DNA of 64,000 nt from an uncultured Gammaproteobacteria bacterium. Lineage in GTDB: Bacteria; Patescibacteriota; Microgenomatia; 2-02-FULL-39-11. Every line of letters starts with the position of its first letter. Positions within the stretch are counted from its first letter, which is position 1. Both the position numbers and the translations under genes were made by a program. The stretch covers positions 13,349 through 77,348 of the forward strand of contig CAYIFB010000004.1 in the NCBI GenBank assembly GCA_964362665.1, written 5' to 3'. This document shows, piece by piece, positions 1-64,000 of this stretch. The notes under the pieces were generated by a model. The model did not search any database. It saw only the letters and a program-made list of their open reading frames with translations, and was not told where the DNA came from.

Positions 1-1808
1 TCGTTGCTCCCAATGAGCTTACCAAGGAAACGCCATTTATAAAAAACAATATTGCCGCCACCCGACACGCTTTTGGTTTGGATAAGATTGAAGAGCGGGA
101 AATTTCAGGGGATAAACCATTAACTGCAGCTGATATTACCAACAATAACCTTACGATCAAAAACGTCCGCCTTTGGGACAGGGCCCCACTTCTTTCCACA
201 TTCTCCCAAATACAGGAAATAAGAACGTATTACGAGTTTACCTCTGTTGATAACGACCGCTATACCATTGATGGAGAAATCCGCCAAATCATGCTTTCGC
301 TGCGAGAACTGGCATCAGAAAGTCTTCCCAATAGAAGCTGGATTAACGAAAAACTGACATTTACTCATGGATATGGTCTTGCAGCAGGACCGGTCAATCA
401 GGTGACTGCAGAAGGTTTACCGGTTCTTTTCGTTAAAGACCTACCGCCAAAATCCGACGTTAAAGAACTCACTGTCACCCGTCCGGAAATTTATTTCGGA
501 GAACTGTCAAATGATTACGTATATGTCAAAACTAAATCCAAGGAATTTGATTATCCCAAAGGAGAAGAAAATGTATTCACTACATATGAAGGTAAAGGAG
601 GTGTAGAGATTAATTCACCCATCAGACGCCTTTTTTATGCAATACGTCTTGGCTCGCTCAAGCTGCTTTTATCAAACGATATTACCAGTGACAGCAAGAT
701 ACTCTACTATCGCAACATCAAAGAAAGAGTTGCTAAAATTGCCCCATTTTTAACTCTTGATCAGGATCCTTATTCAGTCGTTGCTGACGGAAAGATTTAC
801 TGGATTATCGATGCCTATACGGGAAGTAGTCTTTATCCTTATTCACAGCCTTTACCGCTAAACGGCGATAGGGTGAACTACATCAGAAACTCGGTAAAAG
901 TAGTGGTTGACGCCTATGACGGAACAGTTACTTTTTACCAGGCGGATAAAGATGATCCGATTATCGAAACCTATGCCAAGATTTTTCCAAAAACTTTTCG
1001 TCCACTTAAAGATTTACCCGATAGTCTAGTTTCTCACTTACGCTATCCCGAAGATATTTTTACCCTGCAGACAGCCATCTATACTACCTACCATATGGAT
1101 GACCCGCAGATCTTTTACAACAAAGAAGACCAATGGGAAATACCGGCGGTTGCTTCCGAAGGAGAAAAAGACACTACCAGTAAAACCCCGGTAATGACTC
1201 CAAGGCACATGATCATGAAACTTCCGGGAGAAAAGAAAGAAGAGTATATCCTTATGCTTCCTTTTACCCCGCGTGCCAAAGACAACCTCTCTGCCTGGAT
1301 GGTAGCAAGGAATGATAAAGAATTTTACGGAAAACTTCTGGTTTACCGATTCCCTAAACAAAAACTTATCTTTGGTCCTAAACAGGTTATCGGTAGGATC
1401 AATCAGGACGCGGAGGTTAGTCGGGAAATTACGCTGTGGGATCAGCGGGGATCACAAGTCATTCAAGGATCCCTTCTGGCTATCCCCATTGAGGAATCGC
1501 TCCTCTATGTTCGCCCGCTCTACCTCAAGGCGGATGCAGGCAAAATCCCCGAACTCAAACGGGTAATTGTGGCCTATGAGAATAAAATTGCTATGGAAGA
1601 AACTCTTGAGGCTGGACTCGCCCGGATTTTTGGTACAAGCGCCGCAAAACAGGCAACTGCCGTTCCTACCCAAAATGTTCAAGAAATTATCAAACAGGCA
1701 AGTGAAACTTATGACGCCGCCACCCGCGCCCAAAGAGAGGGAGACTGGGGAAGATATGGGGAGGAGATAAAACGTTTGGGAGAAATATTAAATAAGCTGC
1801 GTCAATAG
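1..1808 (+). CDS. UPF0182 family membrane protein, C-terminal portion (5' end lies outside the window)
   Basis: The frame stays open from the window edge to the stop at 1808. The translation includes [14 protein letters not shown] and other blocks typical of the UPF0182/COG1615 family. Confidence 0.6.
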
Positions 1809-1881
1809 TTTCTTGTCGTCGCTTTTTAATCACTATTGATGGTGACAGCTAAGTTAGCCGAATTTGGCCATCCTCTTATTG

Positions 1882-2451
1882 CTACTTAAGCCAGCCTGTT
1901 TGATTCAGAGTATAAAGCACACCAATTGTATAGACAACATTTCTTAGAAGTCTCCCTCCGAAACCGGCTAGGAAATAGTATCGGTAAGGAATTCCATAGT
2001 GTCCTCCTACATAGCCTGCGATCGTATATAAGAATCCAGGAAATGGCAGCACGGCCATTGTAAATATCGCGCGGAGACCATATCTTGTGATGTATTTTTC
2101 GACTATCTCGTGTGTTTTTGATTTATTTTCAAATCTTTCTGTTTGACGACCGAAGTACCAGGCGAAAAACTCATCAATTGTGGAACCAAATGCCCCGATC
2201 AAGATGAGGACAACGGGGTTAAGTTTGGTCACTATAAAGGGTAAGATATAAAGTCCGTAACCGAAATAGTTGGCCACAAAATAACCTAAGTATCCTATAC
2301 CCTTAACTGATTCCAGACTACGGTATACGAACAAGGGAATGATCATGATAGTCAGCGCTGCTGCTCCTGCTGACAAGCGAAGGATTTCCCTCTTGCTTCT
2401 GAAATTTGGTAACTTTATTCTCATAATTTTTTTTATAGTATTAATTTTCAA
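1882..2451 (-). CDS. DedA/TVP38 (VTT-domain) family membrane protein
   Basis: Polytopic membrane protein. It has the G-A-F-G-x-x-I-D-E-F-F-A-x-x-F-G block and a PFPG motif resembling the DedA/VTT signature. Confidence 0.45.
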   Translation of the reverse strand: MKINTIKKIMRIKLPNFRSKREILRLSAGAAALTIMIIPLFVYRSLESVKGIGYLGYFVANYFGYGLYILPFIVTKLNPVVLILIGAFGSTIDEFFAWYFGRQTERFENKSKTHEIVEKYITRYGLRAIFTMAVLPFPGFLYTIAGYVGGHYGIPYRYYFLAGFGGRLLRNVVYTIGVLYTLNQTGWLK

Positions 2452-2830
2452 ATATCTTGAAGATTTTTTCTAGAGTTTTAGTCTAACACATTTCATGTGG
2501 AAAAGGTTCAGTGTAAAGCGAAAACAAACTGATATACTACAAGAGCTATGATTGGTATTCGTTTGGATATCTTTCGGTGTAAACAAATTCGCAGAGCGAT
2601 CCATCACAATGAGTGGTGGTTTTCGGTTATTGATGTTGTTGAAGCATTGCTTCCGAAAGGATGAAGATGTTACTACTAGGTATAATCAGGAGAGTGCTAT
2701 TACCGCTCGTGCCTTTGGTCCTTTTTTATCTTCTGAAAAAAGGAGTGAAGAAAGATTCTAAAAAAAAATTCTCTCTATCAGATTTTGACAAAAGTAAAAT
2801 TGTAGAGGGGGAGATTGTTAAGGAGAAGAA

Positions 2831-2908
2831 ATGAAAACTGAGTCGAAGGGCAGAATTGAAGTAGGTCGTAGATTTCGAACGAAGTCGAAGGTGCTGAGCG
2901 AATTCTGA
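2831..2908 (+). CDS. Possible 25-aa basic small protein (MKTESKGRIEVGRRFRTKSKVLSEF)
   Basis: It is not in the ORF track because it is under 60 aa. AGGAG sits 5 nt upstream of the ATG. It lies inside a 525-bp non-coding gap and is GC-enriched relative to its surroundings. Confidence 0.2.
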   Translation: MKTESKGRIEVGRRFRTKSKVLSEF

Positions 2909-2976
2909 GCTTGTAGAAGACTGTAGTAAATTATCAATTTTGTACCTAAACGAGAACCATCCACTATTTTATAGAT

Positions 2977-3561
2977 TTAATTCATACCAATATACGATGA
3001 AATTCTTTTCGTCAGTTCGTCTCTCTGATTTTTTTGTTTTGAAGAATATGGTATGACTTCTGAATTTTGGCATACCTCTCTTATTTTCAAAAGTTGTTTT
3101 TCTTTTTGACCCATCTCTAGATTGTCCACTTTATTTGCCACAATAATATGATTTATATGGTGTTCAAATAAAGTTTTTAGCATATCAGCGTCGTAGCGGG
3201 TAAGACCCACTTTTGCATCGATAATAAGTATTACAAGCCTATTTGTTATCTCTGAATACATCAGATACCACAATATCATTTTCGCAAGTTTCTCCCTTTT
3301 TTCAGATGAATGTTTTGCATATCCGTACCCGGGAAAATCGACAAAATAAAAGGAGTTATTGATAAGGAAAAAATCCAAGCGGATTGTTCTACCGGGGTTG
3401 GAGCTTGAGCGGGCAAGATTTTTCCTCTTTGTCAGTGAATTTATGAGAGTTGATTTACCGACATTTGACCTGCCCAGAAATGCCACCTGAAAAATTCCGT
3501 TGTTTAAGATTTCATCAGTGCCTAGTATTCCTTTGACGAAAGCCGCTGATTTTATTTTCAT
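2977..3561 (-). CDS. engB: Ribosome biogenesis GTP-binding protein YihA/YsxC (EngB)
   Basis: G1 motif GRSNVGKSTLIN and G3 motif DFPGYGYAK; the length and layout are typical of EngB. Confidence 0.85.
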   Translation of the reverse strand: MKIKSAAFVKGILGTDEILNNGIFQVAFLGRSNVGKSTLINSLTKRKNLARSSSNPGRTIRLDFFLINNSFYFVDFPGYGYAKHSSEKREKLAKMILWYLMYSEITNRLVILIIDAKVGLTRYDADMLKTLFEHHINHIIVANKVDNLEMGQKEKQLLKIREVCQNSEVIPYSSKQKNQRDELTKRISSYIGMN

Positions 3562-4742
3562 TTATTAACTTCTAAAATTGTAGACATCATCATACTTGCC
3601 TTACCTATCTCGTATAATATTTTTTGTTTCTTATCCCCTGTTAAAAAATATGGTTGACCGTAATTTTCGATTTGCAGAGGAAAAAATTCTGCATCTATTA
3701 ATTTATCATCATAGAATGTATATTTACCGATTACCCCCTGCTTAGTCTTTATACTCCATTCCTGGTCAAAGACAAAATTGCCGTGGGAGTATGTAATAAG
3801 CTTATCTTTATAGATCTCCACCGGCTGTATCCAATGAGGATGATTGCCGATAACTAAATCAGCTCCGGCATTAACAGCCAAATGTCCCAGATATTTCTGC
3901 CTCTCATCAGGCTGATCTTTATATTCAGCTCCCCAATGAAAGGTTACTATTACTATTTTTGCCTGCATCTCCGCCTCTCTAATGTCATTTTTTATCTTTC
4001 CTTCATCAACATCCGAAATGCCCGGTTGGTTTTTAGAAATATCGTTAAATCCAAGGAAAGCAAATCTTATTCCTCTTATGTCTTTAATAACCAAATTGGA
4101 TAAAGCTGTGCCTGTTGTTTCAATTCCGGCATATTTTAAGTGGTCAATAGTCTCTTTTACTCCTTCTTCGCCATAATTACCTGCATGATTATTGGCTAAA
4201 GAAACTACATCAATACCTGCAAACATTAATCCTTCAATATTCCTATAATCACCGCAAAAAATCATCCCCTCATTTGTCATAGGACAGTTTTTTATTTCGG
4301 GAGACTCAAGGTTAGCAAATGTGATATCAGAAGCGTTGGTTAATTGATACGTCTTAAGATACGGCCAATTGAAATCTTTATGTCGTAGAATTTCAAAATT
4401 TACCGTTCTTGCCGGAATAATATCTCCTGTGGTAATCACGGTTCTTATTCTTCCGGCAGAAAGTGTGGCTACCCATTTATGGTCACTGTTAAAGATCTGA
4501 TTTATGGAAGGTGTTTTAGGCTGAAATACAGATTCTGCTTGAACATCATCCTCTTGAAATTTTTCATCTTCAATCCTGATCGGGTTCAGCATTACCGGCG
4601 GTTTTTGATAAATCAAAAAAAAGACTAGAGGAATAGAGAATATAAATACTATTAGAAGTATTTTCCAGATTATTATTAAAGTATGTGGATGATTTTCAAA
4701 TAACCTCATTTTTGATTGTTTATTTAAGGGGACGGCTCTCAA
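3558..4742 (-). CDS. CapA/PGA_cap family metallophosphoesterase-like protein with N-terminal membrane anchor
   Basis: GNHPHWIQP, HWGAEY and the NFVFDQ-type blocks of the poly-gamma-glutamate CapA family. It overlaps engB by 4 bp, so the two form an operon. Confidence 0.7.
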   Translation of the reverse strand: MRAVPLNKQSKMRLFENHPHTLIIIWKILLIVFIFSIPLVFFLIYQKPPVMLNPIRIEDEKFQEDDVQAESVFQPKTPSINQIFNSDHKWVATLSAGRIRTVITTGDIIPARTVNFEILRHKDFNWPYLKTYQLTNASDITFANLESPEIKNCPMTNEGMIFCGDYRNIEGLMFAGIDVVSLANNHAGNYGEEGVKETIDHLKYAGIETTGTALSNLVIKDIRGIRFAFLGFNDISKNQPGISDVDEGKIKNDIREAEMQAKIVIVTFHWGAEYKDQPDERQKYLGHLAVNAGADLVIGNHPHWIQPVEIYKDKLITYSHGNFVFDQEWSIKTKQGVIGKYTFYDDKLIDAEFFPLQIENYGQPYFLTGDKKQKILYEIGKASMMMSTILEVNK

Positions 4743-4763
4743 ATAGCCTTAGGATTGATAAAA

Positions 4764-5159
4764 TTATTTCCTAGCCAGTACTTCCTGAAATCTTTTAAAG
4801 TTCTTATTCCAGTCCATATACTCCATTCCAATTCCATGACTTACTCCGTATTGCTGTATTTCTTTATATTTTTCAGAATTCCATATTCCTTCATTTGGTA
4901 ATTCAAATATTTTATCTTTGAAAATAGCGTAAACTTTTTTATCGTTCCAAAATAGCAGATACCATTCCGGTAGAGTTTCACAGGTGAATTTTTTTGCCTC
5001 CTGCAAAACTTCGTTATCTTGGAATTTCAAATAATATGCGTGTACATACGGGTGATTTTGAGAAGTAGGTACAAATTCGATATCAACCTTAATGGCTTTA
5101 TAGTTATTAAGGACAAGAGGATTTCGAAGTGACTCTGACTCAATATAACCGTAATACAT
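4764..5159 (-). CDS. Hypothetical protein (131 aa)
   Basis: ORF only. It is co-oriented with, and immediately downstream of, the divergent ATPase. Confidence 0.4.
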   Translation of the reverse strand: MYYGYIESESLRNPLVLNNYKAIKVDIEFVPTSQNHPYVHAYYLKFQDNEVLQEAKKFTCETLPEWYLLFWNDKKVYAIFKDKIFELPNEGIWNSEKYKEIQQYGVSHGIGMEYMDWNKNFKRFQEVLARK

Positions 5160-5279
5160 ATATTTCTGGTCTGATTTTAATTTATCGATTATAAAATATC
5201 AACAAAAATATTGAAGGGCGATTAGGGATGATTCAAACAGAATGGAGATAAGGTTTTGATTGATTTGAAAAATTGTAAC

Positions 5280-6527
5280 TTATTTCATCCGCTTTTGGAT
5301 ATCCTCTTCAACGTCTTTCAGATTTACTCCATATTTTTGTTGCGATTGTCTTTTTATCTCGTCATTATTTGATATTTTAGAATCTAAAGCTGGATATTCT
5401 TTTTTAAAATCTACCGGTTTCTCTTTGACTACCACATCTCCGTCCTTTAATGATTTAATATATGCATTATATTTATTAAGTAAACATAATTTATCAACTG
5501 ATATCTTCTGATTATGATATTCCGGAGCTATAATTTCCGCGTCTGAAGTAGCCAATCTGAAAGAAATTACCGAACCGATTCTGAGTAATGATCTCTTAAG
5601 CTGAATGTTCGCCTCAGATATTTTATTAGAAGTTAATACCAAATTCACTCCATATCTTCTATTTTCTGTCAGCATTTCGGTAATAAATGTTGCTGGCCAG
5701 GAAACTGCTTCATCAATATAGAGATTTATCGGAGTATTTACACTATGACTTTTTAATTCGTTTATTAATTTATACAAAAGTATGGAGGTAACTACTTTAT
5801 TTGCATCATTATATTTTCTTAAGTTTCCGAAGTTGAAAAGTATTATTCTGTTTTCAGAAATAAGTGAAGGGAAATTTATTGAAGACTTTGATTGACATAA
5901 AATTGACCGCATCATTTTATCAGTTACAAAAATACTGAGTTTCGAAACAATGTAATCCAGTATTTCTGATTTATGAAAGTCAGATGTCTGGGCGACCTGT
6001 TTATTCCAGTAATTTTGTATAACCGGATCTTGAACCTTCGGAAGTATTTTTTTTACATATTCTGTATCAGTCAGACAGCGAAGAAGTTCAATAAAAGAAG
6101 ACTGCTCATCGTACATGATCGTGGAAACGGCATTTCTGACCGCATGTTCAAATCTTGGTCCAATCACCCCTGTTCTATTCGGATCATACAAATCATACAT
6201 TAAATTTATTAAGAAACTGCTTATATCTTCTCTTTTTCCTTCTTCTTTTTCTTCAAATAAATTCAAACCGACAGGATAATCTTTGTTTCCAAGATCAATA
6301 TAAGCTATTTTTTGTTGTTCTTCTTGTGTAGAAGTTGAGAGTATCTCTTCAATTAGATCTCCATATTGATCAAATAAGATAATCGGTCTTGAAGCTATAA
6401 CATCCTGATTTATCAGATCGAGTAAATATTTCGATATTCCGACACCGGGACTTCCTGTAATGAGAATATTTCGGGTTCTATCCATGTCTGATAAAATTAT
6501 TTCAGAAGATAAAGTAAGATTATTCAT
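5280..6527 (-). CDS. Divergent P-loop NTPase, HerA/FtsK/VirB4-like (DUF87/AAA_10-like)
   Basis: Degenerate Walker A (ITGSPGVGISK), Walker B-like LYIDEAVSW, and a following RRYGVNLVLTSNKIS block resembling the HerA/VirB4 'GRKYG...TQRP' region. The Q/R residues are replaced by S/N. Confidence 0.4.
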   Translation of the reverse strand: MNNLTLSSEIILSDMDRTRNILITGSPGVGISKYLLDLINQDVIASRPIILFDQYGDLIEEILSTSTQEEQQKIAYIDLGNKDYPVGLNLFEEKEEGKREDISSFLINLMYDLYDPNRTGVIGPRFEHAVRNAVSTIMYDEQSSFIELLRCLTDTEYVKKILPKVQDPVIQNYWNKQVAQTSDFHKSEILDYIVSKLSIFVTDKMMRSILCQSKSSINFPSLISENRIILFNFGNLRKYNDANKVVTSILLYKLINELKSHSVNTPINLYIDEAVSWPATFITEMLTENRRYGVNLVLTSNKISEANIQLKRSLLRIGSVISFRLATSDAEIIAPEYHNQKISVDKLCLLNKYNAYIKSLKDGDVVVKEKPVDFKKEYPALDSKISNNDEIKRQSQQKYGVNLKDVEEDIQKRMK

Positions 6528-6644
6528 ATATTTATATCTTAATCGAATGTTCCTTTTAATTCAAATTATACTTTATGAATTAGAAAATTGTGAATATTAT
6601 TGAGGAAAATCTAATAGAGTATAAGTTCTCAACCGATGGGAATT

Positions 6645-7799
6645 TTATCTGAAAATTCGCGGGTTTATTTTTATTATCTTATCATCCCCTTCTTTCACCT
6701 GTCCCCGTCCGTCTCTGTTGCTGGTAGAAAGGTATATGAATCCGTCAGTTCCCAAAACGACAGCGCGTATCCTGCCGAATCTTTGCTTAAAGTGAGTGAT
6801 TAAATTAAGCTTATTTTCTTTGGTAATTTTTGCTTCATAAAGAGCTTCTCCCCGAAGACCTGAAAAAAATAAGCTGCCATTCCAATATATCATCCCTGAA
6901 GGTGCCCAGGTGTCTTCTGATCCTGATTGAATAACTGGAGAAACAAAACCTTCTTTTGTTTGATTACCGCGAACTTCCGGCCAGCCGTAGTTTGCTCCTT
7001 TGGTAATTATATTAATTTCATCATACCCTGTTTGGATTCCCGATGGCCCATGTTCTGTTTCCCAAAGAGTTCCGTCTTTGTCCCAGGCAAGTCCTTGAGG
7101 ATTTCTATGCCCCCAAGAATAAACTGCATTTCCGAAAGGATTATCCGATGGAATATTTCCATCGTCTTTAATCCTTAATATTTTTCCATTAAGAGAGTTT
7201 TTATCCTGCGCAAGATGAGAATTTTCTGCGTCTCCCGTCGTAATGTACAGATATCCGTCAGCTCCGAAGGCTATTCTTCCACCATCGTGATTTGATGAGC
7301 CTTTAATCCCTTGTAAAATAGCTTTTCTTTCACTTAAGGTGTCATTTAAAAATTTATATCTCTCAACCCTGTTAAATATTCCACTCGCATCTTGAGATGT
7401 AGAGTAAAGATAAATATAATTATTTAGAGAAAAATTCGGATGAAGGACAAGACCCAGAAGACCCCCTTCACCTATATGTTTTACTCCTTCAATTTCTTTT
7501 ACTACTTGAGTTTCAGATCCAATTATCAGAAGTTTTCCGGACCTTTCGGTCACCAGCATATCGCCAGTAGGTAAAAATGCAATTTCCCAGGGAATGTCCA
7601 GATTTTGGGCAACAATCTTAATATCTTCGGCGTTTGACGGGGTGGTTTTTAAATTTACCTCATCCTGAATGATTTTCTGTCTTGGAGCAAAGAAATAATA
7701 TCTTAACTTTGCTCGAAAATGAAAAATAAAAAGAACAAAAATGATTATAGAGATTAATAAATAATAAAATTTATTCTTGTATAACTCATTTATCTTCAT
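6645..7799 (-). CDS. PQQ-dependent sugar (glucose/sorbosone) dehydrogenase family protein, membrane-anchored
   Basis: Beta-propeller sugar-dehydrogenase blocks NHDGGRIAFG, GHRNPQGLAWD and ANYGWP, plus an N-terminal TM segment. Confidence 0.75.
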   Translation of the reverse strand: MKINELYKNKFYYLLISIIIFVLFIFHFRAKLRYYFFAPRQKIIQDEVNLKTTPSNAEDIKIVAQNLDIPWEIAFLPTGDMLVTERSGKLLIIGSETQVVKEIEGVKHIGEGGLLGLVLHPNFSLNNYIYLYSTSQDASGIFNRVERYKFLNDTLSERKAILQGIKGSSNHDGGRIAFGADGYLYITTGDAENSHLAQDKNSLNGKILRIKDDGNIPSDNPFGNAVYSWGHRNPQGLAWDKDGTLWETEHGPSGIQTGYDEINIITKGANYGWPEVRGNQTKEGFVSPVIQSGSEDTWAPSGMIYWNGSLFFSGLRGEALYEAKITKENKLNLITHFKQRFGRIRAVVLGTDGFIYLSTSNRDGRGQVKEGDDKIIKINPRIFR

Positions 7800-7885
7800 A
7801 TTACATCAAAATTGTTTTAGGCCGCATCCGATAATAACTTGATTGTATCGGTGTTGCACAAAGAGCCGTAATCATCAATGACCCT

Positions 7886-9541
7886 TCAGGTTATTGATGA
7901 ACGGGCTCTTAGAGTTTTTTTAACTGTCATGATTTTGAAGAGAATAAAAATAACCGTAAATATTGATATCAAATTTGATATTGTCACAATAAGCGGATCC
8001 TTATAATACATTATAATTTCATGTCTGCCCTGCTCAAGCGTTATATGCGTTCCATTTATGATATCCACGGGTTGTATTCTTCTGTCATCAATCGTAATAT
8101 TCCATCCGGGAAAATATGCACGATGAATTTTTACGATACTTGCCGTATTCACCGTAATAAGAGCATAACTTACCAAATCCTGTCTTTCCTGTTTTAATAT
8201 ATTCCCATTCCCCTTTATCAATATAAATTCGTTCTTGTCACCTTTTCTGTTCTCTGCTTCAAGCAAATTTATATTCATATAATGTGGTGTCCTTTCACCA
8301 TCAACATCAAGACTTCCTTGATAATTTGGCAGAAAGGCAAGGTTTATATCTTTATTCAAAACACCCAGATGATTCCTATTTGCCACTATTACTCCTATTA
8401 CCATAAAAATACCCAAAATTATTCGTCGGGATGAATTTTTCATATTGCTTAATATTATTGCCGCGATTATCCCACTTACGATCATTGGTATATAAAGTAA
8501 CCGGAAAGGAAATTGGAGATTAGCTATAAAAGGAATGTTCAGCCAAAACCATTTTGAGACAGGAAGCATTAAAAAAACTGAAATCCAAAAAACTGACAGC
8601 CAGAATAATAACTGATAAAATATTCGTTTTTTACGTAGATAATATATCAAGAGTAAGTTTCCTAAGATAAATAAAAATATATTCATAAGACCTATTTCAT
8701 AAGACATAATCAGCTTAATACCGCTAATATATCCTCCTTCCCATGCAGAGCGTATCAATGCAATTGCAGGCGGGAAAAATAGAGTCGATATACTTTTTTG
8801 GTAATTTGCGAGTAAACGCTCAAAGTTAAGCGCTGGAAGCCAAAAAAAGGCGGAAAGTAAAAGTCCGGTTATTATAATTTTACATCTGGCCTTAAAAATA
8901 CGGAGTTTTTTATCTTTTATAAATTTTAATCCAATGAAAAAACAAATTATTATAAATGTAAAAAACGCCAAACCTTGGTGAGAGTATATTAAAAGAGACA
9001 AAGAGACAGATCCCATGATGAATATCCATGGATCCAGTGGTGATTCAAAAGAATAAAATACAAAAGGTATAAAAGCAAAAGCAAAAATTTCGCCGAGTGC
9101 CCCTCGGATAAACGTATCTAAAAACCTGTAGGGAGTCCATAAAAAGATAGTCGCAGCAACAAATGCTATAAATTTATCATGCCAACTTTTCTTCACCCAT
9201 AAATACATACCGAAGAACGAAACTATATTGGGCAAAATAAGAAGAATTTTAAATACCCCCTCATACGATGCACCTAAGATTTTGATAATTGCCCCGGTAT
9301 AATATGGTACTCCCCAATATACGGAAAAAAGAGGAGATCCATATCCATATAAGACGTTTGGCAACCAGCGGGGTAAAATTACTGCGTGCTTTATAGACTC
9401 AACAAGTATAAATATTCTTTCTATGTGCAATAGAAAATCATGACCGTCAACAAAGCGTACAAAAAATATACGGTAAAAAGGAATAATAGACCACAACAGT
9501 AATAGAAGACCGGGAAAAACTGATCTGATATTATGCCTCAT
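7886..9541 (-). CDS. Polytopic integral membrane protein, possibly GT-C/YfhO-like glycosyltransferase
   Basis: More than 10 predicted TM helices followed by a C-terminal soluble domain. It overlaps the GT39-like gene by 1 nt. Confidence 0.35.
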   Translation of the reverse strand: MRHNIRSVFPGLLLLLWSIIPFYRIFFVRFVDGHDFLLHIERIFILVESIKHAVILPRWLPNVLYGYGSPLFSVYWGVPYYTGAIIKILGASYEGVFKILLILPNIVSFFGMYLWVKKSWHDKFIAFVAATIFLWTPYRFLDTFIRGALGEIFAFAFIPFVFYSFESPLDPWIFIMGSVSLSLLIYSHQGLAFFTFIIICFFIGLKFIKDKKLRIFKARCKIIITGLLLSAFFWLPALNFERLLANYQKSISTLFFPPAIALIRSAWEGGYISGIKLIMSYEIGLMNIFLFILGNLLLIYYLRKKRIFYQLLFWLSVFWISVFLMLPVSKWFWLNIPFIANLQFPFRLLYIPMIVSGIIAAIILSNMKNSSRRIILGIFMVIGVIVANRNHLGVLNKDINLAFLPNYQGSLDVDGERTPHYMNINLLEAENRKGDKNEFILIKGNGNILKQERQDLVSYALITVNTASIVKIHRAYFPGWNITIDDRRIQPVDIINGTHITLEQGRHEIIMYYKDPLIVTISNLISIFTVIFILFKIMTVKKTLRARSSIT

Positions 9542-11139
9542 TAATTCTTTGAGTAAATATAAAACCAGGTTTTAGCAGGCTGATATATGCTTAGAGAATA
9601 AAATTGTTTTATCAGTCTTAATTTGTCCAATTTTGACGTTGAGATAAATAAAGAGTTTTCTTCTGTTAGGACTTTCTCCATAATTTTCTCTTGGGATACA
9701 AATTGAATATTGGATATTGAAAGTCTGTTATTTTCTTTCTGAATTAAACTTGGATCGATTTTATTATACCAGGCAAAAAATATAAAAGGATTTGCATATT
9801 CATCGTTAAAATAGATCGATCGATAATTTTCTCTCTGTTGCCAAACAAACGGAATAACATCCTGAAAATATCCCTGCCAGAAATATTCAGAATCTTGCTT
9901 ATAAAGCAAAGCGTAATCCTTGATATAAAAAGAAATATTGATTAAAAAAGACGCTATTATAATTATTATTGCAACTTTATAGAATTTATATTTTTTGGCA
10001 AAAGCCAATGTAAAAACCAAACCGAGTGTTATAAAGTAAGCAAAAGCCGGTAATGCTATTAATGTTCTTCCCGCATGTGGTATGTCATTTGTTAGTGAAG
10101 CCGGAATTGGGGCTAAAAACAACCAGGATACAAAAAAAATATTGATTTTATTATTAAAACCCTTCATATTAAATAAGCCGATAATTAAAAAAGGAAGACA
10201 AATAACAAGTAAATTACCATAATTCGGAAAAGAAGTTGTTGGTGAATTTCTGTCAAAAAACAAAAAGTCGGTCTGAAAATGTATTAGGTAATGTTTGAGT
10301 ATCTCTCCTGCAAGTACAAGTCTTCTATTGCTAATTATTCTGCATAATGGCAAATGCGCTTTTTGACAGCCGTCGTAAAGATTATTAGTTTTGACTGCGA
10401 TATATGGTTCATTGGTAATTAGTAAAAATTTAGCATGAATACCGGCCACTCCGTATACGGTTTGCCATAAGATTACACCGCCGGTTAAAATTATTAATGT
10501 AATAGCCAGCCATTTTTTTATTATTTCTTTCTTTAAATTTTTTCTGAAAAACACTAAAAAATAAATTAACAAAATTACTGGCACAAAAAAGCGGGAAGAA
10601 TTATATGTGTACATGGATAAACCGAAAGATAAACCAGCAAGTATCTGGAAAAATTTTCTCTCAGTAACAAAAAAATAAAATCCTGCGGACATATAAGCAA
10701 ATGAAATAATCGGATCTAATGCAGCGCGGCTAAAATGGATATGCCATGGGGATATTGCAACAATTAATGCTGTCAGGAAACTAAGAATATTATTATTTGT
10801 TACTCTAAGCATAAAAGCATATAAAAAAAGAATGCTGACAATACCTAAAATGGCCGGAACGATACGTATCGAAAAATTTGATTCTCCAAATAATCTAATT
10901 ACGGGAATATACATATATGAAAGCGCCGCAGGTTTATACTCACCAAATGATTTAAGATACATCGGGTTTTTCACTCCCCATTCGTCTTTGCCTGTGAGCA
11001 TAAGAGAATACGCGTTATAGCCATAAGCAGTTTCGTCCCAATTTAAGCCATATGGAATACTGCCTATCCACAAAATACGGAAAAATGCAGATATTAAAAT
11101 AAGGAATATATAAGTAAATAATTTATTATTACGACTCAT
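9541..11139 (-). CDS. GT-C family glycosyltransferase (GT39/ArnT/PMT-like)
   Basis: N-terminal loop with a DE motif (LNWDETAYGYNAYS) typical of ArnT/PMT GT-C enzymes; polytopic membrane topology. Confidence 0.55.
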   Translation of the reverse strand: MSRNNKLFTYIFLILISAFFRILWIGSIPYGLNWDETAYGYNAYSLMLTGKDEWGVKNPMYLKSFGEYKPAALSYMYIPVIRLFGESNFSIRIVPAILGIVSILFLYAFMLRVTNNNILSFLTALIVAISPWHIHFSRAALDPIISFAYMSAGFYFFVTERKFFQILAGLSFGLSMYTYNSSRFFVPVILLIYFLVFFRKNLKKEIIKKWLAITLIILTGGVILWQTVYGVAGIHAKFLLITNEPYIAVKTNNLYDGCQKAHLPLCRIISNRRLVLAGEILKHYLIHFQTDFLFFDRNSPTTSFPNYGNLLVICLPFLIIGLFNMKGFNNKINIFFVSWLFLAPIPASLTNDIPHAGRTLIALPAFAYFITLGLVFTLAFAKKYKFYKVAIIIIIASFLINISFYIKDYALLYKQDSEYFWQGYFQDVIPFVWQQRENYRSIYFNDEYANPFIFFAWYNKIDPSLIQKENNRLSISNIQFVSQEKIMEKVLTEENSLFISTSKLDKLRLIKQFYSLSIYQPAKTWFYIYSKN

Positions 11140-11277
11140 GATTTTTTAACTCGGTAAATAGATCTTTTATATGAGATGTCCAGACATAATTCACTTCATT
11201 TTACATCAAACTAATTTTTCTTGAATAAGTTTGATATAATCTATTTAAACCTGCTGACATATTAATACTTAAAATAA

Positions 11278-12369
11278 ATGAATTTTAAGGATTTAATCAT
11301 CGTATTTTTTTCATTATTTGATGTGGTATCAGGTGCCATAATTGCATTAAGTTATGGTTTTTTGATGCTTCCTTCAGCCATCGGTTATGCTGTCGGCGCT
11401 ATAGGAAGTTTGATTGTAGGATCCGTAACTCCGGTCAGCTTCATGTATGAAAGTATGGTTTTATCTTTCGGACAATCCTCAAATTTTAAATACAGAATAT
11501 CTATGATTCTCTGGGCAGCATTGCTGACAGGTGTTTTGGGTTTGTTCGGTCTACCTCAATTTATTGTCAATTCCATCGGTCAGGAAATTTTTTTGGGAAT
11601 GCTGGCAGGAGTCGGTCTGTATTTGGGAAAAGTTGGTTTAGAAATTGCTTATCAAAATAAAAAAATAGGGATTCCCTGCCTGATAATTGCCGTCGCCACA
11701 CAGCTTTTAAAAAACGATTTAATTCTCACGGTTTCACTCAGCATTCCCTTCGGTATTATACTTTTTTTAATTTATAACAAAAAATATGGCGAGAAAGAAA
11801 GAACTGTATACCATATAAAAATTCCTGTTTATAAATCCTGGATGCATATGGTGAAGTCAGAAATGAAATTGATTATTCCCGTAATAAACCGCAGGGTTTT
11901 AGTTGGAACACTGGCATTAAGTACTCTGACTATCGGCGGAAATATCGCTTATACCGCAGCAAATACGCAGATATCTCATACTTTAGCCACTTATAATCAA
12001 TCAACGGTTATTTCTAGCCTGGCTGATTTTGCGTCGTCTCTTTTTGGTGGAGCGAATATGGAACTTATCGTAACTCCAACAGCTTCGGCACCTCATCCTA
12101 TATTAGCCGGTATTCTGTTCATGTCAGTGGCTGCAATTATTTTAGCTACCGGCTTAGTACATAAAATAGCACGTTTTGTACCGATTGCTGCAATGGGAGG
12201 CTACCTTTTTGTAATAGGAGTGTTAATTATCTTGCCCTATAATGCTTATGATGCCTTTAAGGCCGGAAATGCGGGAATCGTCAGTTTGACGATGGCGATT
12301 ACTTTATTTACTAATCCGTTTTACGGGATTCTTGCAGGGGTTGCTTCCAAAATATTATTAGGCTCATAA
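11278..12369 (+). CDS. Integral membrane permease-like protein (family uncertain)
   Basis: About 10 hydrophobic segments. An extended -10 element (TGaTATAAT) at 11232-11240 lies upstream. Confidence 0.4.
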   Translation: MNFKDLIIVFFSLFDVVSGAIIALSYGFLMLPSAIGYAVGAIGSLIVGSVTPVSFMYESMVLSFGQSSNFKYRISMILWAALLTGVLGLFGLPQFIVNSIGQEIFLGMLAGVGLYLGKVGLEIAYQNKKIGIPCLIIAVATQLLKNDLILTVSLSIPFGIILFLIYNKKYGEKERTVYHIKIPVYKSWMHMVKSEMKLIIPVINRRVLVGTLALSTLTIGGNIAYTAANTQISHTLATYNQSTVISSLADFASSLFGGANMELIVTPTASAPHPILAGILFMSVAAIILATGLVHKIARFVPIAAMGGYLFVIGVLIILPYNAYDAFKAGNAGIVSLTMAITLFTNPFYGILAGVASKILLGS

Positions 12370-12498
12370 ATATTTATTTTTCTGCTAAACTATATCACGT
12401 GTGGATAAATATTGAACGGTTTAACCTGTTTAATTTTGTAATTATCAATCATAAATTCTTCATCAGATATTCATCTTTTTAGTGTATAATCCCCTTAC

Positions 12499-13167
12499 AT
12501 GAGAATACTTTTTGTTGAAGACGAAAGACGTCTGGCAAATATTGTCAAAAAAGGACTTGCTGAAGAAGGGTTTGCCGTAGACTTGGCATATGACGGAGAA
12601 GATGGAAAATATCTTGCGGAGTCTGAAGCATATGACCTTATAATACTGGATATAACACTTCCTAAAATAGACGGCTTGACCATTTGTAGAGAACTTCGTA
12701 AAAAGAACATCAAAACTCCCATTATGATGTTAACAGCCAGAACATTACTCGAAGAAAAAGTCATAGGATTGGACAGCGGGGCTGATGATTATCTGACCAA
12801 ACCGTTTGCCTTTTTGGAACTCCGGTCTCGAATACACGCTCTTATTAGACGAAGCAAAAAAGAATCTTCACCTATTTTAAAAATTGCTGATTTAGAACTT
12901 GATCCGATCAAGCACACCGTGCAAAGAGGTAAAAAAAAGATCAATCTAACCCCGAAGGAATTTTCGGTATTGGAATTGCTTCTTCGCCATAAAGATGGAG
13001 TAGTCTCAAGAACAATGATTACCGAACACGTCTGGGATTATAATTTTGACAGCATGAGTAACGTGGTAGATGTCTTTATCGCATCCCTTCGGCGAAAAGT
13101 TGATAAAGGTTTCAAAGTACACTTAATTCATACCCTGCACGGTATCGGATATAAAATTAGCGAATAA
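12499..13167 (+). CDS. OmpR-family response regulator, CusR/CopR-like (heavy-metal responsive)
   Basis: Receiver domain with phospho-acceptor D in LIILDITLP, K in LTAR, and a C-terminal winged helix. There is a high block-by-block resemblance to CusR/CopR. Confidence 0.85.
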   Translation: MRILFVEDERRLANIVKKGLAEEGFAVDLAYDGEDGKYLAESEAYDLIILDITLPKIDGLTICRELRKKNIKTPIMMLTARTLLEEKVIGLDSGADDYLTKPFAFLELRSRIHALIRRSKKESSPILKIADLELDPIKHTVQRGKKKINLTPKEFSVLELLLRHKDGVVSRTMITEHVWDYNFDSMSNVVDVFIASLRRKVDKGFKVHLIHTLHGIGYKISE

Positions 13168-13241
13168 ATATGATCCTTCGACATAGCTCTGGATCATAGT
13201 GAGGACTTCGGCTGAGCTCAGTCGAAGCCTCCAATCGAACT

Positions 13242-14639
13242 ATGAATACGAAAAGCGTCAGATTCCGTCTTACGATCTGGTATTCCCTGGCCTTTTTTAT
13301 AGCCAGTATTGTCATTTTTGCCAGTTTCTATTTTATCACTAAACAAGCTCTGTACTCACAAACAGACGCCACGCTTGATTCCCACGGACGTAAAATTGTA
13401 GAAGTAGTAACTCGTGAAGAAAGCAAATCCTGCCAGTCATGTCAGATGATGGCACGAGACGCTTTTCTTCGTGAATTCAGTGATATACCAGGAATGGTAG
13501 TAATTTTAATGGATAACACAGGAAATATTGTAGGCAGTTCTGTCACGGTCGACAGATCTGACAAAAAACTCTCCCAGCTTTTTGAACAGGTTTCAAAAAC
13601 CAATTCTCCCCATATTACTGATCATTTTATTTCTGACCTCAAAATGCGTTTTTGGATTGATCCAATTTATAAAAATGACCAACTGCTGGGAGTGGTTTTT
13701 GTGGGACATCCGATAGATGTAATTGAGAAATCTCTTAACGATTTGATTCTTATGCTGATAGCCGTATTTATAGTATTTTTAATTCCGACGATTTTTGGCG
13801 GGTATCTTTTAGCTAAAAGTGCGATTCAGCCAATCGCTCTGATATCGGAAAAACTGAAAAAAATCAGCAGTGAAAATCTCGATGAACGTGTCGCAACTCC
13901 AAATACCAATGATGAAATTAAAGAACTAGCCGTAACATTTAATAGCCTGCTTGACCGTTTAAGCCAGGCATTTAAAAGAGAAAGACAATTCATAGGAGAT
14001 GTTGCTCATGAACTCAAAACGCCTCTAGCAACACAGCGCAGTAATATTGAAGTAATTCTGGCAAAAGACAGAAATAAAAATGAATATGTAAGAGCACTAA
14101 ATGAAAATTTAGTAGATAACAATAGAATGTCAGTCACTCTTGATAATATTTTGGACCTGGCCTGGTCGGAAGCGGAAGTAACTACTCACTTTGAGATATT
14201 TAATCTGTCAGAACTAGTTGAAGAGATTCGCGATTTAGCAACTAAAATGGCTACATCAAAAAATATTAAAATTATTGGAGAAACCGCTCCAGATATTAAA
14301 ATACACGGGAAAAGAGATAAATTGTTCCATGCTGTACTAAATATTGTGGATAATGCAGTCAAATATACAAATGATCAAGGAACAGTAACTATTTCACTTC
14401 ATAAAACTTCAAACAAGATTAATTTACAGATAAAAGATGACGGAATCGGAATTGCAAAAAAAAATCTTCCGCATATTTTTGAAAGGTTTTATAGGGGTAC
14501 TAATAATGATAAGATTTCGGGTTCCGGGCTTGGACTGGCAATTGCGCATGCGATTATTTCCTCCCATCACGGAAACATAGATATTAAAAGTTCAATTGGA
14601 CAAGGTACAATTGTTTCTATCACATTTCTCTGTTCTTAA
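13242..14639 (+). CDS. Sensor histidine kinase (CusS/CopS-like), two TM + HAMP + HisKA + HATPase
   Basis: H-box GDVAHELKTPLA, N-box VDNAVKYT, G-boxes DDGIGI and GSGLGLAIA. Confidence 0.85.
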   Translation: MNTKSVRFRLTIWYSLAFFIASIVIFASFYFITKQALYSQTDATLDSHGRKIVEVVTREESKSCQSCQMMARDAFLREFSDIPGMVVILMDNTGNIVGSSVTVDRSDKKLSQLFEQVSKTNSPHITDHFISDLKMRFWIDPIYKNDQLLGVVFVGHPIDVIEKSLNDLILMLIAVFIVFLIPTIFGGYLLAKSAIQPIALISEKLKKISSENLDERVATPNTNDEIKELAVTFNSLLDRLSQAFKRERQFIGDVAHELKTPLATQRSNIEVILAKDRNKNEYVRALNENLVDNNRMSVTLDNILDLAWSEAEVTTHFEIFNLSELVEEIRDLATKMATSKNIKIIGETAPDIKIHGKRDKLFHAVLNIVDNAVKYTNDQGTVTISLHKTSNKINLQIKDDGIGIAKKNLPHIFERFYRGTNNDKISGSGLGLAIAHAIISSHHGNIDIKSSIGQGTIVSITFLCS

Positions 14640-14737
14640 AATATTCAACCGTGTTCTGAAAAGGAAATTTCAATTTATAAATATTAAGTAATGAGCGCCT
14701 GCGCGAAGCTACGGCGACTCTAAGGAGGTGAAATTTT

Positions 14738-15007
14738 ATGAAAAATCAATCGTATGTTTTACCAAATACTTTAGCTGTAACAACGCTAATTGTTTATGTA
14801 CTGTGCCGATTATTGGTAGGACTGTTTCCTGATACTTTTTTCACTATAGCTCAATCCTGGTTTCATGGTATTGCGCTAAATAAATTAGATTCTTGGAACT
14901 TAACCATGAGTTCATTTGTCTTGGGAATAGCATCATCAACAATTACTGTCTGGGTAATCGGTTATATTTTCGGATACGTATATAACTACTTACAAAGGAG
15001 AAAGTAA
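14738..15007 (+). CDS. Small membrane protein (89 aa)
   Basis: AAGGAGGTG ribosome-binding site 7 nt upstream; two to three TM helices. Confidence 0.45.
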   Translation: MKNQSYVLPNTLAVTTLIVYVLCRLLVGLFPDTFFTIAQSWFHGIALNKLDSWNLTMSSFVLGIASSTITVWVIGYIFGYVYNYLQRRK

Positions 15008-15010
15008 TAG

Positions 15011-15454
15011 ATGAGAAAGTATTTTTACATTACCCTAATTATTCTTTTTTTTACGGGTTGGGCGTATGTGTTTAAAATCCACCAGAATAAATTTAATGCT
15101 CCTGCCAAAAAAACTGCTTCACAAACACAAAAATATACTGACATTACCAGTGATCAACTTTTTGAAATGTTAAAAAATAAAGATTTTTATTTTATAAATG
15201 TCCACACGCCATACGAAGGAGAAATAGAAAAAACAGATGCCTTTATTCCCTATAACGAAATTGATAAAAATCTTGATAAAATGCCTAAAGATAAAAATGC
15301 TAAAATTGTTCTTTACTGCCGAAGCGGCAGAATGAGCGCAGAAGCTTCACAAAAACTTACAGAATTGGGATATACGAATGTCTACAACCAAATTTTGGGT
15401 ATGCACGACTGGCAGTCAAAAGGCTACCCTGTGAAAACCAAAAAATCTTCATAA
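15011..15454 (+). CDS. Rhodanese-domain (sulfurtransferase) protein with N-terminal membrane anchor
   Basis: Active-site loop CRSGRMS within a rhodanese fold pattern. Confidence 0.7.
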   Translation: MRKYFYITLIILFFTGWAYVFKIHQNKFNAPAKKTASQTQKYTDITSDQLFEMLKNKDFYFINVHTPYEGEIEKTDAFIPYNEIDKNLDKMPKDKNAKIVLYCRSGRMSAEASQKLTELGYTNVYNQILGMHDWQSKGYPVKTKKSS

Positions 15455-15489
15455 AATCTTCATGGAAAATACTGTACAATGAAATAACT

Positions 15490-17556
15490 ATGACCACATA
15501 CACTTGTCCTATGGATCCAGATATCATCACGGAACAACCCGGAAACTGTCCTAAATGTGGAATGAAACTTGTTCCGCTAACTGCAGTTGAACATGAAGGA
15601 CATGAAGATCACACCTCAATGGAAAAGGAATTCCGGAAACGGTTCTTTATTACACTCCCCTTTGTTTTTTTTACTATGCTGCTCTCTCCCAATATTCAGA
15701 AATGGCTGGGTTTTAGTCTTATATTTGAACAAAGTGAGATTATTCTATTTATTATCGGTACTTTTATATTCTTTTTCGGAGGTATTCCATTTTTTCGGGC
15801 AGCCAAAGGAGAGCTTTCTCATAAAAACCCCGGCATGATGACTTTAGTGGCTCTGGCCATAACAGTTGGTTTCACTTTCTCCGTCGCGGCAACCTTTCTA
15901 TTCCCTAGCGAATCACTTTATTGGGAAATCTCAACCTTAATATCAGTATTTTTACTCGGCCACTGGCTGGAAATGCGGGCTGTACGCGGAACCACCGGAG
16001 CACTGGCTGAACTGGCAAAACTTATTCCCCCATCGGCTCATCTTTTGAAAAACGGGACAACTGTCGAAGTAAAAACAAGTGAAGTCGTCAAAGGAGATAA
16101 GGTATTAGTCAAACCTGGAGAAAAAATCCCAATTGATGGAATTGTTGTTGATGGAGAAAGTTCAGTAAATGAATCAATGGTCACCGGAGAATCACGTCCT
16201 ATCGGAAAAACCAAAGGGAATAAAGTCATTGGCGGAACGATAAATCAGGATGGCGCCTTGACAATTGAAGTCACTAAAACAGGTTCAGAAACCGCTGTTT
16301 CTCAAATTATGAAATTAATCCGCGAGGCACAAAATTCCAAACCAAACGTCCAGCACCTGGCTGATCGTGCGGCTAATGTCCTCACGTTTGTGGCTCTTTT
16401 TGCCGGATCCGGAGCGTTCATTTATTGGTTTTTTATTGCGCCTTCCGGAGCTGTTTTTGCAGCAACACTTGCGGTTTCCGCGATTGTCGTCGCCTGTCCT
16501 CATGCTTTGGGGTTGGCGATACCAACTGTAACGACCATAACCTCAACTCTGGGGGCAAAAAACGGAATTCTCATTAAAGACATGAAAGGATTGGAAATCG
16601 CCCGGAAAATTGATTACGTCGTTTTTGATAAAACAGGTACACTTACCCGCGGTGAATTTGGTGTAGACAAAATAATAAAAACGAAAAAATCTTCTTTTTC
16701 AGAAGATGAATTGCTGATGCTCGCCTCTTCAGTTGAAACTAAATCCCAACATTCCATTGCTCAGGGAATCGTCAATGAAGCTAATAAAAAGATCGGCAGT
16801 ATTCCGGAAGTTTTAAATTTTAAATCATTTCCGGGACGCGGGGCGCAAGGAAAAGTAGACGGTAAAAGCGTTATAGTCGGCAATAAAAAACTCCTTGAAG
16901 AATTAAAAATTGAAATGGAAGAAATTGGTGTTTTAGGACAGGGAAAAACCCCGGTATATATTGTTGTTAATGATATTTTCCAGGGAACCATATATCTTGC
17001 CGATATTATTCGTGAAGAATCAAAAGAAGCCATAGCAAAACTCCATGAGATGGGAATAAAAACTGCCATGCTTACGGGTGATGCTCAAGATGTGGCAGAT
17101 GCTGTAGGAAAACAACTTCAGGTTGATACAATTTTTGCTCAGGTCTTGCCGGATGAAAAAGTAGATAAAGTGAAGCAGTTGCAAAAAGAGGGTCATATTG
17201 TGGCAATGGTTGGAGATGGGGTTAATGATGCCCCGTCTCTCACCCAATCCCATGTCGGAATTGCCATCGGTGCAGGTACTGATGTAGCGGTGGAATCAGC
17301 AGATATAGTTCTTATGAAAAACAACCCGCTTGATGTGGTCAAAGCGATTACACTCAGCCGCAAGACAAACACCAAAATGGTACAGAATCTCATCTGGGCC
17401 ACCGGATATAACATCTTTGCTATCCCGACCGCAGCAGGTTTATTTTATCCCTCATTTGGTATTTTACTTCGTCCTGAATGGGCTGCGCTTCTAATGAGCG
17501 CTTCATCAGTTATCGTTGTATTTAATGCTCTTTTATTGAGAAAAGCTAAATTATGA
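15490..17556 (+). CDS. copB: P1B-type heavy-metal ATPase, CopB-like (CPH motif)
   Basis: N-terminal CPMDP...CPKCGM metal-binding motif; TM6 motif CPH (IVVACPHALG); DKTGTLT; GDGVNDAP. Confidence 0.85.
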   Translation: MTTYTCPMDPDIITEQPGNCPKCGMKLVPLTAVEHEGHEDHTSMEKEFRKRFFITLPFVFFTMLLSPNIQKWLGFSLIFEQSEIILFIIGTFIFFFGGIPFFRAAKGELSHKNPGMMTLVALAITVGFTFSVAATFLFPSESLYWEISTLISVFLLGHWLEMRAVRGTTGALAELAKLIPPSAHLLKNGTTVEVKTSEVVKGDKVLVKPGEKIPIDGIVVDGESSVNESMVTGESRPIGKTKGNKVIGGTINQDGALTIEVTKTGSETAVSQIMKLIREAQNSKPNVQHLADRAANVLTFVALFAGSGAFIYWFFIAPSGAVFAATLAVSAIVVACPHALGLAIPTVTTITSTLGAKNGILIKDMKGLEIARKIDYVVFDKTGTLTRGEFGVDKIIKTKKSSFSEDELLMLASSVETKSQHSIAQGIVNEANKKIGSIPEVLNFKSFPGRGAQGKVDGKSVIVGNKKLLEELKIEMEEIGVLGQGKTPVYIVVNDIFQGTIYLADIIREESKEAIAKLHEMGIKTAMLTGDAQDVADAVGKQLQVDTIFAQVLPDEKVDKVKQLQKEGHIVAMVGDGVNDAPSLTQSHVGIAIGAGTDVAVESADIVLMKNNPLDVVKAITLSRKTNTKMVQNLIWATGYNIFAIPTAAGLFYPSFGILLRPEWAALLMSASSVIVVFNALLLRKAKL

Positions 17557-17747
17557 ATCTAATAACAAATAGTATACTAACTTGCCCATCCTGTAACAAA
17601 AAACAAACCGTAGAAATGCCAACTAATGCCTGCCAACATTTCTACAAATGTATTCACTGCAACAAATTACTCAAGCCCAAAAAAGGAGATTGCTGTGTAT
17701 TCTGTTCATATGCCGATACCAAGTGTCCACCAAAACAATCCGAATAA
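17553..17747 (+). CDS. Cysteine-rich small protein (64 aa, at least 9 Cys), probably metal-binding
   Basis: Its ATG overlaps the copB stop as ATGA, which indicates translational coupling. It contains CPSC, CIHC, GDCCVFC and KCPP motifs. Confidence 0.5.
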   Translation: MNLITNSILTCPSCNKKQTVEMPTNACQHFYKCIHCNKLLKPKKGDCCVFCSYADTKCPPKQSE

Positions 17748-17777
17748 AATCTTAAGTTTACCCCGATTAATTAATTT

Positions 17778-18449
17778 ATGGGAAAAAATTATTACAAAAG
17801 ATTTGGAGTAGTACTGAGAAATCCCCTTTTTTCAGTTTATTTACGATGGGCATATGAACAGGGTTTGAGGGATGTAGAGTCATTGGGTATTCAGCCAAAC
17901 TTTAATAAAATGGGTTTTTCCTGTTTACTTTCCGGATGTGGCAATGAACAAACTGCCGATACATTTATACAGTTTATGATCCAAAGAAACAAAAATGCAA
18001 AGATTTACATTATTGATCTGGGCGATGAACAAATACAAGCCATACAAAAGCTGGTAGCTTTAAAATATAATGATTTTAGTATTGAAGTACATAAGTTAAA
18101 CGCTCTTGATTTGGCTAGAATCATCAATCCCAAATCATTGGATTGGATAGAAACTGACGGATTTATGGAATATTTTGATCACCAGTCTTTGAAAAAACTG
18201 CTTCAAATTTGGCATCTGCTCTTGAAAAAAGATGGATTTATTACCACTCGCGATTGTGTATCAGAAGGAAAATTGACGCAAGTTGCCGATTTTTTCAGAA
18301 TTAATACTGCAAATCTCTGGTTAGGAGTGAAATTGTTCGCACATACAAAACAGGATTTTGAAAATTTATTTCATACTATCGGTTTTAAACACTTTTTTGG
18401 TAATACATGGCTTTACACTTACCGAAGATTTGCTTTGATTAAATTATAA
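17778..18449 (+). CDS. Putative class I SAM-dependent methyltransferase
   Basis: Motif I-like LSGCGNEQ, motif II-like IIDLGD, and a motif III-like LKKDGFI block. Confidence 0.4.
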   Translation: MGKNYYKRFGVVLRNPLFSVYLRWAYEQGLRDVESLGIQPNFNKMGFSCLLSGCGNEQTADTFIQFMIQRNKNAKIYIIDLGDEQIQAIQKLVALKYNDFSIEVHKLNALDLARIINPKSLDWIETDGFMEYFDHQSLKKLLQIWHLLLKKDGFITTRDCVSEGKLTQVADFFRINTANLWLGVKLFAHTKQDFENLFHTIGFKHFFGNTWLYTYRRFALIKL

Positions 18450-18475
18450 ATACAGATGCACTCCTTAGAAATACA

Positions 18476-18505
18476 TTGACAGATACGCAATCTATAGTAT
18501 ATGAT
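18476..18505 (+). promoter_or_regulatory. Sigma70-like promoter for the padR-like gene, with an adjacent 10-bp palindrome
   Basis: TTGACA at 18476-18481, a 16-18 nt spacer, then TATATG/TATGAT. The palindrome ACATATATGT sits at 18510-18519. Confidence 0.4.
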
Positions 18506-18896
18506 ATTTACATATATGTGTAAGACTTGTGGGTGTTCATCTCGTTCAAGAGAAATCGGAAACATTGAACGGTTTATCGAACCATGTATTCTCCTTCTCT
18601 TGTCTAAAAGCCCATCACACGGTTATGGACTCATGGAAGATTTGGAAAAGCATTGCGGCGAAAAGGTAGATATCGGGGATTTATACCGGACACTCAGGCG
18701 GATGGAAAAAGATATTTGGGTGAAGTCTGATTGGGAAAAGAACGAAGCCGGTCCAGACAGAAGAACATATACAATTACTGCCGATGGAAAAAGCTTCTTA
18801 AAGTCTGCTGCCTCCTCTCTCATTCGTACTGATAAACTCATTCACAGGTTTCTGGAGGGTTATAAAAAGATGTATCAAATTAATACACTAATATGA
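18501..18896 (+). CDS. PadR-family transcriptional regulator with Cys-rich N-terminal extension
   Basis: PadR winged-helix blocks (HGYGLM, GPDRRTYTITADG). The N-terminus contains CKTCGC. An alternative start at 18516 is likely given the promoter position. Confidence 0.6.
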   Translation: MIFTYMCKTCGCSSRSREIGNIERFIEPCILLLLSKSPSHGYGLMEDLEKHCGEKVDIGDLYRTLRRMEKDIWVKSDWEKNEAGPDRRTYTITADGKSFLKSAASSLIRTDKLIHRFLEGYKKMYQINTLI

Positions 18897-19213
18897 AATT
18901 TGCAGTTATCCTTTCTACTAAAAATGCAGAAACCAACTGGAATGCGTTTAGACTTGCTAATCTGGCGCTTAGTAAAGGTGATGCTGTTTCCGTATTTCTG
19001 GTTGGCGAGGGGGTAGAGTATGGAAAGAATACTTCTGCTCAATTTGACATCACTCAACAAGTACAAAAATTTATGGAATCAGACGGGAAGATTATCGCCT
19101 GTGGCACCTGCATGGCAATTCGTAAACAAAAAAGCACCCAAGAATGCCCTGCCGGTGGGATTGAAGATTTATATTCTCTGATAGTTGTAAGTGACAAGGT
19201 GTTAACATTTTAA
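18893..19213 (+). CDS. DsrE/DsrF-like family protein
   Basis: Size of about 106 aa and a pattern typical of the DsrE/DsrF/TusD-like fold, including the ACGTCM Cys motif. It overlaps padR by 4 bp. Confidence 0.55.
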   Translation: MKFAVILSTKNAETNWNAFRLANLALSKGDAVSVFLVGEGVEYGKNTSAQFDITQQVQKFMESDGKIIACGTCMAIRKQKSTQECPAGGIEDLYSLIVVSDKVLTF

Positions 19214-19232
19214 TCAAGGAGGTGGATGAATT

Positions 19233-19364
19233 ATGATGGGAAATTACTATGGAAATATGATGGCTGGATGGGGAGTATTCGGGTTAATCACTTGGATACT
19301 AATTATTACATTTCTTGTTCTGGGCATTATGTATTTTTGGAAAGAAATTAACAGGAGGAAGTAA
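19233..19364 (+). CDS. Unannotated 43-aa single-TM peptide (MMGNYYGNMMAGWGVFGLITWILIITFLVLGIMYFWKEINRRK)
   Basis: AAGGAGG 9 nt upstream of the ATG; a hydrophobic helix. Its 3' end supplies the ribosome-binding site (AGGAGG) for the DUF302 gene. Confidence 0.4.
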   Translation: MMGNYYGNMMAGWGVFGLITWILIITFLVLGIMYFWKEINRRK

Positions 19365-19367
19365 ATT

Positions 19368-19751
19368 ATGAATATTGATTATACAGTTCGAACAAAAAAA
19401 TCATTTGATGAAGCAGTTGAAAGCGTGGCGGCCGAAACAGCAAAAGCAGGATTTCGCGTTCTTTATATCCATGATGTGAAGGAAACAGTCGGTAAGAAAG
19501 GATTTGAAATTGAACCATTGAAAATCATAGAAATTTGTAATGCTAAGAATGCTTTTTATGCTCTTAAAACAGATATCCGTCTCTCTCTTTTTCTTCCTTG
19601 TAAAATCAATGTCTATGAGAAAAACGGTAAGATAATTATTTCCGGGATGAGACCGCTTATCATAAAACAGATTTTTCCATCTTTAGATATCCAGGAATTG
19701 CTACAGGAAGTTGAAGCTGCAGTCAAAACAATAGTTGACAGGTCAAAATAA
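19368..19751 (+). CDS. DUF302 domain protein
   Basis: Conserved CN(A) and LPC blocks and the length are typical of DUF302. Confidence 0.7.
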   Translation: MNIDYTVRTKKSFDEAVESVAAETAKAGFRVLYIHDVKETVGKKGFEIEPLKIIEICNAKNAFYALKTDIRLSLFLPCKINVYEKNGKIIISGMRPLIIKQIFPSLDIQELLQEVEAAVKTIVDRSK

Positions 19752-19799
19752 AGTTACTCATCAAATCTTCATAAGTGAATTGTTACTATACAATTTATT

Positions 19800-21281
19800 A
19801 TGAACAAAACAACAATACCGATAAAAGGCATGCATTGCCGTTCCTGCGAACTTTTGATTGAAGATGAGTTAAAAACAGTTTCCGGAGTAAAAAGGGTAGA
19901 AGTAAGTTGGAAAAAGGCCTGTGCGGATGTTTACTATGAAAAAGAAGTTAACAATGATGATATCCGACAAGTCATAGTGAAAGCAGGTTATAAAATAGGT
20001 ATTGAAGAAAAAAAGCCTTTATTTTCGAAAAATTTAGAGGACTATGTGGAAGTAGCCGTCGCAGGGGTTGCTCTTTTCTTCATGTATATCGCTCTTAATA
20101 TATTTGGCCTAAACCAGTATTTCAATGTTTCAACCGTCAGCCCATCCGGTTTAATTCCCATATTTCTCATTGGACTGACTGCCGGTTTTTCTACCTGCAT
20201 GGCTCTGGTTGGAGGATTAATACTTGGAGTTTCAGCCCGTTTTTCTGAAAAGCATCCCGATGCGAATACCCTCACGAAATTTAAGCCTCATATATATTTC
20301 AATACGGGAAGAATCGTCTCTTATGTTTTTTTGGGCGGTATAATTGGAATCATCGGTTCACTTTTTCAACTGTCCAGCTTTAGCTTGGGGTTGATGACTT
20401 TGGGCGTAGCTCTCGTCATGCTCACCTTGGGAATCCAACTGACGGGACTTTTTCCCAAAATAAGCAGTGCCGGCTTTACCATCCCTACAGGTATCAGCAG
20501 GTTAATCGGAATAAATGATTATCAGAAAAATACTTACAGCCACAGAAATTCTTTTGTACTCGGTGCTTTGACGTTTTTCCTGCCCTGCGGGTTTACCCAA
20601 GCAATGCAGCTTCTGGCGATTTCGAGCGGCAGTTTTTGGAAAGGCGCAACCATTATGGGTGTCTTTGCCCTTGGTACTGCTCCGGGACTTCTGGGAATAG
20701 GCAGTATTACTTCCATTCTAAAAGGATTTTTTGCACAGAAATTCTTCAGGTTTGCCGGTGTCGTAGTAACAGTCTTGGCTTTATATAACATGCAAAATGG
20801 ATTCAATCTTATGGGACTTTCTCCTATATTTTCTTTATCTTCAGGCAATAATGCCTTAGCTGCTTCTAACGTTCCAAATATTGTAGATGGAGTTCAAATA
20901 ATAAAAATGACCCAATCCGGCAACGGTTACAGCCCAAACGAATTTACTGTTGTAAGAGGAACCCCGGTAAAATGGATAATTACTTCAGTGAATTCCAATT
21001 CCTGCGCCAGCAGTATTATTTCCCAGAAATTAAATATCCGAAAAAATCTGGTATCAGGAGAAAATGTGATTGAGTTTACTCCAACAAATACAGGAAGAAT
21101 ACCGTTCTCCTGTAGCATGGGCATGTTTACTGGTGTAATTAATGTTGTTGAGAAAGGTTCTAAAGTATCAACTCTGCCACAGAATAATATTGTACAAGCA
21201 CAAGCAGTCAAAACAGGAGGATCGTGCGGTATGGGCGGAGGCTGCGGCTGTGGCGCAAGAAACCAGGCATTAGCACAGTAA
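19800..21281 (+). CDS. Multidomain protein: N-terminal HMA metal-binding domain, polytopic permease core with TM cysteines, C-terminal cupredoxin-like domain, Gly/Cys-rich tail
   Basis: GMHCRSC in the HMA fold; TM Cys in STCMA and LPCGF (DsbD/CcdA- or TauE-like core); C-terminal beta domain with FSCSMGM; tail GGSCGMGGGCGCG. Confidence 0.55.
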   Translation: MNKTTIPIKGMHCRSCELLIEDELKTVSGVKRVEVSWKKACADVYYEKEVNNDDIRQVIVKAGYKIGIEEKKPLFSKNLEDYVEVAVAGVALFFMYIALNIFGLNQYFNVSTVSPSGLIPIFLIGLTAGFSTCMALVGGLILGVSARFSEKHPDANTLTKFKPHIYFNTGRIVSYVFLGGIIGIIGSLFQLSSFSLGLMTLGVALVMLTLGIQLTGLFPKISSAGFTIPTGISRLIGINDYQKNTYSHRNSFVLGALTFFLPCGFTQAMQLLAISSGSFWKGATIMGVFALGTAPGLLGIGSITSILKGFFAQKFFRFAGVVVTVLALYNMQNGFNLMGLSPIFSLSSGNNALAASNVPNIVDGVQIIKMTQSGNGYSPNEFTVVRGTPVKWIITSVNSNSCASSIISQKLNIRKNLVSGENVIEFTPTNTGRIPFSCSMGMFTGVINVVEKGSKVSTLPQNNIVQAQAVKTGGSCGMGGGCGCGARNQALAQ

Positions 21282-21286
21282 AATCT

Positions 21287-21502
21287 ATGAATAATTATAT
21301 CTTAAATCTAAAAATATCCGGTATAACTTGTGAAGCTTGCATTAAACTGATAAAGAAAAAAGTTGGGAAAATTATCGGTGTTGAAGATGTAGTTATTAAG
21401 GACAATAATGGAGAGACTTTGATTGTAAGCGAAAATCAATTAAAAATTTCTGATATCGAAATAGCTTTAAAAGGTCTGCCTTACATAGTGCAAGAAGCAT
21501 AA
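21287..21502 (+). CDS. copZ: Copper chaperone CopZ-like (single HMA domain)
   Basis: GITCEACI motif and a 71-aa ferredoxin-like HMA domain. The ORF-track start at 21224 overlaps the previous gene in another frame and is rejected. Confidence 0.7.
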
Positions 21503-21504
21503 AT

Positions 21505-24483
21505 ATGTCAAAGAATATAAATCTGACTATTTCGGGAATGCATTGTGGATCATGTGAAACTCTGATAAAAGATGAACTGTCAGAAATCTCAGGAGTGAAA
21601 GTCGAAAGTATTGATCATAAAAGCGGAAAAGCATTACTATTTCTTGAGAAAGAAAATATCCAGCTTAATGAATTGATAGAAGCGATTAAACGGGCAGGTT
21701 ATCAGGCCAAAATTGATTTGGAGCAAGATGTGCAGGTCGGAAAAACCGGGAATGGAAAATCTGCTCATGAAAACGAAGTTTTATTTCAACATAATATTAC
21801 GAAATCAAATAAACCATTTAAAATTACGGTTGAATCTGAAGTTATCGCAGAAGGAAAGATTTCCAAAGACTCTAAAGGTGAACCATATTTTGACGGTACT
21901 GTAAAAAACAAAAAGAATACTAAAGTATCCGTCCCAGAAGGACAGGTGGGTGTCAATAATTTCCTGCAAGAAATTTTATCCTCAATAGATACAGTAAAAC
22001 TGTTTGGCCGAGTAGAATTTCCCTCAAATCCTAGTGATAATAACGGGATAACTCAAATTACAACTTCCGGGGTTGCCAATAAGGTCGCCGTTTCCGAAGA
22101 AAAGAAAGATACATTAAAAACAAACAGCCAGCAAAGAATAAATTTATCTTTATCAGGCATGCATTGTTCTTCCTGTGCCGCCATTATTGAAAGGTCTCTC
22201 AAAAAGCTGGCAGGTGTATCAAAAGCTAATGTTAATTTCGCTGCAGAAAAAGCTCTCGTTTTTTATGATGAAAATAGCACTAAGGTTGACAATCTTATCT
22301 CTGCCGTTAAAAAAGCAGGTTACCTTGCAACTGTTGTGAAAGAAAATGATACCGAGTTTGAGAGGAATAAAAGAGAAAAAGAAATAAAAAATCTTTTTGA
22401 GGCATTCATGAATAGTCTTCTGCTTTCTTTACCTATGATATATTTCATGTTATTTGATTTTATAGCTTGGATACCCGGAAAAGTATTACTCACTCCCTTT
22501 ATCGGAATATTTTCCCTTTTATTATCGACACCGGTTCAGTTTATTATCGGTTTAAGGTTTTATAAGGGCATGTGGTCGGCTCTTAGAATGAAAACCTTCA
22601 ACATGGACAGTCTGATTGCAATAGGTACATCCACAGCCTATTTCTACTCACTTCTCAATTTCGCATATTATTATATAAGGACGGGATCGCTTATCGGTCT
22701 TACGGGCACAAAGATTCCGGAATTATATTTTGAAACTGCGGCATTTCTAATCACTTTTGTCATCTTGGGCAAATGGCTGGAACTGCGGGCAAAGGGACGA
22801 ACATCTGATGCCATAAAAAAATTGATGGGCCTAGCCGCTAAAACTGCCAGAGTCGTAAGAAATGGAAATACAGAAGATATATCAATTGATGAAGTAAAAG
22901 TCGGTGATATTATTTTGGTTCGTCCGGGAGAGAAAATTCCAATAGACGGAAAAATCACAAAAGGCTCCTCCAGCGTCGATGAATCCATGCTCACTGGAGA
23001 AAGCATTCCTGTTGAAAAACATATCGGAGACATAGTTACCGGTGCAACCATGAATAAGATGGGCAGTTTTGAGTTTACGGCCACACGGGTTGGATCAGAA
23101 ACAACTCTGGCCCAAATTATAAGACTGATTGAAGAAGCTCAAGGGTCTAAAGCTCCTATTCAGGCATTTGCGGATAAAATTTCAGCTTGGTTCGTGCCTC
23201 TGGTAATTACTATTGCCATCCTGACATTCGTATCATGGTATTTCTTTTTGGGAGCATCTCTTGCTTTTTCTTTAATGGCATTCACGTCGGTAATTGTTAT
23301 CGCCTGTCCATGCGCGTTAGGATTGGCCACTCCTACTGCTCTTATGGTTGGTACTGGCAAAGGGGCGGAATACGGTGTACTAATTAAGGGTGGAGAGCCT
23401 TTGGAGTCTGCCTGCAAAATAAATACAGTTATTTTTGATAAGACGGGAACTTTAACAAACGGAAAACCAATAGTAACAGACGTTATGGGTATCGGAAATT
23501 TGAATAATGATTATATTCTCTCTTTGTCTGCAAGTCTGGAAAAATCATCAGAACACCCTTTGGCTGAAGCAATAATAAATTATGCAAAGGAGGAACGAAT
23601 CACAGTTAAAGATGCAAACAATTTCCAGGCTATTGCCGGACATGGTGTAACCGGAGAAATAGACACAGTAAAGTATTATTTCGGTAACAGAAAACTTATT
23701 ACTGATGAGGCGAGATTATCTATTGATAATATTGATCTAAAACTAGAGCGACTTGAAGATCAGGGTAAAACAGCTATGATCCTTTCAAATAATAAAGAAA
23801 TATTAGGTTTGATTGCGGTGGCTGATACTGTAAAAGAAACTTCAAAAGAAGCGGTGGCGAGTCTTAAGAAACGCGGTATTGAAATTTATATGATTACAGG
23901 CGATAACAGAAGGACTGCAGAAGCGATCGCCCGTGAGGTTGGAATTGATCATGTACTTGCTGAGGTATTGCCGGAGGATAAAGCCAGTGAAGTAAAAAAG
24001 ATTCAGGAAAATGGAAAAAAGGTTGCCATGGTTGGCGACGGAATTAATGATGCACCAGCCTTAGCGCAAGCTGATATAGGTATTGCCATGGGTAGTGGAA
24101 CTGACGTAGCTATGGAAGCGGGTGGAATCGTAATCATGAAAAATGACCTAAGAGATGTTGTAACTGCTTTTGATTTATCGAAGGAAACAATGGGCAAGAT
24201 CAAACAAAATATGTTTTTCGCGCTTTTTTATAATGTGATTGGAATCCCGATTGCTGCCAGAGTTTTTATGTCGATAGGTTTAGTGCTTAAACCGGAGCTG
24301 GCAGGACTGGCAATGGCATTCTCTTCCATATCTGTTGTGTCGAATTCCCTTCTACTGAGATATTTCCGTCCCGGAAAAAGGAATTATATTTCTATGATTG
24401 CGCCAATTGCAATGATGCTTTTCTTCACTTTTTTCTTTATAGAATTTGGCAGAATAAGCAGTTCTATGGCTGCAGGAAAATAG
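21505..24483 (+). CDS. copA: P1B-1 copper(I)-translocating ATPase CopA with two N-terminal HMA domains
   Basis: Two GMHCxSC motifs, CPC in TM6 ([10 protein letters not shown]), DKTGTLT and GDGINDAP. There is an unusually long linker of about 140 aa between the HMA domains. Confidence 0.9.
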
Positions 24484-24549
24484 TTCGCTTTCTTCATAAT
24501 ATCTTAATAATCCTCTAGGTATAATCCCCTTATTAGGAGGTAAAACAAT

Positions 24550-25086
24550 ATGAAGTTGTCTCGTTTTAGTAATATGGGTACCGATAAACTGATTTTTGCC
24601 TTGATTGGTGGATTTACGGTAATAATCCTTATTTTAATTGTCATTTTTTCCATCAATGAAGGAAAGCAAAGTCAGACCGCCGCGGATATTACCACATTTT
24701 CCGTAAAAGATAAAGACAAGCCGGAGGCTAGTGTCTCCTCCGTATTTTCAGACCTTGGCAAGATGAAAGTCAAAGATGAGAAATCTGCTGAGTTTACTAT
24801 TGAAAATAAAGGCACTAAAACTCTTTCTCTGTTTAAAGTCAAATCATCTTGCGATTGCACCTTTGGACAAATAACTATCAATGGCAACAAAAGCCCCGAA
24901 TTTGGTATGCATTCTCAAAATAGCTGGACAGGAAGCCTTGCTCCAGGTAAAAAAGCCATGCTAAATGTTACCTATAAACCATATATAATGCCGGTTAAAG
25001 GTATTATAACCCGTGATGTTTATATGCAGACAAATGACCCGCAAAAACCTCAACTTACTTTTACTGTAAAAGCGTTTGTTGAATAA
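24550..25086 (+). CDS. DUF1573 domain protein, membrane-anchored
   Basis: SCDCT motif inside an Ig-like repeat pattern typical of DUF1573 (SCGCT); N-terminal signal anchor; GGAGG ribosome-binding site. Confidence 0.6.
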   Translation: MKLSRFSNMGTDKLIFALIGGFTVIILILIVIFSINEGKQSQTAADITTFSVKDKDKPEASVSSVFSDLGKMKVKDEKSAEFTIENKGTKTLSLFKVKSSCDCTFGQITINGNKSPEFGMHSQNSWTGSLAPGKKAMLNVTYKPYIMPVKGIITRDVYMQTNDPQKPQLTFTVKAFVE

Positions 25087-25089
25087 AGT

Positions 25090-25920
25090 ATGAATTCAAA
25101 TCTTTTTTTCGGTGTATCCTTGACAGCTTCTTTTTTGGGAGGTATGGTTGCCCTTTTTGCCCCCTGTTGTATAACTTTTCTTTTTCCGTCATATCTCGGA
25201 ACAATTTTTAAAGAACGAAAAAGGATAGTTTTTCTTACACTTATCTTTGCCCTTGGTTTGGGATCAATTCTCGTTCCTGTTGCATTGGGAATGAAAATAA
25301 TAGTATCTTTCTTTGACCAATTTCATACTACCACCTATCTTTTCGGATCACTTCTTATGTTTATTCTCGGCCTGATGACTCTTTTTGACGCCAAATTGAT
25401 GCTGCCTCTCCCCCATTTCACCATGCCAAATAAAACAACAGTTGGTTCAACCTATCTTCTGGGACTATTTTCAGGCATTACTTCTTCCTGTTGTGCGCCG
25501 GTACTTTTTGGTGCGATTACTCTTTCGTCACTATCTCCCACTATCATTACTTCACTTATCGTTTCTCTGGTATACGTTCTTGGTATAGTATTTCCATTGT
25601 TCTTTCTCTCTTTGTTTTATGAAAAAATTACAAATCAATATCTTTATAACTTCAAACAGCGAGTAGAAAAACCGCTAAAAATACTTGCCTCTTTCACTTT
25701 CATGATTTCATCAATCATTATTGCTTATATGGCTTTAACTGATAGAATTAAAATGGATTCGAATATGGAATACGGCCGGGGTCTGAGGAATTTTATTTTT
25801 GATATTTCAGGAAAATTACAGAATCCTATTTTGGATATTTTGGTACTTGTCGGAATTATTCTTTTATTTAAAATTATCTTAAAGGAGGCACATAATGAAA
25901 ACAAAAAAGTTTCTAAATAA
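25090..25920 (+). CDS. Integral membrane protein with two Cys-Cys dyads in TM helices (DsbD/CcdA-superfamily-like or metal permease)
   Basis: FAPCC in TM1 and SSCCAP in a later TM suggest an inverted-repeat topology; about 6 TM helices. Confidence 0.45.
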   Translation: MNSNLFFGVSLTASFLGGMVALFAPCCITFLFPSYLGTIFKERKRIVFLTLIFALGLGSILVPVALGMKIIVSFFDQFHTTTYLFGSLLMFILGLMTLFDAKLMLPLPHFTMPNKTTVGSTYLLGLFSGITSSCCAPVLFGAITLSSLSPTIITSLIVSLVYVLGIVFPLFFLSLFYEKITNQYLYNFKQRVEKPLKILASFTFMISSIIIAYMALTDRIKMDSNMEYGRGLRNFIFDISGKLQNPILDILVLVGIILLFKIILKEAHNENKKVSK

Positions 25921-26857
25921 TATCAAATCCAGGAAAGGCTATTTTTTAGGTCTGGCAACAGGTTTACTTATTACTATTCTAGTTCTGAAACTTGTTCCAC
26001 TTTTATTAGTTAAATCACAAACCATATCTTACACACTACCGTTTTTGAAAAAACAGCCAACACTTACTCCTGACCCGGTGAAACAACAGGAAGAAATCAC
26101 TAAATCCGTATTTCCGGATAAAGTAAATCTGCAGGTCTCGTATGGGGATGTTATCGTAAAAATGGTTCAATACGGCGCGATTGATAAAGAAAAGTTTTTC
26201 AAGTTATATGAGGGACGGGGAGGATTGACTGAGGATGAGAAAAAGTTATTTGAAAGTTCCTCTGACGAACCTATAATTGTGAACCAGCAAAATGCCAACC
26301 TGATATTAAATCTTTTGTGGCCGCTTGGTATTGCTAATCAAACAAACGTGCTGGCCGAGGGCCCGATGGGAACACAATATAAAAAAGAAGTTGGTAATTT
26401 TGCTTCCACCGGAGGATGGACACTTGGCAAAGAACCAGGAGGAAGTCTTTTTAATAAATACCCTATTCTGCCATTATCCTCCGATGAGGAAAAAATCGTG
26501 ACTGAAATTGCTCAGAATATCTATCGGCCATGCTGTGGTAATAGCACTTATTTCCCGGACTGTAATCATGGAGCAGCTATGCTGGGATTTATAGAAATAG
26601 CCGTCAAACAAGAAATGTCAAAGGAAGATATTTATAAAAAAGCCTTAGCATTAAATTCTTATTGGTTCCCACAAACATATGCCGAGTTGGGAATATATTT
26701 CAAACAAAAGAAAAATATTTCATGGGATAAAGTAGATGCCAAACTTGTGTTAGGAATTGACTACTCAAGCGGACAGGGATATAGAGTAATCAATAAAGAG
26801 TTACAGACTGAAGGTCTTCTTCCTAAAGTTGAGGGCGGTGGCGGATGCGGAGTGTAG
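25895..26857 (+). CDS. Exported or anchored hypothetical protein with conserved Cys cluster and Gly/Cys C-terminus
   Basis: AAGGAGG ribosome-binding site; N-terminal TM anchor; RPCCGNSTYFPDCNHGAAM motif; ends in VEGGGGCGV. It overlaps the upstream gene by 26 bp. Confidence 0.45.
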   Translation: MKTKKFLNNIKSRKGYFLGLATGLLITILVLKLVPLLLVKSQTISYTLPFLKKQPTLTPDPVKQQEEITKSVFPDKVNLQVSYGDVIVKMVQYGAIDKEKFFKLYEGRGGLTEDEKKLFESSSDEPIIVNQQNANLILNLLWPLGIANQTNVLAEGPMGTQYKKEVGNFASTGGWTLGKEPGGSLFNKYPILPLSSDEEKIVTEIAQNIYRPCCGNSTYFPDCNHGAAMLGFIEIAVKQEMSKEDIYKKALALNSYWFPQTYAELGIYFKQKKNISWDKVDAKLVLGIDYSSGQGYRVINKELQTEGLLPKVEGGGGCGV

Positions 26858-26929
26858 AAAATATTTGCCATTTAGACAGTAATTGTCTATAATTTTTAGG
26901 GTTAATAAAATTTTAGGAGGTTAATAAAT

Positions 26930-27421
26930 ATGGCAGATACACAGGCGAGTCCCGAAAACAAAGGTGTTAATCCTTTAATTTGGGTAGTAGTTATTGTCTT
27001 GGTGGTTGTTGGAGGCGGTTATTATTTTATGAGCGCAAATAAAAAGACATCTGAACCCGCGACAAAGGAAGTCAATACAGCGCCTTCAATCCAAAAAGAT
27101 TCCAATTCTCCAGTTACAAGCGGATCAGCTTCCAAGGTAACTGAAAATATAAAAACGATAGAGATAGAGGGAGGATCTTTCTATTTCAAACCGGATAAAA
27201 TCACAGTCAAAGTTGGTGACCGTATTAAAATCTTACTCAAATCTGTGGATAAAATTCATAACTTATATATTGACGAATTTAATGTCAAAAGTTCTGATGC
27301 TAAAAGCGGTGAAGCTACTACAGTAGAATTTACCGCCGGGGAAAAAGGTTCATACGAGTTTTATTGTGCCATCGGACAGCATCGGGCAATGGGAATGAAA
27401 GGCACCCTGATTGTAGAGTAA
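26930..27421 (+). CDS. Membrane-anchored cupredoxin (type-1 copper site) domain protein
   Basis: N-terminal TM segment; C-terminal cupredoxin with the ligand pattern C-x4-H-x3-M (YCAIGQHRAMGM). Confidence 0.7.
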   Translation: MADTQASPENKGVNPLIWVVVIVLVVVGGGYYFMSANKKTSEPATKEVNTAPSIQKDSNSPVTSGSASKVTENIKTIEIEGGSFYFKPDKITVKVGDRIKILLKSVDKIHNLYIDEFNVKSSDAKSGEATTVEFTAGEKGSYEFYCAIGQHRAMGMKGTLIVE

Positions 27422-27443
27422 ATAATTCTTTATATTTTTTAAA

Positions 27444-27473
27444 ATGCTCCCCTCATCCGGGAGCATTTTTTTA
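27444..27473. terminator. Bidirectional rho-independent terminator between convergent genes
   Basis: Stem ATGCTCCC/GGGAGCAT (8 bp), 7-nt loop, followed by T7. It is preceded by an A-run on the opposite strand. Confidence 0.7.
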
Positions 27474-27474
27474 C

Positions 27475-28443
27475 CTAAATAAATTCAATAATTAAAAACA
27501 TCAGATAGGCTACGATAAGCAGAATTCCTTCCCATCTTTCAAGACTGTGTTTGGTGCGAATGAATATAAAAAACATCACAAAAGTCACGATAAAAGTAAA
27601 TATCGCTATGTAATATTCAGATATAATCTGTACGGTAATAGGACTTATAAGCGCGGTTAAACCGATGATAAACGTCCCGTTTGCTACAAGTGAACCGAGC
27701 AAATTCCCCAAAAACATTTCCGATTCTTTTTTCTTTATCGCTTCAATTTCAAAAGCCAGTTCAGGAAGAGAAGTTCCCACTGCAACAATAAATAATCCGA
27801 CTAAAATTATAGGTATACCCATCCCCTTCGCAAACGAACTGCTAAGTCTGACAATCATATCAGAGCTAAATAGTATGGCTGAAATTCCCAAAAAGGTATA
27901 CATAAAATCTTTGGCTACGTGGTTGTGATGAATTCTCCGTAGAAGTCCGACAATAATCCCGTCTTCATTTTCAAAATATTTCCGTCTCCGGTTTAATATC
28001 AGATAATTATAAAATCCATACATTGAGATAAGTATTAGTCCGTCAACTCTGGACAAGGTTTTATCAAGAAGAAGAAGAAAAGGTATTATTCCGGCAATGA
28101 ACGCATGCAATAGATCTTTTGCCTCAATATCATGGTTTTTTACTTTTAAAGATCCGCCAATAACTGCCGCTAAACCGACTATCAGCGATATATCAGCGAT
28201 GTTTGACCCTATCACATTCCCTAAAGAAAGAATCGGCTGATTTTCCAATGCTGAAGATATTCCCACAAATAGTTCCGGCAGTGATGTAGCCATTCCGATA
28301 ATTATTGCTGTCAGATAAAAACTGCCCAATTTTGTTTTGCGGGCAATTAACTTAAGATGAACAACAATAATGTCTGTTGCCTTAATTAGAATAATGGAAA
28401 ATAAGATGATGCCCAGAAACTGAAGTATCGGCAGGATAAACAT
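27475..28443 (-). CDS. Ca2+/Na+ (cation) antiporter, CaCA family (YrbG-like)
   Basis: Two alpha-repeat motifs: GNVIGSNIADISL and GTSLPEL. Confidence 0.8.
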   Translation of the reverse strand: MFILPILQFLGIILFSIILIKATDIIVVHLKLIARKTKLGSFYLTAIIIGMATSLPELFVGISSALENQPILSLGNVIGSNIADISLIVGLAAVIGGSLKVKNHDIEAKDLLHAFIAGIIPFLLLLDKTLSRVDGLILISMYGFYNYLILNRRRKYFENEDGIIVGLLRRIHHNHVAKDFMYTFLGISAILFSSDMIVRLSSSFAKGMGIPIILVGLFIVAVGTSLPELAFEIEAIKKKESEMFLGNLLGSLVANGTFIIGLTALISPITVQIISEYYIAIFTFIVTFVMFFIFIRTKHSLERWEGILLIVAYLMFLIIEFI

Positions 28444-28476
28444 AGATTATATTATATCAATAGATTTAACATTTAT

Positions 28477-28803
28477 TTAATATTTATTAATGAAGAAACT
28501 TAGATTTATTTTATCTCCGGGCTGAATACTTTTCATCATAACCGAACCTGAAGGCATTTCCATAACTTTTCTATAAACCGGATTCCAGAAAAAAAATCTG
28601 TTCGGAGATAGACCTTTTTTTATTTTACGGACAGTATTTTTTTCATCCAAAATCAGGACGTCTATCTTATGTCTCATGCCGAAAGTATGTATACCAAATC
28701 TGGTTTCTAGATAAAGAAAAGTCTTGTCATCTTTTCCAATTAATCCAACACACTTTTCCGAAAATTTATCAGCTTTAACTGCTTTTAACCTGATGGTTTT
28801 CAT
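28477..28803 (-). CDS. DUF192 domain protein
   Basis: Conserved FGIHTFGM...DVLILD block typical of DUF192/COG1430. Confidence 0.6.
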   Translation of the reverse strand: MKTIRLKAVKADKFSEKCVGLIGKDDKTFLYLETRFGIHTFGMRHKIDVLILDEKNTVRKIKKGLSPNRFFFWNPVYRKVMEMPSGSVMMKSIQPGDKINLSFFINKY

Positions 28804-28837
28804 GTGATTTTACTTCTCATTCTGTTAAAATAATATC

Positions 28838-29605
28838 ATGATTTCAAGAAAATTAATTTTCAGAGATCCCAGATTTCAGGTAAGTATCGTGCTGCTTCTG
28901 ATTTGGTTTTTAAATCTATTCTTCGCTGCGAATATTAACGTTTTAATTTATCCTTTACTTGGAGTTCTTCTTTTTTCACTTTTCGATCTGATCTACACCT
29001 ATTTCAAATCAAAAAGATTTTATCTTCCTTTTTCGGCAATTGTCTCCGGACTAATAATGGGGCTCATTCTTGATTATACTCAAGGTTTATTTCCACTATT
29101 AATCGCTGTTTTGGCGGCGTTTATCTCAAAACATTTTATTAAGATAAAACAGAATCACATTTTCAATCCCGCGGCTTTTGGTGTGTTTGTATCATCTCTA
29201 ATTACTCACTCGTCCATCTCCTGGTGGTCAGTTGTAACTGTAAAAATTTTTCTTTTACCTCTTTTATTTCTCTTGCCTATATTACATAGACTGCGAAGAC
29301 TTCATATTCCGCTTATCTTTCTGGGAGGGATGTTTATTTATCTAATTCTTACAACAGGCTTTCCATCAACGCTTACTTTGATATCCGACGGGTCTCTCCT
29401 TTTTTTCGCCTTAATAATGCTGACTGAACCCATGACAACGAAGATATTCAACTTCTGGAAATATGGTTCGCCTCTGATTTACCTAGCGATTTATATAATT
29501 TTTATCACATTAAGAGTATTTGGTCCGGATTTATTTCTTACCTCTCTACTTCTGGTAAATTTTTTAAGTTGCATTCCTAATCTATCCCCCCAACAAAGCA
29601 GATAA
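28838..29605 (+). CDS. RnfD/NqrB-like membrane protein (tentative)
   Basis: HIFNPAAFG and MLTEP blocks reminiscent of RnfD/NqrB. It is shorter than canonical RnfD. Confidence 0.3.
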   Translation: MISRKLIFRDPRFQVSIVLLLIWFLNLFFAANINVLIYPLLGVLLFSLFDLIYTYFKSKRFYLPFSAIVSGLIMGLILDYTQGLFPLLIAVLAAFISKHFIKIKQNHIFNPAAFGVFVSSLITHSSISWWSVVTVKIFLLPLLFLLPILHRLRRLHIPLIFLGGMFIYLILTTGFPSTLTLISDGSLLFFALIMLTEPMTTKIFNFWKYGSPLIYLAIYIIFITLRVFGPDLFLTSLLLVNFLSCIPNLSPQQSR

Positions 29606-30337
29606 AAAATAAACTTTTCCGAAGAGAAATAGAATTCCGATATAAAGACTAAATATTGCTGTTAAGGTACCTATTATTAGCCGTAAATTAGAATTTGTTT
29701 TTGTACTCAAATAACCGTAACTGATAATAATAGTGATTACTGAATTAGAAATCAATAATCCTAAAACAAATACAGCTACAAAGATGGCGCCCGTAAATCC
29801 ACCTCCAATACCGGCAGCCGTCACAAAAAGTAAAACCTGTGACGGAGTTTCTACTCCGATTCCGTGTATCATTCCTATCAAATAAGCCAATCTCAATCCA
29901 TAGGGATAATCATAATAAACTATTTCCTTTTTATGATGATGGCTGACTTTATTATGAAAAAATATATAAAATCGCTGAAGCAGTGAAAACAACATCATCC
30001 AACGGCTTTTCATTTTAAAATTCCTGCCGTGCAGATAAATGCTTACCAGAAGCCATAAACTGAGTAAGATTAAAGTTAGTCCGACTATCGGTTTCATCAC
30101 TCTATCCACCCAGCCTGGTAAATTTATACCGATAAGTACCGATAACAAACCTAAAACAATAATTACCGTCGCGTGTCCCAAAGCGTAAACTGATCCAAAA
30201 ATAATTCCTTGTCTTCTACTTTCACAAGATCCTGATATATCTGATATTGCCGCGATATGATCCCAATCAATTCCGTGACGAAGTCCCAACAAAAAACTTG
30301 ATGACAATAAAATTAAACTGGGTAAATTCAGGGGCAT
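29582..30337 (-). CDS. NicO-family (HoxN/UreH/RcnA-like) nickel/cobalt transporter
   Basis: LGLRHGIDWDHIAAI matches the HxxDxDHI signature; a second half-repeat has MIHGIGVETP. Confidence 0.55.
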   Translation of the reverse strand: MPLNLPSLILLSSSFLLGLRHGIDWDHIAAISDISGSCESRRQGIIFGSVYALGHATVIIVLGLLSVLIGINLPGWVDRVMKPIVGLTLILLSLWLLVSIYLHGRNFKMKSRWMMLFSLLQRFYIFFHNKVSHHHKKEIVYYDYPYGLRLAYLIGMIHGIGVETPSQVLLFVTAAGIGGGFTGAIFVAVFVLGLLISNSVITIIISYGYLSTKTNSNLRLIIGTLTAIFSLYIGILFLFGKVYFLSALLGG

Positions 30338-30359
30338 ATTTTAGATTTAATTATTAATA

Positions 30360-30620
30360 CTAGCGGCTTTTCTTTTTGAGAGGAGACTTTTTTATATCTT
30401 CGTTTTTGGTAAATTCACCATCCAATTCTTCATCTGGAGTGATCAGGATAGAAAATAATATAAAACCGGCAAATATCGGCATAATCAATGTGAATCGTGT
30501 CACTTCATCTTTTACTTTGAATAATATTCCTATCGCCAAAATTACTGAGACTACAAACGCCCAAACCATAGCTTTATTATTGCTGTAAAATTTAAGCCAC
30601 CATTTTTTCATATTATTCAT
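30360..30620 (-). CDS. Small membrane protein (86 aa)
   Basis: ORF with two hydrophobic helices. Confidence 0.35.
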   Translation of the reverse strand: MNNMKKWWLKFYSNNKAMVWAFVVSVILAIGILFKVKDEVTRFTLIMPIFAGFILFSILITPDEELDGEFTKNEDIKKSPLKKKSR

Positions 30621-30642
30621 ATCCTATGATAGTAATGTATAA

Positions 30643-31515
30643 TTGTCAAGATATATGAAAGCAGGATATGTAGCAATTATAGGCAGACCTAACAGCGGGA
30701 AGTCAACCCTTTTAAATAATATTCTGGGAAATAAAGTGTCGATCACCTCTCCTAAACCGCAGACAACCCGATTTTCAATTCAGGCTCTCTATGAAGACGA
30801 ACGGGGACAGATAATTTTTATCGATACCCCGGGTGTTTTTGGAAAAGTTAAAGATCCGGTGGCAGCCCGTATTAATCCCCAGACAGAACATACTTTAAAA
30901 TCGAAACCAAGCGTTATTGTTTATCTTGTTGATCATACCAGAGACCGGAATTTTGAGGAGAATAAAATTTTAGGCTTAGTCAGAAGAGTGGAAACCCGTA
31001 AAATTATGGCTGTTAATAAGATTGACGTCAAAAAACCCACCTTTTTCCCTCATTATAAATTTATGGAAGATGAGTTTGATGATGTCGTACAAATATCCGG
31101 GTTGAATAAAACTAATTTAAATCAACTATTGGAAAAGATTTTTATTCTATTGCCTGAAGGAGAAAAAATCATTACTGATGCTAATCCTGCTACTCCACTT
31201 CTAAATATGGACAGTAAGATGTTTATTTCAGAAATTATCAGGGAAAAAGCGTTTTTATTTTTACGTAAAGAAGTTCCATATACGCTAATGTGTATCGTTG
31301 ATGAAATTACATCTAAAAATGAAAAAACACTATACATCAAAGCACGGATTATCACTAACGACCAGAAATATAAAAGAATGATTATCGGCGAGAAAGGCAG
31401 GATGATTAAAGAAATTGGCATGGCCGCCAGAAAAGAATTACAGACAGCCACTAACAAAAGTATCTTTCTGGAGTTACTCGTAGAATCAAATCCTCACTGG
31501 CACGAAAGTTTATAA
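30643..31515 (+). CDS. era: GTPase Era
   Basis: GRPNSGKSTLLN, DTPG and NKID motifs, plus a C-terminal KH domain. An alternative start at 30655 is possible. Confidence 0.85.
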   Translation: MSRYMKAGYVAIIGRPNSGKSTLLNNILGNKVSITSPKPQTTRFSIQALYEDERGQIIFIDTPGVFGKVKDPVAARINPQTEHTLKSKPSVIVYLVDHTRDRNFEENKILGLVRRVETRKIMAVNKIDVKKPTFFPHYKFMEDEFDDVVQISGLNKTNLNQLLEKIFILLPEGEKIITDANPATPLLNMDSKMFISEIIREKAFLFLRKEVPYTLMCIVDEITSKNEKTLYIKARIITNDQKYKRMIIGEKGRMIKEIGMAARKELQTATNKSIFLELLVESNPHWHESL

Positions 31516-32106
31516 GGAAGAATAATTCATCAAGAAATCCCGGCATTTAAAAAGCGCTTTTGCTCTGTGACTTATTTTATTTTTTTCTGACAAAGTAAGT
31601 TGTGCGCTGGTTTTTTTAAATTCAGGAAGATAAAAGACAGGATCATAACCGAAACCATTATTACCCCTTGGTATTGTATTAATAAACCCTTTACAAATTC
31701 CTGTAGCGGAAAATAATAATCCATTATGCGGATGATAAATAACCGCGACCGCCACTAATTGGGCTGTTCTTTTATCCCAAATTACCCCTCTCATCTCTTC
31801 CAATAACTTTTTAACCCTGTCTGTATCTTCTCCTTCTGCATATCGTGCAGATTTTATTCCGGGTCGGCCATCCAAAGCATCCACCTCAAGACCTGAGTCT
31901 TCTGCTAATGTAAGTAAATTATGTTCTTCGGCATAACATTTAGCTTTGAGAATTGCATTATCCATGAAACTTTCTCCGGTTTCTTCAACAGGATTATGTG
32001 CTGGAAAATCATTGAGACTGAGGATTTGAAATGGAATATCTTTTAAAACCGCTATGATCTCTTTGGTTTTACCCTTATTTAAACTTGCAATCAACAGTTT
32101 TTGCAT
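31510..32106 (-). CDS. rdgB: Non-canonical purine NTP pyrophosphatase RdgB/HAM1
   Basis: SLNKGKTKE and FGYDPVF blocks, and SEKNKISHRAKA. Confidence 0.8.
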   Translation of the reverse strand: MQKLLIASLNKGKTKEIIAVLKDIPFQILSLNDFPAHNPVEETGESFMDNAILKAKCYAEEHNLLTLAEDSGLEVDALDGRPGIKSARYAEGEDTDRVKKLLEEMRGVIWDKRTAQLVAVAVIYHPHNGLLFSATGICKGFINTIPRGNNGFGYDPVFYLPEFKKTSAQLTLSEKNKISHRAKALFKCRDFLMNYSSL

Positions 32107-32108
32107 AA

Positions 32109-33521
32109 CTAAAGGATTTTTAACCGCCTTATTACTTCATCTTTACCCAATACTTCCATTGAATCATTAAGGGGAGGTGAAATTTTTTTACCGGTAATAG
32201 CGACTCTTAAAATCATAAAAAATTCGCTGTTTTTTATCTTTAATTCCTCCGCCAGATTTTGCATTGATTCTCCTATTTTTACCGCCTGCCAACTTTTTAA
32301 TTCCTGAAGTATTTCGGAAATTTTACTCATCAAGACACGTTTATCATCTAAATCAATTTCGTATATATCCGGAGGATGGAAAAAAAATTCGCAGAGAGGT
32401 AAATAATCAGAAAACTTCTTTATTCTTTCACGAATTAGCGGGATCGTTTTTTCAATTATATCTATCGGATATTTTTTATCGTAAAATTCCCAGATTTGAG
32501 ATTTAAGATTTGAGTTTTGACTTTTGCGAATATATTCTCCGTTCATCCAATCCAGTTTTTTAAGATCAAAACTAGGACCAACAGTTTTTACATCCTTTAA
32601 TTCAAAATATTGAATCATCTCATCTAATGTAAACACTTCTACATCATCAGTTTTACCCTGTCTCTTATCCGGGATTGACCAACCCATTAAAGCAAGATAG
32701 TTCAGGATAGCTTCGGGTAAATATCCCTGACTTTTATACCAGGAAGCCCAAACTGGGTTTTTTCTTTTAGATAATTTGCTGCGGTCAGGATTTCTCAAGA
32801 TTGGGGTGTGAGCAAAGACAGGCAATTCAAAACCTAAATATTTATATATCAGAATATGTTTGGGAGTGGAAGATAACCATTCTTCAGCTCTAATGACGTG
32901 TGATATTTTCATGATAAAATCATCCACCACTACAGCCAGATGATAGGTGGGAAAGCCGTCAGATTTCAAAAGTATTTGATCATCAATCAAACTATTTTGA
33001 AAACTTACCTTTCCCCGAATGAGATCATTAAACTCTGTCGTTCCTGTATCCGGAACGTTTAATCTGATCACATATTTTTGATCTTTTACCTTTGAGCTTT
33101 GATTTTTGTTATATTTGCATCTACCGTCGTAAAGAGTAGGTTTTTTTGCCGCGATTTGTTCATGCCGCATCTTTTCCAAATCGCTTGGCGTACAGTAACA
33201 ATAATAGGCATAGCCTTTCTTCACTAATTCTTCTGCGTATTGCTTGTATAGGTCAAGGCGTTCTGACTGGATATAAGGTCCGTAGGGACCACCGATATCG
33301 GGCCCTTCATCGTAATTTAAGCCAAACCAATTGAGAGTCTTTAATATCCTCTCCTGAGATCCTGGAATCAATCTCGTCTTATCTGTATCCTCAATTCTGA
33401 CAATGAATTTTCCCTTGTTTTTGCGTGCAAATACGAAATTAAGCAGAGCTGTATATACGTTTCCAATGTGTAAATCTTCCCCTGTAGGAGAAGGAGCAAT
33501 TCGTACTCTGACATTATTCAC
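32109..33521 (-). CDS. gltX: Glutamate--tRNA ligase
   Basis: RVRIAPSPTGEDLHIGN HIGH-type motif, KLSKRK KMSKS-type motif, and an anticodon-binding C-terminus. Confidence 0.9.
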   Translation of the reverse strand: MNNVRVRIAPSPTGEDLHIGNVYTALLNFVFARKNKGKFIVRIEDTDKTRLIPGSQERILKTLNWFGLNYDEGPDIGGPYGPYIQSERLDLYKQYAEELVKKGYAYYCYCTPSDLEKMRHEQIAAKKPTLYDGRCKYNKNQSSKVKDQKYVIRLNVPDTGTTEFNDLIRGKVSFQNSLIDDQILLKSDGFPTYHLAVVVDDFIMKISHVIRAEEWLSSTPKHILIYKYLGFELPVFAHTPILRNPDRSKLSKRKNPVWASWYKSQGYLPEAILNYLALMGWSIPDKRQGKTDDVEVFTLDEMIQYFELKDVKTVGPSFDLKKLDWMNGEYIRKSQNSNLKSQIWEFYDKKYPIDIIEKTIPLIRERIKKFSDYLPLCEFFFHPPDIYEIDLDDKRVLMSKISEILQELKSWQAVKIGESMQNLAEELKIKNSEFFMILRVAITGKKISPPLNDSMEVLGKDEVIRRLKIL

Positions 33522-33600
33522 ATTCGCTCCTGTCTATCGCTCAATGTAAACATATATTGATTCTATCATATGCTTTATTTTATACTAAATTAAAGAGTGG

Positions 33601-34686
33601 TTGACCATTCTTATAACGATTATGTCCAGCCTGACCGAAATTTCTATCTATTCCAAAAAAATATTTGCTTTTATAATCGGATTTTTACTTTTTATAATCT
33701 TGCTTCGGGGAATTACTTCAATATTAATTAAAAATTGGAAAGCATCTCATCCGACACCAATTCCGGGACCCGATGTCAAATTTGATAAACTTCCCTCTCC
33801 CCAATTCCCTTTTAAACTTTCAACGTCCGGAATGCATTTTACCTTAGAAAATATTGAAGGAAAACCGCCGGAAACAACCTCTGCTGCAAAAGTTTACTCA
33901 ATACCTAAAACCGTTCCAAGCTTTCTGTCGGATGAGAAAGCCCAGAAATTTGCGATGAAACTAGGATTCACCCTTAGCCCTGATGATATAAGTTCAACTT
34001 ATTATCATTATACTGATCCGATAGACAGTAATCGGACGCTTATTTTTGATATAGCTAATATGAATTTCAAGTTGAAATACGATTATTCAAAAAATCAGTC
34101 AAAGGTTTTTGATCAGGGATCTATTTTAAGTAAAGAAAGAACGATTTCCGAGGTTAAAAACTTCATCAGATACAATAATCTATTTGATGATGCAATCCTA
34201 AATGGAATTATCACCACAAATTTCTATAAATTAGATCCTATTCAAAATAAACTTGTTTCATCTACCAGTTTGTCAACTACACAAGCAGTACGGGTAAATT
34301 TTAACAGAAACGACTTAGATAAAATGCAGATTGTCTCTCCGATTTTTGGTGAAAGTTATAATTATGCTCTTTACACCTTTTCCTCACAAATAAAACCTCC
34401 AATAATTGAATTATCTTATGCGTTTTGGCCTATTGACTATAATAAATATGCAACCTATCCGCTGCGCTCAGGTCAACAAGCCTGGAAAGACTTAATCGAC
34501 GGTTACGCTCTGGTTTCTAAAATGGGAAATAATAAAAAGGAAGATAATATCATCATTCGTAAAATTTATCTAGCCTACTATGATAGTGAAGAGCCACAAG
34601 CCTTTCTCCAACCGATATTCATTTTTGAAGGGGATAATGATTTTGCGGCATACCTTCCCGCTATTTCGCCTCAATGGTTGGAATAA
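33601..34686 (+). CDS. Hypothetical membrane-anchored protein
   Basis: ORF with N-terminal TM segment; no recognised motifs. Confidence 0.4.
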   Translation: MTILITIMSSLTEISIYSKKIFAFIIGFLLFIILLRGITSILIKNWKASHPTPIPGPDVKFDKLPSPQFPFKLSTSGMHFTLENIEGKPPETTSAAKVYSIPKTVPSFLSDEKAQKFAMKLGFTLSPDDISSTYYHYTDPIDSNRTLIFDIANMNFKLKYDYSKNQSKVFDQGSILSKERTISEVKNFIRYNNLFDDAILNGIITTNFYKLDPIQNKLVSSTSLSTTQAVRVNFNRNDLDKMQIVSPIFGESYNYALYTFSSQIKPPIIELSYAFWPIDYNKYATYPLRSGQQAWKDLIDGYALVSKMGNNKKEDNIIIRKIYLAYYDSEEPQAFLQPIFIFEGDNDFAAYLPAISPQWLE

Positions 34687-35632
34687 GTTTATCTAAAGGA
34701 ACCCAATTATAATTAGTATAGATATAGTTAATCAATTTTTCAGTATCACCGAATCTATCTTTGCTTTTGAGTACGGCAAAAATTACTAAAGAATCATTCT
34801 TCTTCACCTCAGAAATTAGAATTTCGCCGGCATTTTCAGTCTGTCCTGTTTTTACCCCGGCCACTCCTGCAATTTTACCAAGCAATTCATTCACATTAAT
34901 CAGATCATGAAAATATGTATATGTCACATCAGACACTACAATTCTTTTGGTGCTGACGATTTTAGAAAATAGTTTATTGTTTAATGCATATAACGAGACC
35001 TTTACCAAGTCCTGTGCGGTGGAAAAGTGATTCTTATCATCAAAACCAGCCGGATTAGTAAAATGAGTATTGGTAAGGCCTAAATCCAATATCTTATTGT
35101 TCATTTTTTCGACAAACTTTGCTACTCCTCCCGGATAGTTCTCTGCTAAGGCGAGCGCAGCATCATTTGCAGAATGAATCAGCAACCCTTCAAGAAGTGC
35201 TTCAAAAGTAATTTTTTCTTTTTTGACCAGACCCATAATTCTTCCTTGAATATTATCTGACTGCACGATCAGAACATCATCAAGATTGTAATAATCCAGA
35301 GCAACAAGGGCTGTAACAATTTTGGTAGTTGATGCAGGTGAATATATCTCCCTTTCATTTTTAGAATATAAAGTAATTCCTGATGGAATATCTTTAATCA
35401 GTACAGCCTCTGCACTTATTAGTGGCAACTCGTTACTGGTAATTTTTACTGGAATTGGTGGCGGTTGCGGTAAACGATCATCTACGGGTAATGTTATTCC
35501 TTGAGCGAGATCTATGGGATGGGAATAGATATTTGATGAGGGGCTTAACAGCAAAAAAATTATTATCAATATAAACCATATAATTTTCCATTGATACTTA
35601 AAAATAGTGGGAATAAATTTATTTTTTGGCAT
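34661..35632 (-). CDS. D-alanyl-D-alanine carboxypeptidase (peptidase S11, PBP5/6-like)
   Basis: SxxK (SPASTTK), SxN (SAND) and KTG (KTGQT) motifs; signal peptide. Confidence 0.75.
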   Translation of the reverse strand: MPKNKFIPTIFKYQWKIIWFILIIIFLLLSPSSNIYSHPIDLAQGITLPVDDRLPQPPPIPVKITSNELPLISAEAVLIKDIPSGITLYSKNEREIYSPASTTKIVTALVALDYYNLDDVLIVQSDNIQGRIMGLVKKEKITFEALLEGLLIHSANDAALALAENYPGGVAKFVEKMNNKILDLGLTNTHFTNPAGFDDKNHFSTAQDLVKVSLYALNNKLFSKIVSTKRIVVSDVTYTYFHDLINVNELLGKIAGVAGVKTGQTENAGEILISEVKKNDSLVIFAVLKSKDRFGDTEKLINYIYTNYNWVPLDKLIPTIEAK

Positions 35633-37019
35633 TTATGACTCTTATTCCTAATTCATCAAGCTGTTGAGAACCGGCCATGCTCGGAGCCTCCATCACAGAG
35701 GTGGCGCCTGATGCTGATGTTGGAAAGGCCATAACTTCCCGGACGCTCGGTTCACCAAGAACTGCCATCAAAAATCTGTCAATCCCCGGAGCAATACCTC
35801 CGTGTGGCGGAACTCCATAGGTAAATGCTGTTAGCATATGAGAAAATTGTTTTTTTTGCTCAGTTGTAAACCCAATTAGATCAAAGACTTTCTCCTGAAT
35901 ATCGCTTTGGTGAATCCTGATACTGCCACCTCCCACTTCATAACCATTCAAGACTAAATCATGCTGTAAACCTCTTACCTTTAAAGGATCGCTGTCTAAA
36001 TATTTAATATCATCGGGGTGAGGCGCGGTAAACATATGATGGGACGGTGCAAACTTTGCATTGCCTGAACCGTGAAAAAAATCTTCTTTTGACTGTTTGG
36101 CAAATAACGGAAAATCCAATGTCCAGGCAAACGCCAGTTCATCAGGATCTTTTTTATCACTTCGAAGATCCGGCTTGTCTGAACCATATTTTTGTATGGC
36201 ATCTTTATGAGCCAGTCTGGGCCAAGGCAACTTTGTAAAATGTTTATTGGGAAAAACTTCAGCTATAAGAGTGGTGAATAATTCTTCAATTAGGATCAAA
36301 ATATCTTCCTGTGATACAAATGACATTTCCATATCAAGCTGCGTGAACTCTCCATATGCTCTATCAGCTCTGGGATCCTCATCACGAAAACATCTGACAA
36401 TTTGAAAATATCTTTCTACTCCCGCTACCATTAATAGTTGTTTATACTGTTGGGGAGACTGAGGTAAGGCATAAAATTTTCCTTTTTGTAGTCGTGATGG
36501 AACAATAAAGTCTCGTGCACCTTCGGGAGTAGTTTTGGTAAGCATGGGAGTTTCAATCTCTAAAAAATCTTTCTTCGTGAGAAAGTTCCGCATGAAAGTA
36601 GTTGTCTGTGAACGGAGTTGAAGATTTTTAAACATTCTACTGCGTCTGATATCTAAATAGCGGTATTTCATACGAACTTCTTCTTCAATATCATAACCGT
36701 CATTATCAATGGGAAAAGGCAATTCTTTGGATTTAGAAATTATTGTAAGTTTTAAAGTTTCTATTTCTACATTTCCGGTGGCTATTTTGGGGTTAACCAG
36801 TTTAGGAGGTCTCTCCTTAACTAATCCTTCAACTTCGATCACATCCTCTACACTTAATTGCGGAATTTCTCCGGTTATTACCAGCTGGATAGTGCCACTT
36901 CGATCTCTCAAATCAATAAAAGCAATTTTTCCGTGATCTCGTCTTTTATTAATCCAACCAAGAAGTAGTACTTTTTCTCCGATTTTTTTGATAGTTTCGA
37001 TGATAAGTGTTCTTTTCAT
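35619..37019 (-). CDS. aspS: Aspartate--tRNA ligase, short archaeal/eukaryal-type (no GAD insertion)
   Basis: N-terminal OB fold; class II motif 2 FRDED...RADR; GGGSIRIH; GIDRFLM. Confidence 0.8.
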   Translation of the reverse strand: MKRTLIIETIKKIGEKVLLLGWINKRRDHGKIAFIDLRDRSGTIQLVITGEIPQLSVEDVIEVEGLVKERPPKLVNPKIATGNVEIETLKLTIISKSKELPFPIDNDGYDIEEEVRMKYRYLDIRRSRMFKNLQLRSQTTTFMRNFLTKKDFLEIETPMLTKTTPEGARDFIVPSRLQKGKFYALPQSPQQYKQLLMVAGVERYFQIVRCFRDEDPRADRAYGEFTQLDMEMSFVSQEDILILIEELFTTLIAEVFPNKHFTKLPWPRLAHKDAIQKYGSDKPDLRSDKKDPDELAFAWTLDFPLFAKQSKEDFFHGSGNAKFAPSHHMFTAPHPDDIKYLDSDPLKVRGLQHDLVLNGYEVGGGSIRIHQSDIQEKVFDLIGFTTEQKKQFSHMLTAFTYGVPPHGGIAPGIDRFLMAVLGEPSVREVMAFPTSASGATSVMEAPSMAGSQQLDELGIRVINAKK

Positions 37020-37026
37020 ATCCGTT

Positions 37027-38220
37027 CTAATGATTATATTTTTCTAATGCCATACCTAACAGTCTTATAGCTCTTTGCAGCTTGTCTTCGCTCAAAACAT
37101 AAGCAATGCGGATTTTATCTTTACCTTTTTGCGGATCTTTATAAAAACCGGTTGCCGGCGCGATCATCACAGTTTCACCGTGATCGGAAAAATCACTAAG
37201 TAAAAATTCAGCAAATTTATCGCTATCCTTAACTGGGATTCGTGGCATAATATAAAAAGCCCCTTCGGGAATGACGAAAGAAACTCCCTTAATCTTACGA
37301 AGCTCCCCGACTACCATATCTCTCCTTTTTTTATAATTTTTTTTGACTTGTTCCGTATACTTACGGGAGTTAGATAATACCGGAATAAGAGCTAACTGGT
37401 CAACTGTCGCTACTGACAGCCTGGCTTGAGCAAAACGCATGATAGCACTCATCACCTCTTTATTCTTACTGGCTACACAGCCAATTCTGGCTCCGCAGGA
37501 ATTAAATCTTTTGGAAACGCTGTCGGTAATAATCAGTTGATTATGAAGTTTAGGTATAGACATAAAAGGAAGAACTTTCTTATCGTCAAAAACGATTTCC
37601 TGATAGGTTTCATCAGAGATAATGAAAAGATTGTGTTTCAGTGCAATATCAGCAATCATTTTTACCTCGTCAGGTGTATACATGGTGCCGGTTGGATTAT
37701 TAGGGTTGCAAAGTACTATCCCGCGGGTTTTTTTGCTTATTGCTTTTTCAATTACTGTTTTTGACGGAAGATGATAACCGTTTTCAACTTCCGTAGGCAG
37801 TGCTTTCAGAATAACATTGCCCATAGCAGCCATAATGGCATAACTGGTATAAAAAGGTTCAAAAACTAATAATTCTTCTCCCGGATCAGCTACCGTCAAG
37901 AATGCCATTATAAGTCCTTCTGATCCACCACTCGTTACAATAATTTCATTGTCATCAAATTTTACTGATTTATCGTGGTAAAATTTTTGCCAGGCGGCTA
38001 TTGTCTCATGCATTCCTTCAGATGGAGCATATTCCAGAGTATCGAGTGCAAATTTTCTTATCGCGTTAATGATCGGTTTGGGGGTTTCCAAATCCGGCTG
38101 TCCTATATTTAAATGGTAGACTTTTATACCTTTTTTCTTTGCTTTATCTGCCAGTGGAACCAGTTTCCTAATAGCTGAAGCTGGGCTGTTTAAGGCTCTA
38201 ACTGAAATATCAATTTTCAT
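37027..38220 (-). CDS. Class I pyridoxal-phosphate aminotransferase (aspartate aminotransferase-like)
   Basis: SKRFNSCGARIG PLP-lysine block; NPNNPTG. Confidence 0.75.
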   Translation of the reverse strand: MKIDISVRALNSPASAIRKLVPLADKAKKKGIKVYHLNIGQPDLETPKPIINAIRKFALDTLEYAPSEGMHETIAAWQKFYHDKSVKFDDNEIIVTSGGSEGLIMAFLTVADPGEELLVFEPFYTSYAIMAAMGNVILKALPTEVENGYHLPSKTVIEKAISKKTRGIVLCNPNNPTGTMYTPDEVKMIADIALKHNLFIISDETYQEIVFDDKKVLPFMSIPKLHNQLIITDSVSKRFNSCGARIGCVASKNKEVMSAIMRFAQARLSVATVDQLALIPVLSNSRKYTEQVKKNYKKRRDMVVGELRKIKGVSFVIPEGAFYIMPRIPVKDSDKFAEFLLSDFSDHGETVMIAPATGFYKDPQKGKDKIRIAYVLSEDKLQRAIRLLGMALEKYNH

Positions 38221-38249
38221 AATTGCCTCCTTGATAAAATTCTAATTAA

Positions 38250-39752
38250 TTAACCTAAACTCTTTCTTAGACTTCCTGCTAAAGAAATAAGATTAGTAGG
38301 ATTAGCTCTACTTTTTAATCTATTATAAATAGTCTCAGATAATTTGCAATGTTCTTTTTGAATATCGTCTTGAGGGCCAAGTGTAATCCCTAATATCTTT
38401 TCTATCTCCATCACATCCTCAAAAATATGCTTAAAGGCAGGTATATCAGAAGCAAGTCGCGCCAGATTATTTTTATTTAAAAAATTACCTGCTTTAATGA
38501 TGTCTTTTTTTAGGTTAACATAATATCGGAATATTTCTTCTGTCAGTCCGATTTCTTTTGCTTTTTTTAAACCTCTGCCTGTGGCAATAATTTCCGGAGG
38601 AATTCCTAAAGAATAAAGAGAGGCTGTGAAGGTAATCGCCCGGGGTAAATGTACTTTTCCCACTCCTCGGGAGTAACCAAAAAGACCGATATGTTGGACT
38701 CTTTCCCTTCTTTTTGCGACAAATAAACTCATTGAATTAATAAGAGGAGCTAATTTCTCAACTGTTTCTCTATATGGAATCTCAAAAAATGGAATTATTT
38801 CGAGAAGTTTCTTTTTAGTTCGTGTATCAATTTGATCTGCAACTCCTTTTGGTAATTTTTGTTTCAATACTTTTATAGCTGCCTGTACCTTCTTTTTGGG
38901 AAAATCATATCTGAATGCACTTTGTATAATCATTGTCTTAATTCCCCGATATTCATTCAGTACGTCTGGAATGTTAAGCGGAGACACCGATCCTCTGAAA
39001 GGAAGTGTCCCTGTACCAACCATAGGAAAAAGTCTAACACCTGTTTCGTTCTCTAAATCCCTGAATTGCGACAACGCTATTTTTAAAGCTAACATAGTGG
39101 GTACAAGTGACGAATTAAGCGCCGGATCGCTTCGGGCGCAATAAGGTCGCAGATAGTCCGGAAATTTTCCGAATTTGGCTTTATGAAGTTTAAAATACTC
39201 CCTTAAAATCTTTGAAGATCTGGTAATCACGTCCACCTGCTCGAAAAGGGGAATAATTTCGATGGATTTAATGGAATCATTCATCTTCAATAACCTATGT
39301 TCTATGCCGACAATTTCCCGGAAAGCTTCCTGAATATCAATGATTTCTTCAGCAGTTTCGGTCAAGGGAAGAATTGTTTCAAAAATTGGAGGATGTGTGA
39401 AACCCAAACTTTGTGCCAATTGACTACTGGTAATCATGACCATAAACGCTCTAGCCAATCTGAATTGTTTTTCCACGCGGGGATTAGGTATGCGAAAAGT
39501 CAGAAATTTTTCTATTCCCAAAGGATTTTTTTTGAAATAGTTGTAATATTTGCTGAGAAGTCTGTCAACCACTGCTTCATCAACAAATTTTCCCTCCCAA
39601 TCCCAGTTATATTCATCCATCTCAAGATCTGAAAAACAGAGATAACACTCTTTCAATTCCGCAAGTGTTGATATGAAGGCACTGCCCTGCCAAAAGGGTT
39701 TTCCCGCATTATCTGGATGCTGAGTTGCCATGGTTGTAGGAATTTTTCTCAT
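38250..39752 (-). CDS. ppcA: Archaeal-type phosphoenolpyruvate carboxylase (PpcA family)
   Basis: N-terminus MRKIPTTMATQHPDN. ARSDPAL, GTGTLPFRG, QSAFRYD and LPRAITFTASLYSLGIPPE match the blocks of the Clostridium/archaeal PEPC family. About 500 aa. Confidence 0.8.
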   Translation of the reverse strand: MRKIPTTMATQHPDNAGKPFWQGSAFISTLAELKECYLCFSDLEMDEYNWDWEGKFVDEAVVDRLLSKYYNYFKKNPLGIEKFLTFRIPNPRVEKQFRLARAFMVMITSSQLAQSLGFTHPPIFETILPLTETAEEIIDIQEAFREIVGIEHRLLKMNDSIKSIEIIPLFEQVDVITRSSKILREYFKLHKAKFGKFPDYLRPYCARSDPALNSSLVPTMLALKIALSQFRDLENETGVRLFPMVGTGTLPFRGSVSPLNIPDVLNEYRGIKTMIIQSAFRYDFPKKKVQAAIKVLKQKLPKGVADQIDTRTKKKLLEIIPFFEIPYRETVEKLAPLINSMSLFVAKRRERVQHIGLFGYSRGVGKVHLPRAITFTASLYSLGIPPEIIATGRGLKKAKEIGLTEEIFRYYVNLKKDIIKAGNFLNKNNLARLASDIPAFKHIFEDVMEIEKILGITLGPQDDIQKEHCKLSETIYNRLKSRANPTNLISLAGSLRKSLG

Positions 39753-39910
39753 AAAAAAATCTCACTCCTTTAAAAAGGGTGAGATTATTATAATTTCTCA
39801 CGGTACCACCTTAAACTTTCTTTTTACTGCTGTCTCGGGCTTACCCGTCGGATTCTACTATTTTCTTTCCGATGCTCCGGTGTGTCGTCACCATCATTGC
39901 AATCTACTTA
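39753..39910 (-). promoter_or_regulatory. Putative compact T-box riboswitch leader for the ppcA-aminotransferase-aspS operon
   Basis: Minus-strand GGUGGUACCGUG (39799-39810) matches the T-box core GGUGGNACCGCG. The antiterminator helix GUGAGA/UCUCAC (39796-39801 with 39779-39784) would leave a UGGUACC bulge. A mutually exclusive terminator UCUCACCC/GGAGUGAGA plus U7 (39753-39784) also sequesters the AGGAG ribosome-binding site. A candidate stem I hairpin at 39871-39895 has GACGACA in its loop. Confidence 0.5.
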
Positions 39911-41629
39911 TTAAGTAGAAATCCTAACATCTTTAAGACGCAATTGCAAGCGTGTTTTAGAATTCCATGTGTTCTCATCCAAACTGTATAATATGTCAAT
40001 CTTTCTATCAGGGTTAAACTGACTTGAAATTTCTCCCATTTTAAATCCGATGGCTTCGATAAAATCATGTTCTAAATCATGAGAGAAATTATTATTTGCC
40101 GTAATATTTTCGCTTATTTTCAATTTCATTTTCAAATGGTTTCTTTCACGACCCACCAATGAAAAACCTGCGATCATGATATTTTTACTTAAAAAAACAG
40201 GCTCAGTATTTCCTACTCCAAATGGCTCTAAAAGTAATAATTTCGCATATAAATCCCCAGTTATCTCAGTCAGGTTTAAAACCATATCTATATAGATATT
40301 TTTATCCTGTTTCTTTTTTAAATTATTTTTTTGAAAAAAATCGGTAAGTCTTGATTCAAGTAGCCCAATTTTAGATGTTTCAACAGTAAAACCTGCCGCC
40401 TGAGGATGACCGCCAACATCAATTAAGATATCTTCAAACTTTCTGATAATCGCGACGATATCGATGCCTTTAATAGATCGGGCTGAAGCTTTGGAAATTT
40501 TTTCGCCTTTAGCAATCACAATCGATGGAAGATTGGCATCTTGGGTCAGTCTTCCGGCAATAAGACCGATTATCCCTGTTTGAAAACTTTCGTGACTGAT
40601 AAAGATTAAACCAGTTTTATTAATAACCATACCCTTCGCCAATATTACCGCCTCCTCTGTCATGATCTGTCTTTTTTTATTCAAATCATAAAGTTTTTCT
40701 GATAACGACATCGCCCTAATCTTGTCATTAGTGCAAAGAAGGCGAAGCGCATCAATGGCGTGAGTCAGGCGTCCGATGGCATTAATTCTTGGTCCGATGA
40801 TATGACCCAAATCATAGACGTCAATATCTTCTTTAATGATTCCGGCATGTTTTATTAGTGTATTTAAACCAACTCTTTTGGTCTTTCTAAGTTGCTCCAG
40901 TCCTGCTTTCACAAAAATTCGATTCACTCCGGTAAGCGGGATTAAATCACAAACTGTGGCCAATGCCACTAAATCCAGATTTTCTTTTTGGGAGAATTTA
41001 CCATGTTGCAAATCTTCGGATTTTTTCAGATAACTTGTCAACTCCTCGCAAAAATACCAAACTAAAGCAGTTGCACAAATCATGGTTGTATGTACAAGAA
41101 TATTAATTTGGGGAGATTTATCCGGTTTTACGTGGTGATCGATTACAATAATATCGATTCCCCTGCTTTTGGCAAAAGCAATTTTGCTGCCGGCTGAAAT
41201 ACCATGATCAACCGTAATGATCAGAGAAGCGTTATATTTTTTCTTGACCTCTAAAATACCTTTTTCCGATAGTCCGTAACCCTCATCAATCCTGTTTGGT
41301 ACATAGGGCATCACCTTAGCACCTAATCCATAAAGACATTCCCAAAGCAGAGCACCGCTGCTTAACCCATCCACATCATAATCGGTATAGACTACTATTG
41401 ATTCAGAATTTTTTAACGCCGAATCGATTCGTTTCAGAGCTTTTAATAAACCGGTGGTTTTTATTCCTAATATTTTACGGTTTATTTGGGATAAATCAGG
41501 ATGGAGAAATTCTTTTATTTGTTTTTTGGTTTTTATACCGCGGTTTTTAAGTATTATTGATATTATTTCATCCTCTTTGGATATATTCGATTTACCCCGG
41601 CTCTCATCTAAAATTTTCCACTTATTCAT
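39911..41629 (-). CDS. recJ: Single-stranded-DNA-specific exonuclease RecJ
   Basis: DHH motifs (YTDYDVDG, DHGISAG, IVIDHH), DHHA1 domain, and a C-terminal OB-like region. Confidence 0.85.
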   Translation of the reverse strand: MNKWKILDESRGKSNISKEDEIISIILKNRGIKTKKQIKEFLHPDLSQINRKILGIKTTGLLKALKRIDSALKNSESIVVYTDYDVDGLSSGALLWECLYGLGAKVMPYVPNRIDEGYGLSEKGILEVKKKYNASLIITVDHGISAGSKIAFAKSRGIDIIVIDHHVKPDKSPQINILVHTTMICATALVWYFCEELTSYLKKSEDLQHGKFSQKENLDLVALATVCDLIPLTGVNRIFVKAGLEQLRKTKRVGLNTLIKHAGIIKEDIDVYDLGHIIGPRINAIGRLTHAIDALRLLCTNDKIRAMSLSEKLYDLNKKRQIMTEEAVILAKGMVINKTGLIFISHESFQTGIIGLIAGRLTQDANLPSIVIAKGEKISKASARSIKGIDIVAIIRKFEDILIDVGGHPQAAGFTVETSKIGLLESRLTDFFQKNNLKKKQDKNIYIDMVLNLTEITGDLYAKLLLLEPFGVGNTEPVFLSKNIMIAGFSLVGRERNHLKMKLKISENITANNNFSHDLEHDFIEAIGFKMGEISSQFNPDRKIDILYSLDENTWNSKTRLQLRLKDVRIST

Positions 41630-41760
41630 GATCTTATTTACCTTTCTTATTCTATCCGCTGGCTGGCGGATCGGTCTAGAAAGGTTTATACTGATTCCAA
41701 ATTCTAATAAAAAGAAGTATATCTTTAGGTTATAATATTAGTCAGAAAATTAATACTATC

Positions 41761-43119
41761 ATGAAATATCAAATTCCCAAAGAAGTTTTGATTGTCTTTA
41801 ATAAATTCCATAAAAAAGGATATGAGATCTTTGCTGTAGGAGGCGCTGTCAGAAATCTAATTCTTAACAGAATGACTAAGGATTGGGATTTCACCACAAA
41901 TGCCCAACCTGAAGAGATTGTCAAACTTTTTAAAGACAGTTTTTATGATAATAAATTCGGTACTGTCGGAATTCCGGTAAAAAGTCTGTCATCAGTTTTT
42001 GAAATTACTACCTATCGCAGTGAGTTGGGCTTCACCAATCATCGGCATCCCGACAAAATAATTTGGGGCAAAACCCTCGAAGAAGATTTAAAAAGACGGG
42101 ATTTTACCATTAATACTCTGGTTTTTGACGGAGATAATGTCAAGGATTTACTCGGAGGAATAGCTGATTTAGATAATCATTTGATTAAAGCAGTTGGAGA
42201 CGCTTCGGAAAGATTTCAGGAGGATGCCTTAAGGATGCTCAGGGCTGTCCGCATTGCCACACAGCTGAAGTTTATGATCGAATCCCATACTTTTGCGGCC
42301 ATCCAAAAAAACATCAAACTTTTAAATAAAATTTCCCAGGAAAGGATAAGAGATGAGTTGATAAAAATTCTATCGTCAGAATATCCTGCAGACGGTATTT
42401 TACTTCTAAGAAATTGCGGAATCCTTACCGTAATCCTGCCGGAATTGGAGGCATGTTTTGGGGTTGAACAAAAAAGTCCGAAACGTCATCATAAATATGA
42501 TGTCGGGACACATCTTGTAGAATCACTTCGTCATTGTCCATCTCTGAATCCTTATGTTCGATTAGCAACGCTTCTTCATGATATTGGAAAGCCTCGTGTA
42601 TTTAATAAGACTGACGAGGGTGTTATCACTTTTTATAATCATGAAATTATCGGTAACTCGATGGTGAAAAAAATTGTAAACCGGCTCCATCTTTCTAAAA
42701 AAGAAAGTGAAAAAATATGTCGTCTCGTCAAGTATCATCAATTTACCGTTGATGAAAGACAAACAGACAAAGCGGTAAGGCGTTTCATCAAAAATGTAGG
42801 TCTGGAAAACCTGAAAGATATTTTGGACCTTCGTATCGGTGACCGTCTGGGGGGAGGCGCCACCGAAACATCTTGGCGGCTGGATCTATTTAAAAAAAGA
42901 TTGATTGAGGTACAAAAACAGCCATTTACCATCTCAGATTTAAAAATTGACGGGTTTGACGTGATGAAAATACTTAATCTCTCCCCGGGACCAAGAGTTG
43001 GAGAAATTCTCGCTTTACTCTTCGCAAAAGTTATTGACGGAAAAATAAAAAATGATAGGGAATCTCTTCTTACCGAAATTAAAGCTTTTTTTTCTTCAAT
43101 GACCAATCTTCCCAAATAA
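41761..43119 (+). CDS. cca: CCA-adding tRNA nucleotidyltransferase with HD domain
   Basis: GGAVRN...DWDF nucleotidyltransferase head; HD motif HHKYDVGTH...LLHDIGKP. Confidence 0.8.
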   Translation: MKYQIPKEVLIVFNKFHKKGYEIFAVGGAVRNLILNRMTKDWDFTTNAQPEEIVKLFKDSFYDNKFGTVGIPVKSLSSVFEITTYRSELGFTNHRHPDKIIWGKTLEEDLKRRDFTINTLVFDGDNVKDLLGGIADLDNHLIKAVGDASERFQEDALRMLRAVRIATQLKFMIESHTFAAIQKNIKLLNKISQERIRDELIKILSSEYPADGILLLRNCGILTVILPELEACFGVEQKSPKRHHKYDVGTHLVESLRHCPSLNPYVRLATLLHDIGKPRVFNKTDEGVITFYNHEIIGNSMVKKIVNRLHLSKKESEKICRLVKYHQFTVDERQTDKAVRRFIKNVGLENLKDILDLRIGDRLGGGATETSWRLDLFKKRLIEVQKQPFTISDLKIDGFDVMKILNLSPGPRVGEILALLFAKVIDGKIKNDRESLLTEIKAFFSSMTNLPK

Positions 43120-43987
43120 CGAGAAGCGGAGCGGCGTTAAATATCGAAGAATAGGTACCTGATGTAATACCAATCAGAAGCGCAGCAATAAACCATCTTG
43201 TTGACTCTCCGCCAAATAACAACAAGGCAACCAAAGTCAGAATTACTGTCATCGATGTTGATAAAGATCGGGCAAGTGTTTGTACCACTGATTCATTAAC
43301 AATCTGAGAAAAATCTTTGCCTGTTAGATGAATCAGATTTTCTCTAATCCTGTCAAAAACAACTATTGAATCATGCACGGAAAATCCCATGACTGTCAAA
43401 AGGGCGGTAATAATTAAGCTATCAACTTCAACCTTATAAAAATGTCCAAGAATGGAAAATATTCCTAGTACCACCAAAATATCATGGATTAAGGCAAGAA
43501 CTGCACAAAATCCAAATCTCCACGATGAGTAAGGCTTAGGAATGTGACGAAAGGCTAATGCCACATAGATTATGATGGCGATGGATGCCACCACTACAGC
43601 CTTCAGCGCATTTTGAGAGGTTTCTTTACCGATGAGGGGACCTACTGTTTCACTGCGAATTTGTTTAACTTCGCCATATGTTTCAGTAAGGTCGGAAAAT
43701 AATTTCTGGCTTTTGTCTTTATCCAAAGATTTTAGTCTGATTAAAAAGGTATTTTCACCGGATTTTTGAATACTTCCGACTTCTAATTTATCTTTTTCCA
43801 ATATTTTCCGAAGATCGTCATTTTCTATCTTGGATTCTTTTTTAAGGAATTGATACTCAAGAAGAGTTCCTCCTGTAAAATCTATAGCAGGTCTGATTCC
43901 CCAGATAATTAATGATATCAAGCCCGGTATAATGACAACAGCTGAAAATATTAGATACCACCATTTTTTTCCGATAATATCGATCAT
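43079..43987 (-). CDS. secF: Protein-export membrane protein SecF
   Basis: SecF blocks including GFSVHDSIVVFDRIREN. Confidence 0.85.
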   Translation of the reverse strand: MIDIIGKKWWYLIFSAVVIIPGLISLIIWGIRPAIDFTGGTLLEYQFLKKESKIENDDLRKILEKDKLEVGSIQKSGENTFLIRLKSLDKDKSQKLFSDLTETYGEVKQIRSETVGPLIGKETSQNALKAVVVASIAIIIYVALAFRHIPKPYSSWRFGFCAVLALIHDILVVLGIFSILGHFYKVEVDSLIITALLTVMGFSVHDSIVVFDRIRENLIHLTGKDFSQIVNESVVQTLARSLSTSMTVILTLVALLLFGGESTRWFIAALLIGITSGTYSSIFNAAPLLVIWEDWSLKKKKL

Positions 43988-43989
43988 TT

Positions 43990-45321
43990 TTATTCCTTAT
44001 AAATCAGGTTGAGTAAATTGCGGGTTATCGTAATAGCACTGAAAAGCGATATCACAATTCCAATTGCTAGAGTTACGGCAAAACCCCGCACTATACCTGT
44101 ACCAAACCAATATAATATTCCGCAGGTGATAAGTGATGATATATTAGAATCCCTGATTGACGGAAAAGCCCTGTCAAAACCAAGTTTCAACGCCACTAGA
44201 TAATCTTTACCCCATCTGATTTCTTCCTTCATTCTTTCAAAAATCAATATATTAGCATCAACTGCCATACCAATCGAGAGTATAAATCCGGCAATTCCAG
44301 GCAGAGTCAAAGTTACAGGAATAAGCTTAAAGAGAGCAAAAACTATCAAGGCATAAATGATTAGAGCTGTATCTGCAATAAGACCGAGTAACCGGTAATT
44401 GACGATCATAAAAACTGCAATAATAAATAAACCTATCATGCCTGCTAAAATGCTTCTATGAACTGACTGCTGACCAAGAGTCGCCCCGACGTTTCGCTGT
44501 TCTATAACCTGTAAAGGAACGGGCAAGGCGCCGGCATTCAGGGAAATAGCTAATCTTTTTGCTTCATCCAGTGAAAATTTTCCCGTTATTGACGCTTTTC
44601 CACCGGTAATCGGCTCATTAACTTTTGGAGCCGATAAAAGTTGATTATCTAAAAAGATAGCCACTGTTTTGTTCACATTTCGAGTGGTAATATCTTCAAA
44701 CAATTTTGCTCCATCACTATCAAATTCCAAAGAAACCTGCGGCTCCCCCGTATTGGGTTGAAAAGTCACTTCAGCCTTCTTCAAATTTTTGCCATTTAAA
44801 GAAGTATTGATTGGCCAAATGTCCGCGAATGAGGAAGGAGTTGCTATTTTAGCTGATGCTGTTGCTTCCTCAAAAAATGATAATTGGGCTGTTTTTCCAA
44901 TCAACTCTATTGCCTGATCAATATTTGATATTCCCGGAATTTCGACTAAAAGTCTATATGAATCCCCGACTTTTGACTGTTGTATTATTGACTCGCTTAA
45001 CCCATATAAATTAATTCTTCGTTCGACGATGTTTTTAGCAGAATCATAAGCTTTCGCCCGGTCTGCTTTATCAACCTTACTCATATCCGCTTCCAGAACC
45101 AGATGAGTGCCCCCGGCTAAATCAAGACCATAATGAATATCTATATTTTTATTTATAGTGATATTTCCAAGGGTAAAGTTAATTTGTGGTGAACTGATGA
45201 TGCGATCAACATTAATCTTGCCTAATTGAAATTTTAACCTGTAATTTTTTGGCAAATCTATTATCCCGACTACAATCGTCAAGATAACAATAAACCAAAT
45301 AATTTTTCTTTTGCTAAACAT
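43990..45321 (-). CDS. secD: Protein-export membrane protein SecD
   Basis: GLDLAGGTHLVLEAD and the C-terminal TM bundle. Confidence 0.85.
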   Translation of the reverse strand: MFSKRKIIWFIVILTIVVGIIDLPKNYRLKFQLGKINVDRIISSPQINFTLGNITINKNIDIHYGLDLAGGTHLVLEADMSKVDKADRAKAYDSAKNIVERRINLYGLSESIIQQSKVGDSYRLLVEIPGISNIDQAIELIGKTAQLSFFEEATASAKIATPSSFADIWPINTSLNGKNLKKAEVTFQPNTGEPQVSLEFDSDGAKLFEDITTRNVNKTVAIFLDNQLLSAPKVNEPITGGKASITGKFSLDEAKRLAISLNAGALPVPLQVIEQRNVGATLGQQSVHRSILAGMIGLFIIAVFMIVNYRLLGLIADTALIIYALIVFALFKLIPVTLTLPGIAGFILSIGMAVDANILIFERMKEEIRWGKDYLVALKLGFDRAFPSIRDSNISSLITCGILYWFGTGIVRGFAVTLAIGIVISLFSAITITRNLLNLIYKE

Positions 45322-45328
45322 AAGTTTT

Positions 45329-45514
45329 TTATTTCGCAGATGAAGTTGGAAGTTTTAATTGTACAGCACCGGAGAAAAAGACAGACATCAGTCCTTTATC
45401 CAACGATGTTATTACTTTAACATTATCCCCGGGATTTATTCCCAAAGAATGAGCAAAATCGGCTGGTATGATCACCGCAAGACTGTGTTTACCTGCCCGG
45501 ATTATCTTTTTCAT
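45329..45514 (-). CDS. AbrB/MazE/SpoVT-like swapped-hairpin DNA-binding protein
   Basis: KHSLAVIIPADFAHSLGINPGDNVKV matches the SpoVT_AbrB domain pattern. Confidence 0.5.
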   Translation of the reverse strand: MKKIIRAGKHSLAVIIPADFAHSLGINPGDNVKVITSLDKGLMSVFFSGAVQLKLPTSSAK

Positions 45515-45529
45515 CTTAGAATAAATCTT

Positions 45530-46123
45530 TTAACCGATCAGTTCTTCTTCATCTCCAATTATCATAATCCTTGATCCTTTAAGAATATCCATGACGAATG
45601 GGTCTTTCCTTTTTTTACGGAATTCGAATTCTTCCTCGCTCATCACCGTATAATTTATTTCTCTTTCCCGTCTAACCTCCTCCGCCCGAATAAGTTGACT
45701 GAGTTCTGGTATGACTACTTTGCCCACCATCAATAAATCTACGTCATTAGTTGCCCTATTTTTATTTCTGGCATATTTACCTGATATCATCACAAACTTT
45801 ATTTTTCCCAGTTTTACTTTATTTTTTATAATATCACCACCCAAAGCTGAAGTTTTTACTATTAAACCCATCAGATCATAATATAGAGGGTAATCTTTGC
45901 GAAGACCGTAGAAGAGTCTATTTGCCCGTCTTTCCTTGGATAAGAGGCCTGCTTTTTCCAAGTGGGCTAGCTCGCGACGAACAGCATTAATCTCCTCTTC
46001 CACCAAACGGACTATAGCCCTAACATGATAAATTTTGGCGGGTGTTAGAAAAAAAAGTTCCAATATTTTTACCCGGACGCGGGAAATTATCAAATCGTGC
46101 AACATATTTTTCCCTCCTTTCAA
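45530..46123 (-). CDS. Winged-helix DNA-binding domain fused to a minimal nucleotidyltransferase (Pol-beta/MNT-like)
   Basis: N-terminal wHTH; C-terminal GxS...DVDLLMVG nucleotidyltransferase motif. Confidence 0.45.
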   Translation of the reverse strand: MKGGKNMLHDLIISRVRVKILELFFLTPAKIYHVRAIVRLVEEEINAVRRELAHLEKAGLLSKERRANRLFYGLRKDYPLYYDLMGLIVKTSALGGDIIKNKVKLGKIKFVMISGKYARNKNRATNDVDLLMVGKVVIPELSQLIRAEEVRREREINYTVMSEEEFEFRKKRKDPFVMDILKGSRIMIIGDEEELIG

Positions 46124-46210
46124 TTATTGCGATCCGGGACAAGGTAATGACTTTATTACATTTGTCCCCATATCCATTATTACGGATAGGGGCAGGTTAT
46201 TTCATAATTT

Positions 46211-47386
46211 TTAATAAGTCAATTGCTGTTCGCTAGGTATTAATTCTATCCAGATTGGACCTCTGATAAATTTTATTTCCTTACCTGTTGTATCAAAAAA
46301 CACTGTCCTACCGATTCTGCTTTTTTTACTCCAAGTCCCGACGATTGCCTTTCCATCCTGGAAGATTACAGCCTTTCCTGAACCGATGGTGGCATATAAA
46401 AAATGACCATGTTCATCCACTGGACCGGTAAGTTTAGTGAGTTGAACTACTACGTTTTTAGCAGTTAATTGCTCTTTTGTTTCCAGATCAAGCTGAACTA
46501 CGCCTCCGTTTTTTCGTTTATATAAATTTAAAGACTGATCGTAATCCCATTCAACATCATATTTATCATATCCCTCTGCAAAAATAATTTTTATGGTTTG
46601 TGCATTACCCCTATCGGAGGTATCAGCGTCATCTTTAAATGACCATTTTTTAAAATTCTTATCCCAGGATATTCCGTTCTCATCTGGATTAGTCCAACCT
46701 CGTTTTGCGGCTATTTTATACAGGTTTTCCGAAAAACAAACCATTGTATGTTCAGTTGCCACAGGGTGATCCAATCTGTCAGGATTTCTATAACAATCCG
46801 GGAAACCTATACCAAACTGATCTAAATCTTTTATACCAAACCGATCAATTTGACATAGCGCCTTTGCACGATCATCAACTGTGTCATCCGAACAATTACC
46901 TGCTCCACCTACATGGTTGTATAAAGCATCATATTCTGATACCCAGTCAACATAATATGTCCGGGCAGATCTGACCGGTGCAAAAGTTATATTTTCAAGT
47001 GGAGTATTACAGTAAAAAACACCCATAAGTCTGGTAATCCAACCTTCAGCTAGAGCTTCATAGATGATATCTGCTCGAGATAATCCTGATTGCGGTCTTG
47101 CTTCATCGCTATTTTCTATCATAACAGCCAAAGGTCTGACTTTATCCCAAATTTCTTTTTCTTTCTTGGTATACATGACACCATTTAAAGGACATGTTTC
47201 ATCGCGGGGGATAGCTGGATCAACTTTATTTTTTATTTTTTGAGCCGGTGAAATTTTCCCCAGAGGTGAGGTTATTTCTTTTGTGGATGATTTCAGGGAT
47301 ATATTATTAAAAACTGCATAGGACATACCTGTCGAAATAAGATATAAACCCAGTCCGGCTAAAATTGGAATAAGTTTATTTTTCAT
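46211..47386 (-). CDS. DUF3048 (YerB-like) exported protein
   Basis: Signal anchor; ARPQSGLSRADIIYEALAEGWITRLMGVFY block typical of DUF3048. Confidence 0.55.
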   Translation of the reverse strand: MKNKLIPILAGLGLYLISTGMSYAVFNNISLKSSTKEITSPLGKISPAQKIKNKVDPAIPRDETCPLNGVMYTKKEKEIWDKVRPLAVMIENSDEARPQSGLSRADIIYEALAEGWITRLMGVFYCNTPLENITFAPVRSARTYYVDWVSEYDALYNHVGGAGNCSDDTVDDRAKALCQIDRFGIKDLDQFGIGFPDCYRNPDRLDHPVATEHTMVCFSENLYKIAAKRGWTNPDENGISWDKNFKKWSFKDDADTSDRGNAQTIKIIFAEGYDKYDVEWDYDQSLNLYKRKNGGVVQLDLETKEQLTAKNVVVQLTKLTGPVDEHGHFLYATIGSGKAVIFQDGKAIVGTWSKKSRIGRTVFFDTTGKEIKFIRGPIWIELIPSEQQLTY

Positions 47387-47393
47387 GAATTAA

Positions 47394-47882
47394 TTATAAT
47401 ATATTTTGTATTTCAGTTTTTCTTTTAATACCGACTGCTTTTTTAATGGCTTTCAGCTCATCCTCTGATAATTCGTGATCTACTCCTTTGCCTAAACTGA
47501 CATTTTTAGCGTACCACCGTGTGGTTCCTCGGCTATGTAGAGACGTCAAAACAATTCCACTATCAGTTCCATCAAGAATCGCCAAAATAAAACTCTGATC
47601 TCCCCCTGTATCCGCAAAAGGATTAAATCTGAGAATTCCTATTTTTTGAATGTGACTTACAACATCTTCAGTAAGTTTTGCAACATTTTCCTTTAACTTT
47701 TCTATATTTTTACGATCCAACGTGATTTCGGTTGTGATCTGATTAAGAACTTGAGTTAAATTTCCCTTGTTATGTCCCTTCATCAACCCTTGGTAATGAG
47801 AGCTTATTTTTATCAGATATACTGTCAATCCGATTGTCCAAATGAATAAGAAAACACTTAGAATAATATAAAAATTATTCAT
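47394..47882 (-). CDS. DUF4446 family protein
   Basis: N-terminal TM segment; RFNPFADTGGDQSF...SLHSRGTTRWYAK pattern. Confidence 0.5.
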   Translation of the reverse strand: MNNFYIILSVFLFIWTIGLTVYLIKISSHYQGLMKGHNKGNLTQVLNQITTEITLDRKNIEKLKENVAKLTEDVVSHIQKIGILRFNPFADTGGDQSFILAILDGTDSGIVLTSLHSRGTTRWYAKNVSLGKGVDHELSEDELKAIKKAVGIKRKTEIQNIL

Positions 47883-47910
47883 TTTTCAAATCAATACTTA
47901 CAAGCTAATA

Positions 47911-48276
47911 ATGAGTAAACTATGTATTCGAGATTGTACTCACTTTACAAGACACTGTCAATATGTTAAGCTCGATCACGCTCGAATTGATATGCCAAAA
48001 AAAACTAAAAGGCAAAAATTACTGGCGGAACAACACCGACAAAAACTTCTAAATTCTCAACCTGTCAAGAACCAAATTAATTTACCCCGGAATAATCAAG
48101 ATATCCACCCGGAGGTTAAATATACATTTAATAAACAGAGCGTTCCAGCGGTAAAACCGGTATTCAAAAGTAATGAGTATAGTTATGTCAATAAAGATTT
48201 GAAAAGAATAAGTTTATTTACTTTTCTTGCAATCAGCCTGCAGGTTGTGATATATTTCGTTCTTAAAGGAAGCTAA
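47911..48276 (+). CDS. Hypothetical protein (start uncertain, possibly 47992)
   Basis: ORF only; C-terminal hydrophobic segment. Confidence 0.3.
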   Translation: MSKLCIRDCTHFTRHCQYVKLDHARIDMPKKTKRQKLLAEQHRQKLLNSQPVKNQINLPRNNQDIHPEVKYTFNKQSVPAVKPVFKSNEYSYVNKDLKRISLFTFLAISLQVVIYFVLKGS

Positions 48277-48309
48277 AAAATAATTTTCTTGAAGGGAGGT
48301 GACAAAAAA

Positions 48310-48450
48310 ATGGCAGAAATGTATTGTGTTAAATGTCGCGCAAAAAGAGATGATCCAAATGCACAGAAAGTGACCATGAAAAATGGTAAACCAGCTTTGA
48401 AGGGTAAATGTCCAACTTGTGGTACGGGAATGTATAAAATCGGAGGATAA
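48310..48450 (+). CDS. DUF5679-like zinc-ribbon mini-protein (46 aa)
   Basis: Not in the ORF track. GGGAGGTG ribosome-binding site 8 nt upstream. CVKC...CPTCGT four-Cys ribbon (MAEMYCVKCRAKRD...GKCPTCGTGMYKIGG). A strong terminator follows. Confidence 0.5.
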   Translation: MAEMYCVKCRAKRDDPNAQKVTMKNGKPALKGKCPTCGTGMYKIGG

Positions 48451-48480
48451 TTTTCGTTGAAGAATTTTTTAACGAATAAA

Positions 48481-48505
48481 CCCCGCCTTTGGCGGGGTTT
48501 TTCTT
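48481..48505. terminator. Bidirectional intrinsic terminator
   Basis: CCCCGCC-TTT-GGCGGGG followed by TTTTTCTT; an A/T-rich run lies on the other side. Confidence 0.75.
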
Positions 48506-48524
48506 GGGATAACTAAAAAAAATT

Positions 48525-49154
48525 TCATCTTTTAGTAGCCACAATTTTATTGACAATGTTGAAGGGGCCGAAATCAGTTCTTCTCACCTCAAAACCGGCA
48601 GATTGAAAATACTGCATATTATTTCTTTGCAGATGTAATGTAGTGTGCGGAGAAACTAAGCGAAATAAAATTCTTGCAATAAGATTATTATTCTGAGGAA
48701 TGCCGCCTGCAATAATTATAACTTTTCCGTTTTTCTTCAAAACCCTTTTCATCTCTAAAATTGCTTTTTCGAGGTGAGTTATTTCCGCCAGGACGAATGT
48801 CAGTACTATGCAATCAAACACTTCATTGTCAAAAGGTAGTTTTTCCACGCTCTGCTGTAGGATTGGAGGAGTAAATCCCGCTTTTTTTAATCTTCGTTTG
48901 GCTTCATAAGCCATACCGCGGCGAAGCTCGATACCTGTAATATCACATCCCTTCTGAACCAGCTTTAGCAACAGTTTACCGGGCCCCACTCCTATTTCCA
49001 GAATTTTATTTCCTGAAATGTCTTCAAATACCCGCTGTTGCCACTGCTCCCATTGACCGAAAGATAAAAGCTGAGTCAAATTGGAATAAATTAGAGGCCA
49101 CGCGTGGTAAGCTTTGTAGAAGAAATCGAATAATTTTATTTTAGAGAGTCGCAT
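48525..49154 (-). CDS. Class I SAM-dependent methyltransferase (Methyltransf_11-like)
   Basis: Motif I ILEIGVGPG; acidic residue in GIEL; motif III. Confidence 0.65.
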   Translation of the reverse strand: MRLSKIKLFDFFYKAYHAWPLIYSNLTQLLSFGQWEQWQQRVFEDISGNKILEIGVGPGKLLLKLVQKGCDITGIELRRGMAYEAKRRLKKAGFTPPILQQSVEKLPFDNEVFDCIVLTFVLAEITHLEKAILEMKRVLKKNGKVIIIAGGIPQNNNLIARILFRLVSPHTTLHLQRNNMQYFQSAGFEVRRTDFGPFNIVNKIVATKR

Positions 49155-49186
49155 ATAAAGCGGCTACAAGATATTGTAACACACGA

Positions 49187-49215
49187 TTGACAATAAATTC
49201 AATTAAAGATAAAAT
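49187..49215 (+). promoter_or_regulatory. Sigma70-like promoter of the leu operon leader
   Basis: TTGACA (49187-49192), 17-nt spacer, TAAAAT (49210-49215). The predicted transcription start site is about 5 nt before the leader ATG. Confidence 0.55.
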
Positions 49216-49227
49216 AATTCCAGAATC

Positions 49228-49281
49228 ATGAGAAGCAACTCTCTCTTAAATCTCGCTCTTCTCCTCCTTGGAGAGGTGTAA
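49228..49281 (+). CDS. Leu-rich leader peptide (MRSNSLLNLALLLLGEV)
   Basis: 17 codons, 7 of them Leu including a run of four (CTT CTC CTC CTT). It lies between the promoter and the attenuator hairpin. Confidence 0.55.
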   Translation: MRSNSLLNLALLLLGEV

Positions 49282-49324
49282 GCGTGGTTTGAGAGGGTAA
49301 GTTCTCATTTTTTAATAAATCTAA

Positions 49325-49351
49325 ATCTCTCTCAAACGAGAGATTTTTTTT
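49325..49351 (+). terminator. Attenuator terminator directly preceding the leuA start codon
   Basis: ATCTCTC-tcaaac-GAGAGAT hairpin plus T8 ending at 49351; leuA ATG is at 49352. Upstream GGAGAGG (49270-76) and GAGAGGG (49291-97) can pair alternatively with the CTCTCTC arm. Confidence 0.6.
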
Positions 49352-50536
49352 ATGCAACAAAAAATACACATCTTTGATACAACACTTCGGGATGGCGAAC
49401 AATCACCCGGAGCAAAACTTAATACTGACCAAAAAGTTGATCTAGCCAAACAGCTTGAAAAACTGGGTGTGGATGTGATTGAAGCCGGTTTTCCTATTTC
49501 ATCACCCGGTGATTTCAAATCTGTAGAAAAAGTGGCAAAAACAATAAAAAACTGCACTGTTTGTGGTCTTACACGCGCTCTAAAACGGGATATCGATTGT
49601 GCTTATGATGCTATAAAACACGCTAAATACCCTAGAATTCACACAGGTATCGGGGCATCGGACATTCATATAAAATATAAATTTAATTCCACCCGGGAAA
49701 AAATCTTAAAACAGGCTATAGAAGCTGTGAAATACGCCAAAAAATATGTTGACGATGTTGAGTTTTATGCCGAAGACGCAGGACGAGCTGATAATAAATT
49801 TCTGGTCTTAATGATTACTGAAGCAATTAAAGCAGGTGCAACTGTGGTCAATATTCCAGATACTACGGGTTACTGTTTACCGGAAGACTGGGGAGTAAAA
49901 ATAAAATATTTATATGAAAATGTCGCCAATATCCACAAAGCTCGTGTCTCCGTACATTGTCATGATGATCTTGGTATGGCAACTGCAAATACAATCTCCG
50001 GGGTGATAAACGGAGCCAGACAAGCGGAGGTTACCATTAATGGAATTGGTGAACGGGCCGGTAACACTTCGTTGGAGGAAGTTGTCATGGCAATCCATAC
50101 CTATAGAAATTCTTTACCATTTTATACAAAGATTAATACTCATGAGCTTTATAAAACCAGCCGGATGGTCTCGGAAATCATGGGAATTCCGGTACAACCA
50201 AATAAAGCAATCGTTGGAGTAAATGCCTTTGCCCATTCGTCAGGAATTCATCAGGATGGGATAATCAAAAGACGGGAAAATTACGAAATAATAGATCCGA
50301 AAATTATCGGGTTGGATTCATCTAAAATTGTTTTGACAGCCAGAAGCGGACGAGCTGCGCTTAGGCATAAGTTAAAAAATTTAGGGATTGATTTAACAAA
50401 GGATAAATTGGATATCTTTTATAAAGAATTTTTAAATTTCGCCGATCTGAAAAAAGAAATTCATGATGATGATTTGAAAGTTTTAATTAAAATCAGCAAT
50501 GATCAAACCTTAAAAAATAAATATTCCTCTATATGA
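49352..50536 (+). CDS. leuA: 2-isopropylmalate synthase/citramalate synthase family, short form lacking the C-terminal allosteric domain
   Basis: LRDGEQ and [13 protein letters not shown] blocks. At 394 aa it stops before the LeuA_dimer regulatory region. Followed by leuCDB. Confidence 0.8.
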
Positions 50537-51933
50537 AACCCAAGACGCTATTTGAAAAAATTTTGGGTTCTCATAGAGTATCTCTCAATCTGAATTCTCC
50601 GTCATTAATTTATATTGATATCCATTATCTTCATGAAGTGACATCTCCTCAAGCTTTTTATAATTTGAGGAAGAAAAAATTAAAAGTTCGCCGCCCTGAA
50701 AGAACTTTTGCTACTTGCGACCATAATGTTTCTACAACTAATCAATTTGAAATTAAGGATAAATTGTCGAATATTCAAATCAAGACTTTAAAAAAAAATT
50801 GCCGTGATTTTGGAATAAAACTTTACGGTTTGAATAATCCCAATCAGGGGATCGTTCATGTCATCGGGCCGGAGCTTGGAATTACCCAACCCGGTCAGAC
50901 CATAGTCTGTGGCGACTCTCATACCTCAACACACGGTGCCTTTGGCGCTCTGGCGTTCGGGATTGGCACAACTGAAATCGAACACGTTTTAACGACAAGC
51001 TGTTTGGTACAAAACCCGATGAAAACGATGCAAATTAAAATTACAGGAAATTTAAATAAAGGCGTCACGGCAAAGGATGTAATTCTGACAATACTGACAA
51101 AAATCGGGACTAAGGGCGGTTCCGGGTTTGCCATAGAATACTGCGGATCTTTAATCAATAAACTGAATATGGAAGAAAGAATGACAATCTGCAATATGAG
51201 TATTGAAGCGGGAGCCAGATGTGGAATTATAGCTCCTGACCGGAAAACTTTTGCCTATTTAAAGGGCAGATTATTTGTGCCAACAGGAAAAAAATGGAAT
51301 GAAGCTCTAAATTATTGGCAGACTTTAAAAACCGACAGAAATGCACACTTCGATAAATCAATTAATATTGATGCAAATAAAATAGAACCATTGGTCACCT
51401 GGGGTACTGATCCGTCAACAGGAATTAAAATAACACAAAAAATTCCGTCTCCCGAAACAGCGCAATCTCCTGAGGAAAAAATGTCACAGAAAAAAGCGCT
51501 ATCTTATATGAATTTGAAACCCGGCATGTCTCTTGAAGGTTTTTCTATTGATTATGTCTTTATTGGAAGTTGTACTAACGCCAGAATTTCAGATCTGAGA
51601 CAGGCTGCAATAATTGTGAAAGGAAAAAAAGTATCGGGAAGTGTAGTTGCTCTAGTCGTCCCCGGATCAAAACAGGTAAAGCTTCAGGCAGAAAAAGAAG
51701 GTTTGGATAAAATTTTTAGAGACGCAGGCTTTCAGTGGCGTTTCTCAGGATGTTCTGCCTGTATCGCCATGAATGAAGATAAAATTCCATCTGGAAAATA
51801 TTGTGTTTCTACCAGTAACCGTAATTATGAAGGCAGACAAGGCCCAGGTGCACGCACATTCTTGACAAGTCCTATCATGGCAGCTGCGGCAGCTATAGAA
51901 GGAAAAATTACTGACGTAAGAAAATTTTTATGA
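50533..51933 (+). CDS. leuC: 3-isopropylmalate dehydratase large subunit
   Basis: Aconitase-family blocks [24 protein letters not shown] and Fe-S Cys ligands. Confidence 0.9.
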
Positions 51934-52529
51934 AACATTTCATAAATATTATGTCAAATTGTATAACTATTCCGGAAGAGAATATTGATACCGACCAGAT
52001 CATCCCTGCTCAATTTTTAAAAACCACAAAAAAAGATGGCCTAGGTAAATATCTTTTTTATAATTGGCGTTTTGATAAGTTTGGTAAAACAAAGAAAAAT
52101 AATCGGTTCGACTATTCGAATCACCATATCAATAAAATATTAATTGCAGGAAATAATTTTGGTTGCGGATCAAGCCGTGAACATGCTGTCTGGGCTCTTA
52201 CCGACTTTGGATTTAAAGTTATCATCTCTTCATCTTTTGGAGATATTTTTTACACCAACTCTTTCAAAAACGGTCTGTTGTTGATTATAATCAAAAAAAA
52301 TGAAGTAGAAAAACTTTTTACGGCTGTTGAAAATCCCAAAACAAAAATAATTATAGATTTGGAAAAACAAACAATCGTCATTCCCTCAAAAAGTATTTTA
52401 ATCTCATTCCAAATCGACGAGTTTAAAAAAAATAATTTATTAAATGGTGCTGATGAGCTAGAATTCATCCTCTCACAGGAGAAAAAAATAGCAGAGTTTG
52501 AGAAAAAACATAAATTATATTTAATATGA
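51930..52529 (+). CDS. leuD: 3-isopropylmalate dehydratase small subunit
   Basis: NIDTDQIIPAQFLK swivel-domain pattern; 4-bp overlap with leuC. Confidence 0.85.
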   Translation: MKHFINIMSNCITIPEENIDTDQIIPAQFLKTTKKDGLGKYLFYNWRFDKFGKTKKNNRFDYSNHHINKILIAGNNFGCGSSREHAVWALTDFGFKVIISSSFGDIFYTNSFKNGLLLIIIKKNEVEKLFTAVENPKTKIIIDLEKQTIVIPSKSILISFQIDEFKKNNLLNGADELEFILSQEKKIAEFEKKHKLYLI

Positions 52530-53608
52530 ATAAAACTATCGCTATATTACCAGGTGACGGAATTGGCCCGGAAGTGGTCGAACAGGGTGTAAAAGTCTTA
52601 AAAGCGATAGCTTCTAAATTCCATCATCAGTTTATTTTTAAATTCGGTTTAATCGGCGCTGAAGCGATTGAAAAAACCGGTGTTCCTCTACCTGATAATA
52701 CTTTAAGTTTGTGTAGAGAATCTGATGCGGTACTCTTTGGCGCCATAGGAGATCCGAAATTTGACTTAGATCCAAAAGCTAAAGTCAGACCGGAACAGGG
52801 ACTCCTGAAACTGCGTCAATCATTAAAACTTTTTACGAATCTTCGACCTGTCAAACTTTATCAGGATTTAATAAATATTTCTCCACTCAAGAAAGAGAAA
52901 TTAAAAAATGTTGATTTAATGATTGTCAGAGAATTAACCGGCGGAATTTATTTTGGAGAGCCAAGACTTCGAAAAAATAATGGGAAAACAGCTGTGGACA
53001 CTTCAATATATTCCGTAGATGAAATTACCAGAGTTGCCAAGATTGCGTTTGAAATGGCATTAATAAGAAGAGGTAAAGTTACCTCTGTTGATAAAGCCAA
53101 TGTCTTGGAGACTTCCCGACTCTGGCGGGAAACTGTCACGGAAATTTCGAAGAATTATCCATCTGTCGAATTAAATCATATGTTTGTTGATAACGCTTCA
53201 ATGCAACTTATTAAAAATCCGTCTCAATTTGATGTTATTCTGACCGAAAATATGTTCGGTGATATTTTATCGGATGAAGCTTCGGTTTTAGCCGGATCAA
53301 TTGGACTACTCCCTTCAGCATCAATCGGTGAAAAAAATGCCTTATATGAACCGATTCATGGAGCGTTTAACAAGGCAAAGGGTAAAAATATAGCCAATCC
53401 GATCGGGTCGATATTATCCATCGCCATGATGTTGGAATTTTCCTTTAACCTTACTGAAGAAGCGCAATTAATTGAAAAAGCGATAAAAAAAACATTTTCT
53501 GAAGGATATAGAACTTCCGACCTAATTGATGTAAATACTCCTCAAAAAAAAATCTTAGGAACAAAAGAATTTACTGATTTGGTGGTAAAAAGTATCGATG
53601 AAAGTTAA
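52526..53608 (+). CDS. leuB: 3-isopropylmalate dehydrogenase
   Basis: NMFGDILSDEASVLAGSIGLLPSAS signature. Confidence 0.9.
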   Translation: MNKTIAILPGDGIGPEVVEQGVKVLKAIASKFHHQFIFKFGLIGAEAIEKTGVPLPDNTLSLCRESDAVLFGAIGDPKFDLDPKAKVRPEQGLLKLRQSLKLFTNLRPVKLYQDLINISPLKKEKLKNVDLMIVRELTGGIYFGEPRLRKNNGKTAVDTSIYSVDEITRVAKIAFEMALIRRGKVTSVDKANVLETSRLWRETVTEISKNYPSVELNHMFVDNASMQLIKNPSQFDVILTENMFGDILSDEASVLAGSIGLLPSASIGEKNALYEPIHGAFNKAKGKNIANPIGSILSIAMMLEFSFNLTEEAQLIEKAIKKTFSEGYRTSDLIDVNTPQKKILGTKEFTDLVVKSIDES

Positions 53609-54525
53609 ACTTTAGTCAACCAAGAATTATATTTTTTCTCTTTTCCCCGTACGATATCAAAAAATAATTTTTGGATTTTGGAGGTCAATGGGCCTATTTT
53701 AGAGCCGATCACTCTACCGTCAACTTCTGCAATCCAGGCAACCTGTGCCCCTGTTCCTGTCAAAAATGCTTCATCGGCAATATATACTTCGGTTCTGTCT
53801 ATTCTTCTTTCTTCAACCGGTATCTTTAAATCTTTTGCCAATTGAAGAATGGTTCTTCTTGTAATTCCTTCCAAAACATCTTCTGATCTGGCTGATGTGA
53901 TAAGAATCCCGTCTCTGATTATAAAAAAATTAGCCCCGCTTCCTTCAGCCACGTGCCCGTCCTGGGTCAACATCAAAGCATCATCAAATCCAAGCCTGAC
54001 CGCATCTCCTTTGGCAAGTGATGAATTTATGTAGCCTCCTGTAGCTTTTATTCGTGACGGAATCATATTGTCATTAATCCTGATCCAGTTGGAAACTGCA
54101 AGTTTTAATCCTTTACTTATGGATAAATATTCCCCAAGCGGAATCATATATATGGCCAGATCAAACTTGACCGGGTGAAGATCCGGCGAAATCTCATACG
54201 AAGAGGCATAAGCAAAAGGTCTGATATAACAATCAGAATGCGGATCGTTTTTTCTTGCTAGATTAAGAGTTAAGTCTACAAGCTCCTGATGCGTCAACTT
54301 TATTGACTTATTCAAGACTTTTATAGAATTTAAAAACCTCTGGAAATGGTCTTTGAGCCGAAAGATATTTATTTGCTTTTTATCATAAGACAAATAACCC
54401 CTTATCCCTCCGAAAACTCCGGTTCCGTACTGCAGGGCATTCGTCATGATGCTGACTTTTGCTTTTTCGATTGGTACTATTTCTTTTTCAAAAAATGCGT
54501 ATGTATAAGATTTATCTCCGGCCAT
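53605..54525 (-). CDS. ilvE: Branched-chain amino-acid aminotransferase (class IV)
   Basis: Class IV PLP fold blocks; convergent with leuB, with overlapping stop codons. Confidence 0.85.
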   Translation of the reverse strand: MAGDKSYTYAFFEKEIVPIEKAKVSIMTNALQYGTGVFGGIRGYLSYDKKQINIFRLKDHFQRFLNSIKVLNKSIKLTHQELVDLTLNLARKNDPHSDCYIRPFAYASSYEISPDLHPVKFDLAIYMIPLGEYLSISKGLKLAVSNWIRINDNMIPSRIKATGGYINSSLAKGDAVRLGFDDALMLTQDGHVAEGSGANFFIIRDGILITSARSEDVLEGITRRTILQLAKDLKIPVEERRIDRTEVYIADEAFLTGTGAQVAWIAEVDGRVIGSKIGPLTSKIQKLFFDIVRGKEKKYNSWLTKV

Positions 54526-54556
54526 ATTATTTTATTGGATTAATAATTATTCTGAC

Positions 54557-54973
54557 TTAACAGCAGGAACATTTCCCGCCACAATTTTCTTCGTTTCCTA
54601 AAACAGCAAGACATTCAATTTCCACCAGCGCATCTTGGGGTAAACGAGCCGCTTCTATAGTCGCCCGGGCCGGATACGGCTTTTGAAAATAAGTTGCATA
54701 CACCTCGTTCATTTGAGAAAAATCAGAAACATTTTTAAGATAAACCGTGGTTTTGACAACATCAGAAAAATCAGCTCCGGCAGATGAAAGAACGGCTTTC
54801 AGGTTTTCCAAAACCTGCTTTGTTTGCGCTGCAACTCCGCCTTCAACAAATTGATTTGTTTTTGGATCTTTCCCAACTTGCCCTGAACAAAAAATAAAAT
54901 TATTGATTACTACAGCTTGAGAATAAGGGCCTATAGCTCCCGGAGCCTTTTTGGTTTCAATTGCTTTTTTCAT
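54557..54973 (-). CDS. ridA: RidA/YjgF enamine/imine deaminase with unusual Cys-rich C-terminal tail
   Basis: RidA blocks (GPYSQAV, ARATIEAARLP, EIECLAV) plus an extra GNEENCGGKCSCC at the C-terminus. Confidence 0.8.
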   Translation of the reverse strand: MKKAIETKKAPGAIGPYSQAVVINNFIFCSGQVGKDPKTNQFVEGGVAAQTKQVLENLKAVLSSAGADFSDVVKTTVYLKNVSDFSQMNEVYATYFQKPYPARATIEAARLPQDALVEIECLAVLGNEENCGGKCSCC

Positions 54974-56838
54974 TCCTTATTTTTTCCCCCTTTTTTCAAT
55001 CTTTGATAAACTAATTCATTATAACCTTTTTCAAAAGCCTCAACAGCTGCAACGATTATATCAGGAGACGTCCCTTTTTCAACAACTTGCGTACCATACT
55101 CATCTTTTAATACCATCGTCGCTTCGACTGTAGCATCCGAACCAGTAGTTGGAATTTCCACCTGAAAATCAGTAAGTCTGAATTGTGTTTTGTCTTCCTT
55201 TTTAATGGCTGAAGTTATTGAATTTATGGCCGCATCCACCGGCCCGACTCCTTCCTGACTTATGTTGTAGTGATGGCCGTTCAATAATACTTTTACTTGT
55301 GCGACTGGCTTTTTTTTCTTGAATGTTTCGATATGAAAATCTTCCACCTCCAGAGTTTTTTTCCGCCTTTCATCCTGAATAACTGTTTCGATGATAGACT
55401 GCAGATCGGCTTTGGCAATCGATTTTCCTTTCACCTTGATAAATTTCTCGACAACATTTCGAACAATATTTACTGTTGCTTCATCCAAATCCATCTTAAA
55501 CTCTTTTTTAATTGATTCTTTTGCCTGGTTAAAATTTGGCACTGTGGTAAAAATATTTTTCTCTTTCTCCGCTGCGCCTGCCGCACGCAAAGTAAGTATT
55601 CCAGTTTTTAACACCCGATCCACTTCAGTAATGATTGGTTCAATTGTTGGAGGCTCTGCCAACACTTTCAGGGTCGTTGATGGATCTTTGAGTCCGGCAC
55701 CTGTTGCTACGCAAATTATCACTTCATCCTTTTTAAGGATTTTTCGTTTTATTAATTTTGATAAAGCTGCAATGACGGTTGCTGATGACGGCTCCACGTA
55801 CAATCCTTCCATTCTTGCCAAGGTTTGTTGAGAATGAAGCGTTTCATCATCCGTTACACTAACTGCCGCACCTTTTGAGTCTTTTAATGCTGCCATAACT
55901 TTCGGAGCATCAATTGAAATACCGCTGCAGGCAATAGCCGAACAAATAGTTTGTGCTTTATCAAGCGGCTTAACCGTGCTTTGAGTTTCATACGCGGTAA
56001 CAATAGGTGAAGCACCCTCCGCCTGTACAGCTATAATTCTAGGTAATTTTTTGATGAGTCCGAGTTCATAATATTCTTTAAACCCTTTCCAAATGTAGGA
56101 AAGGTTAGTTCCCATACCAACCGGCACTAAAACCCAATCGATTGTTTCAAACCGCAATTGTTCACAAACTTCGAAGGCGAGTGACTTTTGACCTTCTCCA
56201 CGAAATGCATAATCACCGGCTAAATAAAATCCGTATTTTTCAGAAACCTTCACACACAATCCGAAAGCGTCAGTATATGTACCCCGTACTTGTATAACAT
56301 GGGCACCATATGAAAGAGCTTGAGCAAGCTTTCCTTTCGGAGTATTTTCCGGAACCAAGACGTAACAAATCATACCAATCTGTCCCGCATACGCGGCAAC
56401 TGAAGCGGCCATGTTACCTGTTGAGGCTACACAAACAGTTTTATATCCCAGTTCTTTTGCTTTATGAAGCTCTACAAAACTTCCGCGATCTTTAAATGCC
56501 CCTGTTGGATTCATGCCTTCATTTTTTATATAAAGTCTGTTCAGATTTAATTTTTTTCCTAAATTTTGCGCATGATGAAGCGGGGTATTTCCTTCGCCTA
56601 AAGTTTTTAAATTTTGCCGATTTAAAAGCGGATAAAAATCCAGATATTTTAAGACTGATGGAGGTGCAGTTTGCATAAGGTATGAATTCATTTGATTTTT
56701 TAGCATTTCATAGTCATACACGACATCGAGCGGTCCGCCGCAGAATTCGCAGACCGTACAGTTTTGCCGTTCATCTGTTCTTTTTTTGCAAACAAAGCAG
56801 TGCAAATAATAAAAACAATTACTGGTGTGATTCATCAT
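54970..56838 (-). CDS. Fusion protein: N-terminal zinc ribbon, fold-type II PLP enzyme (threonine synthase-like), C-terminal LeuA-type allosteric/dimerisation domain
   Basis: Cys ribbon CxxC...CxxC at the N-terminus. PLP-lysine block NPTGAFKDRGS matches the ThrC 'PTxSFKDRG'. The C-terminal ~180 aa carry GVGPVDAAINSI and TTGSDATVEATMVL...GTSPDIIVAAVEAFEKGYN, typical of the LeuA_dimer regulatory domain. It sits in the ilvBN-x-ridA-ilvE operon. Confidence 0.6.
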   Translation of the reverse strand: MMNHTSNCFYYLHCFVCKKRTDERQNCTVCEFCGGPLDVVYDYEMLKNQMNSYLMQTAPPSVLKYLDFYPLLNRQNLKTLGEGNTPLHHAQNLGKKLNLNRLYIKNEGMNPTGAFKDRGSFVELHKAKELGYKTVCVASTGNMAASVAAYAGQIGMICYVLVPENTPKGKLAQALSYGAHVIQVRGTYTDAFGLCVKVSEKYGFYLAGDYAFRGEGQKSLAFEVCEQLRFETIDWVLVPVGMGTNLSYIWKGFKEYYELGLIKKLPRIIAVQAEGASPIVTAYETQSTVKPLDKAQTICSAIACSGISIDAPKVMAALKDSKGAAVSVTDDETLHSQQTLARMEGLYVEPSSATVIAALSKLIKRKILKKDEVIICVATGAGLKDPSTTLKVLAEPPTIEPIITEVDRVLKTGILTLRAAGAAEKEKNIFTTVPNFNQAKESIKKEFKMDLDEATVNIVRNVVEKFIKVKGKSIAKADLQSIIETVIQDERRKKTLEVEDFHIETFKKKKPVAQVKVLLNGHHYNISQEGVGPVDAAINSITSAIKKEDKTQFRLTDFQVEIPTTGSDATVEATMVLKDEYGTQVVEKGTSPDIIVAAVEAFEKGYNELVYQRLKKGGKNKE

Positions 56839-57317
56839 TTATATAACGCCGTTCGTCCTGTCCGGACAAACTCCAATATTTTATAAATTTTCATGTTGTC
56901 GTAAAAAGCATCAATTTTGTCTTCATCTCCCGTAACTTCAATCATCAGAGAATCTTTTGACATATTTATCACTCTGCCCCGAAAATGTTCTATAAGACGC
57001 AGTATTTCGCTTTTTTCTTCCCGGCCTTTTATTCCGATTTTAATTAAAGCTAATTCTCTGGAAACTAATAATTCGCCTAACACATCTTCAACTCTGATCA
57101 CATTAACAAGTTTATTTACTTGTCTGCAGATATTTAAAACCTGCTCTTTGTCTCCGCTGACGGTTATCGTAAACCTGGTAACTCCCTGTATTTCTGTATG
57201 TCCGACCGTGGCCGACTCGATATTGCACATTTTACGCCGGAAAAGCCATAAAATTCTATAAAAAACGCCGGGCTTATTTTCCGTCCAAATGATGATATTT
57301 GATAAGTCTTTTGTCAT
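56835..57317 (-). CDS. ilvN: Acetolactate synthase small (regulatory) subunit
   Basis: ACT domain plus the C-terminal AHAS small-subunit domain. Confidence 0.85.
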   Translation of the reverse strand: MTKDLSNIIIWTENKPGVFYRILWLFRRKMCNIESATVGHTEIQGVTRFTITVSGDKEQVLNICRQVNKLVNVIRVEDVLGELLVSRELALIKIGIKGREEKSEILRLIEHFRGRVINMSKDSLMIEVTGDEDKIDAFYDNMKIYKILEFVRTGRTALYK

Positions 57318-57318
57318 A

Positions 57319-59034
57319 TTAAATTTTCAACTCCTCTTTACAGATAACCATATCGTCGATCCCTGCTCCGGCCGGAATCATCGGAAAGACATTTTCTTCT
57401 GCTTCAACTACAAACTCCACTAAAAAGGGACCGCGGGCTTTTCTAGCTTTGGCAATTGCATATTTGGACTCTGATAACGTGGTTGCTTTCAAAGAGGGAA
57501 TACCAAAACCCTCACAAAGTTTTTGGAAATTGGGGTTTTTCAATGATACTTCTGAATAATTGCCTTTATAAAACAATTCCTGCCATTGTCTCACCATACC
57601 CAAAAAATTATTATTTAGGAGCGCTATTTTGACGGCAATTTTCTCCTGAACAATAGTTGCCAGTTCCTGCAAGGTCATTTGGATTCCTCCGTCACCTATC
57701 ACTATCCAAACTTCGCGTTTGGGATTAGCGTATTTGGCTCCCATCCCCGCAGGAAGAGCAAAACCCATTGTACCGAGACCTCCAGAGGTAAAATGACTGT
57801 TATAGGTAAGAAAATTAGAATATCTTGCTGCGTACATTTGGTTTTGACCAACATCCGCTACTATAGTCGCCAATCCTTTGGACTGCTTAGCTATTTCATT
57901 CACAACCTGTGCGGATTTGAGTTTTGGTGAATTTAATTCGATATCGTACACTTTTTCCTTTTCAATTTTTTTCCATTTCTGAAATCGGGACAGCCAACTT
58001 GGATTTTTCTTATTGATTAGCTTTGGAAAAATTTGGGTCAAAACTGTTTTCGCATCCCCCACCACACCGAGAAATGGCTTCACATTTTTACCAATTTCCG
58101 AAGGGTCAATATCAATATGGATTATTTTTGCCTGCGGCGCGTATCCTGCTACATTACTGGTCACCCTGTCATGAAAACGCATTCCAACCGCAAGCAAAAT
58201 ATCTGCTTGATTCGGGGCTTTATTTGCTGCAACATTTCCGTGCATCCCGGGCATCCCCATAAAAAGAGGGTGTGATGAAGGGATCGTAGACAGGGCAAGT
58301 TGGGTAAGGGTAATAGGAATATCCTGCCTTTCGGCGATTTTTAATAAAGTTTGTCCGTCCCCGGATAAAAGCATCCCATGTCCCGCAACGATTAATGGTC
58401 TTTCTGCATTATTTAAGAGATCCGCAATTTGCATTATTTCTATATTCGTGGCTTTCAGTTTAATTTTTTTCTTTAAATTTATGGATTTTGGGTAATTAAA
58501 CTCCGCATATGATGCTTGAGCGTCTTTGGCAATGTCGACCAGTACCGGACCTGGTCTTCCATTAGTTGATAAGTAAAATGCCTCTGTAAGACACTCTGCT
58601 ATATCTTCAGTTTTGGTAATTAAATAGTTATGCTTGGTAATAGGTAAAGTAATTCCTAAAACATCCGCCTCCTGAAAAGCATCCGTTCCGATAAGAGGAG
58701 AAGGAACCTGACCGGTAATGCAAACCATCGGAATTGAATCCATCATGGCATCAGCCAAACCTGTCACGAGATTAGTAGCTCCCGGACCGCTTGTCGCAAA
58801 ACACACACCCGGTTTACCTGTTGCCCAAGCGAAACCCTCTGCAGCATGTGCAGCGCCCTGTTCGTGCCGGACCAATACATGATGAATTTCCGGATATTTA
58901 TACAAAGCGTCGTAAATGGGTATATTAGCTCCTCCCGGATAGCCAAAAATTACGTTTATCCCCTGTCGCAGTAAACATTCACAAATAATTTCCGCGCCTT
59001 GGACTTTTTGTCCTTCTTTCAATCTAGTTTTCAT
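57319..59034 (-). CDS. ilvB: Acetolactate synthase large subunit (TPP-dependent)
   Basis: TPP-enzyme N, M and C domains; GDGG TPP-binding motif. Confidence 0.9.
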   Translation of the reverse strand: MKTRLKEGQKVQGAEIICECLLRQGINVIFGYPGGANIPIYDALYKYPEIHHVLVRHEQGAAHAAEGFAWATGKPGVCFATSGPGATNLVTGLADAMMDSIPMVCITGQVPSPLIGTDAFQEADVLGITLPITKHNYLITKTEDIAECLTEAFYLSTNGRPGPVLVDIAKDAQASYAEFNYPKSINLKKKIKLKATNIEIMQIADLLNNAERPLIVAGHGMLLSGDGQTLLKIAERQDIPITLTQLALSTIPSSHPLFMGMPGMHGNVAANKAPNQADILLAVGMRFHDRVTSNVAGYAPQAKIIHIDIDPSEIGKNVKPFLGVVGDAKTVLTQIFPKLINKKNPSWLSRFQKWKKIEKEKVYDIELNSPKLKSAQVVNEIAKQSKGLATIVADVGQNQMYAARYSNFLTYNSHFTSGGLGTMGFALPAGMGAKYANPKREVWIVIGDGGIQMTLQELATIVQEKIAVKIALLNNNFLGMVRQWQELFYKGNYSEVSLKNPNFQKLCEGFGIPSLKATTLSESKYAIAKARKARGPFLVEFVVEAEENVFPMIPAGAGIDDMVICKEELKI

Positions 59035-59053
59035 ATAAATACTCCTTAAAACT

Positions 59054-59084
59054 AAAAAAACCTCTCATTTTGAGAGGCTTTTTC
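59054..59084 (-). terminator. Terminator-like hairpin immediately upstream of the ilvB ribosome-binding site (candidate attenuator)
   Basis: On the minus strand, CCUCUCA-aaa-UGAGAGG followed by U7, then AAGGAG and the ilvB ATG 22 nt later. Confidence 0.45.
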
Positions 59085-59120
59085 TAATTTTTAATTTCTA
59101 ATTTTTAATTTCTAATTAAT
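59083..59120. repeat. 14-bp AT-rich tandem repeat, 2.7 copies (TCTAATTTTTAATT)
   Basis: Direct sequence inspection. It lies between the upstream gene stop (59220) and the ilvB leader hairpin. Confidence 0.7.
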
Positions 59121-59219
59121 TCCTCCCAAGCAAATCCCTGTCCTTTGACAAGGATAATAATCGAGAGAATAATGATAGATGCACCTGTTTGAATCAACAC
59201 AATGGTCTAATATACCAAA

Positions 59220-61316
59220 CTAAACTTTTAAAGTCAACATGAAACTCTTAACTTTAGTCCATTGTTCACCGGCATTAAGATATAAATAATCGAGAAGTTG
59301 CATTGGATTGAGAAGACATTTTTTTATTTCCTTCTTGCAGTCTGTAATGAATTTGATAGGAATATTTTTTGCAATATCAACTCCATCTGCCGTGATGGAA
59401 ATAGTGGTTGATAACGGAATATTTGAGGTAATATCAACAAACCAAGGTTTAATCCTGTATGAATAATCCGACGGCATTTGCACCTTCAAATCTGAAAGGT
59501 GATCACCTGTAACTTGGATATTTTGTACTGATGTAGGTCGGCCTAACTTATTTAACGGTAGAATAAAAAGCCTCAAGGGATTTCTACCGGCAACGGCAGT
59601 TTTATTATTCCAGTAAAATATGGAGTGGTCGGAATCCACTTTCAGACCGGATTTATCCGGCTGAAACACAGGATTAAGTTTTTGGAGTTTCGTAATATTT
59701 TCAATTGGCGTTAAATATATTGAATTCTCATCTTGGGAAAAAGTAAAAAATGGTGTGAATTCTTCTTCAACTCTCCAACCTGCTAACAGCATATTCTTTT
59801 CGGGTTTAAAGAATAAATCAAATTGATTGGGAAAACTTATAACTTGTGGCATATCTGATGAAAACAAATTATTCAGAACCATATCTTTTGAATTCGTGAA
59901 TTTCGCCTGAAGATTTTTACTCAAAATTATTTTCGCCGGTTGCAAGATAATAGAATTATTTTGTTTGTCTCTAAAAGTTATTACTACCTCACTCGTTTTA
60001 TCATCTAAATCGAAATCTCCCTGACCAATTTCAATTCCAAAAGAACTTGTCTCTATATCCGACTTATTTTCACTGATAAAGTTTTTTGTATTTTTAAAAT
60101 TTGTTTTTACTGAAGTAGCAAACGTTTTCGAGCCGTCAATTAAATAAGGAACCGTCCAATATGAATAATCTGCACTCGCAGGCTCCTTATAATACGGATC
60201 CTCTATCGGGGTAAATACTCTCAAATCATCCAAAATTAATTTTTTGTTTTTTAATAATATCCGGGCGCGGTAATTTTTCCCGAAATACCAGAGTACTCCA
60301 ATTTTACTTTTATCATTGAAATCTTTCTTCAGAAAAAACGGCGGATTTCCCGCGTATTTATTTTGAAAAGTTTCAGCATAATCAGAAGGCGAAATTACTT
60401 TTAACTTTCCACTTTTAACTAAATCCGAGAGATATTCCAACTGCCTCAAGTATTCCTGTCCGTATTTATCCCAAGGGTATGAGTTTTCAAAACCCAAAAC
60501 TCCAAAGCGGAATTCTGACGGTTGACTGACCGCGTCATCCACTAATGACTTAAAATAAGTGATGTCCTTTTTTTGAGGATTTTCCAAATAGTCGTTGGGC
60601 TGGGAAGTGAAGTATGATTTGGGAGATCCGTAATTGTGCAGGAGATCGCTTACCGTCTGGCGAATCATGACAATTCCTAATTTATCGCCGAAATTGCCCG
60701 GGATTAAGGGGTGATTTAAAGCCGGGTAATAGGGAGCATTGAATATTCCTCCCTCCAGAGAATAAGAATCGGTTTCATACTGCTCTTTGGTCAATTCATG
60801 CAAAATGACCCCGTATTGGTCATGAATATATTTTAAAGACCAGCTGTCGATCATCCAGGCAGAAGTATATGAGGGAAAATAGCCAAACTTTGCTTTAAAT
60901 TTGCCAAAAGCCGTATCGATCAGCTTCTTGCGATCTTCTTGTGAATAACCCAGTAGCATGGAATTTTTCGCGAAGAACCAATCTGTACTTTGAGAATTTA
61001 AAGATCCACTGTATTTCACCTTTGCCTCAATTGCTAATCGTGGTGTAATTTCCAAAAGTAACCCCGGATCTTTGATTTTTTTTATTTTGTCAAAGATTAC
61101 AGGATCATCAAAGACGTCGTAACGGATAGTCCAACCCATCGGTAGTGTTTGAAGTTTTTCAGATTCTAAAACTTCATCAATAAGCTCCTCGCTCCCTTTA
61201 TCACAGCAATTTTCGTTTCCCCTAATTTGGTTAATAATTAAAAAATTTGCCTCACTGGCATATACAGGTTTAATCGTGCTAATTAAAAGCACAAGAAATA
61301 CAAAGAAATACATCAT
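59220..61316 (-). CDS. Large secreted hypothetical protein (698 aa)
   Basis: N-terminal signal peptide; no recognised catalytic motif. Confidence 0.45.
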   Translation of the reverse strand: MMYFFVFLVLLISTIKPVYASEANFLIINQIRGNENCCDKGSEELIDEVLESEKLQTLPMGWTIRYDVFDDPVIFDKIKKIKDPGLLLEITPRLAIEAKVKYSGSLNSQSTDWFFAKNSMLLGYSQEDRKKLIDTAFGKFKAKFGYFPSYTSAWMIDSWSLKYIHDQYGVILHELTKEQYETDSYSLEGGIFNAPYYPALNHPLIPGNFGDKLGIVMIRQTVSDLLHNYGSPKSYFTSQPNDYLENPQKKDITYFKSLVDDAVSQPSEFRFGVLGFENSYPWDKYGQEYLRQLEYLSDLVKSGKLKVISPSDYAETFQNKYAGNPPFFLKKDFNDKSKIGVLWYFGKNYRARILLKNKKLILDDLRVFTPIEDPYYKEPASADYSYWTVPYLIDGSKTFATSVKTNFKNTKNFISENKSDIETSSFGIEIGQGDFDLDDKTSEVVITFRDKQNNSIILQPAKIILSKNLQAKFTNSKDMVLNNLFSSDMPQVISFPNQFDLFFKPEKNMLLAGWRVEEEFTPFFTFSQDENSIYLTPIENITKLQKLNPVFQPDKSGLKVDSDHSIFYWNNKTAVAGRNPLRLFILPLNKLGRPTSVQNIQVTGDHLSDLKVQMPSDYSYRIKPWFVDITSNIPLSTTISITADGVDIAKNIPIKFITDCKKEIKKCLLNPMQLLDYLYLNAGEQWTKVKSFMLTLKV

Positions 61317-62840
61317 TTATGTTTCATCCCTTACGCGGTACTGTAAAGCTTCGGCAATATGGGATGTCAAAACCTCTGTTTCTCCGGATAAATCAGCAAT
61401 GGTCCTGCCGACTTTAATTATCCTGTAGTAAGTGCGGGCGGAAAAACGCATGGCGGTAACGGCCTGTTTCAGAAGATTCAAACAACTTTCCGATAAAATA
61501 ATTTTTTCTTTGATAAAGCGTGCGGTCATGTCAGAGTTACAGACAAAATCGGTTTTGGCAAACCGCTTGCTTTGGAGATTCCTCGCTTTCTGGACCCTTT
61601 TTCTGACATCTTTTGACGACTCGCTTTTAAAATTACCTGTTAATTTTTCCGCAGTTACAGGAGGAAGATCAATATGCAGGTCAATTCTGTCCAAAATCGG
61701 GCCGGATATTCTTTTTTTGTATTGGGAAATTTGTCCAGGCAGACAGCGGCAGTTTTTTACTTTGTCTCCGAAGTATCCGCAGGGGCAGGGGTTGCTGGCT
61801 GCAATAAGCACAAATTTGGCTGGATAAGTGACTGTACCTACCGCCCGGGAAATAGTCACAATCCCGTCTTCAATCGGCTGGCGAAGAGACTCCAGAACGT
61901 GGCGCGGAAATTCCGGAAATTCATCCAGAAACAACACCCCGCGGTGCGCCATAGATATTTCACCGGGTGTTGGTTTAGTCCCTCCTCCAATCAGTCCAAT
62001 CCGGGACGTTGTATGGTGGGGAGCCCGGAAGGGCCGGACGGTAATAACTGATGCTCCTTCGGGAATACTCCCTGTGATTGAATAAATTTTGGTAACCTCT
62101 AGAGCCTCTTGTTCTGTTAATGTCGGCAAAATACCGGGAAGGGCCCGGGCAAGCATGGTTTTTCCTGCCCCCGGCACGCCTTTCATAAAAAGATTATGCC
62201 CGCCGGCGGCGCTAATCTCGAGCGCCCTTTTCCCGAGCTCCTGACCTGAAATTTCTGACAGATCAAACTCCGGATATATTTTTTCTTCCAGAGTATGAAA
62301 GGGGATGTTGGGATGAAATTTTATCGGCAAAGTTTTATTCAAATGACGGAAAAGTTCGAGGATCGAGGTGACCGGATAAATTTTAATGCCTTTGACAATC
62401 GCCGCTTCGCGGGCGTTCACAAACGGCAGGAAAACCGAGTCAAATTTTTTTTCTTTAGCAAGAAGAGTAAGAGGAAGTATTCCCTTGGTGTGGCGAAGCG
62501 TTCCATCCAGAGACAGCTCGCCGAAAAATAGAGAGTCATTCACGTCGCAGACTAATTGTTCTGACGCCATCAGAATCCCCAAAGCAATCGGCAAATCGTA
62601 GGATGGCCCTTCTTTGGGAAGATCAGCCGGGGCAAGATTGACCGTAATCCTGTGCGGAGGAAACTCTGCTCCAGAATTTTTGATGGCGGATCGCACTCTT
62701 TCCTTTGATTCCTCAATTGATTTTGAAGGAAGCCCGACTATAGTAAAAGAAGGCAGTGACTGGGAGGAAATATCCACCTCTACGGTCACAGGTAAACAAT
62801 TTAATCCAATAGTAGCTCCAGACATCACTTTTGCCAGCAT
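61317..62840 (-). CDS. comM: YifB/ComM family Mg-chelatase-like AAA+ ATPase
   Basis: N-terminal Lon-protease-like domain; Walker A GVPGAGKT; Walker B LFLDEFPEF; C-terminal domain. Confidence 0.85.
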   Translation of the reverse strand: MLAKVMSGATIGLNCLPVTVEVDISSQSLPSFTIVGLPSKSIEESKERVRSAIKNSGAEFPPHRITVNLAPADLPKEGPSYDLPIALGILMASEQLVCDVNDSLFFGELSLDGTLRHTKGILPLTLLAKEKKFDSVFLPFVNAREAAIVKGIKIYPVTSILELFRHLNKTLPIKFHPNIPFHTLEEKIYPEFDLSEISGQELGKRALEISAAGGHNLFMKGVPGAGKTMLARALPGILPTLTEQEALEVTKIYSITGSIPEGASVITVRPFRAPHHTTSRIGLIGGGTKPTPGEISMAHRGVLFLDEFPEFPRHVLESLRQPIEDGIVTISRAVGTVTYPAKFVLIAASNPCPCGYFGDKVKNCRCLPGQISQYKKRISGPILDRIDLHIDLPPVTAEKLTGNFKSESSKDVRKRVQKARNLQSKRFAKTDFVCNSDMTARFIKEKIILSESCLNLLKQAVTAMRFSARTYYRIIKVGRTIADLSGETEVLTSHIAEALQYRVRDET

Positions 62841-62968
62841 TAAGGAAAGTGTAGTATGAAGCCGGAAGATTAGTCAATGAATATAGCATCCCCATAAATT
62901 ATGATAAACTTTATCAAAGTTAAGAAAGATCATAAATATGACAATAGAATTGTGATAAATTAACCTAT

Positions 62969-63553
62969 ATGTTTTTATTAAAAGATGATTGCTGGCAAAT
63001 AAAAAAAACAGAAGGAAAAGGATATGGAGTTTTCGCCAAAAAAGAGATAAAAGCCGGCACCGTAATCGGTGACTACCTTGGAAAAGTAATAAATATCGCC
63101 GAGTATGATCTGGATAACGATAAAAAAGGGCTTTATTTAATGTACTTTACAGACACTGCTTCAATTTACCCAAATTTAAAAAAACCCGGCATCCACCTTC
63201 TGAACCATTCTTGCACACCAAACTGCTGGATTTATACCTACCGTGGCCACACTCTGTTTTTTGCGCTAAGAAAAATTGAGCCTTACGAAGAACTAACAAT
63301 CTCCTACCTGCTTAGTCCAAAAGACGAAACCTGTAAACCCTGCATGCATACCTGCAGATGCAGCAGTAATTTTTGCACCGGCACGATGCACCTCTCAAAA
63401 GATAATTACGAAAGATGGCAAAAATTTCAAAATGAAGAAAAGAAGAAAACTAAAACGGTAAAATTTGTCTTTGGTAAAAATCTGCCAAAACTCGCCTCTT
63501 ATCCAAAAAAAATCCCCTATAACCCAATCTATGCAATGATTTGTTCCTCCTAG
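62969..63553 (+). CDS. SET-domain protein (putative protein-lysine methyltransferase) with Cys-rich post-SET region
   Basis: GYGVFA, the hallmark NHSCTPNC motif, ELTISY, and the post-SET block CKPCMHTCRCSSNFCTG. Confidence 0.7.
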   Translation: MFLLKDDCWQIKKTEGKGYGVFAKKEIKAGTVIGDYLGKVINIAEYDLDNDKKGLYLMYFTDTASIYPNLKKPGIHLLNHSCTPNCWIYTYRGHTLFFALRKIEPYEELTISYLLSPKDETCKPCMHTCRCSSNFCTGTMHLSKDNYERWQKFQNEEKKKTKTVKFVFGKNLPKLASYPKKIPYNPIYAMICSS

Positions 63554-63592
63554 AAGACGCTGAAATTCACAATGGACGCTGTGTTCAATTTT

Positions 63593-63988
63593 CTAATGAA
63601 CTGTGGGTAAATCTTTTTCCGAAAAGCCTCCTCGGCACCACTCTGTATAATCAAACTTTTTCAGATCATGTAATATTATCCTTGACCTGTCCACCCAATT
63701 GAGAATAATCTGGTCGGCAGATGACTGCGCTTTATCCAGTAACGCATTTATTATCGCGATATCCCTTTCAAAATGTTTTGAGGCGCTGGTTCCTACCAGA
63801 GAGTAAAGACACTTCAAAATAGAGGCTCTCTGCGGACAATTTTGATCTGAGGCAAGGGTGAGCAAAAGATCGGCATTATCTATAATAGTTATCAGTTCAT
63901 CCCACTCCGGTATGGACTTCTGTTTTGATTTTTGGTATGCCCATTTTGTTATAGAAAGAGAAGAAGTAATAGAAAAAGATTTTATCAT
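63593..63988 (-). CDS. Hypothetical protein
   Basis: ORF only, near the window edge. Confidence 0.3.
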   Translation of the reverse strand: MIKSFSITSSLSITKWAYQKSKQKSIPEWDELITIIDNADLLLTLASDQNCPQRASILKCLYSLVGTSASKHFERDIAIINALLDKAQSSADQIILNWVDRSRIILHDLKKFDYTEWCRGGFSEKDLPTVH

Positions 63989-64000
63989 TATATTTCCTTC

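Follow-up and report, generated by a model that had tools for sequence, protein, structure and literature searches.

Threonine synthase (ThrC) acts through an aminocrotonate-PLP intermediate, and the retained phosphate ion promotes the addition of water to it. Canonical ThrCs show a weak threonine-deaminase side activity, and the ThrC of Microcystis, whose Km for O-phosphohomoserine is 4.4 uM and whose active site is comparable in its residues to that of T. thermophilus ThrC, moonlights as a deaminase (PMC12172450). The enamine/imine products of the threonine dehydratases IlvA and TdcB are hydrolyzed by RidA, which protects IlvE (PMC3565831). The PF08502 domain of CimA, for its part, senses isoleucine (PMC13381585). 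No description of an architecture in which ThrC is fused to such a LeuA_dimer domain was found in the literature that we searched.

Here we analyze gene X, which has this architecture and lies in an ilv operon within a 64-kb window, that is, the whole stretch of DNA that was analyzed. We think it fairly probable that X is a ThrC-derived threonine dehydratase that makes 2-oxobutyrate for isoleucine, replaces IlvA and is feedback-controlled through its LeuA-type domain; the activity and the effector are inferred, and the absence of ilvA and thrC is established for the window only.

Gene X and its operon

The gene order ilvB-ilvN-X-ridA-ilvE given in the earlier note holds: all these genes are on the minus strand, X directly precedes ridA, and the ilvN/X and X/ridA junctions are each 4-nt overlaps.

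57319..59034, minus strand: ilvB, acetohydroxyacid synthase (AHAS) large subunit, first operon gene (TPP_enzyme_N, M and C domains)
56835..57317, minus strand: ilvN, AHAS small subunit (ALS_ss_C and ACT_AHAS_ss)
54970..56838, minus strand: gene X, ORF of 622 aa with an ATG start (Pfam PALP and LeuA_dimer)
54557..54973, minus strand: ridA, enamine/imine deaminase (PF01042, 153 bits; TIGR00004, 174 bits, cutoff 106)
53605..54525, minus strand: ilvE, branched-chain aminotransferase class IV, last operon gene (PF01063, 148 bits)
49352..50536, plus strand: leuA, 394 aa, first gene of a convergent leuABCD (49352-53608), with HMGL-like and HCS_D2 domains and without LeuA_dimer

Of the 107 ORFs in the window, X alone encodes a PALP-fold protein, and a canonical ilvA or thrC is therefore absent from the window, a statement that does not extend to the genome. 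Scanned with Rfam over its full length, the window gave no matches to RNA leaders, T-boxes or riboswitches, and a promoter scan upstream of ilvB returned two consensus matches, not above chance. The window's ridA product has a Cys-rich C-terminal tail.

X begins with a Cys4 ribbon, followed by a PLP domain derived from ThrC, a linker of helices and, at the C terminus, a regulatory domain of LeuA/CimA type (AF2 model, mean pLDDT 82.8).

56716..56811, minus strand: N-terminal Cys4 zinc ribbon, residues 10-41 (C14, C17, C30, C33)
55699..56604, minus strand: fold-type II PLP catalytic domain of ThrC lineage, residues 79-380
55354..55641, minus strand: helical linker, residues 400-495 (helices 403-488 in the AF2 model)
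54976..55353, minus strand: LeuA/CimA-type regulatory domain, two beta-beta-beta-alpha units, residues 496-621 (Pfam match 474-609)

The earlier note had proposed a 622-aa ThrC-like fusion with an N-terminal Cys4 ribbon and a lysine block closer to ThrC than to IlvA, a picture with which the ORF, the cysteine conservation and the Pfam and NCBIfam scores agree. The four cysteines, borne by two beta-hairpins in the AF2 model, are kept in 111-114 of 120 family members, with gaps in the remainder. PALP (PF00291) matches residues 79-380 with 252.7 bits. X passes the thrC model TIGR00260 (244.7 bits, cutoff 167.1) and scores 291.7 bits against NF006050 (cutoff 303), while the IlvA models stay far below their cutoffs, at 83-102 bits against 379-577 (TIGR01127, 102 against 379; TIGR01124, 83 against 411; NF006674, 83 against 577). 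The nearest solved structures found by Foldseek are all ThrCs (2ZSJ, 6CGQ, 1UIM and 2D1F; 37-41% identity). Judged by sequence, the catalytic domain is ThrC-type, not IlvA-type.

The TIGR00260 and NF006050 scores, together with these structural neighbors, support the view that X is a genuine threonine synthase equipped with a branched-chain-amino-acid sensor, by which threonine supply would be matched to isoleucine demand; plants, which have allosteric threonine synthases, provide a precedent (PMC9081730). We hold this to be very unlikely in view of the active site and the gene context. Two cautions nevertheless apply to a dehydratase: the catalytic domain still passes the NCBI thrC equivalog cutoff, and biochemical evidence is lacking for every family member.

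In LeuA, a helical subdomain stands before the regulatory domain; the C-terminal part of the linker of X is its counterpart, and NCBIfam LeuA models align to X from model position about 339-345 onward. The C terminus itself matches PF08502 (LeuA_dimer) above the Pfam gathering threshold and has the duplicated beta-beta-beta-alpha fold. Neither PF00585 (Thr_dehydrat_C) nor ACT was matched in this region, as would have been the case for the alternatives to the LeuA-type domain that had been read there from the outset, and no HMGL-like match was obtained in X, the PF08502 domain being joined to PALP instead. An assembly artefact is ruled out by the more than 120 independent clusters (90% identity) that share the architecture; an origin by frameshift was likewise rejected, the linker being conserved. 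A split ORF of the fusion was seen in one locus only (L007).

Nine positions of X are equivalent to the isoleucine pocket of Leptospira CimA (Y430, D431, L451, Y454, I458, T464, V468, P493 and Q495), residues that we take to form this pocket and whose roles were reportedly established by Zhang in 2009. Five are identical in X, two are conservative and two are changed (Y430 to V and Q495 to I); all nine are strongly conserved, almost invariant, across the 120 family members. A functional effector pocket is likely in X, its ligand (Ile, Leu or Val) being inferred only from the similarity to the CimA pocket, and because two pocket residues differ from CimA the effector is not certain.

The neighboring 394-aa leuA lacks a regulatory domain, as had been observed before: only HMGL-like and HCS_D2 were matched. 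It reaches 615.8 bits against the IPMS model NF002086 (cutoff 532), covering model positions 4-387 of 516, and because it scores as IPMS and not as CimA, the cluster shows no evident route to 2-oxobutyrate by way of citramalate. The start of leuC lies 4 nt before the leuA stop. The same 394-aa form is present in a close relative (L089), whereas other Gottesmanbacteria carry the same fusion beside a full-length LeuA of 502-524 aa; the short LeuA is a feature of the window's sublineage only. Moreover, the regulatory domain of X is distant from Gottesmanbacteria LeuA domains (24-35 bits, against 56 bits for an archaeal LeuA/CimA). On these two grounds we rejected a recent domain transfer from the adjacent leuA. 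The domain shuffling of an allosteric sensor proposed in the earlier note is real, but the link that it implied to the truncated neighbor does not stand: given the co-occurrence of full-length LeuA with the fusion and the distant relationship of the domains, the shuffling is ancient and family-wide, not local.

It could still be imagined that, in this sublineage, the module of X also works in trans on the 394-aa LeuA as its missing regulatory/dimerization domain, an idea to which we give hardly any credence. The window and L089 do have a LeuA without the domain, and the X C terminus aligns to LeuA model positions 345-508, the short LeuA stopping at 387; however, the same fusion coexists with full-length LeuA in other Gottesmanbacteria, whose LeuA domains are only distant relatives of that of X, short forms of IPMS also occur naturally (NCBIfam NF041069 and NF042434), and there is no evidence of an interaction.

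Active-site residues compared with threonine synthases

Conservation was assessed in 120 members of the X family, 5 solved ThrCs and 62 canonical ThrC loci that span diverse bacteria and archaea. We take T88, N154, S155, R160 and N188 of T. thermophilus ThrC to be ligands of the substrate phosphate, roles that are said to have been described by Omi in 2003 and Murakawa in 2011; these residue numbers all agree with the residue identities in the 1UIM sequence.

56491..56493, minus strand: Lys116 of X, PLP Schiff-base lysine, equivalent to K61 of T. thermophilus ThrC
56410..56424, minus strand: S-T-G-N-M loop of X, residues 139-143, with Met where ThrCs have T88
56200..56217, minus strand: G208-D209-Y210-A-F-R213 of X, in place of ThrC N154-S155-x-N157-P-x-R160
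56104..56124, minus strand: P-V-G-M-G-T-N loop of X, residues 239-245, in place of ThrC P-V-G-N-A-G-N

The PLP lysine and the S-T-G-N carboxylate loop of ThrC are retained: Lys116 is invariant in the family (120/120) and in all ThrCs, and S139-T140-G141-N142 are invariant or nearly so. The EGQK motif of ThrC is also conserved. At T88, N154 and S155, the 5 solved ThrCs and the 62 canonical loci have Thr, Asn and Ser without exception, whereas the family has Met (119/120), Gly (G208, 120/120) and Asp (D209, 120/120). N188, again Asn in all ThrCs (5/5 and 62/62), is replaced by M, C, F, V or A in 120/120 members; this replacement is universal in the 120-member set, but some more divergent fusion proteins still have Asn there. 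The same four replacements recur in every fusion locus scanned. Of the five phosphate-pocket positions, X retains R160 alone, as R213 (120/120). X thus appears to have lost the substrate-phosphate pocket of ThrC, as far as these ligand roles and strict conservation allow us to infer. In the family profile, Asp209 aligns with the Asp of the E. coli IlvA PFDHP motif, while IlvA has Val at the position of R213; the ThrC-type Arg being invariant, an anionic group could still be bound.

The conservation of K116, of the S-T-G-N loop and of R213 speaks for a threonine synthase, but four residues that are invariant in 5 ThrC structures and 62 loci are uniformly replaced, and X is, on such residue comparisons, unlikely to be a threonine synthase despite its label.

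Alternatively, threonine might be bypassed altogether, X making 2-oxobutyrate from homoserine or from O-phospho-, O-acetyl- or O-succinylhomoserine by gamma-elimination and deamination; a side reaction of ThrC would have become the main one, as in THNSL2. The phospho-lyase activity of this mammalian ThrC homolog, which belongs to a different ThrC subfamily, was reportedly described by Donini in 2006. Aminocrotonate-PLP is already in the path of ThrC, and the expectation that loss of phosphate retention should divert ThrC to 2-oxobutyrate is said to rest on work by Murakawa in 2011. The invariance of the ThrC-type Arg213 also speaks for this route, and the ilv and ridA context is as compatible with it as with a threonine dehydratase; phospho-lyase activity of the murine ThrC homolog, as cited in PMC2748086 (ref. 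26), adds to its plausibility. Nonetheless we regard it as improbable: with four of the five phosphate-contacting positions changed, and an acidic residue at one of them, the pocket speaks against a phosphorylated substrate, and neither hom nor thrB is found near X in any of 24 loci. To our knowledge, CPR bacteria generally lack aspartate-family pathways, so that homoserine esters may be unavailable to them.

Family spread, gene context and proposed role

The fusion family is widespread, with members in CPR phyla, Methylomirabilota, an archaeal MAG and the cultured Facilibium, and in every source these are automatically named "threonine synthase". Gene context was counted within 10 kb of 24 X loci, which are not phylogenetically independent (six Gottesmanbacteria, seven NC10-type), and of 62 canonical ThrC loci, mostly from Paenibacillus and other Firmicutes. 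hom accompanies 54 and thrB 43 of the 62 canonical loci, against 0/24 X loci in both cases. Conversely, ilvB is present at 13/24 X loci, from at least six lineages, against 1/62, and ridA at 10/24, each time adjacent to X, against 0/62.

Loci in which X is part of an ilv operon come from Gottesman-, Woese-, Jackson- and Peregrinibacteria, from an unclassified MAG (L002) and from Facilibium subflavum, whose genes run ilvB-ilvN-ilvC-X-ilvD. The Gottesmanbacteria loci L005 and L007 read ilvD-ilvB-ilvN-ilvC-X-ridA-ilvE and also have leuABCD; all Ile/Val/Leu steps except threonine dehydratase are encoded there, and X is the only enzyme left unassigned. In L006, leuCD reads as one ORF. What counts against a role in isoleucine synthesis is that X stands outside ilv operons in 7/7 Methylomirabilota-type loci and in L008, L019 and L020. 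For a genuine threonine synthase, the lack of hom and thrB is a further difficulty, the adjacency to ridA has no rationale, and nothing else in the ilv clusters with X is a candidate for the 2-oxobutyrate step.

At L088, ridA comes directly downstream of a homolog that stands alone and shares the pocket signature; another of this kind (L086) neighbors a 2-oxoacid:ferredoxin oxidoreductase operon. Catabolic contexts were seen for stand-alone relatives bearing this signature. Many differing pocket signatures exist in the zinc-ribbon ThrC-like superfamily, which implies many specificities. Such variety, the catabolic contexts, the inclusion of cysteate synthase (TIGR03844) and CapA2 among ThrC relatives and the NC10 copies without ilv linkage would all be compatible with another fold-type II PLP reaction under branched-chain control, for example serine dehydration to pyruvate for AHAS, beta-replacement or racemization. 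This is a possibility that we keep in mind while finding it unlikely: the recurrent, cross-phylum coupling to ridA and ilvBN/C/D/E points instead to an enamine-releasing Ile/Val step, and serine activity would be no rival function but a side specificity, since IlvA-type enzymes dehydrate serine too (PMC3565831).

We therefore retain threonine dehydration as the preferred function: because the phosphate pocket appears to be lost, a LeuA/CimA-type sensor is attached and the gene sits in ilv operons beside RidA, X most likely supplies 2-oxobutyrate in the place of IlvA. The dehydratase hypothesis of the earlier note is strengthened by the active site, the PFDHP-type Asp, the ilv/ridA context and the effector pocket, activity and effector remaining inferred.

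In the mechanism that we propose, L-threonine would form an external aldimine on Lys116-PLP, the alpha-proton would be taken off and the beta-hydroxyl would depart, in reversal of the last step of ThrC. The resulting aminocrotonate would be released and not hydrated, because the phosphate site is dismantled (T88M, N154G, N188 to a hydrophobic residue) and Asp209, which is invariant, lies beside the retained Arg213. RidA would then hydrolyze the enamine/imine to 2-oxobutyrate and ammonia, thereby protecting IlvE, encoded by the next gene downstream, and AHAS (IlvBN, encoded immediately upstream) would join 2-oxobutyrate with pyruvate. The LeuA/CimA-type domain, probably dimeric, would bind a branched-chain amino acid, of which isoleucine is the likeliest, and feedback-inhibit X, in the role that ACT-like domains have in IlvA.

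Whether X founds an unrecognized class of biosynthetic threonine dehydratase is to our mind an even bet. Such a class would have dismantled the ThrC phosphate site and placed an Asp there, would be under isoleucine control by a LeuA/CimA-type and not an ACT-like sensor, and would extend over CPR, Methylomirabilota, some Thiotrichales and archaea. If X proteins are dehydratases, metabolic reconstructions of CPR, NC10 and Thiotrichales falsely credit them with threonine synthesis and falsely show an IlvA gap. The family would offer a natural case of a flip in PLP reaction specificity, loss of the "product-assisting" phosphate site turning a synthase into the deaminase of its own product, and an independent solution to the feedback control of 2-oxobutyrate supply, hidden under the "threonine synthase" annotation. 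The LeuA/CimA sensor would then be a portable module able to govern an unrelated catalytic fold, useful for studies of allostery and for biosensor and pathway engineering. That tiny-genome CPR bacteria retain a compact, complete Ile/Val/Leu cluster also bears on the nutritional dependence of symbionts.

Comparison with known systems

X shares fold and lineage with the class I bacterial and archaeal ThrCs (Aquifex 2ZSJ, B. subtilis 6CGQ, T. thermophilus 1UIM/1V7C, M. tuberculosis 2D1F; target-normalized TM-score about 0.85). It differs from them by the uniform replacement, across its family, of T88, N154, S155, N157, N188, A189 and G190, by the zinc ribbon at its N terminus and about 220 additional aa at its C terminus, and by its partners, ilv, leu and ridA instead of hom and thrB. 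The ThrCs of T. thermophilus, B. subtilis and Microcystis aeruginosa, which act as deaminases in a side activity or by moonlighting, demonstrate that conversion of threonine to 2-oxobutyrate is within reach of the ThrC scaffold; unlike X, which appears to have abandoned the phosphate site, they remain efficient threonine synthases and have no LeuA-type domain. Mammalian THNSL2 resembles X, as we read it, in being a ThrC homolog that releases a 2-oxoacid and not threonine, but its substrates are phosphorylated, it is a eukaryotic enzyme, and no regulatory domain is fused to it. In CimA (Leptospira 3F6G/3F6H, which binds Ile) and LeuA (M. tuberculosis 3FIG, which binds Leu), PF08502 is carried by a DRE-TIM (HMGL-like) aldolase domain, and in X by a PLP enzyme. 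Finally, E. coli IlvA (1TDJ/9D2Q) is like X in its place in an ilv operon, its fold-type II PLP domain, its RidA partner, its combination of a catalytic domain with a C-terminal amino-acid-sensing domain and the alignment of its PFDHP Asp with Asp209; the two are nonetheless only 15-24% identical, X has the zinc ribbon and the ThrC-type Arg, and its regulatory module is the doubled LeuA/CimA beta-beta-beta-alpha unit where that of IlvA is the ACT-like Thr_dehydrat_C.

A threonine synthase-like enzyme fused to a LeuA-type domain

Our main finding is that the 622-aa protein X, described in the earlier note as an N-terminal Cys4 ribbon and a ThrC-like rather than IlvA-like PLP domain followed by a duplicated beta-beta-beta-alpha domain of LeuA type, is correctly described in all details, and that it probably is, though far from certainly, a ThrC-derived threonine dehydratase under isoleucine control. 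Its reading frame is real and its parts are as follows:

54970-56838, minus strand: ORF of X, 622 aa
Residues 79-380 of X: PALP domain (Pfam, 252.7 bits)
Residues 474-609 of X: LeuA_dimer domain (Pfam, 93.5 bits; gathering score 24.9)

The Pfam scan gave no ACT or Thr_dehydrat_C match in X. NCBIfam groups the catalytic part with the threonine synthases: it passes TIGR00260 at 244.7 bits (cutoff 167.1), NF006050 stays under its cutoff (291.7 against 303), and the IlvA/TdcB models reach merely 60-102 bits against cutoffs of 317-801. The nearest solved proteins are the true ThrCs of Aquifex, Bacillus, Thermus and Mycobacterium, on which an AlphaFold2 model built from a 42-sequence family alignment (mean pLDDT 82.8) gives target-normalised TM-scores of about 0.85. 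The model comprises the N-terminal ribbon, the PLP domain, a helical linker and two beta-beta-beta-alpha units (residues 496-621); the ribbon cysteines C14, C17, C30 and C33 are kept in 111-114 of 120 relatives.

X is part of a family, not a single occurrence. The top 120 database clusters (48-92% identical) share, without exception, the PALP plus LeuA_dimer architecture, and a search starting from a stand-alone relative brought many further fusion members. Going by named sources and by genome loci, the fusion occurs in CPR/Patescibacteria (Gottesman-, Woese-, Jackson-, Peregrini- and Gracilibacteria), Methylomirabilota (NC10), one archaeal MAG and Gammaproteobacteria, among them the cultured Facilibium subflavum. 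By similarity the window belongs to a Gottesmanbacteria-like CPR genome, with 69-71% identity shared with named Gottesmanbacteria and 92% with GCA_040960175.1. One Gottesmanbacteria MAG (L007) has X split into two ORFs of 506 aa (9896-11416) and 103 aa (11445-11756); the split is probably not natural but due to a frameshift or an error in sequencing.

The active site compared with ThrC and IlvA

Residues of X were mapped onto T. thermophilus ThrC numbering, and the substitutions observed were counted in the 120 clusters.

Active-site positions, ThrC to X, with family counts at the changed positions
K61 (PLP lysine) to K116: conserved
S-T-G-N loop: conserved
R160 to R213: conserved
T88 to M143: changed (M, 119/120)
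N154 to G208: changed (G, 120/120)
S155 to D209: changed (D, 120/120)
N188 to M242: changed (M, C, F, V or A, 120/120)

In addition, ThrC N157 is missing from X, and G-T stands in place of A189-G190. The pattern K-N-T / N-S-x-N..R / N-A-G is found in five solved ThrCs (the plant enzyme among them has N-L-G in place of N-A-G) and at 62/62 canonical ThrC loci of diverse bacteria and archaea; every scanned fusion locus has K-N-M / G-D-Y..R / x-G-T. T88, N154, S155, R160 and N188 are reported to be the phosphate holders for O-phosphohomoserine (Omi et al. 2003; Murakawa et al. 2011). These residue numbers all agree with identities in the 1UIM sequence, and to the extent that the reported roles hold, X does not have the active site of a threonine synthase.

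Alignment of the family profile with E. coli IlvA puts D209 on the Asp of the PFDHP motif, which makes the remodelled loop look dehydratase-like, and R213 on an IlvA Val; one ThrC-specific Arg is retained within this loop. Some stand-alone proteins of 340-440 aa that have no LeuA domain carry the K-N-M / G-D..R signature as well; they usually have Asn at position 188, and NCBIfam would name them thrC too. The fusion family therefore belongs to a larger ThrC-derived clade. Among these relatives, one is immediately followed by ridA (L088), one adjoins a 2-oxoacid:ferredoxin oxidoreductase operon (L086) and one lies among amino-acid-catabolic genes (L087), contexts that fit a 2-oxoacid-forming role.

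The wider zinc-ribbon ThrC-like superfamily (scanned proteins P0134-P0269) contains many groups with differing non-ThrC pocket signatures, such as K-N-A/N-G-Y-T/D-G-N and K-N-A/T-F-L-x/A-G-P, as well as proteins of 466-519 aa that lack the PLP lysine and have I, L, R, M, V or N in place of K61. The whole gives the appearance of a large and mostly unexplored radiation that carries the threonine synthase label. In the L008 MAG, a 411-aa paralog of this kind (4656-5891) with a third type of signature, K-N-A / A-G-A-S-S-K / V-G-E, lies directly upstream of X (5940-7799); panE follows.

Gene neighbourhood

The order ilvB, ilvN, X, ridA, ilvE was found as claimed, with ilvN/X and X/ridA each overlapping by 4 nt, ilvB and ilvN 1 nt apart, and leuABCD converging from the opposite strand. 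One set of reference proteins, with those for Hom and ThrB verified by Pfam, served to annotate 24 X loci (the window, genome-scan loci and loci from contig look-ups) as well as 62 canonical ThrC loci. The loci are phylogenetically clustered, so the counts are not independent.

Genes within 10 kb of X loci and of canonical ThrC loci
hom: 0/24 and 54/62
thrB: 0/24 and 43/62
ilvB: 13/24 and 1/62
ridA: 10/24 (every one adjacent to X) and 0/62

Gene orders at X loci
Gottesmanbacteria L005, L006, L007: ilvD-ilvB-ilvN-ilvC-X-ridA-ilvE, then leuA-D genes on the opposite strand
Gottesmanbacteria L001: ilvB-ilvN-X-ridA-ilvE-ilvC-ilvD
Peregrinibacteria: ilvE-ilvB-ilvN-X-ridA
Jacksonbacteria: ilvB-ilvC-(unassigned ORF)-ridA-X
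Woesebacteria: ilvB-ilvN-ilvD-(aminotransferase)-ilvC-X
Unclassified MAG L002: X-ilvE-ilvC-ilvB-ilvN
Facilibium subflavum: ilvB-ilvN-ilvC-X-ilvD

By its neighbours X stands apart from ThrC and is linked with RidA and the Ile/Val pathway. Exceptions are the seven Methylomirabilota-type loci and the loci L008, L019 and L020, which have no ilv linkage. A genuine threonine synthase under branched-chain amino acid regulation, for which the NCBIfam grouping could be cited and against which both pocket and neighbourhood speak, is very unlikely. X might also make 2-oxobutyrate by direct gamma-elimination of a homoserine derivative, a reading that the retained R213 favours; with the other phosphate ligands lost and neither hom nor thrB near X at any locus, we consider this quite unlikely. 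Some other PLP reaction, against which the ilv and ridA surroundings speak, is about equally unlikely.

Returning to a threonine dehydratase, the four Gottesmanbacteria loci L001 and L005-L007 encode all Ile/Val/Leu enzymes except that one, and X is the sole enzyme without an assigned step. No other of the window's 107 ORFs encodes a PALP-fold protein, so that no canonical ilvA or thrC accompanies X there, and leuA scores as isopropylmalate synthase, not citramalate synthase, leaving no other 2-oxobutyrate route visible in the cluster. Whole genomes were not checked for ilvA, thrC, hom or thrB. The 64-kb window has no ilvC or ilvD, which both sit within the X operon at those four loci; in the window's genome they are either located elsewhere or lost. 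RidA hydrolyses the enamine/imine from IlvA and TdcB, shielding IlvE (PMC3565831), and in the window ridA comes next behind X and ilvE after it.

Further features of the neighbourhood
54557-54973: ridA, with a Cys-rich C-terminal tail
61317-62840: yifB/comM-type Mg-chelatase-like ATPase gene, upstream of the ilv operon
53605-53608: 4-nt overlap of the 3' ends of convergent leuB (+) and ilvE (-)

At all six Gottesmanbacteria loci (window, L089, L007, L001, L006, L005) the RidA beside X has a Cys-rich tail of 12-20 aa (CGGKCSCC, CGKDCSCC, CCGEGSCNCC, GCGCGGNCGCS, GCCGGCC, GCCGKC), which may be metal-binding or redox-active. The RidA proteins from Peregrini- and Jacksonbacteria loci and from L088 (118-127 aa) lack this tail. 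The yifB-type gene recurs in L001 (6046-7575) and L089 (3857-5380), and yifB likewise adjoins ilvL-ilvXGMEDA in E. coli K-12 (L090, 450-1970), which may be coincidental or a curious case of conserved neighbourhood. The leuB/ilvE overlap leaves no space for terminators between the two operons. Rfam at gathering threshold detected no tRNA, T-box, leader or riboswitch in the whole window (1-64000), hence no recognisable RNA-based attenuation of the ilv and leu operons.

Regulatory domain and proposed reaction

Nine residues of Leptospira CimA, reported to line the isoleucine pocket (Zhang et al. 2009), were located in X.

CimA pocket residues and their counterparts in X
Y430: V534
D431: D535
L451: L555
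Y454: F558
I458: I562
T464: S567
V468: V571
P493: P592
Q495: I594

The nine identities agree with the 3F6G chain; in X five are identical and two conservative. Within the 120 clusters V534 is invariant, D535, I562, V571 and P592 are each kept in 119/120, and the remaining four positions hold similar residues only (L/I/V, F/Y, S/T/A/V, I/V/M). This observed conservation of a hydrophobic pocket under selection, together with isoleucine sensing by PF08502 in CimA (PMC13381585), argues for branched-chain amino acid sensing. The domain looks functional, as far as can be said without ligand data, and isoleucine would be the logical effector, by inference and without demonstration.

The earlier note had also pointed out that the neighbouring leuA lacks the domain, and had seen in X a domain shuffling of the pathway's sensor.

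49352-50536: leuA, 394 aa, HMGL-like and HCS_D2 without LeuA_dimer

Both shuffling and short LeuA are real, but the domain of X is not a local transfer from the adjacent leuA. The 394-aa end is genuine, since leuC starts 4 nt ahead of the leuA stop, and is common to the 92%-identical L089 (16373-17557). In the more distant L005, L006 and L007, a LeuA of 502-524 aa including the domain lies beside the same fusion, and the domain of X scores 56 bits against an archaeal LeuA/CimA and 24-35 bits against Gottesmanbacteria LeuA; the fusion is thus old, and the truncation is a separate event confined to the window's sublineage. Isopropylmalate synthase there may be feedback-insensitive. That the domain of X acts in trans on the truncated LeuA is highly improbable.

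In threonine synthase, a retained phosphate ion reportedly drives water addition, yielding threonine and not 2-oxobutyrate. We propose that X would run the last half-reaction of that enzyme backwards and then release: threonine would bind PLP on K116, its beta-hydroxyl would be eliminated and, without bound phosphate to re-add water, aminocrotonate would be let go; Asp209 is inferred to be a built-in replacement for the phosphate. RidA would turn it into 2-oxobutyrate for the adjacent AHAS, and isoleucine on the LeuA-type domain would switch X off. Architecture, active-site substitutions, context counts and pocket conservation are computed results; substrate, chemistry and effector are likewise inferred, and there is no biochemistry for any family member. 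The dehydratase hypothesis of the earlier note is nevertheless the best-supported reading.

Clusters with this architecture are named threonine synthase wherever the source gives a name, and the literature searched gave no description of it. X is not categorically new, being by inference a PLP dehydratase that is encoded in an ilv operon and carries an allosteric domain; the novelty of this widespread, uniformly mis-annotated and apparently undescribed family lies in its other catalytic lineage and other sensor fold.
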